Source: a virus
Taxonomy: Duplodnaviria; Caudoviricetes
Strand: one strand, 5' to 3'
DNA length: 50,008 nt
IMG/VR virus record: IMGVR_UViG_3300042923_001831
Location: 1-50,008 of that record
Shown here: positions 1 through 50,008 of the stretch, in pieces
Layout: the number at the start of each line of letters is the position of its first letter
How positions within the stretch are numbered: the stretch's first letter is position 1
Notes under the pieces: model-generated
Database searches by the model: none
Told to the model about the DNA's origin: nothing
Seen by the model: the letters and a program-made list of their open reading frames with translations, nothing else
Made by a program: the position numbers and the translations under genes

Positions 1-1080
1 ATGGTTATCTTTCTATCTTTACTATTATTTGTGAACACAGTTAGTGCAAATGAAGTTCCAAAGAAAAACACAGCATCATCATTAAATTCTGTTTCAGTAG
101 ATAAAAAGGCGATCGAAAAACTTATAAAAGCTACCGAAACCACTGCAACAACTATCAGAAAAAAAATATCGATTTCTGAACCAAATCAAATTTTAGCAAT
201 TAATGCAAAATCTATCCAAGGGTTAACTTCTGCAATTGATAAAGCTAAAATTAATTTAAAAAATTATAAGGGTAAAGATAAAGCTTCATTTGAAAAAAGA
301 TTGAAACAACCAGAACATACGCTTGGCCAAGCAAGAGTCTTTAATACCACAATCACAAATGGTGAAAAAATCCTAAAAGAAAAAGTAGCCTTTCAAAAAC
401 TTTTTACTACTCAACCCTTTAATTCAGAAAAACAGTTAAATGAATTAATAAAGAAAAACCAACAATATACAAAAGACATAAATAAACTTACATTTACCCC
501 ATCAAGAAATGCATTTTATATGAAATATCAGGAATCCTTGGAAATGATGATTAGTGATAAAACTACATTCTATAGTCTTAACAAACGCATAGAAGCCTTT
601 ATTTCTTTTACCAAAAATCATGAACCTACGGAAGTCTGGGAAGAGTTTGATAATATCTATACTAATATTTATTCATCCTTATTAGATGAAGATGATGATA
701 ATTTAATTCAGGATAAGTGGAAATCAACTTATTATCCTACATTTGTTGCCCCCGAGGAGGCCAACATCCAAAAATTTGTAAAGGATTACTATGATGCCAT
801 TAATGCTCGAGACGCAGAAGCACTGGCAGAGTTATATCCTTATGAATCAGTTGAGGAAAAAATTATTTACATTGAAGAAATTAAGGAGAGTTTAAGCAAA
901 TTACCTTCTACACAAATATTTGAGGTTTTAAATTACGATGAACTATTTGTATATGAAAATGAAGCATCTGCTTATTTTACTATGAATAGAATTGTTGATG
1001 GTATACCTTATGAAAATTTTGTAAAACTATATTTATATAAATTTGATGGTAAGTGGTTATGGGATTTAGAAAAAATGTAA
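1..1080 (+). CDS. Secreted/cell-surface protein; helical N-terminal region resembling S-layer (SbsC-like) wall-binding domain, C-terminal NTF2-like domain
   Basis: Signal peptide (LSLLLFVNTVSA); C-terminal 'IQKFVKDYYDAINARDAEALAELY...LYKFDGKWLW' is an NTF2/SnoaL-like pattern; start may lie upstream of the window. Confidence 0.5.
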   Translation: MVIFLSLLLFVNTVSANEVPKKNTASSLNSVSVDKKAIEKLIKATETTATTIRKKISISEPNQILAINAKSIQGLTSAIDKAKINLKNYKGKDKASFEKRLKQPEHTLGQARVFNTTITNGEKILKEKVAFQKLFTTQPFNSEKQLNELIKKNQQYTKDINKLTFTPSRNAFYMKYQESLEMMISDKTTFYSLNKRIEAFISFTKNHEPTEVWEEFDNIYTNIYSSLLDEDDDNLIQDKWKSTYYPTFVAPEEANIQKFVKDYYDAINARDAEALAELYPYESVEEKIIYIEEIKESLSKLPSTQIFEVLNYDELFVYENEASAYFTMNRIVDGIPYENFVKLYLYKFDGKWLWDLEKM

Positions 1081-1100
1081 TAAAATAAGTAAACTGTAGA

Positions 1101-1131
1101 AAGAGCCTCTTCAAACTGAAGGGCTTTTTTT
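1101..1131 (+). terminator. Intrinsic terminator
   Basis: AGCCTCTTCA-AAC-TGAAGGGCT hairpin plus T run. Confidence 0.75.
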
Positions 1132-1217
1132 ATTCTTTCTGACCTTTGCAAAATTCCATAAATATACACATTTATTAACAGAATACTTTGGTAATCTTAT
1201 ATTGAGGTGATTATGGG

Positions 1218-1457
1218 ATGTTATGGAAAATACGTACATATATAATTGTTTTTGTTAGAATCATTATTAGAATCTTTCGACCAAATTGGGTAGACGTAGT
1301 GGTGATTCGAACCGCTGAAGATACATACATTGCCAGTGCATATGATGGTACATATCGGGTTTATCACAATTACGGATCTACACCAGAGCAAGCAAAGGAA
1401 ATGGCACTGTGGAACTTAAAAAAGTGTTATGAAGACGAAAAAACCCCTATCGAGTGA
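1218..1457 (+). CDS. Small protein with HicB-like N-terminal-domain motif
   Basis: RBS GAGGTG 8 nt upstream; 'YGSTPEQAKEMA' resembles the HicB GxTxEEAxxxA motif. Confidence 0.4.
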   Translation: MLWKIRTYIIVFVRIIIRIFRPNWVDVVVIRTAEDTYIASAYDGTYRVYHNYGSTPEQAKEMALWNLKKCYEDEKTPIE

Positions 1458-1470
1458 GAAGGGGGCTTTT
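1438..1470. terminator. Bidirectional terminator between convergent genes
   Basis: A run-CCCCT...AGGGGG-CTTTT. Confidence 0.6.
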
Positions 1471-1864
1471 AAGAAACAAGTTTAATTAGTTCTTCGCATT
1501 CTACATCTTTACTAATACCTAAGTAGGATAAGAATTTGTCAAGGATAGCTTTATTTAAGTGGGTAGGAAGTACTCCCATTTCAGGTACATTTTCTTTCGA
1601 AGATTTATATACGTACTTTAAATCTACAATCGATGGTACTTTCAACCCTGAACCTGGAATGTTTTTTAATAGATAGTATCTATCTGGGTCAGAAGCAAGA
1701 TGGTGAATCTGGCTGGAAATTGTAAAATAGTAAATTTCGTTATCAGTAAACTCATATTCAATTGGTAAAAGAATAGGATGTCCACCCATTCGAAAATCCA
1801 ATAAATTTGACTGTTTAAAAGTGATGTTTTTCTTTTTTATTATTGATCCTTCAAAATAACGCAT
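1469..1864 (-). CDS. Putative PemK/MazF-like toxin of a Panacea TA pair
   Basis: 'GHPILL', 'FTISS', 'GLKVPSIVDL' follow PemK-fold motif spacing; start overlaps the antitoxin stop (TGATG). Confidence 0.55.
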   Translation of the reverse strand: MRYFEGSIIKKKNITFKQSNLLDFRMGGHPILLPIEYEFTDNEIYYFTISSQIHHLASDPDRYYLLKNIPGSGLKVPSIVDLKYVYKSSKENVPEMGVLPTHLNKAILDKFLSYLGISKDVECEELIKLVS

Positions 1865-2511
1865 CAGTATACCACCAATTCATCATCTTCTTTATAAACA
1901 AACAATTTTTGCCCTTTTATTTCATTACCAATTTCCCAAAGACTTCGAATATCATCATCAGTTAATGTAGTTTCAGATTCATCTAATGTAAAAACATTTC
2001 CATTTAGTTCATGGCTTTTATGAGTATCAATTTCTAAGTCCTTAAACGCATCATAAATTTCAACTAAAGAGGAATAATAACTAATCATCTTATCTCTTGT
2101 AATTATCGGGTTTAGCTTTTGCTTTACTTCATCTTCTAATTCTTTCCAGGGTTCTTCATTATGAGTTAATTCGACCAATTGATCCCCTGTTTGTTTACCG
2201 TATATATAATTAACAACTTTAAGGATTTTAGATGTATCTGGGTCTAAGTTCCCAACATCACCAAACCCCATAGAGGTTATTTCAGCTAAATGATTATGTC
2301 TGTATTCTCTAAAAGCATCTCTAACTACTGGGCCATTTTCCCATGCCTCAATACTATTTACAAAAAGGGGTTCACCTTTTACAGCCAAATGCATTGCTTG
2401 GGAATAGTATAATAGTTTTTGAAGTTTAATGTTCCCTTTATAAGAGGGAAAAGCAACATCACTATTGTTTTTAATAAACCATCTTGATATGTCAATTACA
2501 TCTTTGGGCAT
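1864..2511 (-). CDS. Panacea (DUF4065/SocA/GepA-like) antitoxin
   Basis: 'KLQKLLYYSQ', 'IEAWENGPVV', 'LVELTHNEEPW' are hallmark DUF4065 motifs. Confidence 0.9.
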   Translation of the reverse strand: MPKDVIDISRWFIKNNSDVAFPSYKGNIKLQKLLYYSQAMHLAVKGEPLFVNSIEAWENGPVVRDAFREYRHNHLAEITSMGFGDVGNLDPDTSKILKVVNYIYGKQTGDQLVELTHNEEPWKELEDEVKQKLNPIITRDKMISYYSSLVEIYDAFKDLEIDTHKSHELNGNVFTLDESETTLTDDDIRSLWEIGNEIKGQKLFVYKEDDELVVY

Positions 2512-2700
2512 CTCACAACACCTCTCATCGTTTCTTGTGTCTTATAATACACTATGTAATTAATATGCACAAATTGTTTCACGAATATCTGTTCTGGAAA
2601 AATAACTTTATATAATATAAAGTAGGGAAACATTCCTCAAGGCTTATCCATATGTACCAATGTTTCAAATAGTTTTAAGTAAGATTCTTTTAAGAATTAC

Positions 2701-2729
2701 AAAAAGCCCCTCTCGTTTAAAGAAGGGCA
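2701..2729 (-). terminator. Terminator after endolysin
   Basis: GCCCTTCT...AGAGGGGC-TTTTTT on minus strand. Confidence 0.65.
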
Positions 2730-2735
2730 ATGAAA

Positions 2736-3302
2736 TTATACTTTTATTACATGAACATTCTTCCGACCGTATTTTTCTTTTAACTCTGCTGCAACCTTTT
2801 CAGCTTGTTCAGTTGGCATGGAACCTGTCTTAATAAAAGCAAGTTCTTTTTGTTCCTTTTTAGGTTTTGGAATTGATCTATCGAATAAGGCTTGTTCCTC
2901 ATTTCTACGACTAACCAATCCCTGAAGAACCTTTCCTCCACCTTTATTCCACTTCTCAAACTCTACTGAAGCTTTATCGAATTGTCTCTTATTCACGTAC
3001 TCGAGTAAAGTGGACTTTTGCAATGCCCCCACTCCACAGTTATAGGCAAAGGAGACAAGTGCATCAAACTGATTTTGGTTTAATTCCACCTTCACCGCTT
3101 GATTGACACCATCCACAAATCGCTGAATGTCTTTATCAAAAAGAGCTTCAGCTTGTGCTTGTGAAATGACTTGCCCCTCTTTTACACCGGCAGTGCTGCC
3201 ATAACCAATCGTCCACACTCCTGCAGGACATTTATAGGCATTCAGTCTACAACCTTCATATTTTTTAACAAAATCTGCTCCACCCTTTGAAAGCTTCATC
3301 AT
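2736..3302 (-). CDS. Endolysin, GH24 phage lysozyme with short C-terminal (SPOR-like) tail
   Basis: 'YEGCRLNAYKCPAGVWTIGYG', 'NQNQFDALVSFAYNCG', 'GLVSRRNEE'. Confidence 0.93.
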   Translation of the reverse strand: MMKLSKGGADFVKKYEGCRLNAYKCPAGVWTIGYGSTAGVKEGQVISQAQAEALFDKDIQRFVDGVNQAVKVELNQNQFDALVSFAYNCGVGALQKSTLLEYVNKRQFDKASVEFEKWNKGGGKVLQGLVSRRNEEQALFDRSIPKPKKEQKELAFIKTGSMPTEQAEKVAAELKEKYGRKNVHVIKV

Positions 3303-3670
3303 TATTTATCAGCTCCCTTACCGAAAGACTTGAATTTATCCTTTACTTCACCTGGTAGATCAACATCGATGGCTTTTAGATTCTCCGTAATGCTTCCGCC
3401 TTCTTTATAGATGAATAAGGCTAATGTAAACCCGGTTAAATAAAAATTAAGACCCAAAACGAGGTCTATAGCAAAGACAAAGACAATTCCTACTAGCTCA
3501 CCAATCCAGCGAATGATACCATCTCTCATGATGCGTGATTCGTACTTGTTTACCCCTTTCCATGTTTTTAAAAGTCCAGAGGTAAAGTCCAGGACTTTTA
3601 CAAGAAAATAGAAAAATAGTGCATATTGAATTGGTTTTGGTAATAAGTCGAGCAAATGAATATCGAACAT
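3302..3670 (-). CDS. Phage holin (holin-4/TcdE-like)
   Basis: Three hydrophobic segments, 'LDFTSG', 'EGGSITENL'; adjacent to endolysin. Confidence 0.85.
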   Translation of the reverse strand: MFDIHLLDLLPKPIQYALFFYFLVKVLDFTSGLLKTWKGVNKYESRIMRDGIIRWIGELVGIVFVFAIDLVLGLNFYLTGFTLALFIYKEGGSITENLKAIDVDLPGEVKDKFKSFGKGADK

Positions 3671-3735
3671 TTTATCTGTCCCTTCGGAAATAAAATTAAC
3701 CCCGATCGGTTCCGGACCATACTAGGTCGTGGGGC

Positions 3736-3761
3736 ATAAAAAATACACCTTTCTAGGTGTT
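3736..3761 (-). terminator. Terminator after Ntn-hydrolase moron
   Basis: ACACCT-AGAA-AGGTGT-ATTTTTT on minus strand. Confidence 0.65.
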
Positions 3762-3821
3762 AGTTTTGTTGCACATAATCGTCCAACTACAACATAAAAA
3801 AGTCAACAAAAGTTGACTAAA

Positions 3822-4601
3822 TTAAGTAGTAGCTGCTTCCCCTTTAAAACCATATCCATTAGCCATTTTAACAAATTCTTGATAACCTCTAGCTACATGT
3901 GGCATTTTTAAAGAAAAAGTGCCATCTTCATTTTGTCTATCATTATTTTGAATTGCAATACCATTATGGCCAGCAGTAATTATATGCATATGCTTACCAA
4001 TTCCATATCTTGGGTTACTTTCTAAGAAATTTGTAATGAGGATGTTATATGCTTCTGGTAATCCAATAATCTCTGCAAATCCATATACTTGATTAAAATT
4101 TGAATCCATCCATTTTAACATTTCTTTATAGTCATCAATATTTGAACCTGAGCCTATTGATATTATTTCATGTTGATGTGCTATATAAGGTTTGAAGTCT
4201 GGTGCGCAAAGCTTTATTACAGTTGACCTAGGTACTGAATTATTTCCAATAGTTATTGCTGATTTTGGAAAAGTACCGATCATTAATAAGTGACAACCTA
4301 ATTGTTTATCAATATTTGGTGCATTACTATAAATTCTCTTTGCTTTCTTACTCCATTTTTTTGCAATATAGTCTGGTATAAATCCTCTGTCTTGTTTTTC
4401 ATTTCTAATGCAATCGGCTAACCCTTCAAGCATTTTAAAACCAAGCCTAACACTTCCAGCAAATCCAGCACCAATGTTGTTTGTAATGGGGTAAAATTTT
4501 TGCAGACAATCTTTTTCGTAATTATTTCCCCATGAAACTTTTACATCCGATAATGCAAAACTATATCCAAAAAAAGAATTAACACCTATAATCCACGTCA
4601 T
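3822..4601 (-). CDS. Proteasome beta-subunit-like Ntn hydrolase (moron)
   Basis: Met-Thr start; after Met removal T1, D18, K34, 'GFAG' and 'SIGSGS' match the T1/D17/K33/G47/GSG pattern; AT-rich relative to tail genes. Confidence 0.65.
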   Translation of the reverse strand: MTWIIGVNSFFGYSFALSDVKVSWGNNYEKDCLQKFYPITNNIGAGFAGSVRLGFKMLEGLADCIRNEKQDRGFIPDYIAKKWSKKAKRIYSNAPNIDKQLGCHLLMIGTFPKSAITIGNNSVPRSTVIKLCAPDFKPYIAHQHEIISIGSGSNIDDYKEMLKWMDSNFNQVYGFAEIIGLPEAYNILITNFLESNPRYGIGKHMHIITAGHNGIAIQNNDRQNEDGTFSLKMPHVARGYQEFVKMANGYGFKGEAATT

Positions 4602-4687
4602 AATAATTTCCTCCTTTAAGAGAATATTATCTTTATTAAAATTACTTGTAAAATGTATTTTTTCGTCCGAATGTCTTACATAGTGTC

Positions 4688-4903
4688 TTACATAGGATGC
4701 CCTTCATCCTTCTCAATTGACTTGTAACAATGGTCTTTTTCAAATGAATCTAATAATCTACAAAGCACCTTACATACTTTGCAATTCTTTTTCTTTACTC
4801 GCTTTCCCATTCTAGATGAGATTGTTTCATCTGGAAATCCGCCTAGAATTGTATTTAATAACTGATCTATCGAGATAAGTAAATTCCATATATACCTTTT
4901 CAT
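4688..4903 (-). CDS. Conserved small phage protein at tail/lysis junction
   Basis: 'NLLISIDQLLNTILGG.PDETISSR...DHC' motif typical of this position. Confidence 0.7.
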   Translation of the reverse strand: MKRYIWNLLISIDQLLNTILGGFPDETISSRMGKRVKKKNCKVCKVLCRLLDSFEKDHCYKSIEKDEGHPM

Positions 4904-4909
4904 ATCCGC

Positions 4910-5518
4910 TTACCAGCTAATTTTGTTTACTTGTTCCGAAGTTGTTGCAGCCAATACTGACGCTTCTAACGTCCAGTACTTCCCTTGTACCGTCATTTCG
5001 TGCTTCTTAATGTCGCGCGTTATTTGGTAGAATTCGTCTTCGTTAAGCGTTACTACACCCATGTTTTTTGACTTCCAGCGAATGACTGTTTCTAGGCTGT
5101 ATTCCGCTTCCGTTAGCTTCCCATCGGCTTTTCTGCTCTTAAGGAATAGTAGGTCGTTTGATTGCTTTGTGAAGTTACGCTGGTCGTGGTCTTCGTATCC
5201 GAATACTAACGCCTTGCCGTCCCTAGTTACTGTAGACGTGAATCCCGCGTAAAAGGCTTCCGTACATTTTGCTTTAAGTTCTGTAATCTTTTTTTTGCGC
5301 GCTACTTCTACAGGCTCGTAGTTCAGTTTAGCTTCGTCGAATTCTGTTTCGGTAATAGCTGTAAAGCCTTCGCCTGTAAGTTCTTGCCTTGTACCGAAGA
5401 CCATTTCTGTATAGTCCTGGTTGTATTCCCTGATTAGGATATCATTCAGATTTAAGCCTGTAGGGTAATTAATTAGTCCGTCTTCGCCTTTACTTAAGCT
5501 AGTTTTATAGAAATTCAT
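4910..5518 (-). CDS. Tail fibre assembly/chaperone-like protein (DUF4376-like)
   Basis: 'KKITELKAKC...GF...DQRNF...W' and C-terminal 'QVNKISW'; follows the fibre gene. Confidence 0.6.
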   Translation of the reverse strand: MNFYKTSLSKGEDGLINYPTGLNLNDILIREYNQDYTEMVFGTRQELTGEGFTAITETEFDEAKLNYEPVEVARKKKITELKAKCTEAFYAGFTSTVTRDGKALVFGYEDHDQRNFTKQSNDLLFLKSRKADGKLTEAEYSLETVIRWKSKNMGVVTLNEDEFYQITRDIKKHEMTVQGKYWTLEASVLAATTSEQVNKISW

Positions 5519-5531
5519 TGTTTATCTCCCC

Positions 5532-6791
5532 TTATAAAATAATAGATTCCGTCGGGTGTACGCCGTGAAGTATGGTGGTAGTCGCGTTAATCGTGACCGA
5601 TTGGCTCGACTTTTTTACTACGGCAGCGTTAGCGCCTTCTTTGACTGTAAACATGCCGCCCATACGCTTAACTAGACGCCCTTTCATAAAGAAGCTAGAC
5701 GTTAAAGTCGTGCGATTGTACACGTTTCTACATAGCACGTTATCGGACCCCCTAGTGAACATCGCATAGGAATCCTCGTTAATGATACCCATGCTTTTAG
5801 CGCCTACCGCGCCTAACGTTGTAGTGGTTGCGGCTTGTTGAAGGCTTTGACTAAGTCCGTCGACGTTTTCACCATACCACGTAGAAAATATGTGGACCAT
5901 TTTCTCGTCTGTTTGGTGGTTATACACAGAAGCGATACCGTCGCCGTAGTCGTTTATATCAGCGTTTTCCCAGTTATCCGCGTAGTAAGTGTTCCATCTA
6001 CAGTTGCATATACGACCGTCGGGTCTAGTATAGTACCAGCCGCCGTTGCTTACCAGGTGGACATAGCCGCTATCATCTACGAAGTTTCGCCCTATCGTAC
6101 CGCCGCCGTAGCTGAATTTCGGCGTCGTGTTTACGAATGTCGCGGTAGCGATGTTAAATTCCCGATAGCTGTTATTTCCTGATATGCACATATGCAGTCC
6201 GCCGTTACGCGCTACGAATATCGGCGGCTGGTTAGCTACAACCCCCGCAGCTATCACCTTTTGCGTCAAGATATTACCGTTGTAATCCATGACATAAAGG
6301 TTGTAAACGGTTGACCCGTCCGTTTCTAGCATATACAGGTTTTTACCGACCCTATCGACGGAAAAGAAAATAAGTCGGGCTGAAGCGTTGGTCCATATTC
6401 TAGTCCATGTATTCGTCGCTTCGCTGTATTTGTATAAGTCCCCTTTGTTTACATGGGACGCCCCCCATAGGTTAGCGAATATGATATCGTCCCCGTTCGG
6501 GTCCCTGACAGGGTAGAAGTTCCCGTATTGTTTATTGGTTGCGTGGGCGTGCGGCGCGGTTCCTAAAATGTTCCCAGCCTTGTCTACTTTGTAGCCATTT
6601 GCTGCGGCTGTTGGGAATATATAAAACTTGTTATGACCGCCTACGATAAGGTCTGTATTAACGGCGGTTGTAATACCCGACTGTGTGGATACGGTTCCGT
6701 ATTTGTTCATCGTTTTAGTGAAGCCGCCACCTGAAAAGGTTTTCGGTACGTTTCCGCCCCCAAAGGGTCCGCCGTGTTGTGCTATATCCAT
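5532..6791 (-). CDS. Putative receptor-binding/tail fibre tip protein
   Basis: Start MDIAQHGG with GGAGGTG RBS (ORF track starts at 6830); beta-rich, G/N/T/Y-rich; higher GC. Confidence 0.6.
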   Translation of the reverse strand: MDIAQHGGPFGGGNVPKTFSGGGFTKTMNKYGTVSTQSGITTAVNTDLIVGGHNKFYIFPTAAANGYKVDKAGNILGTAPHAHATNKQYGNFYPVRDPNGDDIIFANLWGASHVNKGDLYKYSEATNTWTRIWTNASARLIFFSVDRVGKNLYMLETDGSTVYNLYVMDYNGNILTQKVIAAGVVANQPPIFVARNGGLHMCISGNNSYREFNIATATFVNTTPKFSYGGGTIGRNFVDDSGYVHLVSNGGWYYTRPDGRICNCRWNTYYADNWENADINDYGDGIASVYNHQTDEKMVHIFSTWYGENVDGLSQSLQQAATTTTLGAVGAKSMGIINEDSYAMFTRGSDNVLCRNVYNRTTLTSSFFMKGRLVKRMGGMFTVKEGANAAVVKKSSQSVTINATTTILHGVHPTESIIL

Positions 6792-6795
6792 ACCC

Positions 6796-7134
6796 TTACA
6801 CCTCCGAAGCCAGGACGCCGTCGCTGTCATAGGTCAGGGTCCTAGTAGTCGTTTTTAGTACCGTAGTCCCGTTCGTATCGTAGTATGTCAGTGTGCGGGT
6901 TGTATACAGCGGCGTAGTTCCCCCGCTAAGCACGGACCTGATAGCTAGGGTCCCGTCTTGTCGTTTGTGTTCTATTGTTGTGTATATTCCTTCCGCGTCC
7001 TTGTTTGTCCTATAGGTTTTATAGTCCCGTAGTTCTGTTTCTTTCATCGCTTCGTCATACTGCGTCTGTACCGTGTTTCCCCAGACGCTGGATATCGTTT
7101 GACCTGGTGCTATGTTCGTTTTTTCGTATGCCAT
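6796..7134 (-). CDS. Tail fibre-associated protein
   Basis: 'KDAEGIYTTIEHKRQDGTL..RSVLSGGT.P.YTTRT' typical of Bacillales fibre adaptor segments. Confidence 0.55.
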   Translation of the reverse strand: MAYEKTNIAPGQTISSVWGNTVQTQYDEAMKETELRDYKTYRTNKDAEGIYTTIEHKRQDGTLAIRSVLSGGTTPLYTTRTLTYYDTNGTTVLKTTTRTLTYDSDGVLASEV

Positions 7135-7149
7135 TTAATAGTCCCCCCT

Positions 7150-7575
7150 TTATAGATTTTGGAAGCCGATTTCCCAGGATACAGTCGCAGTTCTTCGGTT
7201 GTCTTTCATTTCTTCGACTAACGCCCTAGCGACCAACTTCCCACTATTCGGCGTATCAGTCCCCCCTACATAAAGCCCGATTTCTTTCCAATGGAAAAGC
7301 GCTTCGTCTTTATCGAAGAAGACTTCGGCGATAGCTGCGCCGTTATCTCTTGCGACCGTCGTTATCGGCTTCCTTACTCGTTCGTTTTCTAGCTCCATGT
7401 CCCCCAATGACACAATCCTAGATCCATCTCCAACTGCCACATGGGAAAGACCTGTAGGGCCTAGACCAGCCACTAAGTCTAGTAGCCACTCTAACCCTTG
7501 TTGAATCATCATATTTTTATATTTTCGCTGCCCGTCTTTCGTTTTTATGGTGACGTTTGGCTTTACTTGTATCAT
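7150..7575 (-). CDS. Tail-collar/fibre-base-like protein, paralog of 12889..13332
   Basis: Start MIQVKPNV with GGGGGA RBS; 'N.MIQQGL', 'HVAVGDG', 'LENE..RK', 'EIGLY', 'LVAR', 'VSWEI'. Confidence 0.55.
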   Translation of the reverse strand: MIQVKPNVTIKTKDGQRKYKNMMIQQGLEWLLDLVAGLGPTGLSHVAVGDGSRIVSLGDMELENERVRKPITTVARDNGAAIAEVFFDKDEALFHWKEIGLYVGGTDTPNSGKLVARALVEEMKDNRRTATVSWEIGFQNL

Positions 7576-7585
7576 ATTTATCCCC

Positions 7586-10500
7586 CTATAATCCGAATGG
7601 GTGGGACGGATCCCCAAAAGTATGGGTATCAAAGAAGGTGATACCTCCAGTTATCTTACTGGCAGCTGGAACCGTCTCGTTAATTTTTGGTTTCACTTTC
7701 TTAACAAAATCATCTGATAATGGATGGGAATCCTTTGCCCAAGTCTTGGAACGTGAGGTTGTTTTCCAGGTCAAGACGTAGTCATCTTGTAGTGGTTGGA
7801 TATTGTCTGTAGCAGAATCTTCAATTTGACCCTTTGCGCTTCCAGTTACTCTCGTACCTATATTGGCAGGTCCTTGTAGCCATCTTTGAACGACCATATC
7901 TTCCTGACGATTGGACGATTCTAGATTTGCGAGACGCTTTGCGAATTCTTTTAGACGTTGGGCAATTCTACTTTCTGCGTTATCAGCTTTATTTAACGTT
8001 ACTCTTCTTCTAACCACTCCACCCTGTATCCATTTTTCGATTTCGGTTATTTCAAAAAGGCCCTTGGTATTATATGTTGGAAGATCTACTGTAATAAACT
8101 GACCCGCACGTAAACCGGGTACAAAAACTTCACAGCTTCCAAAGCCTTTGGGATACGCTCTATCTCGCAAAATAGCACGTCCTAATTCTCTTGCAGCCAC
8201 GACGTCTATTAAACTAGTATCGTTAATGCTTGTCTCAATACGTCCGTATTGTTGAATGCTAGAATCATCGGTTAGCTGAACCATTATCGGATACATGTAT
8301 CGGTAGATAGCTTCTAAAATTGCATCCTTTATTGGAATATTATTATCACGGAATCTAAGGGATCCTTCGTTAAAGTCCAACATGACATCAAATAGTTGCT
8401 CATCGTGTAGGTTTTGAATACCAACTCGAAGAGGTACTTTAACCCCGCCTTGTATAAGATTGACTTGAATACCACCATCGTCACCTTCGCCAAGTCGATA
8501 CGGCCTGGATCCAAGTTTGTAGATTGTATTCTGTCCATCTACTACAATCTTCTGGGTATATGGATTAGACACCCCTTGGCCACCGAAAACATATACAACG
8601 TTTGCAATGCTATCATCTTGACCAAATCTAGCAGTGCCGGCAACAATATTTTTAGATTCTTTACTTAAAGTAACAGGGTGGATTGCTGCTGAAGGTGGAT
8701 AAAATTGTAGTACCCTCTCAGCTCCATTCCATTCAACATGCCAAGACCAACCTAACAATTGTGCCAGTCTTTCGGTTACTTCGAATAAGGAGACATAATT
8801 AAAAACCTGTGTAGGCATTCCCTTTGTAGTAGCAACAACTTTGTCCAGGTTAATACTATATCCGTAATATTTTCCCCATAAGTATTTCAGGACTTCACTT
8901 ATGGTACCGGAATCTGCTGTAAACGATTCGCTTACATATACTTCTAGGGAAGCAGCAGTCCAGTCATCTACTGTGATATCCATCTCAGTTGTGATAGATC
9001 CTCTTGCACTTGTCGGATTCCCTATAATACGCCCACCGAAGTAATCTGTATTTCCAATCCCATCGACAAGATAAATGTTAACTGGTGCTCTTTGTTTAGC
9101 TAAGTTTAATATTTCGGCATTTGGGGAAGGTATTTTGAATGTCGCTGTACTGACCCGATCCTTGCCGCTATGCCGAAGGTTTAAACCATTGACCGGAATA
9201 GAAATACCATTAATAAATACCTGTTGTAACAACGTCTTCACCTTCCCCTTTATGCTATCAGCTATTCCTGTATCGTCCCAGGCTATCCCCAGGGCGTACT
9301 TAAGATATAGTTCGTCGATGATTCCTACGCCATTAGATGATACTGGGCGCTTCGTTTTTAGTCCTAGCGTTTCAGCTGTAGCGATTGCTTCCGCTAGGCC
9401 GCGCTTTGTGCTAAGTGCTAAGCTGTCCGTAAAGACCGCCTCGTCTTGCAGCATAGATTTAACCTTTGCGATAACTTCGTCGGTCGCGGCGATTAGGTCG
9501 TCCGCGCTTCGGGCTAATAGTAAGGCTGCGATAATGCTATCTGCTACTGTACTGCTATCGTCAGGCGGTAGCCCAGCGCGTTTACTCAATAATTCTGCTA
9601 AGCTCAAGGAAGTATCCTTCCGTAAACCAATGATTAATTGAAGTAATTCATCGGTTAGGCCCATTGTTTCGGCTGCGAATTTCATATTTCCGTTTAGAAT
9701 TTGATCCATGGTATCGGAATTGTCGACTAGTCTTATTCCGACTTTAGCTTTTAGCGTGTCGTTTGTCGCGATGGCTTCCTGAAGAAGGGCGGATAGCGCG
9801 AATCGGTACCCGTCCTCTACCCGGTTACTATCGCCTGAGGTGTCAAACTGCCCGCCATCCCAGCTGACCGAATCCCAGGACCCGCCTAATACATATCGGT
9901 ATAGTCTAGCGATTTCGTCCATAAGGTCGATAGTGTCGGCTGCGTTCCTTCTTGTCATTACGCCCAGAATATCCGCGGCTGCGATCGCTTCGTCGATAGG
10001 TAGTTTCGCTTTTGTTTGTAAGGTGTCTACCAGGCTGAGCGTATCGGCTAGCTGCTTACGGGCTTCGATGCATGCCGTATCGGATACGCCTACCGTATCG
10101 TCAATTGTAGTTCCGAAGCCCGATACCAGGTCGATAGTGTCCTGTAGATCGACCATTTCAGACCCTGTAACTTTTGCTTTAAGAATAAGGTCTTCCACCA
10201 GGTCGATAGCTTCCTGTAGTTCCGTCATTTCGTACTTATTCGCCAGGATGTCCGCAAGGGCGACCGTATCCGCTAGTGTTTTCATATTTTTAAGTCCGAT
10301 ACTATCGGATAGTGGTAGATTCGAATTAAGCGTTGCTGCGTATAATCCTAGAATACTGTCCACCAGGTTAATAGCTTCGTTATAAAGTAGGTTAATAGCT
10401 GCCTTTGTGTCGTCTTTGACCGATAAGCTGTCTGCTATAGCTAAGCTTATTAATAGACTAATAGAATCCGCTACCGCTGCTAGGTCGCCCGTGGCATCAA

Positions 10501-12835
10501 AAGCGGCGCTGTCCCAGGCTGCCATATCGAAGGACGACCCTAAGATTAAACGTGTAATGTTATCGATACTATCAGCTACCCTGATGATATCGTCTACTAC
10601 GCCCAACGTGACCGATAGCGCGAAGGTATCAGCTAAGGTCGTAACTGAATTAAGGATCGCGCCTATACGATTAGCTAGGGCGTCGTTTACGGTTCCCACA
10701 TCGTCTATAGTTTTCGCTATATCCTTTATGTGGTCGTCGCTAAGCGCCATTAAGTCCCCTAGAAGGGTCATAGCCTTCAGCTTATTATCGTCCGCCAGGC
10801 TTAAGGCAATTTCCGCTGCTGCCGCTTTGGCTGCTAGGGTTAGCTGTTCCGCTACTGGAAATTTGTCCCCTACGATAGCCGCTACCGACCGAAGTAAGCT
10901 GTCGGATAAATCTAGTAGGTCGTCGATATCCTTTTTAATGCTGAAGGTTGCCGTATCCCCTATGCCCGTTGTATCCCCAGGGCCAGGTCCGATATTCTTA
11001 CCCACGTCGTTATCGGATAAGTTAACCGTATCCCCAGCCGTTGGTCTTGCTTCTATACTGCTGGAATCCGTTACTCCTGTAGCGCTGTCCCCAGCTGTGC
11101 GTGGCATATCCAGCCCGCCGATAATCGTATCCGTTACCGTGCTGCTGTCGCCTGTATTCTTACCTGTTTTCGCGTCTTCGCTATCCGTTAGGGTTAGCGA
11201 AGACGCGACTACGTCCTTCACTTTTGCCGCGGTACTATCCGTTACGCCGATGGTATCCGCTAGGTTATCTTTTACTGCAACCTGAATCGCGTCCGCCAGG
11301 CTTAAGAGGTCCTCGCCTAGTATTCCGAAGCCCGTCTTAAATTCCAGGGCGTCTTCCAGGCTGATAGGGTCCCCTGACGAATCCCAGTAGGATTCATCAA
11401 AGCGACCTAGCCCGAATTCGGCGGGGATTGGTACGCCCATCTTAAAGGTCCTAGCGATATCGTCCGCCAGGCTTAAGCTATCCGATAGGACCCGCTTCGT
11501 GATGATAGCCAGGTTATCGGTCGGCGTAGCTGTGTCGTCGTTTCGGTCGGAAGCTTTCGCCTTTATGGAATCGACCGTCGTTAGAAGGTCGCCCAGGTAA
11601 TCCTCTACCCTTTTGACGATATCGTCGGAGCTGGTTACGGTATCCGCTGCGTTTGACTTTGCTTCCAGGCTGAAGTCGTCCGTTACCCCTAAACTATCAT
11701 CGGCAGCTTCAGGGCTTAACCCTTTAGCCAGGTCGTCCGCTAAACTTGTGGCGCTGGCTAGGTCCCCTTTCCCTACCGCTGTGGCGATGTTATCCAGTAC
11801 CGCCATAACGTCAGACCGTTGCGCCCGCATTTCCAGCGCTAGGGTATCCGCCAGGCTTAACATATCTGACCTGTAAGCGGTCACGGCTGCCGTGATTCCC
11901 TCTAATACGTTGACCGAATCACTTATACGCGGCTGCGCGTTACTAGTTATTGTGTCCGCTGTGTCTAACGCGATCTGGTCGGAAAGACCTCTAAGACCGC
12001 TTTTTGCCATTAGGAAATCGTTAACGGCTAGACTGTCCCCTTGTACCGCCTGGGATAGCGCTAGAAGGCTGTCCGCTAACGCGACCCCGTCTTCTAGTAA
12101 GTAGATACTTCGCTGGATAGCCGAATCATCTACGTCAACGATGTCCGCTACGTACGCCTGTATCCCCGCCCTTAAGCCAACTAATAAGCTGACGGATTCG
12201 TTTATTTGCAACTTTGCCTTTTTACGTATCGCGTCCGCCAGGCTTAAGGTATCGCCTACTGTAAGCTTCTTTAGGATTACGTCCCATTTAGCTGCGTCCC
12301 ATTGGTAGACGTCCCAGCCGTCAGTCGGTGGTTGTCCTACTGTGTGTTTAGGGGTCAAGGTATCCGATAGACTTAAAGTGTCACCATAACTTCGATACCA
12401 GGCGAAGGAAGGGTCCGTATATCTCAGCTGTAGGTTATCGATATAGACCGCGTCGTCCCCCGCTGTAGCGGACCCGTCTTTTGAGTAGACTAGCTGTAAA
12501 TTATTGTCCGAATCCTCACTTAATACTCCCGATTCCCAGTACGCCCAGCCGGTAGTCCCTGACTTTTCTAGGACCTTAACCCCGTTAAGATAGATACGAA
12601 GCCAGTCCCAGTTCAACTCTGAAGACGTGTAGTAATAAAGCGATACCTTTGCGTTAGTTGCCCCTACTGGTACCGATATATCGACGTTGTGCGTACTTGT
12701 TGAGTTGTGTCCTATAACGGCGCTACGGAAAGAATATGCCCCGTTATAGGCGCGGTTCGTGGTCCGCGTCCATGTTCCCGAATTGGAAAAGGCGGTTAAA
12801 CTACTGCCCTCGAATGTTTCTAGTATAGTCGCCAT
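7586..12835 (-). CDS. Giant tail-tip protein: N-terminal carbohydrate-binding-like beta-sandwich, about 1050 aa of 18-aa repeats, C-terminal baseplate-hub (Tal-like) region
   Basis: Position after tape measure; 'SSELNWDWLRIYLNG...YIDNL' beta-sandwich; hub-like 'IANVVYVFGG', 'DDSSIQQYGRIE', 'GLRAGQFITV'. Confidence 0.7.
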   Translation of the reverse strand: MATILETFEGSSLTAFSNSGTWTRTTNRAYNGAYSFRSAVIGHNSTSTHNVDISVPVGATNAKVSLYYYTSSELNWDWLRIYLNGVKVLEKSGTTGWAYWESGVLSEDSDNNLQLVYSKDGSATAGDDAVYIDNLQLRYTDPSFAWYRSYGDTLSLSDTLTPKHTVGQPPTDGWDVYQWDAAKWDVILKKLTVGDTLSLADAIRKKAKLQINESVSLLVGLRAGIQAYVADIVDVDDSAIQRSIYLLEDGVALADSLLALSQAVQGDSLAVNDFLMAKSGLRGLSDQIALDTADTITSNAQPRISDSVNVLEGITAAVTAYRSDMLSLADTLALEMRAQRSDVMAVLDNIATAVGKGDLASATSLADDLAKGLSPEAADDSLGVTDDFSLEAKSNAADTVTSSDDIVKRVEDYLGDLLTTVDSIKAKASDRNDDTATPTDNLAIITKRVLSDSLSLADDIARTFKMGVPIPAEFGLGRFDESYWDSSGDPISLEDALEFKTGFGILGEDLLSLADAIQVAVKDNLADTIGVTDSTAAKVKDVVASSLTLTDSEDAKTGKNTGDSSTVTDTIIGGLDMPRTAGDSATGVTDSSSIEARPTAGDTVNLSDNDVGKNIGPGPGDTTGIGDTATFSIKKDIDDLLDLSDSLLRSVAAIVGDKFPVAEQLTLAAKAAAAEIALSLADDNKLKAMTLLGDLMALSDDHIKDIAKTIDDVGTVNDALANRIGAILNSVTTLADTFALSVTLGVVDDIIRVADSIDNITRLILGSSFDMAAWDSAAFDATGDLAAVADSISLLISLAIADSLSVKDDTKAAINLLYNEAINLVDSILGLYAATLNSNLPLSDSIGLKNMKTLADTVALADILANKYEMTELQEAIDLVEDLILKAKVTGSEMVDLQDTIDLVSGFGTTIDDTVGVSDTACIEARKQLADTLSLVDTLQTKAKLPIDEAIAAADILGVMTRRNAADTIDLMDEIARLYRYVLGGSWDSVSWDGGQFDTSGDSNRVEDGYRFALSALLQEAIATNDTLKAKVGIRLVDNSDTMDQILNGNMKFAAETMGLTDELLQLIIGLRKDTSLSLAELLSKRAGLPPDDSSTVADSIIAALLLARSADDLIAATDEVIAKVKSMLQDEAVFTDSLALSTKRGLAEAIATAETLGLKTKRPVSSNGVGIIDELYLKYALGIAWDDTGIADSIKGKVKTLLQQVFINGISIPVNGLNLRHSGKDRVSTATFKIPSPNAEILNLAKQRAPVNIYLVDGIGNTDYFGGRIIGNPTSARGSITTEMDITVDDWTAASLEVYVSESFTADSGTISEVLKYLWGKYYGYSINLDKVVATTKGMPTQVFNYVSLFEVTERLAQLLGWSWHVEWNGAERVLQFYPPSAAIHPVTLSKESKNIVAGTARFGQDDSIANVVYVFGGQGVSNPYTQKIVVDGQNTIYKLGSRPYRLGEGDDGGIQVNLIQGGVKVPLRVGIQNLHDEQLFDVMLDFNEGSLRFRDNNIPIKDAILEAIYRYMYPIMVQLTDDSSIQQYGRIETSINDTSLIDVVAARELGRAILRDRAYPKGFGSCEVFVPGLRAGQFITVDLPTYNTKGLFEITEIEKWIQGGVVRRRVTLNKADNAESRIAQRLKEFAKRLANLESSNRQEDMVVQRWLQGPANIGTRVTGSAKGQIEDSATDNIQPLQDDYVLTWKTTSRSKTWAKDSHPLSDDFVKKVKPKINETVPAASKITGGITFFDTHTFGDPSHPFGL
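9240..12390 (-). repeat. Degenerate 54-bp/18-aa coding tandem repeat (xDx[LIV]x[LV]xDx[LI]...)
   Basis: e.g. GDTLSLADAIRKKAKLQI / NESVSLLVGLRAGIQAYV / EDGVALADSLLALSQAVQ; TCCGCCAGGCTTAA recurs at 10791, 11292, 11463, 11847, 12234; limits approximate. Confidence 0.85.
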
Positions 12836-12851
12836 TTAACCGCCCCCTTCC

Positions 12852-12882
12852 AAAAATAAAAGGGCAGCCGAAGCAGCCCCCC
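12852..12882 (-). terminator. Intrinsic terminator/attenuator upstream of the giant tail gene
   Basis: GGGCTGC-TTCG-GCTGCCC-TTTTATTTTT on minus strand. Confidence 0.75.
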
Positions 12883-12888
12883 AAACTT

Positions 12889-13332
12889 TTACCCGATAGT
12901 GTAAGTCCATGTTAATTCCAGGGTATCGTTTGCCCCTTTGTTAATCGCTGAAAACACGATTCGGCTATACATAGTTCCAACTGTTACAGCTGTAAAGATT
13001 CCCGCTTCCGTGATCGCACCGGTACCTACACCAGCACCGAAAGTCGCAACATTTGTTACAACATTTCCTGATCTTGTTTTAGTTAAAGCTTGACGAGTTC
13101 CTGTTTCAGCAACGAGTGCTGTATTTGCAACTGCTGGAGCAGTTGTACCAGTCCCAATCCCCATGTGTGTTGGTTTTGGGATGGTAGGTGCTGCTAACAA
13201 TTGATCAGCAATTCCTTGCTTTCCTGTGTCCACAATCAAATTGTACCCTAAGTCTTTCTCTTCTTTTAATTTCCCATTTGAATCTAATAATCTAGCTTTA
13301 ACAAATCCGATTGTTAATAATTGTTCTTCCAT
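12889..13332 (-). CDS. Virion structural protein (147 aa), tail-collar/fibre-subunit-like
   Basis: Start MEEQLL with AGGAGG RBS; 'NLIVDTGK', 'HMGIGTGTTAP', 'GAITEAGIF', 'LELTWTYTI'. Confidence 0.6.
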   Translation of the reverse strand: MEEQLLTIGFVKARLLDSNGKLKEEKDLGYNLIVDTGKQGIADQLLAAPTIPKPTHMGIGTGTTAPAVANTALVAETGTRQALTKTRSGNVVTNVATFGAGVGTGAITEAGIFTAVTVGTMYSRIVFSAINKGANDTLELTWTYTIG

Positions 13333-13345
13333 GAATGGTTTCCTC

Positions 13346-13909
13346 CTAAAATGTTGGAATTTGATTGACAAAACTCATATCACTTGTGAGATTAGTAATG
13401 GGATGAGGTCTCGCTTTGATAGAAATAGATGGTTCAGAAATCTTCTGAACACCGTACCCCAGACCTTGCAAAATTCCTTTGCAATAAAAAAAGCAATGCT
13501 TAAGATAAGCACCGCTTAAGGTTGGAACATATATATCTACCTGGAATCGTTTTGGATTGTTTCTTTGCTCTTCAATAGAAGGGGAAGTCCAACCTATTAC
13601 TTTGTTGTTCTCAGTAATAGTTGAGCCTCCCATTAATTCCTCAAACAACTGCATATTTAAATGATTAGTTGTTAGGCTAAAGTCAGCACCAAGAATAGTA
13701 TCATCTTCTTCGTGCACCTCGATAACCCCTATTCCATCCGCTTTATCGATAATTCTTTCCCCTTGTTCGATTAGTGTTTGGATGGGTATGTCTGTTACTC
13801 CATAAATTTTAATGGGGTTGCTAGTAGCGAGTCCCTTTTCAGTTAGAGGAGTTATTGTTACTAGCTTGACACCCCTTAATATTTGACGCATTTCTATTGC
13901 AGTTGTCAT
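13346..13909 (-). CDS. Distal tail (Dit-position) protein with tail-tube-like pattern
   Basis: First full gene after tape measure; tube-fold-like beta pattern. Confidence 0.5.
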   Translation of the reverse strand: MTTAIEMRQILRGVKLVTITPLTEKGLATSNPIKIYGVTDIPIQTLIEQGERIIDKADGIGVIEVHEEDDTILGADFSLTTNHLNMQLFEELMGGSTITENNKVIGWTSPSIEEQRNNPKRFQVDIYVPTLSGAYLKHCFFYCKGILQGLGYGVQKISEPSISIKARPHPITNLTSDMSFVNQIPTF

Positions 13910-13988
13910 TTGTGTTCACCGCCTCATCTCCAACAGTGTTCATTAATACAATCGAGATAGAATCCGATGGGGTTATATTTTCGTTCAT
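13839..13988 (-). CDS. 49-aa ORF carrying one 18-aa repeat-like unit
   Basis: Strong RBS AAGGAGGG; MNENITPSDSISIVLMNTVGDEAV...; overlaps next gene out of frame. Confidence 0.35.
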   Translation of the reverse strand: MNENITPSDSISIVLMNTVGDEAVNTNDNCNRNASNIKGCQASNNNSSN

Positions 13989-14003
13989 CTAGTATCCCTC
14001 CTT

Positions 14004-17000
14004 TTAAAGGCCCAGTCGTCTCAATGCAGTTTCGATTTTGCTTCCAGCTTCGTTTCCGTCTGCAAAATGGTTGTCATACACTTTTACTTCAATTTTTGTA
14101 CCTTCTGGTGAAGAAACTTGTGGAGATATATTGATAAATTTCTCAAATAGACCAAGTAATTTCTCTAGCTTGTCCTCTAAATTTGGAGATTGAATAATGT
14201 TTGTTACGGTTAACGTACCTTTGTTATCTCGTATAGCGTTTGCTGCTCCCCCAATTGTAAATGCCATGGAAGGAAGGTCTGGAATTGAAGCCAATGCCAT
14301 TTGCTTTGCCGCATCGATGACACTACCCATATTTTCTTTTATACCTTCTGCAAGTCCTGCTGGTACGAAAACTCCTAGTTTTTTGGTTCTACGAGATGGA
14401 GATCGGATGTCTAAGGTCTTTTGAATAGAGATAGGTACAGTGTTTGCTAGTGCTTGAGCTTGACGCTTTAGCGGTTCTTCCATTTCTTTCATACCGTCAA
14501 TTAGGCCTTGTATGGAATCTCTACCAATAGCTGATAAAGATGTTTTCATATCGAATTGAGTAGTTGTACCTTTACGGATTTCTTTTATTTTTGCTATCCA
14601 CTCATTTTTATATAATTCAAGATCTGTTTGAGTTTGTGTGCGTAATTCCGTTATTTTAGTTTGTGTATCAGTCTGCAAGCCCTGAAGTTCGTTTACCGCT
14701 TCTGTTCTGGCCAAATTATTTTTTGATTTCCATAGATTAACGTAATCTTGAAGTTGTTGATCAGAAAGCGTATTTAACGCGGCAATTTCTGTTGCAGCAC
14801 TTGGACCCATTGCTCGAAGTTCTTCTAATAACCCCTTATCGATTCCCTTAGACGCAAGAGTAGCAATATTCTTTGACCATTCCTCAAATGTAGTAACTTG
14901 TGATTTAAGATTTTCAATTAATTGTTGACCGGAAACTTCACTTTTTTTGGTTACTTCATCGAATATTCCTGAAAAGCTATAAAGAGACTTTGTCCTACTA
15001 TCTAAGGTTTGATTGTATTCGTTTGTTAAACGCTTTTCTTCTTCAATTAACCTATTATTAGCTTCAGAAATTTTGTTTGTATATTCTTCGTTTATCGCGA
15101 TCAGTTTTAAGTTAATCTCTTGCTTTACCCTATAAATCTCTCTCTCATAAAACATTCGTTCTTCGGAACCCAATTTGTATTTTTTTAAATTGTTTTCATA
15201 CATTCTTAATTCCTGTGTTAAAGAGAGTTCATTATAATACTTCTTTTGTTCGATAAGCTCTTTCTCTTTGTCAAATTGCTCTTTATGCAATTCTTGTTTA
15301 ACTCGGTAAACCTCGCGTTCGTAAAACAATCTTTCCTCAGAGCCTACTTTGTATTTTTTTATGTAATCTTCATACAACTTCAGCTCTTGGGTTAACGACA
15401 GTTGATTAAAGTACTTTCTCTGTTCAATCCTTGTCTTTTCTCTTTCGAATTGCTGTTTTCGGAGTTCTTCCAACTCTTTATTGTGCTTTTTATTTATTTC
15501 ATAGATAGCTTTATTAGCTCGTTCGACCGCATTAGGAACGGTTTTATACTCTGTCTTTAGCTTTTCTAGTTCCTTAATAGCGTCTGCTGCACTAATTTTT
15601 TTAGCATCTAGCTTGTAGTCAATTTTCTTAAATTCTGTTTCAAAACCTTTTTTAGCTGAAGCTGCAACTTGCTGGGCAGTCTGTTGTACAACCGAAGCTT
15701 TATTGGAAATCCCTTTAGCTACACCTGTGGGAATATGTTCCCCTACTTCTTTTTCTAGCTTTTTCGAAGGAGAACGAATGATCAGTACTTTTTTCATCCA
15801 GTCCGGAATCGAGTTTGCTAATTCTTCAACTTTCTCCTTAACTGCACCGAAATTCAAGCCACCAAGTAAACCACTGATAATGTCTATTCCGACTTGTTTA
15901 AGGTCAACACTCTTGAGAAAGGTTTCAGCCTCTTGCCATTTTCCTTCAAAGTTTGACCTAACCTCTTCCATCTTTTTAGAAAGAGAAGTGTTCATTTCAT
16001 CAATTTTTTTACCTGGCCATGCTTTGATTTCTTCCCACTTTTCAGAAGTATCCTCTTTGATTTCTTCCCACTTATTAGATACTGCCGTTTTTATTTCTGA
16101 AACTTTTTTGCTAGTATCCTTCTTCATCATTTCCCATTTGGAAAGGACTTCTCCCTTTTCCCAATTGACATGATCAGCGTGTTCACCAGCTTGTTTTTTG
16201 GCTTCAGAAACCACTTTTTTATGCATACCTTCAGCGTGATTCACGACACTATCTCGTTGCATCTTTGCATCTAATATCATGATGTTAGCTTGTTCGGCTG
16301 ATATACTACCCACTTCATCGCGTTGTCGGATAATTTCCTGAACGGTTTTATCGTATTGTTCATTCGCAGCCTTGATAGCACCTTGAGTTTGCTTTTGTGA
16401 ATTTTCCACCACATCAGCCGCTTGCGATGCTGAAATTGAACCCGCTTGCGCTTTCATACGTTCCAAGATACTTTTGGATTCAAGTTCATTTTTGGAAAGG
16501 TATTTAATGCCGTTATTGACCATACCTTCCTGAATCAAATTAATTTGTGTTTTTTCAGCCTCAGTCAATGAACGTTTTTCGTTTGAAGCCTTTGCCATTA
16601 TTTCTTTAATAATATTTTCGCCATTGTTTACGGCATTGGTTTGTTGTTCGTATTTCTCATTCATTTTGGCGATGGCATCTTGTTTGTCTTTTTCACTAAG
16701 GAGTTTGCTGTTGGAGAAAAATTGATTCATGGTGGCCAATTCTTGCTCGTGCTTTTTTTTCATGCCAGCGAGCATTTGGTCACTCATTTGTTCAAAGTTT
16801 TTAACGATATTATCAGCGGTCGCTTTGGTTACGGTGGTGCCACTCCAATTTAATTGATTTAGAGATTCAGTTGCCTTCTCATTTAATTTTAAAAATCCGC
16901 TAACCGCTTTTTGTGTACTTTTTGAAACCCCATCACCAAATAATTGAGCCTCTAATGATGGTTTTTTCAGTTCCTTTGAAACTTTATAGGCTGCAACTCC

Positions 17001-19028
17001 TAAAATGGCCAATCCTGCTACCGTTAACCCAATTGGACCAGTAATGACTGCTAATGCACCCGAAAGAACTCCAGCAGCACCTCCAGCTATTCCAAAACCT
17101 GTGGCAATTGCTCCTAATCCTGTCACCGCACTACCCACTACGGAAAGTAGTATTCCTCCAACGGCAACTACTCCCAAAATAGCCGTTCCTACCGCTACTG
17201 TGGTAGCAATCGTTTTTTGTGTGGATCCATCTAGTGAATTCCATTTCTCTGTTAGATCAGTAATAATAACTGTTGCGCCTTTTATAGCCGGGGTAAGAGC
17301 TTCAGTAAATTTAATTTTTGCAGTTTCAAGAGCACCGCTCATTTCATCAACTGCGCCGGCTAAATTATCTTTCATTTTCTTTGCTGCTTCGGCAGATGCC
17401 CCTGCTGAATTCTGTAAAGCTACAGTCATCTTATCAATTTCAGTAGGTCCTGCTTCCATAAGCGACAACATTCCAGATACTGCTTCTGTTCCCACAAGAG
17501 ATGCAATGTTGGCTGCCTTTTGTGTATCAGTCATACCCTCCATAGATGTTTGGAAGTTTTTAATTAACTTTGTTAAACCAACAAAATTTCCTTCTGTGTC
17601 AGTTATCGTAATGCCCATTTTGGACATCAGTTGGGAATTTTCCTTTGAAGGTTCTAATAAACCTAACAAGGCACCACGTAGTGTTGTCCCAGCCTGTTCG
17701 CCTTTCATTCCAGCGTTAGTCATAATGCCAATTCCCGCTGATAGTTCTTCTAAACTAATACCTAATGCGGCAGCTGGCGGACCAGCATATTTTAAAGCGT
17801 ATTGCATATCCGTTAGATTGGCAGCGGAAATGTTAGCTGTTTTGGCAAGGATATCGGCAACATCATTTGCTTTGCTTGCTTCCATCCCAAAAATATTCAG
17901 TGTAGATGCCATGACCTCAGCGGTTTGCGCCATATCAGAACCCGATGCTTCAGCTGCTGAAATAACACCAGGCATTGCTCCGATGATTTCCTGTGCTGTA
18001 AAACCTAGCGTAGCTAACGCTTCTTGACCTTGAGCGATTTCGGTAGCACTTTTAGAAGTCGATGCACCTAAATCTAACGCTTGATCTTTTAATGCCTTGA
18101 GTTGCTCACCTGTAGCCTCAGAAATAGCACCTACTCGGCTTACTTGTTGGCCAAAATCCATCCCAACCCCGACAGCATTCTGCATCGCGTAGGTCATGGT
18201 TGCAAAACCTGCTCCAGCGGTCATTGCCATTGAACCGCCCACGGATTGCATTTTACTTCCGACGGAATCCATTTTTGAGGCGAAATCTCCCCATGAACGT
18301 CCCTGTTGAGATAACTCACTTTGTAATTTTTCTAACTTTTGAGTAGTTTGTGTGAGTTCATTTTGCATTCCATTTAGACTAGCTTTTGCTTCATCCAATC
18401 GAATAGACATTTGCTTTGTTTCAGCTGAATCCTGTCCCTTTGCTTCAACTAATCGATTATATTCATCCTCAAGACGACTAACTAACTGGCGCTGCAGCTC
18501 CATTTTTTGATTGAAAGATTGTATTTCTATGCCCGCTTGCTTAATTTCGTCACCAAAGTTTTCTGATGAGGTCGCTATAACTTTAAACTCAGAATCTATT
18601 TTCCTCATTGCCAGAGATAAAGCGCCTAGATCTCTTTGAAATTCACTGGTGCTTTGATTCTCTTTAAACTGATTCATCTTCTGAGTTGTCTGTGTTAGCT
18701 CATTTTGCATCTTATTAAGCTGAGTGTTTGCAAAATTCAATTGAATTGCGAGATTTTGAGTCTCTTTTGAATCTAATCCTTTTTGAAGGACAGAATCTTC
18801 ATAGGCTTTTTTTAATTGCGCTACCTTTTGTTGTTGCAATTCCATTTGTTTATTGAGGGATTGTATATTAACTTCAGATTGTCTTAGCTCATTTCCCCAA
18901 ACGCCGACACTTGTTTTAGTTGCTTCAAATTCGGATTTTACAATCTTCATTTGTTTGGCAACCGAACTCATCTCATTACGGAATTCTGTGGAATTAGAGT
19001 ACAGCTTGACACGAATGTCTTTAGCCAC
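14004..19028 (-). CDS. Tail tape measure protein (TP901-family core)
   Basis: 1674 aa, coiled-coil ends, 'GMKGEQAGTTLR' core, hydrophobic segment, 'IRSPS' motifs. Confidence 0.95.
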   Translation of the reverse strand: MAKDIRVKLYSNSTEFRNEMSSVAKQMKIVKSEFEATKTSVGVWGNELRQSEVNIQSLNKQMELQQQKVAQLKKAYEDSVLQKGLDSKETQNLAIQLNFANTQLNKMQNELTQTTQKMNQFKENQSTSEFQRDLGALSLAMRKIDSEFKVIATSSENFGDEIKQAGIEIQSFNQKMELQRQLVSRLEDEYNRLVEAKGQDSAETKQMSIRLDEAKASLNGMQNELTQTTQKLEKLQSELSQQGRSWGDFASKMDSVGSKMQSVGGSMAMTAGAGFATMTYAMQNAVGVGMDFGQQVSRVGAISEATGEQLKALKDQALDLGASTSKSATEIAQGQEALATLGFTAQEIIGAMPGVISAAEASGSDMAQTAEVMASTLNIFGMEASKANDVADILAKTANISAANLTDMQYALKYAGPPAAALGISLEELSAGIGIMTNAGMKGEQAGTTLRGALLGLLEPSKENSQLMSKMGITITDTEGNFVGLTKLIKNFQTSMEGMTDTQKAANIASLVGTEAVSGMLSLMEAGPTEIDKMTVALQNSAGASAEAAKKMKDNLAGAVDEMSGALETAKIKFTEALTPAIKGATVIITDLTEKWNSLDGSTQKTIATTVAVGTAILGVVAVGGILLSVVGSAVTGLGAIATGFGIAGGAAGVLSGALAVITGPIGLTVAGLAILGVAAYKVSKELKKPSLEAQLFGDGVSKSTQKAVSGFLKLNEKATESLNQLNWSGTTVTKATADNIVKNFEQMSDQMLAGMKKKHEQELATMNQFFSNSKLLSEKDKQDAIAKMNEKYEQQTNAVNNGENIIKEIMAKASNEKRSLTEAEKTQINLIQEGMVNNGIKYLSKNELESKSILERMKAQAGSISASQAADVVENSQKQTQGAIKAANEQYDKTVQEIIRQRDEVGSISAEQANIMILDAKMQRDSVVNHAEGMHKKVVSEAKKQAGEHADHVNWEKGEVLSKWEMMKKDTSKKVSEIKTAVSNKWEEIKEDTSEKWEEIKAWPGKKIDEMNTSLSKKMEEVRSNFEGKWQEAETFLKSVDLKQVGIDIISGLLGGLNFGAVKEKVEELANSIPDWMKKVLIIRSPSKKLEKEVGEHIPTGVAKGISNKASVVQQTAQQVAASAKKGFETEFKKIDYKLDAKKISAADAIKELEKLKTEYKTVPNAVERANKAIYEINKKHNKELEELRKQQFEREKTRIEQRKYFNQLSLTQELKLYEDYIKKYKVGSEERLFYEREVYRVKQELHKEQFDKEKELIEQKKYYNELSLTQELRMYENNLKKYKLGSEERMFYEREIYRVKQEINLKLIAINEEYTNKISEANNRLIEEEKRLTNEYNQTLDSRTKSLYSFSGIFDEVTKKSEVSGQQLIENLKSQVTTFEEWSKNIATLASKGIDKGLLEELRAMGPSAATEIAALNTLSDQQLQDYVNLWKSKNNLARTEAVNELQGLQTDTQTKITELRTQTQTDLELYKNEWIAKIKEIRKGTTTQFDMKTSLSAIGRDSIQGLIDGMKEMEEPLKRQAQALANTVPISIQKTLDIRSPSRRTKKLGVFVPAGLAEGIKENMGSVIDAAKQMALASIPDLPSMAFTIGGAANAIRDNKGTLTVTNIIQSPNLEDKLEKLLGLFEKFINISPQVSSPEGTKIEVKVYDNHFADGNEAGSKIETALRRLGL

Positions 19029-19041
19029 GTTTTTTCACCTC

Positions 19042-19541
19042 CTATCCAAGAATTTGGTCGATGTATACCGCTTCTTTTTCCTGCTTCTCTGCTTTTCTGC
19101 GTGCTAAAAGCTGTAGATGGTATACAATGTCCATCTCATCTATTTGATTTTGCGTGAAGCCAATCTCTATTAACGCGTTGTACATATCGAGGACCGCTTC
19201 GCGCAATGTTAGTTTTTTGGGTCTTGGTTACCTTCCCCATCTGATAGCAACTTACTTGCTTGTTCGATATTCCCAATGACATAATTGACAGTCGCATAAA
19301 CTGTTTTTAGTAATTTACGAGAATCAATTCCATTTTCGAATTGATTAATATCAAATTGATTTCCAAATGCATCACAAACAAATTGCATTTGATTGTCTAA
19401 ATCTAGATTCCCCCCTGCTTTTCCTTCAAAATTGTCAGCGATTTCTGATGCTTTTCTGAACAATTTACCAGGAATAAAGGACGGGGAAACATAACGTTTT
19501 TCTTCATTTTCAATAATCAATACAATAGTCATGGAATTCAT
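19042..19541 (-). CDS. Tail assembly chaperone gpGT via -1 frameshift
   Basis: Slippery CCCAAAAAAC (19221-19212) just before the gpG stop; -1 frame open: KKLTLREAVLDMYNALIEIGFTQNQIDEMDIVYHLQLL...YIDQILG*. Confidence 0.85.
19209..19541 (-). CDS. Tail assembly chaperone gpG
   Basis: Between tail tube and tape measure; 'FGNQFDINQFENGIDS'. Confidence 0.88.
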   Translation of the reverse strand: MNSMTIVLIIENEEKRYVSPSFIPGKLFRKASEIADNFEGKAGGNLDLDNQMQFVCDAFGNQFDINQFENGIDSRKLLKTVYATVNYVIGNIEQASKLLSDGEGNQDPKN

Positions 19542-19565
19542 TTCTGATTTCCTCCTTAGATTTTT

Positions 19566-19600
19566 AAAATAAAAAAGAGAGAGAATTTAATCTCTCTCTT
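19566..19600 (-). terminator. Terminator after major tail gene
   Basis: AAGAGAGAGA-TTAAAT-TCTCTCTCTT-TTTT. Confidence 0.75.
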
Positions 19601-19607
19601 AAACGAA

Positions 19608-20183
19608 TTAAACAGTTGGTGTTAGTACAGAACCTGCGTAGACAACCTTTTCAAACCACTTTCCACCTTGAGTAAAGCTCGTGCCATCCTCCGCCTGTCC
19701 TTTCCAACGACCATTATATTGAAGTGGCATGAATTTCAATTTTAGCTTTGCTGTTTGCGGTGCTGGTTTTCCTTCCTCCGTTTTTCCTTCCACTGGTAAG
19801 AGCTCTGGTTTTCCTTTTAAAAACCAGTAGTAGCGATAACCGCCTGTGGAAAGTCTTGAACGAAATCCAAGTGCAAGTTCAATGGTTTTATCGTTAATAG
19901 ATGCAAATTGAACACCGTTTTCCTCTGTATGGCCAAAGATTTTCTTTTGTAGCGCAAGTGGAAGGTCTGTAGCTTCAATTTCAACATCAATGTCTCCAAG
20001 TGTATTTAATACTGCGTATGAACTGTTGTCAGCCCATACAGTTTCACTTTCTGTTTTTGGATCCACTTTGACATTTACTGCACCTGGTAATTTTTCAGGT
20101 GCTGCATAAGTAACGCTGGTCGCGTCATCTTCTGTTAATTCCGCGATATGGAACATATCTAATCCTGTAAGTACTTTTGTCAC
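19608..20183 (-). CDS. Major tail protein (phi13 family)
   Basis: 'WADN', 'ALGFRS', 'YRYYWFLKGK', 'WFEKV'. Confidence 0.92.
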   Translation of the reverse strand: MTKVLTGLDMFHIAELTEDDATSVTYAAPEKLPGAVNVKVDPKTESETVWADNSSYAVLNTLGDIDVEIEATDLPLALQKKIFGHTEENGVQFASINDKTIELALGFRSRLSTGGYRYYWFLKGKPELLPVEGKTEEGKPAPQTAKLKLKFMPLQYNGRWKGQAEDGTSFTQGGKWFEKVVYAGSVLTPTV

Positions 20184-20563
20184 GAAATTTCCTCCTCGTA
20201 AAATGTTTTTTGGTATCTCATTGGTTTATGAAAGACTTTAGTATCTTCTTCGTATATATCGGTAGAATCATAACGTGTATAACCTAGCGATTTCATAGTT
20301 TTATCCACTTCTTTCGCTATCGGGGTTTGAGAAGAGATATTCTCTTCAGTATTAAAAATACTAATTTGGAATTGAACTTCAGCCGAAATGGAAACATTGT
20401 CTGCAAAATCGTCATCAGCATTACCAATCTCTGAATATACGATTCTAGGGAAGGCGTTAACATCATTCGCTCTTAAATTATGGAACCCACCAGTACATAA
20501 GGAGACAAGCCTTGGATTAGCTTTTAATGCTGCTAGTAGCTCACTTTTCGCATCAAAACTCAT
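20180..20563 (-). CDS. Tail completion/terminator protein
   Basis: 'FPRIVYSEI', 'FQISIF', 'YEEDTKVFHKPMRY'; synteny. Confidence 0.8.
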   Translation of the reverse strand: MSFDAKSELLAALKANPRLVSLCTGGFHNLRANDVNAFPRIVYSEIGNADDDFADNVSISAEVQFQISIFNTEENISSQTPIAKEVDKTMKSLGYTRYDSTDIYEEDTKVFHKPMRYQKTFYEEEIS

Positions 20564-20946
20564 GAATCAATCGCATCCAAATAGACTTTTTCCATCGCGG
20601 AAACAGCCTCATTTTCACCCGAATTAACACCTTTTTCTATAAATGGGCGAGGAGACATTTTGGAAGTGCCGTATTCAAGAAACTTAGCCCTCCAAGCAAC
20701 CTTTTTATTAGGTCCAACCGCTACATACTTCTCGCCATCTTTAGACTCAAGAGGGCGAGATACAGTGATATTATCCTGGATATGAGGATGGTCCTTTTCA
20801 CTTCGATCAACGTGTTCCCTTTGGTGTTTAGCGATGATTTCTCCTCCAACTTTCAGAGCTTTAGAATCTACTTTTTCTATATCCTTACCTATGTTTTCGA
20901 AAAGGTCTTCCAATTCATCAAATCCTTCGAAATCCATTCTAGCCAT
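20560..20946 (-). CDS. HK97 gp10-family neck protein
   Basis: 'KFLEYGTSKMSPRPF'. Confidence 0.9.
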   Translation of the reverse strand: MARMDFEGFDELEDLFENIGKDIEKVDSKALKVGGEIIAKHQREHVDRSEKDHPHIQDNITVSRPLESKDGEKYVAVGPNKKVAWRAKFLEYGTSKMSPRPFIEKGVNSGENEAVSAMEKVYLDAIDS

Positions 20947-21277
20947 TGATCTCAACCTCATTGCACATGATTTCGTAATAAGCTTTTGAATTCTTTGCTA
21001 AGTCAAAATCAAGAACGTCAAATATGCGACCTTTATAAACAGCCCGCATATCGTGAGTTAAGTTTTTGTTTAATCGAATTGAAATTTTTTTAGGCGATTT
21101 AACCCCTAATGTGCCAGCAACCACTACTTCTGAGTTTCTCATGCTTAAAATCCCATCGATTGCTCCCCAAACCGTAAAGGCATTCTCCCAACCAATTTCT
21201 ATCCAGTTCCCCTCGGCATCCTGGCCCCTCAATTTCTTTTGGAAAGTGATCCGCTTATTCAGTTTGTTCTGGTTCAT
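20939..21277 (-). CDS. Head closure (head-tail joining) protein
   Basis: 'LNKRITFQ', 'TVWGAI', 'DMRAVYKGRIFDV'. Confidence 0.85.
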   Translation of the reverse strand: MNQNKLNKRITFQKKLRGQDAEGNWIEIGWENAFTVWGAIDGILSMRNSEVVVAGTLGVKSPKKISIRLNKNLTHDMRAVYKGRIFDVLDFDLAKNSKAYYEIMCNEVEING

Positions 21278-21470
21278 TTTTCTTATCCTTTGCAGCTGTT
21301 GGTTTTTCCTTTGTAGGTTTCTTAGGTTCTTCTTTAGGCTTTTTCAGAAAACCTAATTTGATAAGTTCCTGAGCTCTTTCCTCGTTGGAAGTCTCATATT
21401 CGGAACCTTTTGCGTGGAATTTTTCCGTATTTTTATCATTAAAATCGTCCAAAACTAAGTATTTTTTCAT
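21255..21470 (-). CDS. Small basic head-region protein
   Basis: 'VLDDFNDK...ERAQELIKLGFL' common among Firmicutes siphovirus neck genes. Confidence 0.6.
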   Translation of the reverse strand: MKKYLVLDDFNDKNTEKFHAKGSEYETSNEERAQELIKLGFLKKPKEEPKKPTKEKPTAAKDKKNEPEQTE

Positions 21471-21742
21471 AAAATTTCACCTCCAAAGCTTTTTATTTTT
21501 AGAATTATCGATTGTAAGGAATTATTGAGGGCAACGACATTTAACGACTTATCATAGTTTTCGTGATTCAAAATGGAATAAATAATTACCGCCCTTTTAT
21601 AAAGAGCGGTTTCTTTCCCAGTCGTTTGTCTAGGTACTCCGGATGCTTCTAAGTCTTCTATAGCTGCATCAATAAGTAATTGAACGTCTGTGTCTGCCTC
21701 ATCCCCGTCGATTTTCAGGGCATTTTTAACAAAATTGAGCAT
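21467..21742 (-). CDS. Head-tail connector (gp6-like)
   Basis: 'VKNALKIDGDEAD...LLIDAA'. Confidence 0.85.
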   Translation of the reverse strand: MLNFVKNALKIDGDEADTDVQLLIDAAIEDLEASGVPRQTTGKETALYKRAVIIYSILNHENYDKSLNVVALNNSLQSIILKIKSFGGEIL

Positions 21743-21759
21743 AATTTATGCCCCTTCCT

Positions 21760-22911
21760 TTACACAGTCGGAGCAACTTTAGCAATACGGAAAGCCGATT
21801 TAAGTTTAATTTGGTGATCAACCCAAGCTGTGACTACGAATTGCTCGATACCTGTTTTTACATCTTTGTCTCGATCAAATAATGCTTCTAAATCATAGTT
21901 GAAGTGAGAGTATCCGTAGTCACCTACAATTGGATCTACTGCGGAATCACAAAATTCTACTGGTTTACCTAGAACTTGTTCTGGTTGAGCTGTATAAAGA
22001 GTAGCATTACCGTTAGCAAGTACCTCGATGATGTCGGAGTAATCTTGATAACGCATAACAATCGTTGCGTTTTCACGATAATCTTCATGAAGAGATGCGA
22101 TGGCATTCTTAATAGCTTTATATTTTGTATCACCTGTTACTTCCGTTACGCCAGCAGAATAAAATGACATGTGCTCTTCTCCAACTTTTGGTGTTTTGGT
22201 AAATGCAATTTTCTTTTCTTTTGCCGCTACCCCGGACTGTAAAGCATTCTCTACATAAGTAACAAGATTTACATCTGATCCATTAAGTACAGTCTCAGAA
22301 ACACCAGCAAATACCTTGAATTTATGACGACCAAAGGATACTGTATCCCCGGATGCCTTTAGCTCCTTCGCAGTTTCAGTATCTGCGATAAAATCATCGT
22401 CATCTAATGTAAAGCTTAATTTCGGAATTTCTAAATTTGTAATTTGTGTAACGGTTGAAAGATTGCGAAGTGGATTTTTAACTGATGGTTCAACCAAAAT
22501 ATCCGTAGAAACAGTTTTTGGTAAGAATTTGTTTCCACCAGTTGTACCGTTATCTCCAAGCGCTTGGAATACATCTGTGGAAACAGACTTTTGATGCATT
22601 GTTGAACGAATTAACTCCGCTTTTGCTTTTACCACTTTTTGCTTAGGATCATTTTCATTAGCTAACCCTAGAGTTAGGTTCTGTTGTTGTAGCGCGAATT
22701 GTTGTTTTTGTTCAGCTTCCTTGGTGTCATGCTGATCTTTAATTACATCAAAGCGCTGCTGTAAATCTTTCTTTGACTGTTGTAATTGTGTAATCTCATC
22801 CATCGTCGCCTTAGGATCCACCGCTTTTTGGGACAAATCATTTTCAACCTTTTGTAACTGCTGACCGATTGTTAGTAAATCTTGCTTTAATTCAAATAGT
22901 GTTTTCTTCAT
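21760..22911 (-). CDS. Major capsid protein, HK97 family
   Basis: N-terminal coiled-coil delta domain; 'GGNKFLP', 'VLGKPVEF', 'SAFRIAKV'. Confidence 0.95.
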   Translation of the reverse strand: MKKTLFELKQDLLTIGQQLQKVENDLSQKAVDPKATMDEITQLQQSKKDLQQRFDVIKDQHDTKEAEQKQQFALQQQNLTLGLANENDPKQKVVKAKAELIRSTMHQKSVSTDVFQALGDNGTTGGNKFLPKTVSTDILVEPSVKNPLRNLSTVTQITNLEIPKLSFTLDDDDFIADTETAKELKASGDTVSFGRHKFKVFAGVSETVLNGSDVNLVTYVENALQSGVAAKEKKIAFTKTPKVGEEHMSFYSAGVTEVTGDTKYKAIKNAIASLHEDYRENATIVMRYQDYSDIIEVLANGNATLYTAQPEQVLGKPVEFCDSAVDPIVGDYGYSHFNYDLEALFDRDKDVKTGIEQFVVTAWVDHQIKLKSAFRIAKVAPTV

Positions 22912-23681
22912 TGAGTTATTCCTCCTAAAATAGTTTTTAAATAATCTAAGTTTGCTATTGATTCAGAAGCTATCTTTTTACGTTGTTCCATCTCTTTGAT
23001 ATCTACATGTGAATTTTGCTGCACATTTAATAGTTGTTCTGGTACATCTTTGTAGTGACTTAGCAGCTCTACATCTGCACAAGCGATGGCATCTTTGGTT
23101 TCTTCGATAACAGTGATGTTAAATAACTCTGTAGCCTCATCAGCATCAAGCCAATTGTCTTTACCATTTAGTAGTTCCTGTAGCTTTTCCTCTGTTAATG
23201 CTTCAGTCCCTTTGCCCAAGTATGCAGGTTTACAAGTTTTCGCTTCGGTTTTATCCAACCAGTCTGCTTGTTCGCGACAATCTACAGCATTAGCACCCCA
23301 CAGCGATATCATAGGTTTATGAATCATAAGGAACGTATTTTTGTACATGTAGATGTTGTCGGCAACCATGATTAAAAAGGATGCTGCACTTGCAGCGATA
23401 CCATCAACATAAGCATTAATAGTCATTCGACTTTTAATCCTATTTAACTGATTTATCATTGCGATGGTAGTAAACACAGAACCGCCAGGAGAGTTGACAT
23501 ATATGTTTAAGGTCTTAACTGTTTTGGGCAAGCTATCCAATGCCTGCTGAAACTCCGTAATGGTTACATCTGTTTCATTCCATTTATAACCACTAATAAT
23601 TGCTCCATAAATAAAAAGATCAGCTGACTTTTCATCCGCTGATGCTTTCATTTCCCAATATTTATTCAGTTTTTTGTCCAT
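22908..23681 (-). CDS. ClpP-like prohead protease
   Basis: 'VNSPGGSV', 'DGIAASAAS', 'MIHKP'. Confidence 0.95.
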   Translation of the reverse strand: MDKKLNKYWEMKASADEKSADLFIYGAIISGYKWNETDVTITEFQQALDSLPKTVKTLNIYVNSPGGSVFTTIAMINQLNRIKSRMTINAYVDGIAASAASFLIMVADNIYMYKNTFLMIHKPMISLWGANAVDCREQADWLDKTEAKTCKPAYLGKGTEALTEEKLQELLNGKDNWLDADEATELFNITVIEETKDAIACADVELLSHYKDVPEQLLNVQQNSHVDIKEMEQRKKIASESIANLDYLKTILGGITQ

Positions 23682-24873
23682 TCTCTTTCACCCCCTTTCG
23701 TAGCGAGACATCCATATCAATTGGATAAAGATCACCGGATATCCAGAGTTCTTCCGCTTTACCTCCTTTCGGTGGCAAATCTTCTAATCTTCTAACCTCA
23801 TCAGGAGACATTCCAGCGCTTCTAAGCATAACTTGATAGAATTGCGTTCTAGCAGCAGTATCACCTCTTAGAAGACCACCTAGGCTGAATTTAAAGTAGT
23901 ATCCTGCTTTTCTTTCATGTGGATTAAGGAACTTCCGGTTTAATTCTTGTTCATATTGCCTTACGGTAGGTGTTAATGACATCTGAACGAATTGGATCAT
24001 CATCTGCTCATTGCTAGAAAACCCCGTACCTTCTGAATCGTTTAAAAAAGAAACAGGAACATTGTACACATTGGCCACTCGTGAACGAGTTATCTTTTCG
24101 GATGCCAATGTGTCAGATGCAAAGTATTTTCTGTCGAGATCCGTCACCTTTACACCTGGTTCCTGAAACAAAATACCACCGTTTTCTTGATAAAATCTTT
24201 TAAAATCGTCGATAATTCGTTGTCGCTTTTCCTTATCAACGTTCGCCCCATACTCCAAGATAAAACTATCTTTCTTCTGCATTTCAGAAAGGCTAAACTC
24301 TTGAACGGCTTTATCGTACTCGAGTGTATTTTTTAAAACACTTATCGGATTTATCCCAGCCCATCTATTAGTACCAGAAATATGCTTAACGTGGAAAATG
24401 TTCATGTTGTGGAAATAGTAGGTGCCGTCATTCCCTGTCACCTTGTACCACAATTCGCCGTCATCATTGTTTAGAAAAGGGGTTACATAACTAGAATCAA
24501 TCGGCAAAAACTTCTCGGGTTGCATCCGGATGTCTCTTGTAATAACAGCATACCCATTACCTGTCTCATTTCTTGAAACCTCAATTTTATTGAAAGCTTC
24601 AAAGCTAGTCATATTAGAATTTGGCTCGTTTATAATCACATCTGCTGCTTGATTCATTTTCATATCGTAATTTTGATACAACTTGATTGGTAGCGAGGAG
24701 AATGTATTGGACAATCTACTAATCACGCTGAATATCGTTTCGTTCGTTGCTAATTTACTATTATCAATGCCCCAAAACCTTCGACCTTCCCAACTGGAAA
24801 ATTCGAATCCGTTTCCGCTCCATCCAGCAACAGCTGCCTTGACAGCATATTTTAATCGGCTATACCATTTCAA
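23662..24873 (-). CDS. Portal protein, HK97 family
   Basis: 'GNGYAVI', 'IFHVKH', 'EVRRLEDLPP'; likely TTG start at 24873 with GGTGGTG RBS. Confidence 0.93.
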   Translation of the reverse strand: MKWYSRLKYAVKAAVAGWSGNGFEFSSWEGRRFWGIDNSKLATNETIFSVISRLSNTFSSLPIKLYQNYDMKMNQAADVIINEPNSNMTSFEAFNKIEVSRNETGNGYAVITRDIRMQPEKFLPIDSSYVTPFLNNDDGELWYKVTGNDGTYYFHNMNIFHVKHISGTNRWAGINPISVLKNTLEYDKAVQEFSLSEMQKKDSFILEYGANVDKEKRQRIIDDFKRFYQENGGILFQEPGVKVTDLDRKYFASDTLASEKITRSRVANVYNVPVSFLNDSEGTGFSSNEQMMIQFVQMSLTPTVRQYEQELNRKFLNPHERKAGYYFKFSLGGLLRGDTAARTQFYQVMLRSAGMSPDEVRRLEDLPPKGGKAEELWISGDLYPIDMDVSLRKGVKENGQKTE

Positions 24874-25268
24874 TTTCTCACCACCTTCATTTATTGGCTC
24901 TATTAAACGATACTGTTGATATTTCATAAAAAGAAAAAGAACCCATTAATGAGTTCTTCTTTCTGGTAACTCTGCAACTATATCATCCGTTAGTTTAGGC
25001 ACATTCTTTCACATTCTGCTTGATACAATGGAACTAAAATGGCGATTCCTCGTTCAAAGAATTGCAATCGAAAATCAAATGCTAAATAGAAATTTTTTCA
25101 ATAATTATCTTTGCACTTTCATCAAGTTTGGAAGGTAATTCATTGAGGGTGAATATTTTAAATCCAAAATTCAACCGTCATTCATAGCTAACTCACCACT
25201 TGTTTCTTCTGCTAAAACATTGAAATATGTTAGCTTTTTCTATGGATATCATTACTGAATAGGCAAAT

Positions 25269-25322
25269 ACTAACACTAATACTAATACTAATACTAATAC
25301 TAATACTAATACTAATACTAAT
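25269..25322 (+). repeat. (ACTAAT)8 microsatellite plus one variant unit
   Basis: Eight perfect copies at 25275-25322, ACTAAC at 25269. Confidence 0.95.
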
Positions 25323-25360
25323 CCAAGACTTCGCAGTCTGGAAAAAAGGGCAGTGATTTC

Positions 25361-25543
25361 ATGAAGAAATTTATTGTACTAATGCATTTAATTTCAGGTA
25401 CTTTTGCAGCTTCCTTCGTTTTACACTTTGTTAGGAAAAACTCATCCGAACACAGAAGAATTCTGACATCTGTTATAGGAACTCAACTTCTATCGTGGGT
25501 ATTTCTTTTTATTACCTCTATGAAAGAAAAAGCGAAATCTTAA
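25361..25543 (+). CDS. Small two-TM membrane protein (moron)
   Basis: Two hydrophobic segments; terminator AAAAGCGAAATCTT-AAGATTTCGCTTTT overlaps the stop. Confidence 0.55.
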   Translation: MKKFIVLMHLISGTFAASFVLHFVRKNSSEHRRILTSVIGTQLLSWVFLFITSMKEKAKS

Positions 25544-25755
25544 AGATTTCGCTTTTTTTACGCCATTTAAGCTATCCTTTAGTTCCTTAAGGATTATTCA
25601 TTTATTTTATTATATGCTAAGAGAATTTCCGAATGAAAAGGCCGATATTTCTACGAAGTGGAAGTATTGGCTAAAATTAAAAATAGATTTTAAATTAATG
25701 TTTATCCATATTATTTAGATTTCTTGTGTACTTATGGTTTATCAAGAAAACATGA

Positions 25756-26226
25756 TTACGTTTGGTCTTTTCTAATGAACTTTAAATGCCATGGTAAGTA
25801 AAAAGCATACGCAACAAAGTGAATGGGAGTTGAATACCAGTGATTATAACCTTTCATTAATCCCACTTTAGTTGTTAGCCATTCAAGTATTAGTGACAAA
25901 ATGACAAAGAAGATAACCAAGAACCATTTCTTATCTTGTTTATATAAGTTTAAATATATAACTGATAAACATGAGGGTATGATTCCAAATAGGGTAAGCT
26001 CGGGTAATCCTTCCTTTTGTGGATTTCCTATATCGAAAATGTCAAATGGAACTGCTATTGTCATATCAACCATCCAAAGGATATAACCAACTACACCAAA
26101 AGTTATATAAATTTCTTTCCAGTTTATTCGTTTCTTAGACATGAAAAAAACAATTAAAAGTAGAATTACACTAAGAATTGCTGGATACCACCAGCCTTGA
26201 TTCAAAGAAAAGTCTGGCTGATTCAT
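25756..26226 (-). CDS. Multi-pass membrane protein (CBO0543-like)
   Basis: About 5 TM segments, 'IYLN', 'LILEW'; AAGGGGG RBS; similar to 33109..33555. Confidence 0.6.
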   Translation of the reverse strand: MNQPDFSLNQGWWYPAILSVILLLIVFFMSKKRINWKEIYITFGVVGYILWMVDMTIAVPFDIFDIGNPQKEGLPELTLFGIIPSCLSVIYLNLYKQDKKWFLVIFFVILSLILEWLTTKVGLMKGYNHWYSTPIHFVAYAFYLPWHLKFIRKDQT

Positions 26227-26422
26227 AATAATCCCCCTTTTTCTTATTGTTACTCACTAATAATTAATTATTCATATTTATTGAAGGTAACCATACACTA
26301 TGGGGGGATCTCTTCATTCCATGAATATTAAGGCCTAATGAATGTGTATCTTAGGTGTTAGGAACTTTTCCTCCTTGAACATGTCCCTTTCCATCCACAC
26401 AATAAACTACAGTCCTTCTTTC

Positions 26423-26844
26423 ACTAACGGTCAGATATATATAGTATCAACTTAAAAAATGTTGAAGGAATGCACCTTTTATCGTTGTTTACATGTATTC
26501 ATAGGTACGGGATTTAAGGACTTGAATTAAGCCCTCTTTGGGTAACAATAGATCCTGTGATAAAGCAGTCTCTTCAACAGGCAAATAGTCTGTCTTTCAT
26601 CCCTACCGCGCTTTCGCTTACTAGCCTTGAAGTTTAGTCTGGAAGGAGTACACTTCCACACTAAACTTCAAGGTCGTATCTTTCCCCTATTAGACATATC
26701 TATTTCCATATCTTTGAATACCTTGAATACTATAAAAAATACCTCTATATAATGTGTTAGCAAAGATAGAAATTCGGTCATTTTTGTATCATTACTTACG
26801 TTGAATACGGTAGAAATTAATACTATATATAACTGCCCGTTAGT
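26423..26844. mobile_element. Non-coding element bounded by 24-bp imperfect inverted repeats, with a long internal hairpin (MITE/IS remnant-like)
   Basis: ACTAACGGTCAGATATATATAGTA (26423-26446) vs reverse complement of 26821-26844, 22/24 identical; hairpin at 26625-26673. Confidence 0.5.
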
Positions 26845-26880
26845 CGCTTAAGAAAATCAACAACATTCTTTATAGAGCTA

Positions 26881-28659
26881 TTAATTAAACAAATCTCTAA
26901 CAGAAATAAATTCAATATTACCATCACCTTTTGGTTGAGATAACATAGGAATTACCTCTGTATGAGCATTCAGGAAAGCCGCAAATCCATCTATTTTCCT
27001 GTATTTACTTTGTTTAGAAGGTAAGAAATTACCGTTTCTATCTTCAATTAGTTTTACATTATTCATATACCATCGGAAAAGTCGATTTTTATTATTGATA
27101 ACTTTCCCGTCGAGTAACAGCTGCCTAATATCTTTAAGAGCAGGACTAAGTGATAAATGACCTTGTCGAACTGGCACTGTATCAAAGCCATAGGTCTTTA
27201 GGTCCTCATTTAATCGATAAGCATTGGCAGGATCATAAGCTATTTTCTTAATAAAATAGAGTTTAGATTGATCTATAAACCAATCATATACATACTCGTA
27301 TTTCACATACTCCCCAGGAATAATCGTTAACCATCCTTTTTCTTCAAAATCTTTATAGTTTATTCCTTCGTTGTCTTTATCTACTTTTGCTTGTGGTACC
27401 CAACTGTGAGAAAGTATAAAAACACTTCCATCATCTACAGGAAATTCTAAACAAGCACTAGTAAAATCTTCAGTGGATGATAAATCATAACCCCCCACAC
27501 AATCGCGACCATTTAGAGCTTCAAACTCCATAACATTTTCATTTCTTTTTAATATCTCAATTCCGACAAAAGACATTTCATCGTTATCTACGAAAATATT
27601 AAACTGTTTAGTAATCCAGTCATTTTTTTCTTCAGGAATAACCTTATCATTGTTCCAGTCATCGATAAGGGAAGGTAAATCTAAGGATACTCCCATATTA
27701 GGATTGGCTTTAATCCACAATTCCGGTTTTTCAATTTCGTCTACGTTGTCTAACTCAGCCATGAAATAAAATTTTCTATCTTGGTTAATTACACCATCTA
27801 ATACATCAGTAGCTACTTCATAGTTTTGTACTAATGGACCTTCTAATTGATATCCTGCAGTTGTGATATACAGTATCAAAGGCTGTTTTCTAGAACCACG
27901 AGACTTCTTTATAACGTTTATCAATTTGAAATTCTTAAACTCGTGAATTTCATCAAAAACACCTAGATGAGTATTCAATCCATCTAGTTTTTTACTGTCT
28001 GATGCACGGGGCTCAATTCTAGATTGGGTCTTATCATAGAAAATGCCTTTTTGGTTTTCTCTTAGGCGCTTACGTAGCTGCGGTGATTTCTGTACCATCG
28101 CTCTACTTTCATCAAAGAGTTCGCCAGCTTGTTGCTTGGTATTTGCTAGGACGTAGACACGGGCTCCTGGTTCATTGTCTTTAGATACAGCAAAGTTGGA
28201 CAACCCTGAAATCATAGTGGTTTTTCCGTTTTTACGACCTATAAAAATAAGGCCCTCACGAAAGCGCCTATAACCTGTATCTTTATGAATCCACCCATAT
28301 AAAGAACCAATAACAAAGTGTTGCCACGGTTGGAGAACTAAACTATTGTAATCCCCTTTAGAAGGTTTGCAGTATGTTTCAATGAATTTTATGGGACGAT
28401 GTGCTTTTTCCTCGTCAAAAATCCAAGGGAAGTCTTCAGTCCCTTGCCTTTTTATATCATCCAAATGCCTTTGGCATGATTGGATATTTTTTTTACTAGC
28501 CTTAATATTCCCTTTGACTACTTGTTCAGCATACCAAGTTGTTCTTGGTTTTGGGGAAGGTCTTTCAAGAATATAGAATTGCTTAACTTGTTCTTTACGC
28601 CAAATTTGATACCACTTTGCTATTTCAGATGGCTTAGAAGTCGTCGAAATCGTCATCAT
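26881..28659 (-). CDS. terL: Terminase large subunit
   Basis: Walker A 'GRKNGKT', Walker B 'VFDEIHE', 'ITTAG', 'GYDLS', 'KIDGFAA'. Confidence 0.97.
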   Translation of the reverse strand: MMTISTTSKPSEIAKWYQIWRKEQVKQFYILERPSPKPRTTWYAEQVVKGNIKASKKNIQSCQRHLDDIKRQGTEDFPWIFDEEKAHRPIKFIETYCKPSKGDYNSLVLQPWQHFVIGSLYGWIHKDTGYRRFREGLIFIGRKNGKTTMISGLSNFAVSKDNEPGARVYVLANTKQQAGELFDESRAMVQKSPQLRKRLRENQKGIFYDKTQSRIEPRASDSKKLDGLNTHLGVFDEIHEFKNFKLINVIKKSRGSRKQPLILYITTAGYQLEGPLVQNYEVATDVLDGVINQDRKFYFMAELDNVDEIEKPELWIKANPNMGVSLDLPSLIDDWNNDKVIPEEKNDWITKQFNIFVDNDEMSFVGIEILKRNENVMEFEALNGRDCVGGYDLSSTEDFTSACLEFPVDDGSVFILSHSWVPQAKVDKDNEGINYKDFEEKGWLTIIPGEYVKYEYVYDWFIDQSKLYFIKKIAYDPANAYRLNEDLKTYGFDTVPVRQGHLSLSPALKDIRQLLLDGKVINNKNRLFRWYMNNVKLIEDRNGNFLPSKQSKYRKIDGFAAFLNAHTEVIPMLSQPKGDGNIEFISVRDLFN

Positions 28660-28963
28660 CGACAAGTGATCCACTTCCATCTTTTATTTTCTTTCTTTGG
28701 GCGGGCGTAAGTCCCAGGGATTTAAGTAGATTATTTAAAGTTTGAACTGTCTTTGTTAACTCAATGGAAAGGGGGTTTTTCACCAAATTAGTTGCCCCTG
28801 CCTTATTGGTGTACTCATACATTAGTTTTGATTTTTTCACTTCAGTTTGCAAACGCCTGTAGAATTGATGTGTCTCCAGATATAACTTAATTAATTCCTC
28901 ATCCGATTCTTTGTATGAATCACCAATATACTCTCTGATTTTTTTGGCTGTTGGAACCGCCAT
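28634..28963 (-). CDS. terS: Terminase small subunit (P27 family)
   Basis: 'NLVKNPL', 'LGLTPAQR'. Confidence 0.92.
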   Translation of the reverse strand: MAVPTAKKIREYIGDSYKESDEELIKLYLETHQFYRRLQTEVKKSKLMYEYTNKAGATNLVKNPLSIELTKTVQTLNNLLKSLGLTPAQRKKIKDGSGSLVDDDDFDDF

Positions 28964-29066
28964 GGATTTACCCCCCTTTCATGAAAATTTTAATCGCGGT
29001 GCCAGCGATGGGCCCAGCCGGTCTGGGTGGAAAATAAGTTCCCATTTTAGGGGTAGGGGGGCTATC
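28964..29066. other. Probable cos packaging-site region
   Basis: GC-rich intergenic segment between HNH and terS flanked by C/G runs; exact overhang not determinable. Confidence 0.6.
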
Positions 29067-29414
29067 CTACACCAAGTCCCTGTTCGCCTTCACCTTTACC
29101 ACGTTGAAGCGCCGTTGTTTCTTTATTTTTCCACTACCCTTTTCAGGATGCTCTTTGTTATGGCAAGGATGACAAATGCTGATAAGGTTATCCATATCAA
29201 GCGCGAATTCAGGATGATCATCAAATGATTTAATATGATGGACCATATCTGCTGAGATGACTTGTCCTTCACTTAAGCATTCTTGGCAAAGGTAGTTATC
29301 ACGTAAAAGTATCAACCCTCTACACTTCTTCCAAGCTGCACTGTTATAGAACTTCTTTGCTACTTTATTACGTTTATATTTGTCATACAGTTTGGATTGG
29401 TAGAAGTTAGTCAT
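29067..29414 (-). CDS. Terminase-associated HNH endonuclease
   Basis: 'FYNSAAW', 'CQEC', 'VHHI', 'NLISICHPCHNKEH'. Confidence 0.93.
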   Translation of the reverse strand: MTNFYQSKLYDKYKRNKVAKKFYNSAAWKKCRGLILLRDNYLCQECLSEGQVISADMVHHIKSFDDHPEFALDMDNLISICHPCHNKEHPEKGSGKIKKQRRFNVVKVKANRDLV

Positions 29415-29420
29415 TTTCCC

Positions 29421-29579
29421 TCATCCTTTCCTCCTTACAGCTCCGTTTACTCTTTTGTAGGTATCACGATTCTTCCCCATCAATTCATCCAAATCTCTTT
29501 GACTTAGTACTTCTTTCTTTGGTGACATCTCTTCTAGTTGCCTCTTCTGTTTTTTTGATAAATGATCTGCTAATTTCAA
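29421..29579 (-). CDS. 52-aa conserved phage protein (not in ORF track)
   Basis: TTG start, AAGGTGA RBS; MKLADHL...LSQRDLDELMGKNRDTYKRVNGAVRRKG. Confidence 0.65.
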   Translation of the reverse strand: MKLADHLSKKQKRQLEEMSPKKEVLSQRDLDELMGKNRDTYKRVNGAVRRKG

Positions 29580-29726
29580 GTCATCACCTTCTTAGGCAAA
29601 ATAAAAAGCACTCACAAATGTGAATGCTTGTGTATGAAAATAATTGCTTGTCCGAAAAAATCAAAAAGATATTATTCTCCTTCCAGTAGCATATAAATCA
29701 AACATACTAAAGAAAGGAGAATTAAT

Positions 29727-29813
29727 ATGATGTCACCTTTTGAAGCGATTATCATTTTGGTTGCACTTGCTTCGAGATGCATTAGTGTGGTTGTTTTTGT
29801 TGTAAAAAGTTAA
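29727..29813 (+). CDS. 28-aa hydrophobic peptide, putative type I (holin-like) toxin
   Basis: MMSPFEAIIILVALASRCISVVVFVVKS; AAGGAG RBS; downstream hairpin 29821-29857. Confidence 0.5.
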   Translation: MMSPFEAIIILVALASRCISVVVFVVKS

Positions 29814-30070
29814 GTGAAGGATTAGAAGAGTAGATCTCGCACATCTGCTCTTTTAATCTATAATAAAATGTATGCTTTTGGCGTTCATTTTAAACCAGTT
29901 TAAAAATAATTAAATTAAACTAAATTTTGTTTAACTTAAAAGAGTAAACAATAAATTAGATAAAATCACTTCCCTTGCAATGTATGTTGCAAGTATTTCT
30001 TTATATTTTTCTTTAATCTTTTCTTTAATCTTTTCTTTAGGACTTTTGCATATAATGAAGGGAAAATGTT

Positions 30071-30194
30071 TATCGTACACCAACTGTAGTACTATATCGT
30101 ACACCAACTGTAGTACTATATCGTACACCAATTGTAGTACTATATCGTACACCAATTGTAGTACTATGTTTATGGTACACCAATTGTAGTACCA
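30071..30194. repeat. Five 24-bp direct repeats (iteron-like; candidate origin)
   Basis: TATCGTACACCAAYTGTAGTACTA tandem x4 (30071-30166) plus a variant at 30171-30194; AT-rich tract adjacent. Confidence 0.9.
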
Positions 30195-30220
30195 AACGTA
30201 CGTTTGTAAAATTATTAGGT

Positions 30221-30332
30221 ATTTGCGGGTAAGGATTTGCACCTTACATGAACAGTCGCTACACCAACTTCATTCGAGCCGATTCCCATAGAATCCGCAA
30301 CACTCTGCGTCTACCTGTTCCGCCACCGCAAA
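30221..30332 (-). ncRNA. tRNA-like RNA with enlarged branched central domain
   Basis: 7-bp acceptor TTTGCGG/CCGCAAA, D-arm GCG-GAACAGGTAGA-CGC, T-arm GTAAGG-TGCAAAT-CCTTAC. Confidence 0.7.
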
Positions 30333-30362
30333 ATAAAAAGCACCCTCAAAAGGATGCTTTTT
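30331..30362. terminator. Repeated cassette-boundary terminator (also 29599-29628, 30631-30658)
   Basis: AAATAAAAAGCACCC...GGATGCT family. Confidence 0.7.
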
Positions 30363-30567
30363 AATCCAATACAATAATAATTGTTTGATAAAATACGAAC
30401 AGAAGAACTAAAATCGCTCCATAATTAGCAAGGATGTTAGGAATTTTAATTGCCCTTAATATCCATTTAAAAATAAGTCCTGCAATTAACGGGATAAATA
30501 AAATAATAGCAAGCTCAAATGCCATTTGATTCATTAGGTCTTTCAATGGCGAAAAATCAATATTCAT
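30361..30567 (-). CDS. Small two-TM membrane protein
   Basis: GAGGT RBS; hydrophobic segments. Confidence 0.7.
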   Translation of the reverse strand: MNIDFSPLKDLMNQMAFELAIILFIPLIAGLIFKWILRAIKIPNILANYGAILVLLFVFYQTIIIVLD

Positions 30568-30664
30568 ATTCTACCTCTCTATATTCTGTTTTTTTTATCA
30601 TTCGACAAAAATAGAGTAATTCCTTTTTCAAAATAAAAAGCACCCTTGAAAGGATGCTCCTACA

Positions 30665-30871
30665 TTATAGATCCGTACTATTCCCATGAAATCTAATGAC
30701 CCCTTGATCAGTTACTTCTACCTCATGTACCGTTAAAGTAGTACCTCTAATTGTAACCACATCTGCCTGCATCATTAACTGTAAAATATCTAATGTAACC
30801 TCACTACCGTATGTACCATTTTCTATGACAGCTTCAATGTCATACATTTTTTCGTCTTCCACTTTTTCCAC
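30665..30871 (-). CDS. Small acidic hypothetical protein
   Basis: ORF with GAGGTGG RBS-like sequence; start uncertain. Confidence 0.55.
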   Translation of the reverse strand: MEKVEDEKMYDIEAVIENGTYGSEVTLDILQLMMQADVVTIRGTTLTVHEVEVTDQGVIRFHGNSTDL

Positions 30872-30886
30872 CTCACCTTTTTATCA

Positions 30887-31276
30887 TTATTCGGATTCTA
30901 AATTTACACGATTTAGTTTTTTCCAGCTAGTAACAAGTTTTTGATCCTGTACATCATTAGATGTTATAAGGATTGTCTCATATGATTTAACCTGGTCTAC
31001 AAAAGATGATCCCACACTACATAACCATTTATGAATGTCTACCTCACTCAATTTAGTATTTTCAGTTACGATAGCGGTACCAGAAATTCTTAATTCTAAA
31101 ATGTTACTAGTCCCTTTTGTGAACATAACACTTTCATAATCTCCATTTCTAGTACTTGGGTTACATTTAATTTCTTCTGTTTTATGTTTTTTTGCTAATT
31201 CGTCTGCCTTTTCTCTTTGCCTTACTATTGCTTGAGCTTGTGCGCTTTTATTTTGCATATCATACCTGTATCCCAT
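30887..31276 (-). CDS. Hypothetical protein
   Basis: GGGAGGTG RBS, 129 aa. Confidence 0.7.
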   Translation of the reverse strand: MGYRYDMQNKSAQAQAIVRQREKADELAKKHKTEEIKCNPSTRNGDYESVMFTKGTSNILELRISGTAIVTENTKLSEVDIHKWLCSVGSSFVDQVKSYETILITSNDVQDQKLVTSWKKLNRVNLESE

Positions 31277-31399
31277 TTGCTAACACCTCCCTTCCCCGTT
31301 AATCTTACCGAGGTAAAGTGATTTGGCAAACAGCAATCGTTCGTCAAAATATGACAAATAAAATGGAACTGATTCAGGTTTGTCCTTAAAAGGGACCCC

Positions 31400-31500
31400 T
31401 TTAATCAATTCCTCATGTTATTAATTTATCAGGTTAAAAAACAAATATCACACAAATATTTTCAATTTTTTTAATAAATTTTTACAATTATCTTCAAATT
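31400..31500 (-). promoter_or_regulatory. Probable ArpU-activated late promoter region
   Basis: AT-rich non-coding segment at the head of the late operon, downstream of arpU-like gene; inferred from synteny. Confidence 0.35.
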
Positions 31501-31573
31501 ATTTTATTATTAATTCATAATAGTAAAATAGTACCCTTACTAAATAAATGCAACAATAATAGGAGAACTAAAA

Positions 31574-32323
31574 ATGAATAGAGAACAAGCTAAGAAAAAT
31601 AAAAAAAAATTCGAAAAAAATGATATAGCATTATTCTTAGCGCCAATTACAGCTCTTTGTTACGGGCTAGTTTATACTTTGGAACTCGGAAAATATAACT
31701 ATTATGGAATACCTACTTCCTTAATTGAGTTAGATTTGAATTCTTTAACTTCTGGTATCTTAACCTTATTTCCTATGCTCTTAATAATTTTCTTTTTTAT
31801 ATATCATTTGTTTTTTAAAATTAAATCTAATAAAACTAATGATCTCGAGGAAGATGTGAAAAAAAAATCTTCAAAATGGTCTTTAGTACGTGATATAGCA
31901 ACACTCGTTGTTTTAATATATATATGTGGATTCATCTATGGATTATATATAAAGTATTTTGGCAATATCACATATTTGATATTTATTCTAGTTATGATAT
32001 TTCTAGTGTTTATTATCTTTATGATTAGGTTTTATAAAAAGGAGAATTACACAAATACTTTAATAACTGGTATTTTATTCTTTATTATTTTTTCATTTTC
32101 ATTAGGATATATTGCGCCAGCACTCAATACTCATCATGTAGTAATTCAAGTAAAAAATCAAAATTATATTCTTTTAGAAAACTATAAAGAAAATTTCATT
32201 TTATCTCCTGTAGATTTAAAAACAAAAACATTAAAAAGAGAGTTAATCCTAAAAAATATTGCGGACGATGATTATAAAATTAAAAGGGAAAAAATAATCT
32301 TAAAAAATTTTATTATTGATTAA
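31574..32323 (+). CDS. Multi-pass membrane protein (AT-rich moron)
   Basis: About 5 TM segments, AGGAG RBS, opposite strand to neighbours. Confidence 0.75.
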   Translation: MNREQAKKNKKKFEKNDIALFLAPITALCYGLVYTLELGKYNYYGIPTSLIELDLNSLTSGILTLFPMLLIIFFFIYHLFFKIKSNKTNDLEEDVKKKSSKWSLVRDIATLVVLIYICGFIYGLYIKYFGNITYLIFILVMIFLVFIIFMIRFYKKENYTNTLITGILFFIIFSFSLGYIAPALNTHHVVIQVKNQNYILLENYKENFILSPVDLKTKTLKRELILKNIADDDYKIKREKIILKNFIID

Positions 32324-32333
32324 TAAAAGCCAC

Positions 32334-32798
32334 TTAAAATAAAGTGGCTTTTTCAGTTTCTTTAGCAACAGCAATATTTAAATTTAAGGCAAGTCGGTAA
32401 AATGCTTTCCATCGAATCTTAGCGTATGTCATAGAACTTATAGGTGGTTGAAATTTAAAGCAATAAACGTTGTAATCTGTTAAATAATCTGCGTCTTCAC
32501 TCATATATCTTTCTTCAATAAGAAACCTCTCCATCTTGGGAAGTCTACTCACAGCTCGTTCTATCCGTTCACATAACTGCTTCCTTTTCTCTTGCTCATC
32601 AACATTGTATAAAGCAATGGAAGCTGTTTGATCACTTGTTTGATTAGTAGATCCGTGAAATCTAGGTGTACTGGAGGAAGTGATTGAGGCTTCTCTCTCT
32701 TCGAAAGTTAGGTACTTAAACAAGCGATATTTCTCTAGGTGCTCCTCCACTTTGGCTTGGGTAGCCTTTCTATCTAATTCAGGTAATTCAAAACTCAT
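32334..32798 (-). CDS. ArpU-family late transcriptional activator
   Basis: 'ELDRKATQAKVE', 'IERAVSRLPKMERFLIEERYM', 'KAFYRLALNL'. Confidence 0.9.
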   Translation of the reverse strand: MSFELPELDRKATQAKVEEHLEKYRLFKYLTFEEREASITSSSTPRFHGSTNQTSDQTASIALYNVDEQEKRKQLCERIERAVSRLPKMERFLIEERYMSEDADYLTDYNVYCFKFQPPISSMTYAKIRWKAFYRLALNLNIAVAKETEKATLF

Positions 32799-32832
32799 CT
32801 AGACACCCCTTTTGGAGAAATCCTATCTTTTT

Positions 32833-32982
32833 TTATTTCTTTTCTTTACTTGTCATATCATAAATATTAGCAAAAGTTTCCTATTTTTCTTTTGGTTTAT
32901 TCTTTGGTTTAATCGGATACTTTTCGATATGAGCTAGCCGTTCCTCTTCCGTCATCTTCCATTCATGCACTTTTCCTAACAT
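32833..32982 (-). pseudogene. Paralog of 42135..42323 with in-frame TAG at 32881-32883
   Basis: MLGKVHEWKMTEEERLAHIEKYPI...KEK*ETFAN vs MLGKVTVWYMSEEERLAYIAKHPI...EAVFAN; GGAGG RBS. Confidence 0.6.
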
Positions 32983-33108
32983 GATCGAAACCTCCAAATC
33001 TGTGTAAATTATTTTCTTAATGAGCAACAAACTACTTGTCAAATAGGTATAAATTCACTTAGTTTTTCCAAATAATAGATAAATGTCGTCATAACTAGGA
33101 GACTAACG

Positions 33109-33555
33109 ATGGTCTACATTTTTACACTAGCCTCATTGGCTATTAACATTCTAATTATTCTGTTGGTACCCATTAAACTAACTAAACAAGAAATTTATAT
33201 GACATGGGTTTTCGTTACCCTTAATGTTCTATTTGCTGATCTTTTAATTGGCGATATAATTGATCTATACGATTTAATTGATCCCGGACCTCAATTTTTT
33301 GATTTATTTGTACAGGTGACTTTACCAGCCACATTTGGAATTCTTTACATAAACTACATGCCCAAAAGTAATAAAAAGTTTATATATTATCTTATGTTTT
33401 GGGTAATTTTCTCTACGTTATATGAATTTTTATCAAGCATTTGTGGCTACGTAGTGTATAAGGGCTGGAAACTTTGGTGGACCCCTATTTATTTTTTATT
33501 TGCTTGTTTAATTACTCGTTGGCACTATTATTTTCTAAAAAATAAAGGTGATTGA
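33109..33555 (+). CDS. Multi-pass membrane protein (CBO0543-like moron)
   Basis: 'LTKQEIYMTW', 'LYINY', 'YKGWKLWW'; AGGAG RBS. Confidence 0.7.
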   Translation: MVYIFTLASLAINILIILLVPIKLTKQEIYMTWVFVTLNVLFADLLIGDIIDLYDLIDPGPQFFDLFVQVTLPATFGILYINYMPKSNKKFIYYLMFWVIFSTLYEFLSSICGYVVYKGWKLWWTPIYFLFACLITRWHYYFLKNKGD

Positions 33556-33721
33556 AATTAAACTAAAACGACTTTATTTTGTACATTCTGTGAAGTCAGT
33601 TTACATTAATTAGGTAAATGATATAGTCACGTTGAGACCTTTACTATAAACAAAGTTCTCAACTCCTATAATTACCCAAGAGCGTCATCGAGGACATTCG
33701 CTCTTGGGTGTTTTTTATTAA

Positions 33722-34210
33722 TTAAAATGGATCATCATCATCTAGCTCGTCATCAAGTGAATCATGATTGGAAAATGGATCGATAGGTTCATCCTCGACA
33801 TCATCAATAGTTAGTTGATCCTTGTTTACCTCTACGGTACCATCTTTACCAACATTGTATTTAACCCCTTCATGAGGTTCTTCATAAAACTCATCAATAC
33901 TCATTTGAGATTCTTCAATATTCAAAGTTACATCTGAGCCGGCTTTTTTATAAAAGTTAAAGGACTGTTCTGAAGAAGTGTCACCTTTAACAATGAACTC
34001 CAATGTTGTCTTTTTACCGTCCTTTGTGGTCTTACTAAACTCACAAGTTAGTTTTTGGTCAACACCTTCAATTTGCAGCTCGACCACCTCACGGGTCATT
34101 TGATTGAGCTCTTGTTTCTTCTCGTCCTCACCTTTGACATAAAACTGAACTAGCTCTTTTTTGCTATCCTTTGTTTGCTTGTTGAAATGTGCTTTTACTG
34201 TTACTTGCAT
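33722..34210 (-). CDS. Conserved phage protein with acidic tail ending DDDPF
   Basis: GAAGGGAG RBS; SSB-like C-terminal motif. Confidence 0.7.
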   Translation of the reverse strand: MQVTVKAHFNKQTKDSKKELVQFYVKGEDEKKQELNQMTREVVELQIEGVDQKLTCEFSKTTKDGKKTTLEFIVKGDTSSEQSFNFYKKAGSDVTLNIEESQMSIDEFYEEPHEGVKYNVGKDGTVEVNKDQLTIDDVEDEPIDPFSNHDSLDDELDDDDPF

Positions 34211-34235
34211 GTATTTTCTCTCCCTTCATTGTCCC

Positions 34236-34505
34236 TTATCGTCTATTTCCACGATTCTTCTTTTTACGAGTATTCTTTGGAACTTTAGGAAGCATGGTCC
34301 TACGTTTTTTCCAAAACTCCAATTCACCATCTATTTTGTTACTTAGTTGCTGAAACCGTAATTGCGCCTGGTCTAAATCGTTAATAACTGATGTTTGCAA
34401 GTCGTACTTCATATCTAACTGTTGAATCTTTTGGTCAAATAGCTTTCCAGAGTAATAGATAAATAGCACAGCGATAATTAGTAGTATTGATAAGAATATG
34501 ATCAT
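34236..34505 (-). CDS. Membrane-anchored small protein
   Basis: N-terminal TM, coiled coil, basic tail; ATGA overlap. Confidence 0.6.
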   Translation of the reverse strand: MIIFLSILLIIAVLFIYYSGKLFDQKIQQLDMKYDLQTSVINDLDQAQLRFQQLSNKIDGELEFWKKRRTMLPKVPKNTRKKKNRGNRR

Positions 34506-35086
34506 TGTTTGACCTTCTCCTTTTTAGGTTTTTTTGGTTCTGGATTAATAATGGTTTGAATAACTTCATTTTGATAAGACGTTAGCAATCCAAATTCTCC
34601 GTTTAAGGTAAAAGTTAAATCAAGAGCAATCTTGGCTAATATGTAAGCATCAACCACGTTGTCACTTTTGTGCAAAAATCCATAATGTTCATTTACTGCC
34701 TTCATAACCGCTACTTTCTTTTGTGGTCCTGTTAGGCGCTTCTTGCTCCCTTTTTCTCCTGTCCAGCCTGAAACATTCACGAATTTTTTTACGGCATTTG
34801 GAGCTACTTCGTAATATTTAAGCTTACGTTTGAAAAGCTCATTTCTAATGCCGTGGTGCAGTCCACCAGCAAACATCGCTCGTTGTGTGTCATATGGGAA
34901 GCCTTCAATGCAAATAACGTCTCCAGGTCTAACATGAGCGATTACTTCGTCAATTAAGGTAATCATTCTTTTTGGATCTACATCTCCTATACCAGTGAGC
35001 TCTTTGGCACGAACAACATTCCCACTCTCGTCCAGTGCAACGAATCCTGTTTTTGTAGATGGATCAATTCCGACAAAGCGCATCAT
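34502..35086 (-). CDS. RuvC-like Holliday junction resolvase
   Basis: 'FVGIDPSTKTG', 'CIEG', 'PNAVKKF', 'DNVVDAY'; AGGAGG RBS. Confidence 0.85.
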   Translation of the reverse strand: MMRFVGIDPSTKTGFVALDESGNVVRAKELTGIGDVDPKRMITLIDEVIAHVRPGDVICIEGFPYDTQRAMFAGGLHHGIRNELFKRKLKYYEVAPNAVKKFVNVSGWTGEKGSKKRLTGPQKKVAVMKAVNEHYGFLHKSDNVVDAYILAKIALDLTFTLNGEFGLLTSYQNEVIQTIINPEPKKPKKEKVKQ

Positions 35087-35195
35087 TTCTCCTCCTTTGC
35101 AATTCATCTGCAGCTGCATAACGTTCTGCCATTCTATTGTTTTCATTAGTAGCGATTTCATAGAGTTGTTGATTTGTAGCTTTAAAGAATTACAT
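35064..35195 (-). pseudogene. Small phage ORF with stop at codon 2
   Basis: GAGGA RBS then ATG TAA FFKATNQQLYEIA...AADELQRRR. Confidence 0.4.
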
Positions 35196-35448
35196 AGATA
35201 TTAATCCTCAGTTTCTTCAGAATTTAATAACACTATAAGAATCATTATGTTGGGAATTGAATGTAATATTTTGTGAAAAACATCAATTTTCATGGAAGAA
35301 AAATGTATTACCTTTGAATTTCCATTTATTTTTAGTGGTCTTTTGTATAAAAAAGTTGTTTACTTTTGCTTTTTACCTAATATAATGATTCTTATATTGG
35401 GAATCCCTTCCCTACATTGTTGAATTACAACACATTCATCATTTGAGA

Positions 35449-35574
35449 CTAAAAAGACACAGATTTCTTTTTAATGCCGCTATTACAAGTGTGGCAAACA
35501 CGTTTATGTTCACTGACAGTTGTTTTTTTCAAAGGGAAATTTTTAAAACATATACTGCAACTGACTAATTTCAT
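35449..35574 (-). CDS. 41-aa CxxC...CxxC zinc-finger peptide
   Basis: ATGA overlap with helicase stop; CSIC...CHTC. Confidence 0.55.
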   Translation of the reverse strand: MKLVSCSICFKNFPLKKTTVSEHKRVCHTCNSGIKKKSVSF

Positions 35575-36869
35575 TGTTGTTTCACTTCCTTCGGTATCTC
35601 TTGGAATTTCTGCTTCCAGTTCAGGAAAAGTAACTTGAATTCATTTACCCCAATATCTCTTCCTTTAGCGAAGGTTTGATTGACAATCTTACCTTGTGAA
35701 GTTGTTTCGCCCTCACTCCATAGGAATTCAACCACATCTGCATCTTGTTCAATGGAGCTTGATTCTTTTAGATCAGAGAGTTGCGGACGTCCTCTTTTTT
35801 CTGAATCCCTCGTCATTTGTGATAACATCATGAAGCAGCAGTTCATATCCATTGCGATTTGTTTCGCTTGTCCAGTTACACGCCCAATAGCAAGTGCTCT
35901 AGTATCTCCTTTAGTTTGAGGAATACTCATAATCTGAAGGTAATCCACTACAATCATGGCAACCTTGCCGTATTTCTTTTTAAACTGCTTTGCCGTTGCT
36001 CTTATTTCATCGATGGTTACGCCTGAGCTATCTTGCATAAAGATTGGTAAATATTCAAAGTTGTCATAAGCTCTATCAAGCAAAGCTTGTTCTGCTGTAT
36101 CTAGTTTTTTCATTTTGATTTTTTGAAAAGGAATTCCAGTTACAGCTGACAACATACGATCCTTTAATGAATTCCTTTTCATCTCTTGGCTCCACACCAA
36201 CACAACACCTTGCTTTTGTTGAGCTACTCCAAATATCCTTTGTAAGGCAATTGCAGTTTTACCTACTGAAGGACGTCCAGCACTTATAAAAAGCCAACCT
36301 CTCCATAAACCTTGAGCCCATTTATCAAACTCTGAGAAACCTGTTGTAATGTACTCTGCTGGTGTTTTAAGGTGTAGGTAGTATTCATCCTTTGTCTCTG
36401 AAAAACTAAGCATTTTAGAGTTACCCTCTGGTCGAATTTCTGTCACGAGTGCTTCAATGTATGAAAAATACTCTTCATCCGATTCATAATCATCACGGGA
36501 CATTCCTTTAATAATTTCAACCATATTTTTAGTTCTACGTTCAAAGGCTTTTGACCGAATGATTTCTGCATAATATTTTGCATTGGCTGCGCTTGGACAT
36601 GAAGCTGCTAGTTGTGAGAAGTAGGAAACTCCCCCTTCATCCATACGCCCGCCTTTCATATAGGTTTCTGTTACAGTGATAATATCAATTGGCTTTCCTT
36701 TTTCTTCTAGCCATCTCATAACCTTGTAAATTTCTTGATGTTTAGGAATATAAAAATCTCTTTCTTCTAGAAAAGTAAATTCATCCAAAACACCTGAATC
36801 AAGAAACACTGCTCCAAGTACAGATTGTTCAGCTTCTACAGCTGTCTCAGCTTCCCCAATCGAAATCAT
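35571..36869 (-). CDS. dnaB: Replicative DnaB-family helicase
   Basis: 'EAEQSVLGA', 'GRPSVGKT', 'VVDYLQIM', 'LSDLKESSSIEQDAD'. Confidence 0.95.
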   Translation of the reverse strand: MISIGEAETAVEAEQSVLGAVFLDSGVLDEFTFLEERDFYIPKHQEIYKVMRWLEEKGKPIDIITVTETYMKGGRMDEGGVSYFSQLAASCPSAANAKYYAEIIRSKAFERRTKNMVEIIKGMSRDDYESDEEYFSYIEALVTEIRPEGNSKMLSFSETKDEYYLHLKTPAEYITTGFSEFDKWAQGLWRGWLFISAGRPSVGKTAIALQRIFGVAQQKQGVVLVWSQEMKRNSLKDRMLSAVTGIPFQKIKMKKLDTAEQALLDRAYDNFEYLPIFMQDSSGVTIDEIRATAKQFKKKYGKVAMIVVDYLQIMSIPQTKGDTRALAIGRVTGQAKQIAMDMNCCFMMLSQMTRDSEKRGRPQLSDLKESSSIEQDADVVEFLWSEGETTSQGKIVNQTFAKGRDIGVNEFKLLFLNWKQKFQEIPKEVKQQ

Positions 36870-37635
36870 CCGGATTGCCTCCATCTGCTAGGAATTTTTG
36901 AAACTCAATATCTTTAACCCGTGGATCTGCTTGTTTTTTTGTTACTGGTTGCTTAGGCTTTTGAGAAGCCTTCATTTTAATAGCTAGATCACTAAATTTT
37001 TCACGAAACTTTTTAGCAGAAAGAACATTAGTCTTCCAGAAAGAATCAGTCGTAACCCAATCCATTACTTCTTTAGCCAATCTCTTGTCCACTTCATCAA
37101 TTTCAAGGAGCTTCCTGAAATCATCCGCCCAGGATTGAAGATTAGCTTTTTTAACCAAATGTTCAACACCAGCCTCTTTTGCAACAGCTGATACATTCTC
37201 ATGAAAATAATTGGCCATTTTAAAATAAGTGCTGTCCTCGGCATACGTTTTTTGTTTACGACTTCTAGTTTCCTTTATTTCTTTATGCACTTCTTTTTTA
37301 GTACCAGAAACCTCTGTAGCACGTCCTTGCCATTCGTCGTAATTTTTATTAAAACTCAATATCCTTCCCCTCCTGGGACCAATCCCAACAACACTAACAA
37401 TCTTGCGGTCTATTAAAGTTGTAAGCTCTTTAACAACATGGCTTTTTGTGCTGTTAATGGCTTCTGCTAAGTAGGTTAGAGCCATTTCGTATTCCTTCCG
37501 GCTGAATCCATATGTATAGCGCCATATCACCATGATTATTCGCATTTGTGTGCCGTTGAGATCCGTCTTAGAAATTTGCTCGATGATCTCGTTGGCAATC
37601 CGTGTATGACCTTTTTCAATTTGTGGGTTTGCCAT
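36847..37635 (-). CDS. Lambda O-like phage replication initiator
   Basis: 'MANPQIEKGHTRIANE', 'IWRYTYGF', 'FNKNYDEW', C-terminal 'FWKTNVLSAKKFREKF'. Confidence 0.9.
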   Translation of the reverse strand: MANPQIEKGHTRIANEIIEQISKTDLNGTQMRIIMVIWRYTYGFSRKEYEMALTYLAEAINSTKSHVVKELTTLIDRKIVSVVGIGPRRGRILSFNKNYDEWQGRATEVSGTKKEVHKEIKETRSRKQKTYAEDSTYFKMANYFHENVSAVAKEAGVEHLVKKANLQSWADDFRKLLEIDEVDKRLAKEVMDWVTTDSFWKTNVLSAKKFREKFSDLAIKMKASQKPKQPVTKKQADPRVKDIEFQKFLADGGNPDDFDWGS

Positions 37636-37652
37636 GAGTTATCATCCATTCT

Positions 37653-38057
37653 TTAGACTTTCTCTTTTCCTCTTAAAATTTGAATAGCTTCACTGGAAGC
37701 AGATAAACCAATGCTTAAGGCCGATACGTAGAATTCAAGTTTTTCGATTTCTGCATTTTTCTTAACCAGTTGCTTGGACATATTTGTAACTAGTTCAATC
37801 GCTCTATCCTTTTCTCCAGATAATTTTTCAAGTTTAGCAAGATGGACTTGTTCGATTGCTTGGACTTCTTTTTCCGTGAATGTTTTTTTATCTTCAAGCT
37901 CAATAAATAACAAAGGATTACCAACTAAAATTGTCCCCTTATGTGGATCTTCGATTGCTTGATAAGATACTCTCTCTTCAGTATCTTTTAATTTTCTGAC
38001 TGGAATAATGGTGCCTTTGCCAATTCGGTCAACATTTCCTAAAAGTTTTATTCTCAT
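37653..38057 (-). CDS. Hypothetical protein with C-terminal coiled coil
   Basis: ORF in operon, GAGGTGG RBS. Confidence 0.65.
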   Translation of the reverse strand: MRIKLLGNVDRIGKGTIIPVRKLKDTEERVSYQAIEDPHKGTILVGNPLLFIELEDKKTFTEKEVQAIEQVHLAKLEKLSGEKDRAIELVTNMSKQLVKKNAEIEKLEFYVSALSIGLSASSEAIQILRGKEKV

Positions 38058-38061
38058 ATAG

Positions 38062-38805
38062 TTAAACCACCTCAATCTTGTAATCTATTCCAGCTTTAAA
38101 ACCTTTCTTAGCTAGTGCTCTTTTAACCGTCATTTCAGCAAGCGCAGGCATGTTATTTGAGCTCGATAAGTGTGTAAGGTATATTTGCTCTCCCGTGCCT
38201 GTAATGAGCCTAGAAAGGGCTCCTGCGGTCTGTTCGTTTGATAAATGCCCTACGTGGGAAAGCACCCTAGCTTTTACACTGTCTGGATAGTTCGAAACCT
38301 CAACCATGTTGGGCTCGTGATTTGCTTCAATAACATAAATATTTGAGTATTCCATGGTAGTGATCATCTCTGAATCAACATGACCCGTGTCTAGGCAAAC
38401 GGAACATTTATATCCGTTATTGTCCGAAATGACGTAGCCAACCGAATCATAAGCATCATGGTGTGTCTTAAAGGATTCAATGAAAAAGTACTCGAGTAAA
38501 ATGTCGTGACCTGATTTGAAAGGTCTTTTTAATTCACCATCTACACCTTGTATGGACTTCCATTCACCTTCAGCTGCATAGACTGGTATTTTATATTTGT
38601 TGGCCAGGGAAATTCCTTTAATATGGTCTGAATGCGCATGAGTCACTAAAATCGCAAATATAGAATCCGGACGAATTCCAACATCCAGTAATCGCTTCTC
38701 TATTTTTGTCTTAGCTATTCCACAATCCACTAGAATGGTAGTTTCAGATGACTGGACGGCAATTAAATTGCCGCCAGATCCACTAGCCAGTATCTTAACT
38801 TCCAT
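38062..38805 (-). CDS. MBL-fold metallo-hydrolase (YycJ/WalJ-like nuclease)
   Basis: 'LASGSGGN', 'THAHSDH', 'EANH', 'GHLSN', 'HLS'. Confidence 0.92.
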   Translation of the reverse strand: MEVKILASGSGGNLIAVQSSETTILVDCGIAKTKIEKRLLDVGIRPDSIFAILVTHAHSDHIKGISLANKYKIPVYAAEGEWKSIQGVDGELKRPFKSGHDILLEYFFIESFKTHHDAYDSVGYVISDNNGYKCSVCLDTGHVDSEMITTMEYSNIYVIEANHEPNMVEVSNYPDSVKARVLSHVGHLSNEQTAGALSRLITGTGEQIYLTHLSSSNNMPALAEMTVKRALAKKGFKAGIDYKIEVV

Positions 38806-39328
38806 AGGGTTCACCACCTAAGTTCTCATTAGAAAAGGGTAGGTATTTCTTTCTTGCTTTAGAAGCCGCTAAAGATGCTTCCTCTTTTGTATCAAAATAA
38901 CCAAAATGAAGTTGTTTTCCTTTAAAATTCACATATGCTCTCCATCTAGAATCCCGACTAAACCAAGCAATACCCCGCAGATTACTTTTCGTATGCTTCC
39001 TTGTTATTACTTGATTTTGATTGTTTTGGCCACGTGTCAACAACCTCAGATTAGATTTGCAGTTATCTAACTTGTCACCATTAATATGATCAACGTCCAA
39101 TCCATTAGGAGCATCCATAATTACTCGGTGCAACCTGATGTATGGTTTGCCTTTTTTAATACACGTTCTTGCATATCCTGTATCGCTTAAAAACCAAGTA
39201 TTTGGAAATGCTTTAATATTGTCTAAAACCGCTGTATCGATAATTGTTTCTAAGGTTTTCCCTTTATGCGTCATAAAAATTGCGGTAACACTCCCGCGGA
39301 TTTCATAGGCATTTTTCAAACTACTCAC
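38795..39328 (-). CDS. HNH homing endonuclease with AP2 domain
   Basis: 'LHRVIM...VDHINGDKLDNCKSNLR', 'WRAYV...HFGYFDTKEEA'. Confidence 0.92.
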   Translation of the reverse strand: MSSLKNAYEIRGSVTAIFMTHKGKTLETIIDTAVLDNIKAFPNTWFLSDTGYARTCIKKGKPYIRLHRVIMDAPNGLDVDHINGDKLDNCKSNLRLLTRGQNNQNQVITRKHTKSNLRGIAWFSRDSRWRAYVNFKGKQLHFGYFDTKEEASLAASKARKKYLPFSNENLGGEPYGS

Positions 39329-40240
39329 CTACTCTAGAGAATCGTCTGAGGAAGCCTGGGCTTCGTTCATATAGATGTGCATTTCAATAATGTTTAAGAG
39401 ACCTGTTAATTGAGCAAGTGTTGGTTTATCTCCCATTTGTGGAGCATTTCGAGCGATATAAGCTGCTGTTGCCTCTTTGCCTTCAATTCCTATTTGTTTA
39501 AGTTTTTTTGTGATATCTGACCGAAGTTTTTTAACCTGCTTTTCCTCTTCACTTTGTTCTGGTTTAGGTTGGATAGGTGCATCGATAATTTCCTGGTTAG
39601 GAGTAATATCTCTTCTTTGATGTGGTTTGTATTCTGGAATACCGTTGTCCGGTTCACCAGAAATTATAGTTTCGTCTTCAAATTCAAGGCCATATTGCTT
39701 TTTTAAGGCACGTTGTTGAACATGCTTGCCGAACATATCAGCAGTCCATTTATTCCAGTTATCTTTGTTTTGGCCAGTGAACATATGAGCGATTTCTTCA
39801 ACATCCATTACCACGGTCACTGGACGATAGCCTTCACGGTAAGCAACACTATAGGCTCCAATAATTTTCCCTCGAGGGAATCCAATTTCGTGTGTTATGA
39901 CTTCAAGTTCTTTTGTTTCAGGATTCCTTGCCATTTTAAATTCATCATTTTCATGAACCATTTGAGTATCTGGTGCTTGAAAGCCTTCTTGTTCACGAGC
40001 TTTCGAAAGATAAGCTTCAGCAGCAAATTGGATTCGGGCTTGTTGACCATATTTAATAAAAAATATTTCATTTTTGAAAGGATCTAAACCATATGAAGCT
40101 GCTTTGTGTACGAATAACAGAAATTCAGTATCAGTAGCTGTTGGTGCAATTGAAGTACGAATAACTTCTAATACAGCTGGTGAGAATGCTTCGTTAATTT
40201 CAGGTGTTAAAGCTAAATTGCTAATTTGATTTTTAGACAT
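39329..40240 (-). CDS. recT: RecT/Bet-family single-strand annealing recombinase
   Basis: 'GLDPFKNEIFFIKY', 'IIGAY', 'W..W..DM..K'; GGAGG RBS before MSKNQ. Confidence 0.85.
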   Translation of the reverse strand: MSKNQISNLALTPEINEAFSPAVLEVIRTSIAPTATDTEFLLFVHKAASYGLDPFKNEIFFIKYGQQARIQFAAEAYLSKAREQEGFQAPDTQMVHENDEFKMARNPETKELEVITHEIGFPRGKIIGAYSVAYREGYRPVTVVMDVEEIAHMFTGQNKDNWNKWTADMFGKHVQQRALKKQYGLEFEDETIISGEPDNGIPEYKPHQRRDITPNQEIIDAPIQPKPEQSEEEKQVKKLRSDITKKLKQIGIEGKEATAAYIARNAPQMGDKPTLAQLTGLLNIIEMHIYMNEAQASSDDSLE

Positions 40241-40259
40241 TTTTATTCCTCCCGGGCTA

Positions 40260-40412
40260 TTAAGCCAATAAATATTTTGTGTCACCAGTAACACGATGGA
40301 TTAAAACCATTTGGTGAGTTTCATTTTTAACAATCAACCAATCCTTAGGATCTAATCCTTGCGATTGAATGAATTTAGACTGGTTTTTGGTTGGCTTTTT
40401 ACCGCTTTTCAC
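40260..40412 (-). CDS. 50-aa conserved phage protein (DUF6906-like; not in ORF track)
   Basis: GTG start overlapping upstream stop; MKSGKKPTKNQ...GLDPKDWLIVK...IHRVTG. Confidence 0.7.
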   Translation of the reverse strand: MKSGKKPTKNQSKFIQSQGLDPKDWLIVKNETHQMVLIHRVTGDTKYLLA

Positions 40413-41926
40413 GAAGCTTTCACCTCAATCCTTAGTTCCTCACCAGCTACAACCCTACTTGTTATTAGTTGTCCTGTTGGCTTTTTATAGCTTGTAATCG
40501 ATTCAGCATTATCGATAAAACTCGGAACAATCACACCACTTTGCTGAGATAGAACTTCACGCAATTCCAAACCTGCACGGATCCCTTCTGAAAGAGAAAG
40601 CTTGCTATAATCTTTTCCGTCCATCTGGACCTCGAAATCTGGCTTAAATTCACCATCACCTTTGTTTTGTTTAAATAGCCTGATAGATAAAGTGGTGAAT
40701 AGGGCTTGTACTTTTTCAGCCTGTAATTCTGCCTCTTTTGCGCGGAATACTTTCACACTATCCAGGACAAAGATGGAATCATTTAAAGATTTTAGGACCT
40801 CATTTTCAGCTTGTTTAGCAGCATCAATTTCGTCCTGAAGCTTCCCATAAGTTGAAATGCTAGAGTAAGCAATTAGTAGTTCTTGTCGCTGATCAGTCAG
40901 TTTACGGACATTTTCAATCTGTTCAGAAACATCGACATATTCCATTTCTTGAAGTTGTGCTTTTACTTCATCACGCTGCTTAATCAGTTCGTTATGATTT
41001 TCTTTATACTGTTCAATTCGGTTTACTTTATCGGCTTTAACTGCTTCAACTGAATTGTCATCCAGAGGACGTTTGCAAGTTCTGCAGGTATCTTCAATGG
41101 CCTCGTTCTTAAGTGCTGGCCAACGTACTTTGGACTTTTCAATTTGGTCCTGTAACACTCGTAATCTAGATTGAGTATTGTTATATTCTTGATTTCTATC
41201 ACTTGCTGAATCTATAACACTATTTATCTCCTTGATTTGCTTATCAAATTGGGCGATTTCAGCCTTTAAAGAATCTGCAGGTACATTAACACTCGATAAG
41301 TTATTTAACTGTTCCTGAAGTGTTTTTGTTCGGCTCTGCGCGGCAATATATTCTTTATCCTTTTTGTTCTTGTTATCCTTATGAATTTTCTCGAAGTCAT
41401 CTAAAGAGTGCTTTTTAAGTAACGTTCCTAGCTTGTCAGCTTGTAGCTCAGGTAAATGCTTCAGTATCTCTTTATTTGCTGGAGCCGTTACATACTGCAG
41501 CAACATGGACCGTTGTTTATCCCATTTCAAAGTAAAAAAATAGTCTGGATTGAATAAGGAGAAAAACAGATCTTTATCGAATAACTGAGATACTAAATCG
41601 TTGAATTCGGTAGCCTTGGATGGAACCCCATTTATGTAGAACTCGGCTTTGCCTTTCTTTTGTCCACGACCTAGAAGGACAGATTTTCCATTAACCTCTA
41701 ATAGAAGTTGTACTAAGGTTTCATCACCTACATAAGTTAATGGAGTTGGGTCCATCTTGCTTCCCAACGTGTCATTCGAGTACAATAACCATGTAACAGC
41801 TTCACCAATCGAGCTCTTACCTTTCCCATTGTCACCAGTGATCTCTGTCATCTCGCCAAAGTTAACAGTGAGATCCTGGTGATTTTTAAAGTTTTGTAGT
41901 TTAAGAGATATAAAATTTATTGACAT
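40409..41926 (-). CDS. SMC/SbcC-like AAA ATPase
   Basis: 'LQNFK', Walker A 'GDNGKGKS', coiled coil with CxxC, 'LSLSE', 'FIDNAESI'. Confidence 0.9.
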   Translation of the reverse strand: MSINFISLKLQNFKNHQDLTVNFGEMTEITGDNGKGKSSIGEAVTWLLYSNDTLGSKMDPTPLTYVGDETLVQLLLEVNGKSVLLGRGQKKGKAEFYINGVPSKATEFNDLVSQLFDKDLFFSLFNPDYFFTLKWDKQRSMLLQYVTAPANKEILKHLPELQADKLGTLLKKHSLDDFEKIHKDNKNKKDKEYIAAQSRTKTLQEQLNNLSSVNVPADSLKAEIAQFDKQIKEINSVIDSASDRNQEYNNTQSRLRVLQDQIEKSKVRWPALKNEAIEDTCRTCKRPLDDNSVEAVKADKVNRIEQYKENHNELIKQRDEVKAQLQEMEYVDVSEQIENVRKLTDQRQELLIAYSSISTYGKLQDEIDAAKQAENEVLKSLNDSIFVLDSVKVFRAKEAELQAEKVQALFTTLSIRLFKQNKGDGEFKPDFEVQMDGKDYSKLSLSEGIRAGLELREVLSQQSGVIVPSFIDNAESITSYKKPTGQLITSRVVAGEELRIEVKAS

Positions 41927-41938
41927 GTAAGTCCCTCC

Positions 41939-42172
41939 TTATTCACCTGCAGTTTTACAAACCGCCATTTCTCCAACATAACTCATACAACAACTACCAT
42001 TTTGATGAACCCAAACGGTTTCGCCGTGAACATCCTGAAATTCATACACTTCTTCACCCTCAGTGATGTCTTCCTGGCATCCAACACAATCACCCAATAC
42101 CTTTGGCTCTTGCTCCTTATGTGTCCAAAGCAAGTCATTGACCATTGGATTTTCTACTGGCACTATTCTCAC
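41939..42172 (-). CDS. Small Cys-rich phage protein
   Basis: 'CVGCQEDI..GE', 'H...CC'. Confidence 0.65.
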   Translation of the reverse strand: MRIVPVENPMVNDLLWTHKEQEPKVLGDCVGCQEDITEGEEVYEFQDVHGETVWVHQNGSCCMSYVGEMAVCKTAGE

Positions 42173-42323
42173 CTCTATTCTTTTTAGGCTGATTAAAATT
42201 AGAATCAGTTAAGTTTGCAAAAACGGCTTCCGTTGGCATCTTAGTAGGAACGATTGGGTGCTTAGCAATATAAGCCAACCTCTCTTCTTCGGACATATAC
42301 CATACCGTCACTTTTCCAAGCAT
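42135..42323 (-). CDS. Small conserved phage protein
   Basis: AGGAGG RBS before MLGKVTVWYMSEEERLAYIAKHP. Confidence 0.65.
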   Translation of the reverse strand: MLGKVTVWYMSEEERLAYIAKHPIVPTKMPTEAVFANLTDSNFNQPKKNRGENSASRKSNGQ

Positions 42324-42334
42324 GAAGTTTCCTC

Positions 42335-42418
42335 CTATTTGCGTTTTGATGCTGCATAGATTGCTATTAGACGTTCCTGTACTGTCATTGATAGCCACTG
42401 TTTTGGTTTGATTTTCAT
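42335..42418 (-). CDS. 27-aa basic peptide
   Basis: AAGGAGGTGA RBS; MKIKPKQWLSMTVQERLIAIYAASKRK. Confidence 0.55.
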   Translation of the reverse strand: MKIKPKQWLSMTVQERLIAIYAASKRK

Positions 42419-42449
42419 CTGTCTCACCTCCTTCAAAAGTAAAGGGTTA

Positions 42450-42584
42450 TTAATCTTGTGGATTCTCAATCATGTAACCTATCGTGACAACTTCCCGTAA
42501 GCTAGTAGAATAATCAACGGAAACAAGCTTTGTTTGTAGGTCTCCATCTGCTACATAATCTATAAGTTCTTTACTGAATTTCAT
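42450..42584 (-). CDS. 44-aa hypothetical protein
   Basis: GGGGAGGT RBS; MKFSKELIDYVADGD... Confidence 0.5.
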   Translation of the reverse strand: MKFSKELIDYVADGDLQTKLVSVDYSTSLREVVTIGYMIENPQD

Positions 42585-43380
42585 AAGGCTGACCTCCCCT
42601 CATCAGGCTACTAGAACATTTATAGCTAACCCCTTTTAGGAATTTATTAATGAAATACTGTTGCCCTCTACCGGTTACCTTGGTAGTCTTTGATACCGTC
42701 ACATGACCATCTGAATGAGTAACTGCAGTTTCTTTAACTTCGAACAAGCCTAGTTCCATCGCCCGTTGAGAAGGGCTGTTATAATCTGTTCCTTTTCGTC
42801 TAATGAGGTATCCCTTTTCCCTTAACTCTTCATACAAGCGGTTTTGACCTGTGGGGTAACCATTTTGTTTAAGTATTTTTGCTAGTTCCCCAATTAAGAT
42901 GGATGTTTTTGACGCGCTAACAGCATCAGCGAATATCACTTTTGGTTTATCCATCTGAATCTGTTGCTCAGCTACAATCCGTTTTTGCTTTTCATCCTTC
43001 AATGCTGTGATGACACCAATTATGTAATCTGGATCGTTGAGCGTTTTTTCTAAAACATCATCCGTCATGTATGCACCATGTTTACGGATTGTTGGTAATA
43101 CCTCATGTGTGACCCACCGCTTGAATTGTTTTGCTTCGGGTTTCTTACTTCCGAGAATTAATGAATATAACCCTGCTTCATTTACAATATTTGTTTCACC
43201 CTGACGACCTAGATTGAACCTAGACCGTTCATCTTCATCTAATCTTTTTAATGCATCAGTGGGATTTTTTATTTCCAAAACCTCACAAACATCTTTTGCA
43301 ACAAACCAAGGTTCGTTGTTTAATAGAATTGTTCTTACTTGGTTTGCACCGAATTGAAAAACTTTTGAAATTTGATTCAT
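42571..43380 (-). CDS. Phage antirepressor (BRO-N + KilAC/ANT)
   Basis: 'EPWFVAKDVC', 'VLPTIRKHGAY', 'KPKVIFADAV', 'TKVTGRGQQYF'. Confidence 0.93.
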   Translation of the reverse strand: MNQISKVFQFGANQVRTILLNNEPWFVAKDVCEVLEIKNPTDALKRLDEDERSRFNLGRQGETNIVNEAGLYSLILGSKKPEAKQFKRWVTHEVLPTIRKHGAYMTDDVLEKTLNDPDYIIGVITALKDEKQKRIVAEQQIQMDKPKVIFADAVSASKTSILIGELAKILKQNGYPTGQNRLYEELREKGYLIRRKGTDYNSPSQRAMELGLFEVKETAVTHSDGHVTVSKTTKVTGRGQQYFINKFLKGVSYKCSSSLMRGGQPYEIQ

Positions 43381-43530
43381 ACATTCCCCTTCTTTCGACA
43401 ACATTTACAACTTAATAACCTACCAAACTAGGTATTTCGTAACACTTCACCGGCAATCTACTAATATCGACAACATTTTTCGCCATCAAGTCTAAAAAAA
43501 GTGAGGTTATTCACCTCTTTGTCGAATACC

Positions 43531-43650
43531 TTATGAACTTTTCTTTTCTTCTCTATCTAGCTTAGATTGCTTAGCAACATGACGTAACACACCAGGCTTT
43601 AACCACTTATCGACAGCTGCTGCTAATTTGTCAGCTGGTACCTTTATCAC
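43531..43650 (-). CDS. 39-aa hypothetical protein
   Basis: AAGGAGG RBS, GTG start; MIKVPADKLAAAVDKWLKPG... Confidence 0.5.
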   Translation of the reverse strand: MIKVPADKLAAAVDKWLKPGVLRHVAKQSKLDREEKKSS

Positions 43651-43668
43651 GGCAATCGCCTCCTTGCT

Positions 43669-43968
43669 TTATTGTATGTTGGCCCGATTGTCCGTTATTT
43701 CTGATATCCTTCCTATTTTTCGTCCAGCACGGATTAGTTTTCTTATGCCACTTTGAACATCAGAAAATTTCATGTATTGATAAAACATCTTGTTGTTTTC
43801 AATATCTAAAAACTTAAAAACAGGATCAGCAATAAATCTATCTAATTCTGCATACATTGGGCGCATTAATTCGTTTAAATAGACATATCTTTCATGAAAA
43901 CGGCTATATTCGATTTCTACTTCCCTAAGAGCTCCTTCCAAATCCAACTCTTCAAATTTAAATTCCAT
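43669..43968 (-). CDS. Hypothetical early protein
   Basis: ORF in cro operon. Confidence 0.6.
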   Translation of the reverse strand: MEFKFEELDLEGALREVEIEYSRFHERYVYLNELMRPMYAELDRFIADPVFKFLDIENNKMFYQYMKFSDVQSGIRKLIRAGRKIGRISEITDNRANIQ

Positions 43969-43972
43969 AAAA

Positions 43973-44218
43973 TCACTTCCCAACAATGATTTTTACTTTT
44001 GGAGATTCATCCGGTTTAACTAGCACTGGTTGAAGGCAATCCTGAATCATATTCAAAATACTTTTTGCAATCTCGACTTCTTTATCCGAATAATAACTTC
44101 CATCATTTTCAGCAACAGCTTTCAGATAACCAACTGAGTGCCATAATGCTGACTTACAACAATCAATGATTAATTCACGGTCTTGATTGCGATAATCGAT
44201 TTTTATTTCCATGAACAT
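43973..44218 (-). CDS. Hypothetical early protein
   Basis: AAGGAGG RBS. Confidence 0.65.
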   Translation of the reverse strand: MFMEIKIDYRNQDRELIIDCCKSALWHSVGYLKAVAENDGSYYSDKEVEIAKSILNMIQDCLQPVLVKPDESPKVKIIVGK

Positions 44219-44255
44219 TCCTCCTTATTTATTAAATTGGGAAAGATAAGTAAAA

Positions 44256-44507
44256 TTAGGCTGTTTGTGTTTCTTCTTTATTTTGTAAGTTTGATACAAC
44301 GACACTTGTAAAAAAAATATCCCTAGGGTCTTTATTAAAAAAAGAAGATACCTTTAATAGTAATTCCGCAGATGGTGGTCTACCTTTTTCAAGTTCATTA
44401 ATTGTTTGTCTAGATACACCTAATTCCTTTGCCAGCTGCTCTTGTGTCAAATCAAAGCCTTCACTTCTTCGAAGGTATCTTATATTGTTATTCAATTTGT
44501 TTTTCAT
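44256..44507 (-). CDS. Cro-like XRE HTH regulator
   Basis: 'LTQEQLAKELGVSRQTINELEKG'; divergent from repressor. Confidence 0.9.
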   Translation of the reverse strand: MKNKLNNNIRYLRRSEGFDLTQEQLAKELGVSRQTINELEKGRPPSAELLLKVSSFFNKDPRDIFFTSVVVSNLQNKEETQTA

Positions 44508-44525
44508 CTTATCACCTCCGCGTTA

Positions 44526-44647
44526 TGTTGCATCAACCTTACACATCATATTGTAGTATCGAACTTACAATCCGTCAAGTAAAAACAACATTAAATTAAT
44601 ATTTTTTTCGTAAACTATAATTTACAATATGTTATATAGAACCTACA
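44526..44647. promoter_or_regulatory. Genetic switch with 18-bp operators (TGT-N12-ACA)
   Basis: TGTTGCATCAACCTTACA 44526, TGTAGTATCGAACTTACA 44552, CGTAAACTATAATTTACA 44609, TGTTATATAGAACCTACA 44630; inverted copy in cro at 44284-44301. Confidence 0.7.
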
Positions 44648-44666
44648 TTAATGGGAGAGGTATTAA

Positions 44667-45101
44667 ATGGGTAATGAACTGGGGCAATTCCTCGAAGAAT
44701 TAAGGGGTAAATTAAGTTTAAGGGATGCTGCAGAAAAAAGCGGTCTTAGTCACACGTATATTCGTGATTTAGAGCTCGGATTAAATAGAAAAACTAAAGC
44801 TCCAATAAGACCATCAGCAGATACCTTAATACAGTTAGCTAAAGCTTACAATTGCCCGCCAAATGATTTATTAAAAGTAGCTGGGTACATTGAAGAGGAC
44901 GTTGATTCAAATAATAGCGTTAACTACGATTCTTTATCCGAAATCAACAAGCTAGTCGAGAAATACGGCTTAGATCAACTAGGATTCTTCGATATCGAAC
45001 AGTGGAAAAACCTTTCACCAGACGATGTATTACTACTGGAAGAACAATTCAAATCAATCGTAAAATTCGCTAAGAAGAGAAATGAAAACAACAAAGATTA
45101 G
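44667..45101 (+). CDS. CI/ImmR-like XRE repressor
   Basis: 'LSLRDAAEKSGLSHTYIRDLELG'; no S24 peptidase domain. Confidence 0.9.
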   Translation: MGNELGQFLEELRGKLSLRDAAEKSGLSHTYIRDLELGLNRKTKAPIRPSADTLIQLAKAYNCPPNDLLKVAGYIEEDVDSNNSVNYDSLSEINKLVEKYGLDQLGFFDIEQWKNLSPDDVLLLEEQFKSIVKFAKKRNENNKD

Positions 45102-45159
45102 ACACCTAGAACAAGCATTCGCTTATTTGGGTGTCTTTTTATTTTCAAGGAGGAAAACT

Positions 45160-45393
45160 ATGTCCACCACAATCGAGCTAAGAGAAATTTTCAAGTTAGC
45201 CCACCATGATATTGCTAATAAGGTTTTTGAACGATATGCCGAAGAGATCGTTGAGGTAGAATTAAATGCTTTGGGGTTAGAAGTAGTTATCGAGGAACTT
45301 TCTGTTAGGATAGCTCAGATTTATCAGGAAGAACTCAAGAATGAATTGTTTAAGAATGCCAATAAAGTCATTGAACGGAACGAAGAAAAATAA
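45160..45393 (+). CDS. Hypothetical protein (77 aa)
   Basis: AAGGAGG RBS before ATG 45160. Confidence 0.65.
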   Translation: MSTTIELREIFKLAHHDIANKVFERYAEEIVEVELNALGLEVVIEELSVRIAQIYQEELKNELFKNANKVIERNEEK

Positions 45394-45444
45394 AAAATAC
45401 TACTACATTCAATAATACATTTTGTACGAGAGGTAGATTTATCA

Positions 45445-46977
45445 ATGTCATTTACAATAAAATCAATCCCAATTAATGACATTCATGTGAATGTCCTTAA
45501 TCCTAGATACGAGCCTCAAGAGAGTGAAGTTAAGGAAATGAATTTAATTATTAACCAAGGCAAAATACTAGGATTAATTAAAGATATTGCCCAATTTGGA
45601 TTAGATCCGAGTGAAAATCTAATTGTATCTTATGATAATGAATTGGAAGCATACGTTTCAGAAGAAGGTAATAGAAGAATAACAGCAGTAAAGTTATTAA
45701 AAAATCCTGAAATAACACCTTCGTTTACAAAAAACAGAGATAAGTTTATTTCAAAGATATATGAAATTAAATCACAGTTTCCTAACAGTACCATCAAAAA
45801 AGTCAATTGTGTAATTTTTACAGATTCGATGACCCAAGACCATTTTATTGAATTAAAACACACCGGAGAAAATGACGGAGCAGGAAGAATATCATGGGAT
45901 AGAGAAAGCAAAATTAGATTTTCTAAAGAAAAAAATCCATTTAACCTTTATCTACTTGAATTTATGCAAAATATGTTTCCGGGACAGTCAAATTTTTATA
46001 CTTCAACTGTAGAAACGAGGATAATCTCTGATCCCAATTTTAGAACTGTCTTTGAAATGGAAATCTCGAAAAATCCTCCCAAAATAAATTTTAATTCTAA
46101 AAAAGGCTACAATAGATTTTATTTTGTAATTGACGGATTAATTAATAAAACATTTAATGTAGGTGATTTTTATTTAAAAGAAGATAGAGAAATATTTATT
46201 AATAAACATTTTGGGTCTATAAATGAAGAACAAGATGAAGATTCAGTAAGTTTATTTAATTTCGACTCAATTCCTTTACCTGAAGAAATAGACATGCATT
46301 CAGACAATATAGAAACTTCCAAAATCTATGAAACGGAATCAGAACCAGTCACAGATTTAGAAGCAGATAATAATAAATTTGTAGAGACAGTTCCACAAAA
46401 TTCAGATGTTACAGTTAATCCAAATTCATTAGACCTACAAAATGAAACTGGTATTGTCGGTAGACCATATAAAAATATTTCTGAATATCATAATCTTACA
46501 AAGGCAATACCTTTTAAAAATAAATTCCGAAAAAATTTAAGAATAAATCAAACTCTTAAAGAATTGTCAAACATTGAGTATAAAAATAACCCAGTAGCTT
46601 CAATGTATTTGTTACGGAGTTTATTAGAATCATATGTAAATGAATACATTGATTGTTTTGCAAGTAGAAATGACGAGTTAAGGATGAAAGGAATTAGTCC
46701 TAAACGAGAAAAAAGGACAAAGAAACTCAGGGAACTTTTATATGATGATATATATATTCACTTAAAAGATGTAATTCAACACTATTCAACAACATATGAA
46801 CTAATTAAAGTTACTTTTACCGAAAACAATAATACTGCTACAACGCAAATTATCAATCATTATGTTCATTCGTCTACAAATTACCCAGATAGTTCAGAAA
46901 TATTAGATGCATGGCAAAAAATAAATACAATAATTTCATCTTTGGATATTTTACTAAATAATCACTCTGCCAATTAA
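45445..46977 (+). CDS. ParB/Srx-like N-terminal domain plus HEPN-like C-terminal domain protein (putative defence effector)
   Basis: 'NPRY', 'EGNRRITAVKLL'; C-terminal 'LLRSLLE' and 'NHYVHS'. Confidence 0.6.
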   Translation: MSFTIKSIPINDIHVNVLNPRYEPQESEVKEMNLIINQGKILGLIKDIAQFGLDPSENLIVSYDNELEAYVSEEGNRRITAVKLLKNPEITPSFTKNRDKFISKIYEIKSQFPNSTIKKVNCVIFTDSMTQDHFIELKHTGENDGAGRISWDRESKIRFSKEKNPFNLYLLEFMQNMFPGQSNFYTSTVETRIISDPNFRTVFEMEISKNPPKINFNSKKGYNRFYFVIDGLINKTFNVGDFYLKEDREIFINKHFGSINEEQDEDSVSLFNFDSIPLPEEIDMHSDNIETSKIYETESEPVTDLEADNNKFVETVPQNSDVTVNPNSLDLQNETGIVGRPYKNISEYHNLTKAIPFKNKFRKNLRINQTLKELSNIEYKNNPVASMYLLRSLLESYVNEYIDCFASRNDELRMKGISPKREKRTKKLRELLYDDIYIHLKDVIQHYSTTYELIKVTFTENNNTATTQIINHYVHSSTNYPDSSEILDAWQKINTIISSLDILLNNHSAN

Positions 46978-47015
46978 TAGATTTTTAATCTATAATTAGG
47001 CTAGGAGTTGATAAT

Positions 47016-47879
47016 ATGGCTAATCCTTCACCCCTAAGGTATCCAGGTGGTAAATATAAAACTTATAATTATATAAAGTCATTAATTGAAACAAACAGAT
47101 GTACAACATATATAGAGCCCTTTGCTGGCGGTTCAGCTGTGGCATTAAAACTTCTATTGGATAATGTGGTCAAAAAAATTATCATAAACGATTTTGATCG
47201 TTCCATTTATGCATTATGGTATTCAATTATCAATTATCCTGACGAATTAATAAGACTTATTCATGATACTCCAATCACAATGGAAGAGTGGTATAAGCAA
47301 AAAGAAGTTCAAAAAAATAAAGTACATGAACCTCTAATAACCTTAGGATTTTCCACACTGTTTCTAAACCGAACAAATAGATCTGGAATTATTAAAGCTG
47401 GTGTTATCGGCGGAAAAGAACAAAATGGAAATTATTTAATAGATTGTAGATTTCCTAAATCAGAAATTATTAATAGAATAAAAGAGATTTCCAAACTTAG
47501 AGATAAGATTGAACTTTACAATATGGATGCAATTATTTTTATTGATTTAGTGATTAAAAAAACAAGAAACTCATTTACTTTTTTTGATCCACCCTATTTT
47601 CAAAAAGGGCCAAGTTTATATGTTAATTTTTATTCTACTGAGGATCATTTAGCTCTATCAAAACAAATTCAAAAAGAATTGAGAAACAGAAAGTGGATTG
47701 TTACCTATGATAATGCCATAGAAATAAGAGATATGTATTTAAACCTTGAATTTATGGAGTATTATTTAAACTACACTGCTCAAGACAAGAAAAAAGGGGT
47801 TGAATATATGTTCTTCTCTAATAAAACTGTTATTTCAGATCCCACAAAGCATCTGAAGGTCCTTCAACCACTCCTATAA
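47016..47879 (+). CDS. D12-class (Dam-like) N6-adenine DNA methyltransferase
   Basis: 'SPLRYPGGK', 'EPFAGG', 'IINDFD', 'DPPY'. Confidence 0.95.
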   Translation: MANPSPLRYPGGKYKTYNYIKSLIETNRCTTYIEPFAGGSAVALKLLLDNVVKKIIINDFDRSIYALWYSIINYPDELIRLIHDTPITMEEWYKQKEVQKNKVHEPLITLGFSTLFLNRTNRSGIIKAGVIGGKEQNGNYLIDCRFPKSEIINRIKEISKLRDKIELYNMDAIIFIDLVIKKTRNSFTFFDPPYFQKGPSLYVNFYSTEDHLALSKQIQKELRNRKWIVTYDNAIEIRDMYLNLEFMEYYLNYTAQDKKKGVEYMFFSNKTVISDPTKHLKVLQPLL

Positions 47880-47898
47880 TGCTCACTACTAACATTCT

Positions 47899-47931
47899 AG
47901 AAAATGTCCACAACACGGACATTTTCTTTTT
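47899..47931 (+). terminator. Terminator after methylase
   Basis: AGAAAATGTCC-ACAACAC-GGACATTTTCT-TTT. Confidence 0.75.
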
Positions 47932-47932
47932 G

Positions 47933-47961
47933 TTGTAAAAACGAACAAGTGTTTGTATAAT
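47933..47961 (+). promoter_or_regulatory. SigA promoter with LexA (DinR) box in the spacer
   Basis: TTGTAA-17-TATAAT; CGAACAAGTGTTTG at 47942-47955. Confidence 0.85.
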
Positions 47962-47982
47962 TCCCATTAGGGAGGAAATTAT

Positions 47983-48501
47983 ATGGGAATAGAAAACAGA
48001 ACCTACCGAACGACCTCGCTTGAAGATTGGGTAACTACCTTATATACAGGACTAGGAATCTTTCAACCGAATCAATTGAAGATTGAATATATAGCCCGTA
48101 TATACGGCATATTTATAAAGAAAAATCCTATGCCTACCTTTTACATTGTTAACGGTAGATATATGGCCATACACATCGATAGTCGAGTTTCAGCTAATGT
48201 ACAAAAAGAAATGTTTTTCCATGAACTATGCCATATCCTGAGACATGTAGGAATTCAAAGCAAGATGCCAATGGCATTTAGAGAATTCCAAGAATGGGAT
48301 GCTAAGAACTTCACTCGATATGCAGCCATCCCCTACCACATGATTAAATATATAGATTTGGATAGTCATAACGTTATTGACCAGATGGTAGGCTTGTTCA
48401 AGGTCACACCAGAATTATGTGAGGAACGCTTAGAACAAATAAAGAACCGTACAGGGTACAACATATATGTAGCTGAATCAAAACATAAATATGAAGTGTA
48501 A
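47983..48501 (+). CDS. ImmA/IrrE-family metalloprotease
   Basis: 'FFHELCHILRH' HExxH, 'QEWDA', 'FKVTPELCEERL'. Confidence 0.92.
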   Translation: MGIENRTYRTTSLEDWVTTLYTGLGIFQPNQLKIEYIARIYGIFIKKNPMPTFYIVNGRYMAIHIDSRVSANVQKEMFFHELCHILRHVGIQSKMPMAFREFQEWDAKNFTRYAAIPYHMIKYIDLDSHNVIDQMVGLFKVTPELCEERLEQIKNRTGYNIYVAESKHKYEV

Positions 48502-48574
48502 AAAGTGGCATCATTTAACAGGGGTATTAACGAGGTATTTTATATATGATTAAGGATTGAAAGGAGGTAATACC

Positions 48575-50008
48575 ATGAGGGCTGTAGATTACCCTAGGGT
48601 ATCAACCGATGAGCAGGCACGAGAAGGTTATAGTATCGCTTCTCAACATGAATCAAATACCAAGTTTATTGGATCCCAGCAGAATTGGAACCATGTTGGT
48701 TCATACATCGATGATGGTTATAGCGCTAAAGATCTAAATAGACCTGCAATGCAAAGGCTAATTAAAGATGCCCAGGCTCAGAAATTTGACGTTGTTGTTT
48801 TTTATAAATTAGATCGATTAGTTAGATCAGTTAGTGACCTGGATAAGTTGTTAAAGATATTCGATGCAAATAACATCGGTATTCGCTCTGTAACCGAGCC
48901 ATTTGACACGACAACAGCCATGGGAAGGTTTCTTATTACACTTGTTGCTGCTATCGCACAGTGGGAGCGTGAGACCATTTCTGAGCGTGTTGTGGTTAAT
49001 ATGATGAAAAAAGCTACCCTTGGTGAACGGAATGGTGGCAAAGCTCCTTATGGCTATAAACTAAAAGACGGTAAATTAATCATTCATGAAGAAGAAGCGA
49101 AAGTAGTAAGAGAAATGTTTAGATTATATATTAACGGTAAAGGTATACGTTCTATTACCCTCTATTTACAACAATTTGGAGTTGAGAAAGGTATTAGAAC
49201 AATTAGCCGAATGATAGAGAATCCAGTTTACTGCGGAAAGCTTAGATGGGCAAATAATTCAAAAATGGATGCCATCATTTCCGATGAAATAATCCATCCA
49301 CAAATTGTTGATGAAGAAACATTTGAAAGGGCTCAGGCAATTAGAACAAACCGCACAACTGAAGGAAAAAAAGCGACCTCCCCTTTTCATTTTAGCGGTG
49401 TATTAAAATGTGCCCGTTGCGGATCCCCCCTATCTGGTTATAACAGAAAGGCAAAAGGCTCCAAACATTACCTTTGCATTAACCGAAAGAATAATGCTAA
49501 TTGTGACCTTCCACAATTTACTGAACACGCACTTACAAGTAAATTCTTAGAAGAGTTATCACCAGATGACCCATACCGCTTTTTTAGTTTGGCCAAAGAC
49601 TTTGTTCTGGAGCAAAAAGAAATGGAAAACGCTGATCAACTTATTGATGACATAGAAAGAGAATTAGCAGCCATAAGGAACCGAAAGAAAAATTGGTTAA
49701 TGGCTTTGGGTAATGGAATTATGAGCCAGGAAGAATATTTATCGATGACTAGTGAGGATACTAAAAAAGAAGAGCTCTTGAATGAGCAGCTAAAGAAGAT
49801 AGATAAAGTTGATACTTCCCTTGATCGCGAAACCGTACTTTCATTACTCGAAAATATTTCGAAGTCCTGGGATTCAGTTGGCGATTATGAAAAGAAAGGC
49901 TTTATTAATGACCTTTTTGAAAGTATTATTGTCGATGTGCCAAAGGACTATATACGTGCTGCTGGCAGAACCCCCTCTGTCATTATCAAAGAAGTTAAAC
50001 TCCACTAA
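48575..50008 (+). CDS. Large serine recombinase (integrase)
   Basis: 'YPRVSTDEQ', 'RPAMQRL', 'KLDRLVR', 'PYGY', zinc ribbon 'CARCG'; AAGGAGG RBS. Confidence 0.97.
   Translation: MRAVDYPRVSTDEQAREGYSIASQHESNTKFIGSQQNWNHVGSYIDDGYSAKDLNRPAMQRLIKDAQAQKFDVVVFYKLDRLVRSVSDLDKLLKIFDANNIGIRSVTEPFDTTTAMGRFLITLVAAIAQWERETISERVVVNMMKKATLGERNGGKAPYGYKLKDGKLIIHEEEAKVVREMFRLYINGKGIRSITLYLQQFGVEKGIRTISRMIENPVYCGKLRWANNSKMDAIISDEIIHPQIVDEETFERAQAIRTNRTTEGKKATSPFHFSGVLKCARCGSPLSGYNRKAKGSKHYLCINRKNNANCDLPQFTEHALTSKFLEELSPDDPYRFFSLAKDFVLEQKEMENADQLIDDIERELAAIRNRKKNWLMALGNGIMSQEEYLSMTSEDTKKEELLNEQLKKIDKVDTSLDRETVLSLLENISKSWDSVGDYEKKGFINDLFESIIVDVPKDYIRAAGRTPSVIIKEVKLH

Follow-up and report, generated by a model that had tools for sequence, protein, structure and literature searches.

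A single gene for a relative of the proteasome beta subunit, located at the junction of the tail and lysis genes of a complete provirus, raises the question of what such an enzyme does there, and for whom. The provirus was analysed as one stretch of 50,008 nucleotides (the window), the record of which is classed as a provirus of 100% completeness. Genes for a serine recombinase, TerL, portal, capsid, DnaB and an antirepressor can be recognised in it, and the host of this temperate phage is probably a soil member of the Bacillota. An original prediction had described the gene as a stand-alone proteasome-beta-like Ntn protease moron and proposed for it a lysogen-expressed role in defence, anti-defence or protein ligation; its account of the gene and of the enzyme agrees well with what was found, whereas its account of the role found no support.

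Position of the gene and its expression signals

The CDS in question (3822–4601) lies on the complementary strand, as do all features located below, and encodes a protein of 259 aa, which its ORF, homologues, AF2 model and fold matches indicate to be a stand-alone Ntn threonine hydrolase resembling proteasome beta and HslV (hereafter the hydrolase). It runs from an ATG start to a TAA stop at 3822–3824, and no other ORF of at least 50 aa overlaps it on either strand. The gene shares the orientation of the tail and lysis genes and lies inside the late region, at the predicted location between tail and holin genes: the upstream gene at 4910–5518 matches DUF4376 and a PHROG tail fibre family, and downstream are the genes for a holin (3302–3670) and a lysozyme/endolysin (2736–3302), past which the same prophage encodes a Panacea/SocA antitoxin-like pair. 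With a GC content of 31.7%, the gene is AT-rich, as had been stated; the window overall has 37.3%, the upstream tail-fibre genes have 42.2 and 48.3%, and the downstream holin and endolysin genes have 36.3 and 39.7%, respectively.

The strong ribosome binding site that had been claimed is a Shine-Dalgarno sequence, AAGGAGG (4610–4616), which can be recognised by eye and is separated from the ATG by 8 nt. Further upstream, the 86-bp intergenic gap contains a promoter-like TTTACA-17-TAATAT (4624–4652), a consensus match (9 of 12 positions) that does not rise above chance, given that the promoter scan detected seven such sites compared to 9.0 ± 2.5 in shuffled sequences. The gene does appear to have its own terminator, as predicted, since two hairpin/U-tract sites lie past the stop codon. 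The first (3801–3818), beginning 4 nt past the stop, has a 7-bp stem followed by UUUUUUAUG, and the second (3745–3760), a 6-bp stem followed by a U-tract, precedes the holin gene. Terminator-like sites are enriched in the region 3200–5600, where six were detected and shuffled sequences gave 1.7 ± 1.4; a fold of 160 nt has a z of -2.44. The adjoining upstream gene (4688–4903; 31.9% GC) encodes a Cys-rich protein of 71 aa that matches phrog_3342, a family of unknown function; it may belong to the same inserted cargo segment as the hydrolase gene, and no linkage of the two was found at other loci. None of the sequencing runs listed as holding the gene was of RNA. A metagenomic contig of 261 nt lies inside the hydrolase gene (4064–4324) with two differences; its library is labelled metatranscriptomic and flagged as probably DNA, and the contig is not counted as evidence of expression.

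Compared with related phages, the hydrolase gene has been inserted. It is present at none of the 14 viral loci that encode a holin 52–93% identical to that of the window, and the similarity to a related phage contig that co-occurs in the probable source sample is lost exactly at the holin start, at position 3670. A megablast search of 2700–20000 against phages returned no match, and neither did the DUF4376 tail protein when viral sequences were scanned with it. A second viral contig (L001) carries a 43%-identical copy in a comparable position, between tail proteins (phrog_521 and phrog_4577) and an Amidase_2 endolysin, and this copy and the window protein fall into one well-supported clade (100/98). 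The gene is very probably horizontally acquired cargo at the tail-to-lysis junction, and its designation as a moron is supported by its composition, its terminators and its absence from all 14 related-holin loci.

Beyond these two contigs the gene is scarce in viruses. A tblastn search of 50,697 GenBank phage records did not detect it, a viral scan with an alignment of close relatives gave no match, and among 2.9 million IMG/VR contigs only two loci besides the window were found. A metagenome scan with the same close-relative alignment returned a single contig of 1,375 bp. A profile search of genome contigs, based on a 12-row family alignment, detected 36 family loci, from Acidobacteriota, Chloroflexota and other groups. 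The members of the family are mostly encoded on chromosomes, with no recognisable phage context around them, and the distribution of the family is patchy and horizontally scattered, with heterogeneous neighbours. The rarity of the family in viruses means that a phage-specific role is not implied for the family overall.

These observations bear on the possibility that the hydrolase is an accessory protease of the lytic cycle, transcribed as part of the late operon and degrading or processing a host protein (of defence or stress) or a phage protein, in the service of counter-defence or takeover. Promoter-like sites do not exceed the chance expectation and the gene is oriented with the tail and lysis genes, so that it could be read together with the late genes, and the occupation of the same tail-to-lysis slot by a member of the same clade in the second viral contig fits such a role. 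However, two terminator-like hairpins separate the hydrolase gene from the holin gene, its composition is unlike that of the late genes, it is absent from the sequenced phages searched, and the chromosomal location of most family members (36 genome loci), together with the presence of only three integrases among 134 neighbouring ORFs, points away from a function tied to the lytic cycle. We therefore regard this role as unlikely.

Sequence conservation and catalytic residues

The closest homologues of the hydrolase are found with E values down to 2.7e-133, and the near relatives, at 61–76% identity, include a protein encoded on the chromosome of Psychrobacillus sp. INOP01. A word-indexed search yielded 100 relatives at E ≤ 1e-3, and an exhaustive search of 1.84 billion representatives yielded 518 clusters (at 50% identity) at E ≤ 1e-3, of which 350 were at ≤ 1e-10 and 61 at ≤ 1e-30; both the best E value and the number of matching clusters place the gene far beyond chance. 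The median length of the family is 264 aa in an alignment of 237 sequences, and a search for longer, fused forms came up empty, which by the nature of the search is weak evidence. In the ten clusters for which names were checked, six were nameless and the others were given only as 'hypothetical protein'; the ESM Atlas relatives, too, are only unnamed 'hypothetical protein' clusters. A comparison with a metagenomic relative over 89 codons revealed identity at 72 of 89 residues but at only 199 of 267 bases (pN 0.118, pS 0.81), i.e., synonymous change is saturated and amino-acid change is low. The hydrolase gene is genuine, and purifying selection acts on it.

The residues named in the original prediction are all present, and Thr2, Asp19, Lys35 and Gly49 hardly vary in the family. 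The putative nucleophile, which would become N-terminal upon loss of Met1, is Thr2 (codon 4596–4598), identified by family conservation and structure alignment; it is Thr in 208 of 209 non-gap homologues in the 237-sequence alignment, contrary to the lack of conservation that would have refuted the original prediction, and exactly one residue precedes it in 190 of the 209. The equivalent of proteasome Asp17 is Asp19 (4545–4547), invariant in 235/235 non-gap members and aligned by profile to the HslV Asp, and that of proteasome Lys33 is Lys35 (4497–4499), which lies inside an invariant D-C-L-Q-K motif, is Lys in 236/236 non-gap members and aligns to the HslV Lys. Counted from the Thr, the Asp is residue 18 and the Lys residue 34, vs the canonical 17 and 33, so that their near-canonical spacing is offset by one. 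The motif G46-F-A-G49 (4455–4466), in which F47 and G49 are each kept in 236/236 non-gap members, corresponds, in HslV and the proteasome, to the oxyanion region with GFAG/Gly47, and aligns to GFAGS in HslV chains. The motif I149-G-S-G-S153 (4143–4157) is the likely counterpart of the proteasome Gly128-Ser129-Gly130 or HslV GSGG turn, on the basis of its conservation and of a weak second-domain alignment with HslV IGSGG in the family profile search; Gly150 is invariant (235/235 non-gap members), and residue 151 is Ser in 179 and Cys in 31 of the 237 members. At the C-terminus of the family, position -3 is Ala and position -1 is one of Cys, Ala and Thr.

The window protein does not reach the threshold of PF00227 (E 0.051; 13.7 bits vs a gathering cut-off of 22.4), which is matched at E ≤ 0.01 by six of 43 family members, the best at 3.5e-7. 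A search of the PDB with the family profile detected 13 HslV chains (best E 0.0018), with D19, K35 and GFAGS aligned to their HslV counterparts, and no Anbu or BPH chains at E ≤ 10. Scores for the HslV equivalog models were 13.8 bits vs a cut-off of 157.75 (TIGR03692) and 13.0 vs 137 (NF003964). Neither the hydrolase nor its L001 homologue has a match in PHROG.

One near-invariant residue is altered in the window protein. Residue 202 is Ser in 214 of 237 members and Gly in the window protein and eight others; as it immediately precedes strand S9, it may correspond to proteasome Ser169, in which case Gly202 could alter the activity of the hydrolase. Elsewhere in the family, a Desulfosporosinus relative is truncated and split into two frames, and two loci (L034 and L035) carry truncated copies. 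It could be argued from this that the gene is a decaying or inactive passenger with no present function, but the ORF is full length, every family-invariant residue is intact, the Shine-Dalgarno sequence is strong and the low pN relative to pS is that of a constrained protein. Furthermore, Gly202 is shared by the closest relative (76% identity), indicating that the variant has persisted. A gene without function is accordingly very improbable.

Predicted fold and relationship to known proteasome homologues

The AF2 model of the hydrolase (pLDDT 95.0, pTM 0.91) has a fold that is predicted with confidence to be of the proteasome-beta/HslV Ntn type. The top Foldseek matches were all 20S beta subunits, the best being 3krd_R (E 8.3e-9, TM 0.63/0.71). 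Alignments made with VIA-align placed a 20S beta subunit (8adn_W) closest, with a Z of 19.7 and an rmsd of 2.5 Å over 187 aligned residues, followed by Anbu (5loy_A; Z 17.2), HslV (1m4y_A; Z 16.1) and BPH (5ovs_A; Z 13.8), and the comparison with HslV, Anbu and BPH that had been suggested as a check of the Ntn fold thus returns a proteasome-type result in each case. The next structural group, with Z values of about 11 and lower, lies well beneath these four. Sequence identity to 20S beta in the structural alignments is 12–16%, and residue 2 of the model falls on the first residue of chains 8oix_H, 6e5b_K, 5loy_A, 1m4y_A, 5ovs_A and 6zw0_A. In a fold search of BFVD, the viral proteins matched at E ≤ 0.001 numbered 26 and were without exception distant (TMq ≤ 0.51, ≤ 19% identity), and a close viral structural relative was therefore not found. 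A three-copy complex prediction scored 0.00 vs a mark of 0.42, a result that has no bearing on oligomerisation.

The best structural match, the 20S proteasome beta subunit (PF00227; e.g., M. tuberculosis PrcB and the archaeal and eukaryotic proteins), shares with the hydrolase a triad of the Thr1/Asp17/Lys33 type, the GxxG oxyanion region and the GSG turn. In contrast to 20S beta, the hydrolase lacks a propeptide, its Thr following directly after Met, and no alpha subunit or AAA+ partner was found nearby. It is also ∼60 residues longer and has a long S6/S7-type hairpin (103–132), an extra helix (169–179) and a conserved C-terminal tail. HslV (ClpQ/CodW), a two-ring Thr protease that acts with the ATPase HslU, is the only PDB family reached by sequence, and in E. 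coli HslV, as in the hydrolase, the initiator Met is followed at once by the catalytic Thr. However, the hydrolase has 259 aa against about 175 aa for HslV, its equivalog scores are far under the cut-offs, and it is accompanied neither by an hslU-type AAA_2 gene in the provirus nor by any conserved neighbour in 39 sources. Anbu and BPH have the same fold, their Thr1 aligned to residue 2 of the model, and neither is known to have a dedicated unfoldase, an ATPase or an assigned function. Anbu has conserved operon partners, and such partners were not seen among the neighbours of the hydrolase.

A close parallel is with the 22 families of stand-alone proteasome homologues described by Fuchs, Alva and Lupas (2021; PMC8665760). 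Some of the 22, among them PPH and AAH, are borne by phages or prophages, and the insertion-bearing PMI also belong to the set. According to their published descriptions, these families have conserved Thr, Asp and Lys residues, lack a propeptide, co-occurring AAA+ proteins or an informative gene context, and have almost no functional clue reported for them (PMC8665760). The hydrolase is of the same kind as these families as described, being divergent and stand-alone and having kept Thr, Asp and Lys (PMC8665760). The extra helix between H3 and H4 in its model is also described for PMI-2 to PMI-6, whereas PPH, with about 140 residues and no H2 in that account, differs from the hydrolase, which has 259 aa and both helices (PMC8665760). 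Compared by these descriptions, the hydrolase family may be one of the 22 or a further one.

Connectase (the MJ0548 family) combines the Ntn Thr1 fold with a stand-alone, ATPase-free existence and shows that ligation is possible on this fold (PMC7980362). A sequence-specific protein ligase or transpeptidase in place of a hydrolase, as entertained in the original prediction, shares this Thr1 chemistry, and yet it is the proposal that fits the structural comparison worst. Connectase is the most distant of the proteasome-like structures (Z 9.7 over 139 aligned residues, vs 19.7 over 187 for 20S beta), and it is described as lacking helices H1 and H2 and as carrying, between strands S3 and S4, a signature insertion of two helices (Fuchs et al., 2021; PMC8665760). 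The hydrolase model, by comparison, has the H1/H2 pair (51–66 and 76–92) and only ∼5 residues between strands 21–23 and 29–31, with no S3/S4 helical insertion. A connectase-like activity is therefore considered highly improbable.

The wider Ntn fold invites one other comparison. Ntn hydrolases include linear-amide hydrolases, and penicillin acylases and bile-salt hydrolases align to the model with Z values of 8–9; the gene, moreover, adjoins a lysis cassette in two viral contigs, as would suit an accessory amidase that is released via the holin and cuts peptidoglycan peptide stems alongside the lysozyme. The product nevertheless has no cell-wall-binding domain, and as its catalytic Thr is the N-terminus it can have no signal peptide. 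Its catalytic residues are proteasome-type, unlike those of acylases, the terminator-like pair intervenes between the gene and the holin, and homologues mostly occur outside phage contexts, with 14 of 14 related-holin phage loci lacking the gene. A part in lysis or cell-wall cleavage is extremely improbable.

Stand-alone status, proposed mechanism and possible roles

No match to AAA (PF00004) or AAA_2 (PF07724) was detected in the 50-kb provirus, with controls positive in 14/14 genomes, and a search of the provirus with a family profile matched the hydrolase gene alone, although a divergent alpha subunit could escape such a search. No neighbour family is common to more than four of the 39 sources, and the 134 neighbouring ORFs include no recurrent partner. 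The hydrolase gene stands alone, with no AAA+ partner in the provirus and no conserved neighbour, and in this respect, as in the absence of fusions, the claim of a stand-alone protein without an ATPase is upheld. The AAA_2 search covered the provirus only, and the hydrolase may use HslU/CodX of the host.

The product is likely to be a cytoplasmic, self-contained Thr Ntn hydrolase of the proteasome-beta/HslV superfamily that is carried as a prophage cargo gene, and we have good confidence in the enzyme chemistry proposed for it. In this scheme, the hydrolase would be made without a propeptide and the host methionine aminopeptidase would take off Met1, leaving the Thr as residue 1. The Thr hydroxyl, activated by its own amino group together with Lys35 and Asp19, would then attack a peptide (amide) bond, with the oxyanion hole contributed by the GFAG glycine, and no dedicated ATPase or co-encoded partner would be needed. 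We infer, in this scheme, catalytic activity, peptide-bond cleavage and the time of expression. Since Ntn hydrolases cleave non-peptide amides as well, the substrate class is deduced solely from the proteasome-type triad. As a guess at its role, the hydrolase would have a narrow set of cytoplasmic substrates, one or a few particular proteins or peptides, and cutting them would profit the phage or the lysogen; a part in phage-host conflict is conceivable but doubtful.

The defence or anti-defence function originally put forward has gained little from the comparisons. It would make the hydrolase a single-gene system of defence or superinfection exclusion, expressed in the lysogen, in which some component of an incoming phage either triggers the protease or is cleaved by it. 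The moron-like anatomy and AT-rich cargo composition of the gene are in keeping with this, as are the antitoxin-like pair in the same prophage, the scattered distribution of the family and its mixed neighbours, which among 134 ORFs include three integrases, two Fic, two RES and two reverse transcriptases. However, PADLOC-DB v2 returned no family for the hydrolase even at E ≤ 0.1, just as PHROG provided none. At the top of the tally, four of the 134 neighbouring ORFs match defence models (two RT_UG19 and two SoFic), a weak signal that is partly duplicated, as both RT_UG19 matches come from two near-identical loci, and the top-listed neighbour families are mostly housekeeping enzymes. The eight neighbours at the L002 locus have no PHROG match. 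The neighbours of the hydrolase are thus not clearly enriched for defence genes, and the proposed check for defence islands lends the idea no support. Likewise, no proteasome-like homologue tied to anti-phage defence appeared among the top results of a non-exhaustive literature search that covered few subscription journals. Defence by the lysogen is, on balance, quite unlikely.

A narrower and more speculative extension can be envisaged for the self-contained hydrolase, namely that it is an ATPase-independent, phage-mobilised Thr protease that acts as a lone effector, cleaves a specific host-immune or rival-phage protein and is gated by its own C-terminus. In view of the conserved C-terminal ends of the family and a beta-bridge at residue 258 of the model, docking of the tail in the substrate cleft is conceivable. 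We consider this a long shot; if true, it would provide the first function for any orphan stand-alone proteasome homologue.

With this gene, a well-documented family and a phage-borne clade join a class that was described earlier, and no new class is created; stand-alone and phage-borne proteasome relatives of a similar kind are on record, and its novelty is for that reason moderate. Many orphan relatives of the proteasome exist in bacterial and phage genomes, and the hydrolase offers a clean experimental handle on them, being small, confidently modelled and equipped with a complete catalytic set without partner genes. Its source is a complete, inducible-looking prophage, and a second phage copy is found in the same slot. 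Its target, if found, would reveal what an ATPase-free, propeptide-free enzyme of the proteasome type does in the cell, and would tell whether phages turn such enzymes on their hosts or on their competitors.

The hydrolase gene and its predicted fold

The hydrolase gene lies at 3822-4601 on the minus strand of the window as an ATG-initiated frame of 259 codons closed by a TAA stop, and neither strand holds an overlapping ORF of at least 50 aa. Its product begins Met-Thr-Trp-Ile-Ile-Gly and contains Asp19, Lys35 within D-C-L-Q-K, G46-F-A-G49 and I149-G-S-G-S153; when numbered from the Thr, the Asp and Lys fall at 18 and 34, an offset of one residue from the canonical proteasome positions 17 and 33. 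A Shine-Dalgarno sequence (AAGGAGG) is situated 8 nt upstream of the start codon, and two hairpins with U-tracts (3818-3801 and 3760-3745, minus strand) are located directly 3′ of the stop. The surrounding region has more terminator-like sites than its shuffled versions do (6 versus 1.7 ± 1.4), and folding of a 160-nt stretch beats that of shuffled sequences (z = -2.44). The 86-bp gap upstream of the gene contains a promoter-like TTTACA-17-TAATAT, a class of site that is not above chance (7 versus 9.0 ± 2.5 in shuffles). The G+C content of the gene is 31.7%, compared with 37.3% for the whole window, 42.2% and 48.3% for tail-fibre genes, 36.3% for the holin gene and 39.7% for the lysozyme gene. 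Upstream are a tail-fibre protein gene (4910-5518; DUF4376/PHROG match) and larger tail genes, and downstream are those for the holin (3302-3670; Phage_holin_4_1) and the endolysin (2736-3302; Phage_lysozyme). The gene, active-site residues, ribosome-binding site, terminator, AT-richness and tail and holin flanks named in the original prediction were thus all confirmed on the sequence.

At the level of primary sequence, the link to known families is faint but consistent. PF00227 matched the protein below its cut-off (E 0.051) and the HslV equivalogs far under theirs (E 0.036 and 0.059), while 6 of 43 aligned relatives reached PF00227 at E ≤ 0.01 (best 3.5e-7). A family profile searched against the PDB retrieved 13 HslV chains (best E 0.0018), with D19, K35 and GFAGS falling on their HslV counterparts. 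The AlphaFold2 model, built from a 43-row alignment, has a mean pLDDT of 95.0, a pTM of 0.91 and no residue below 70. Foldseek returned at least 500 PDB matches at E ≤ 0.001, the top rows all being 20S beta subunits and the best the Mycobacterium tuberculosis chain 3krd_R (E 8.3e-9, TM 0.63/0.71). In an independent VIA-align scan of 48,161 chains, the model aligned with 20S beta (8adn_W; Z 19.7, rmsd 2.5 Å, 187 aligned), a designed Anbu (5loy_A; Z 17.2), HslV (1m4y_A; Z 16.1), BPH (5ovs_A; Z 13.8) and various chains of NAAA, acid ceramidase and acylases (Z about 8-11), and in most rows the catalytic Thr, residue 1 of the chain, aligned with model residue 2. The predicted Ntn fold was therefore upheld, the model being proteasome-beta-like, and both the gene and its fold assignment are solid; the Thr, Lys and Asp are presumably juxtaposed in space. 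The suggestion of a connectase-like ligase fared poorly, as connectase (6zw0_A) gave the weakest fit of the proteasome-like structures (Z 9.7, 139 aligned). To the beta core of ∼200 residues the model adds a short helix after H2 (96-101), a long hairpin made of strands 103-118 and 121-132, an extra helix at 169-179 that separates the H3-like helix from the H4-like one, and a C-terminal helix (240-249) followed by a tail.

A conserved family and its stand-alone context

Word-indexed searching with the hydrolase yielded 100 relatives at E ≤ 1e-3 from 347 candidates, and an exhaustive search of 1.84 billion representatives yielded 518 at E ≤ 1e-3, of which 350 lie at or below 1e-10 and 61 at or below 1e-30. 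Nearly all members are 250-290 aa long (median 264). Source names in ten clusters checked were "hypothetical protein" in four and lacking in six, and neither PHROG nor PADLOC models matched the protein. In an alignment of 237 members, 28 of them N-terminally short, all but one of the 209 with a residue at the Thr2 column have Thr (208), and the exception has Ser; conservation of the nucleophile in homologues, on which the original prediction hung, is hence borne out. Exactly one residue, the initiator, precedes the Thr in 190 of these 209, and the longer N-termini given by a naive ORF caller likewise have a Met or Val codon in frame immediately before Thr-Trp. Among non-gap members, Asp19 (235/235), Lys35 (236/236), Phe47 (236/236), Gly49 (236/236) and Gly150 (235/235) are invariant, and position 151 is Ser in 179 members and Cys in 31. 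One reservation concerns residue 202 (window 3996-3998), in a G-I-S-x-H motif, which is Ser in 214 of 237 members and Gly in the window's protein and eight others, including its closest relative (76% identity); it may be equivalent to proteasome Ser169. Over the 89 codons compared with a metagenomic relative of 81% identity, pN is 0.118 and pS a saturated 0.81, indicating that the gene is under purifying selection.

At the C-terminus (residues 254-259, window 3825-3842), 102 of 220 full-length members finish with Cys, 64 with Ala and 14 with Thr; 148 of the 220 have Ala at -3, and the AlphaFold2 secondary structure includes a beta-bridge at residue 258. Such a conserved free tail might dock in a cleft, either its own or that of a neighbour. 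An insertion of 20-30 residues after the N220 region (alignment columns about 318-346, past window residue ∼225) distinguishes a subgroup of 283-294 aa, mostly from Acidobacteriota, and is lacking from the phage/Bacillota clade. What this analysis newly documents is a family, numbering at least 518 clusters, whose members start invariantly with MTW and share a conserved C-terminal A-x-[C/A/T].

Two viral and 36 genome loci were gathered, the latter with a search pattern (DCLQK...) that biases the sample. By the titles of their records, the genome loci comprise 24 from Acidobacteriota, five from Chloroflexota, two from Omnitrophota and one each from Desulfosporosinus, Thermodesulfobacteriota, Vulcanimicrobiaceae, Nitrospira and Verrucomicrobiota. 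Clustering of 529 ORFs lying no more than 7 kb from the gene, at the 38 loci and in the window, gave a single widely common cluster, that of the hydrolases themselves (37 of 39 sources); the runner-up spanned four loci, at differing distances and orientations. The immediate neighbours (two ORFs per side; 134 ORFs, 7 of 141 having been dropped) included no recurrent Pfam family: Phage_integrase was counted three times, Fic, RES, RVT_1 and Sel1 twice each, and the remaining ones among the 25 top families listed once each, mostly housekeeping enzymes. PADLOC matches listed for these ORFs included RT_UG19 twice, in near-duplicate loci, and SoFic twice, so that the neighbourhood offers no clear sign of the defence islands for which the original prediction proposed to look. 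AAA (PF00004) and AAA_2 (PF07724) domains were absent from the provirus, while each search gave matches in all 14 control genomes. A search for fused forms of 455-2000 aa came up empty, and the longest among the best 150 of the 518 representatives is 357 aa. That the hydrolase stands alone, with no ATPase partner, is well supported by these absences and by the want of a conserved neighbour, as had been proposed.

Two genomic arrangements depart from the usual gene. The only isolate-genome Bacillota copy found, on a Desulfosporosinus fructosivorans contig (L004, 8001-8655; 57% identity), is spread over two frames and breaks off near residue 179, and is therefore a pseudogene; the family was detected in one of 401 sampled genomes of the corresponding GTDB phylum, that genome itself, and not in the 400 others. 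In the near-duplicate Acidobacteriaceae loci L034 and L035 (8013-10501 in each), a truncated 128-aa copy (residues 6-112) abuts a 701-aa reverse transcriptase (PADLOC RT_UG19, E 2e-152) with a 4-nt overlap, which may mark the insertion of an RT element within the hydrolase gene or be what is left of a fusion.

Cargo of a temperate phage

The window is a whole IMG/VR record of class provirus with a CheckV completeness of 100%. At its right end lies the gene of a large serine recombinase (48557-50008); elsewhere it encodes TerL, the portal and the major capsid protein, as well as DnaB helicase, a Bro-N/ANT antirepressor, a D12 methyltransferase and an AAA_23 protein of SMC-like type. The recombinase, antirepressor, packaging and structural genes, together with the provirus record, mark it as a complete temperate tailed phage. 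Among named homologues of the hydrolase, that of Psychrobacillus sp. INOP01 is the closest (68% identity), and the only run searched that contains the full gene is a soil metagenome; from these and an SbsC_C domain we infer a soil Bacillota host. That domain (S-layer type, E 1.2e-10) belongs to a left-end ORF on the opposite strand (1-1080, plus; 359 aa, 29% GC, hydrophobic N-terminus) that may be flanking host DNA or cargo with a surface-modifying role. Past the lysis cassette, an AT-rich two-gene pair (1469-2511, minus; 31-32% GC) encodes a 215-aa antitoxin-like protein with a SocA/Panacea domain (PF13274, E 2.4e-19; phrog_1281), whose C-terminus weakly matches the GajA model (E 1e-5), and, with a one-base overlap, a 131-aa ORF without family match; the pair looks like a PanA-type toxin-antitoxin system or defence cargo.

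Together with the adjoining upstream 71-aa gene (31.9% GC), the hydrolase gene makes up an AT-rich stretch flanked by tail and lysis genes of higher GC content. At 14 IMG/VR loci with a holin 52-93% identical to that of the window, no ORF of at least 50 aa matches the hydrolase at E ≤ 1e-4; matches are confined to the holin (14/14) and lysozyme (2/14), and most loci have small ORFs directly after the tail genes. In a 25.7-kb related-phage contig from the probable source run, the holin is matched with 12 differences and similarity ends exactly at the holin start, 3670. The kilobase upstream of the 81%-identical metagenomic relative has nothing in common with the window's neighbours. Cargo status, the moron of the original prediction, is well supported by the AT-rich stretch, the absence of the hydrolase from the related-holin loci and the similarity break. 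Short contigs from three other soil runs (three studies) cover parts of the gene with 1-3 base differences, and one of them, a close match to the window, is also missing 12 nt at 4672, between the hydrolase gene and its upstream neighbour. The 71-aa Cys-rich protein (4688-4903, minus; phrog_3342, E 1.6e-21) has tblastn relatives in 17 phage records, including those of Caulobacter, Xanthomonas, Acidithiobacillus and Mannheimia, and is by these matches the product of a small, widely travelling phage gene.

A 43%-identical copy on a second viral contig (L001) follows the baseplate/tail proteins phrog_521 (3834-4421) and phrog_4577 (6577-7371) and precedes an Amidase_2 endolysin (9758-10477). In a midpoint-rooted maximum-likelihood tree of 38 sequences, in which the other viral copy (L002) occupies a very long branch, the window's protein groups with its seven close relatives and L001 in a single clade (support 100/98) that branches from among sequences of Omnitrophota, Acidobacteriota and Chloroflexota. 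This small Bacillota/phage clade seems to ride at the tail-to-lysis junction, and its description there is new. The family is otherwise rare in viruses: IMG/VR holds two loci with a member besides the window, and tblastn matched none of 50,697 GenBank phage records.

Possible activity and role

In proteasome-type Ntn hydrolases, the scissile bond is attacked by Thr1 through its free alpha-amino and hydroxyl groups, together with Lys33 and Asp17, and the oxyanion is stabilized by Gly47. In Escherichia coli HslV, Thr1 is exposed by plain removal of the initiator Met, and methionine aminopeptidase tolerates Thr at P1′. The position of the Thr directly after the start codon in essentially every member points to activation without autoprocessing. 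With the triad, oxyanion glycine and GSG turn all conserved, the Thr would act as nucleophile, and the protein is quite probably an active peptidase that needs no dedicated unfoldase.

Twenty-two new proteasome-like families have been described in prokaryotes, with Thr/Ser1-Asp17-Lys33-Gly47 conserved in all and a propeptide in none, and Table 1 of that study lists PPH, AAH, CPH, PMI-4 and DAH as occurring in phages, PPH (∼140 residues) being singled out as the first genuine member from a virus (Fuchs, Alva and Lupas, 2021; PMC8665760). Set beside these families by description, the window's protein is exactly the same kind of object. It is not PPH, since it has 259 aa and H2 is present, and it resembles the PMI families as described in having an H3/H4 insertion; its extra helix occupies the place where insertions between H3 and H4, it was argued, could block double-ring stacking (PMC8665760). 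As stand-alone, partner-less, phage-borne homologues are already in print there, it is a new or possibly already listed member and no new kind.

Among the papers listed in literature searches, none tied proteasome-like homologues to anti-phage defence. Among candidate roles, action on a specific cytoplasmic target in phage-host conflict, as late-expressed counter-defence or lysogen-expressed defence, is ranked first, a general ATP-independent peptidase second, and a ligase or lysis function third. The boldest reading, that the enzyme is a single-gene protease effector of this conflict gated by its C-terminal tail, is rather unlikely.
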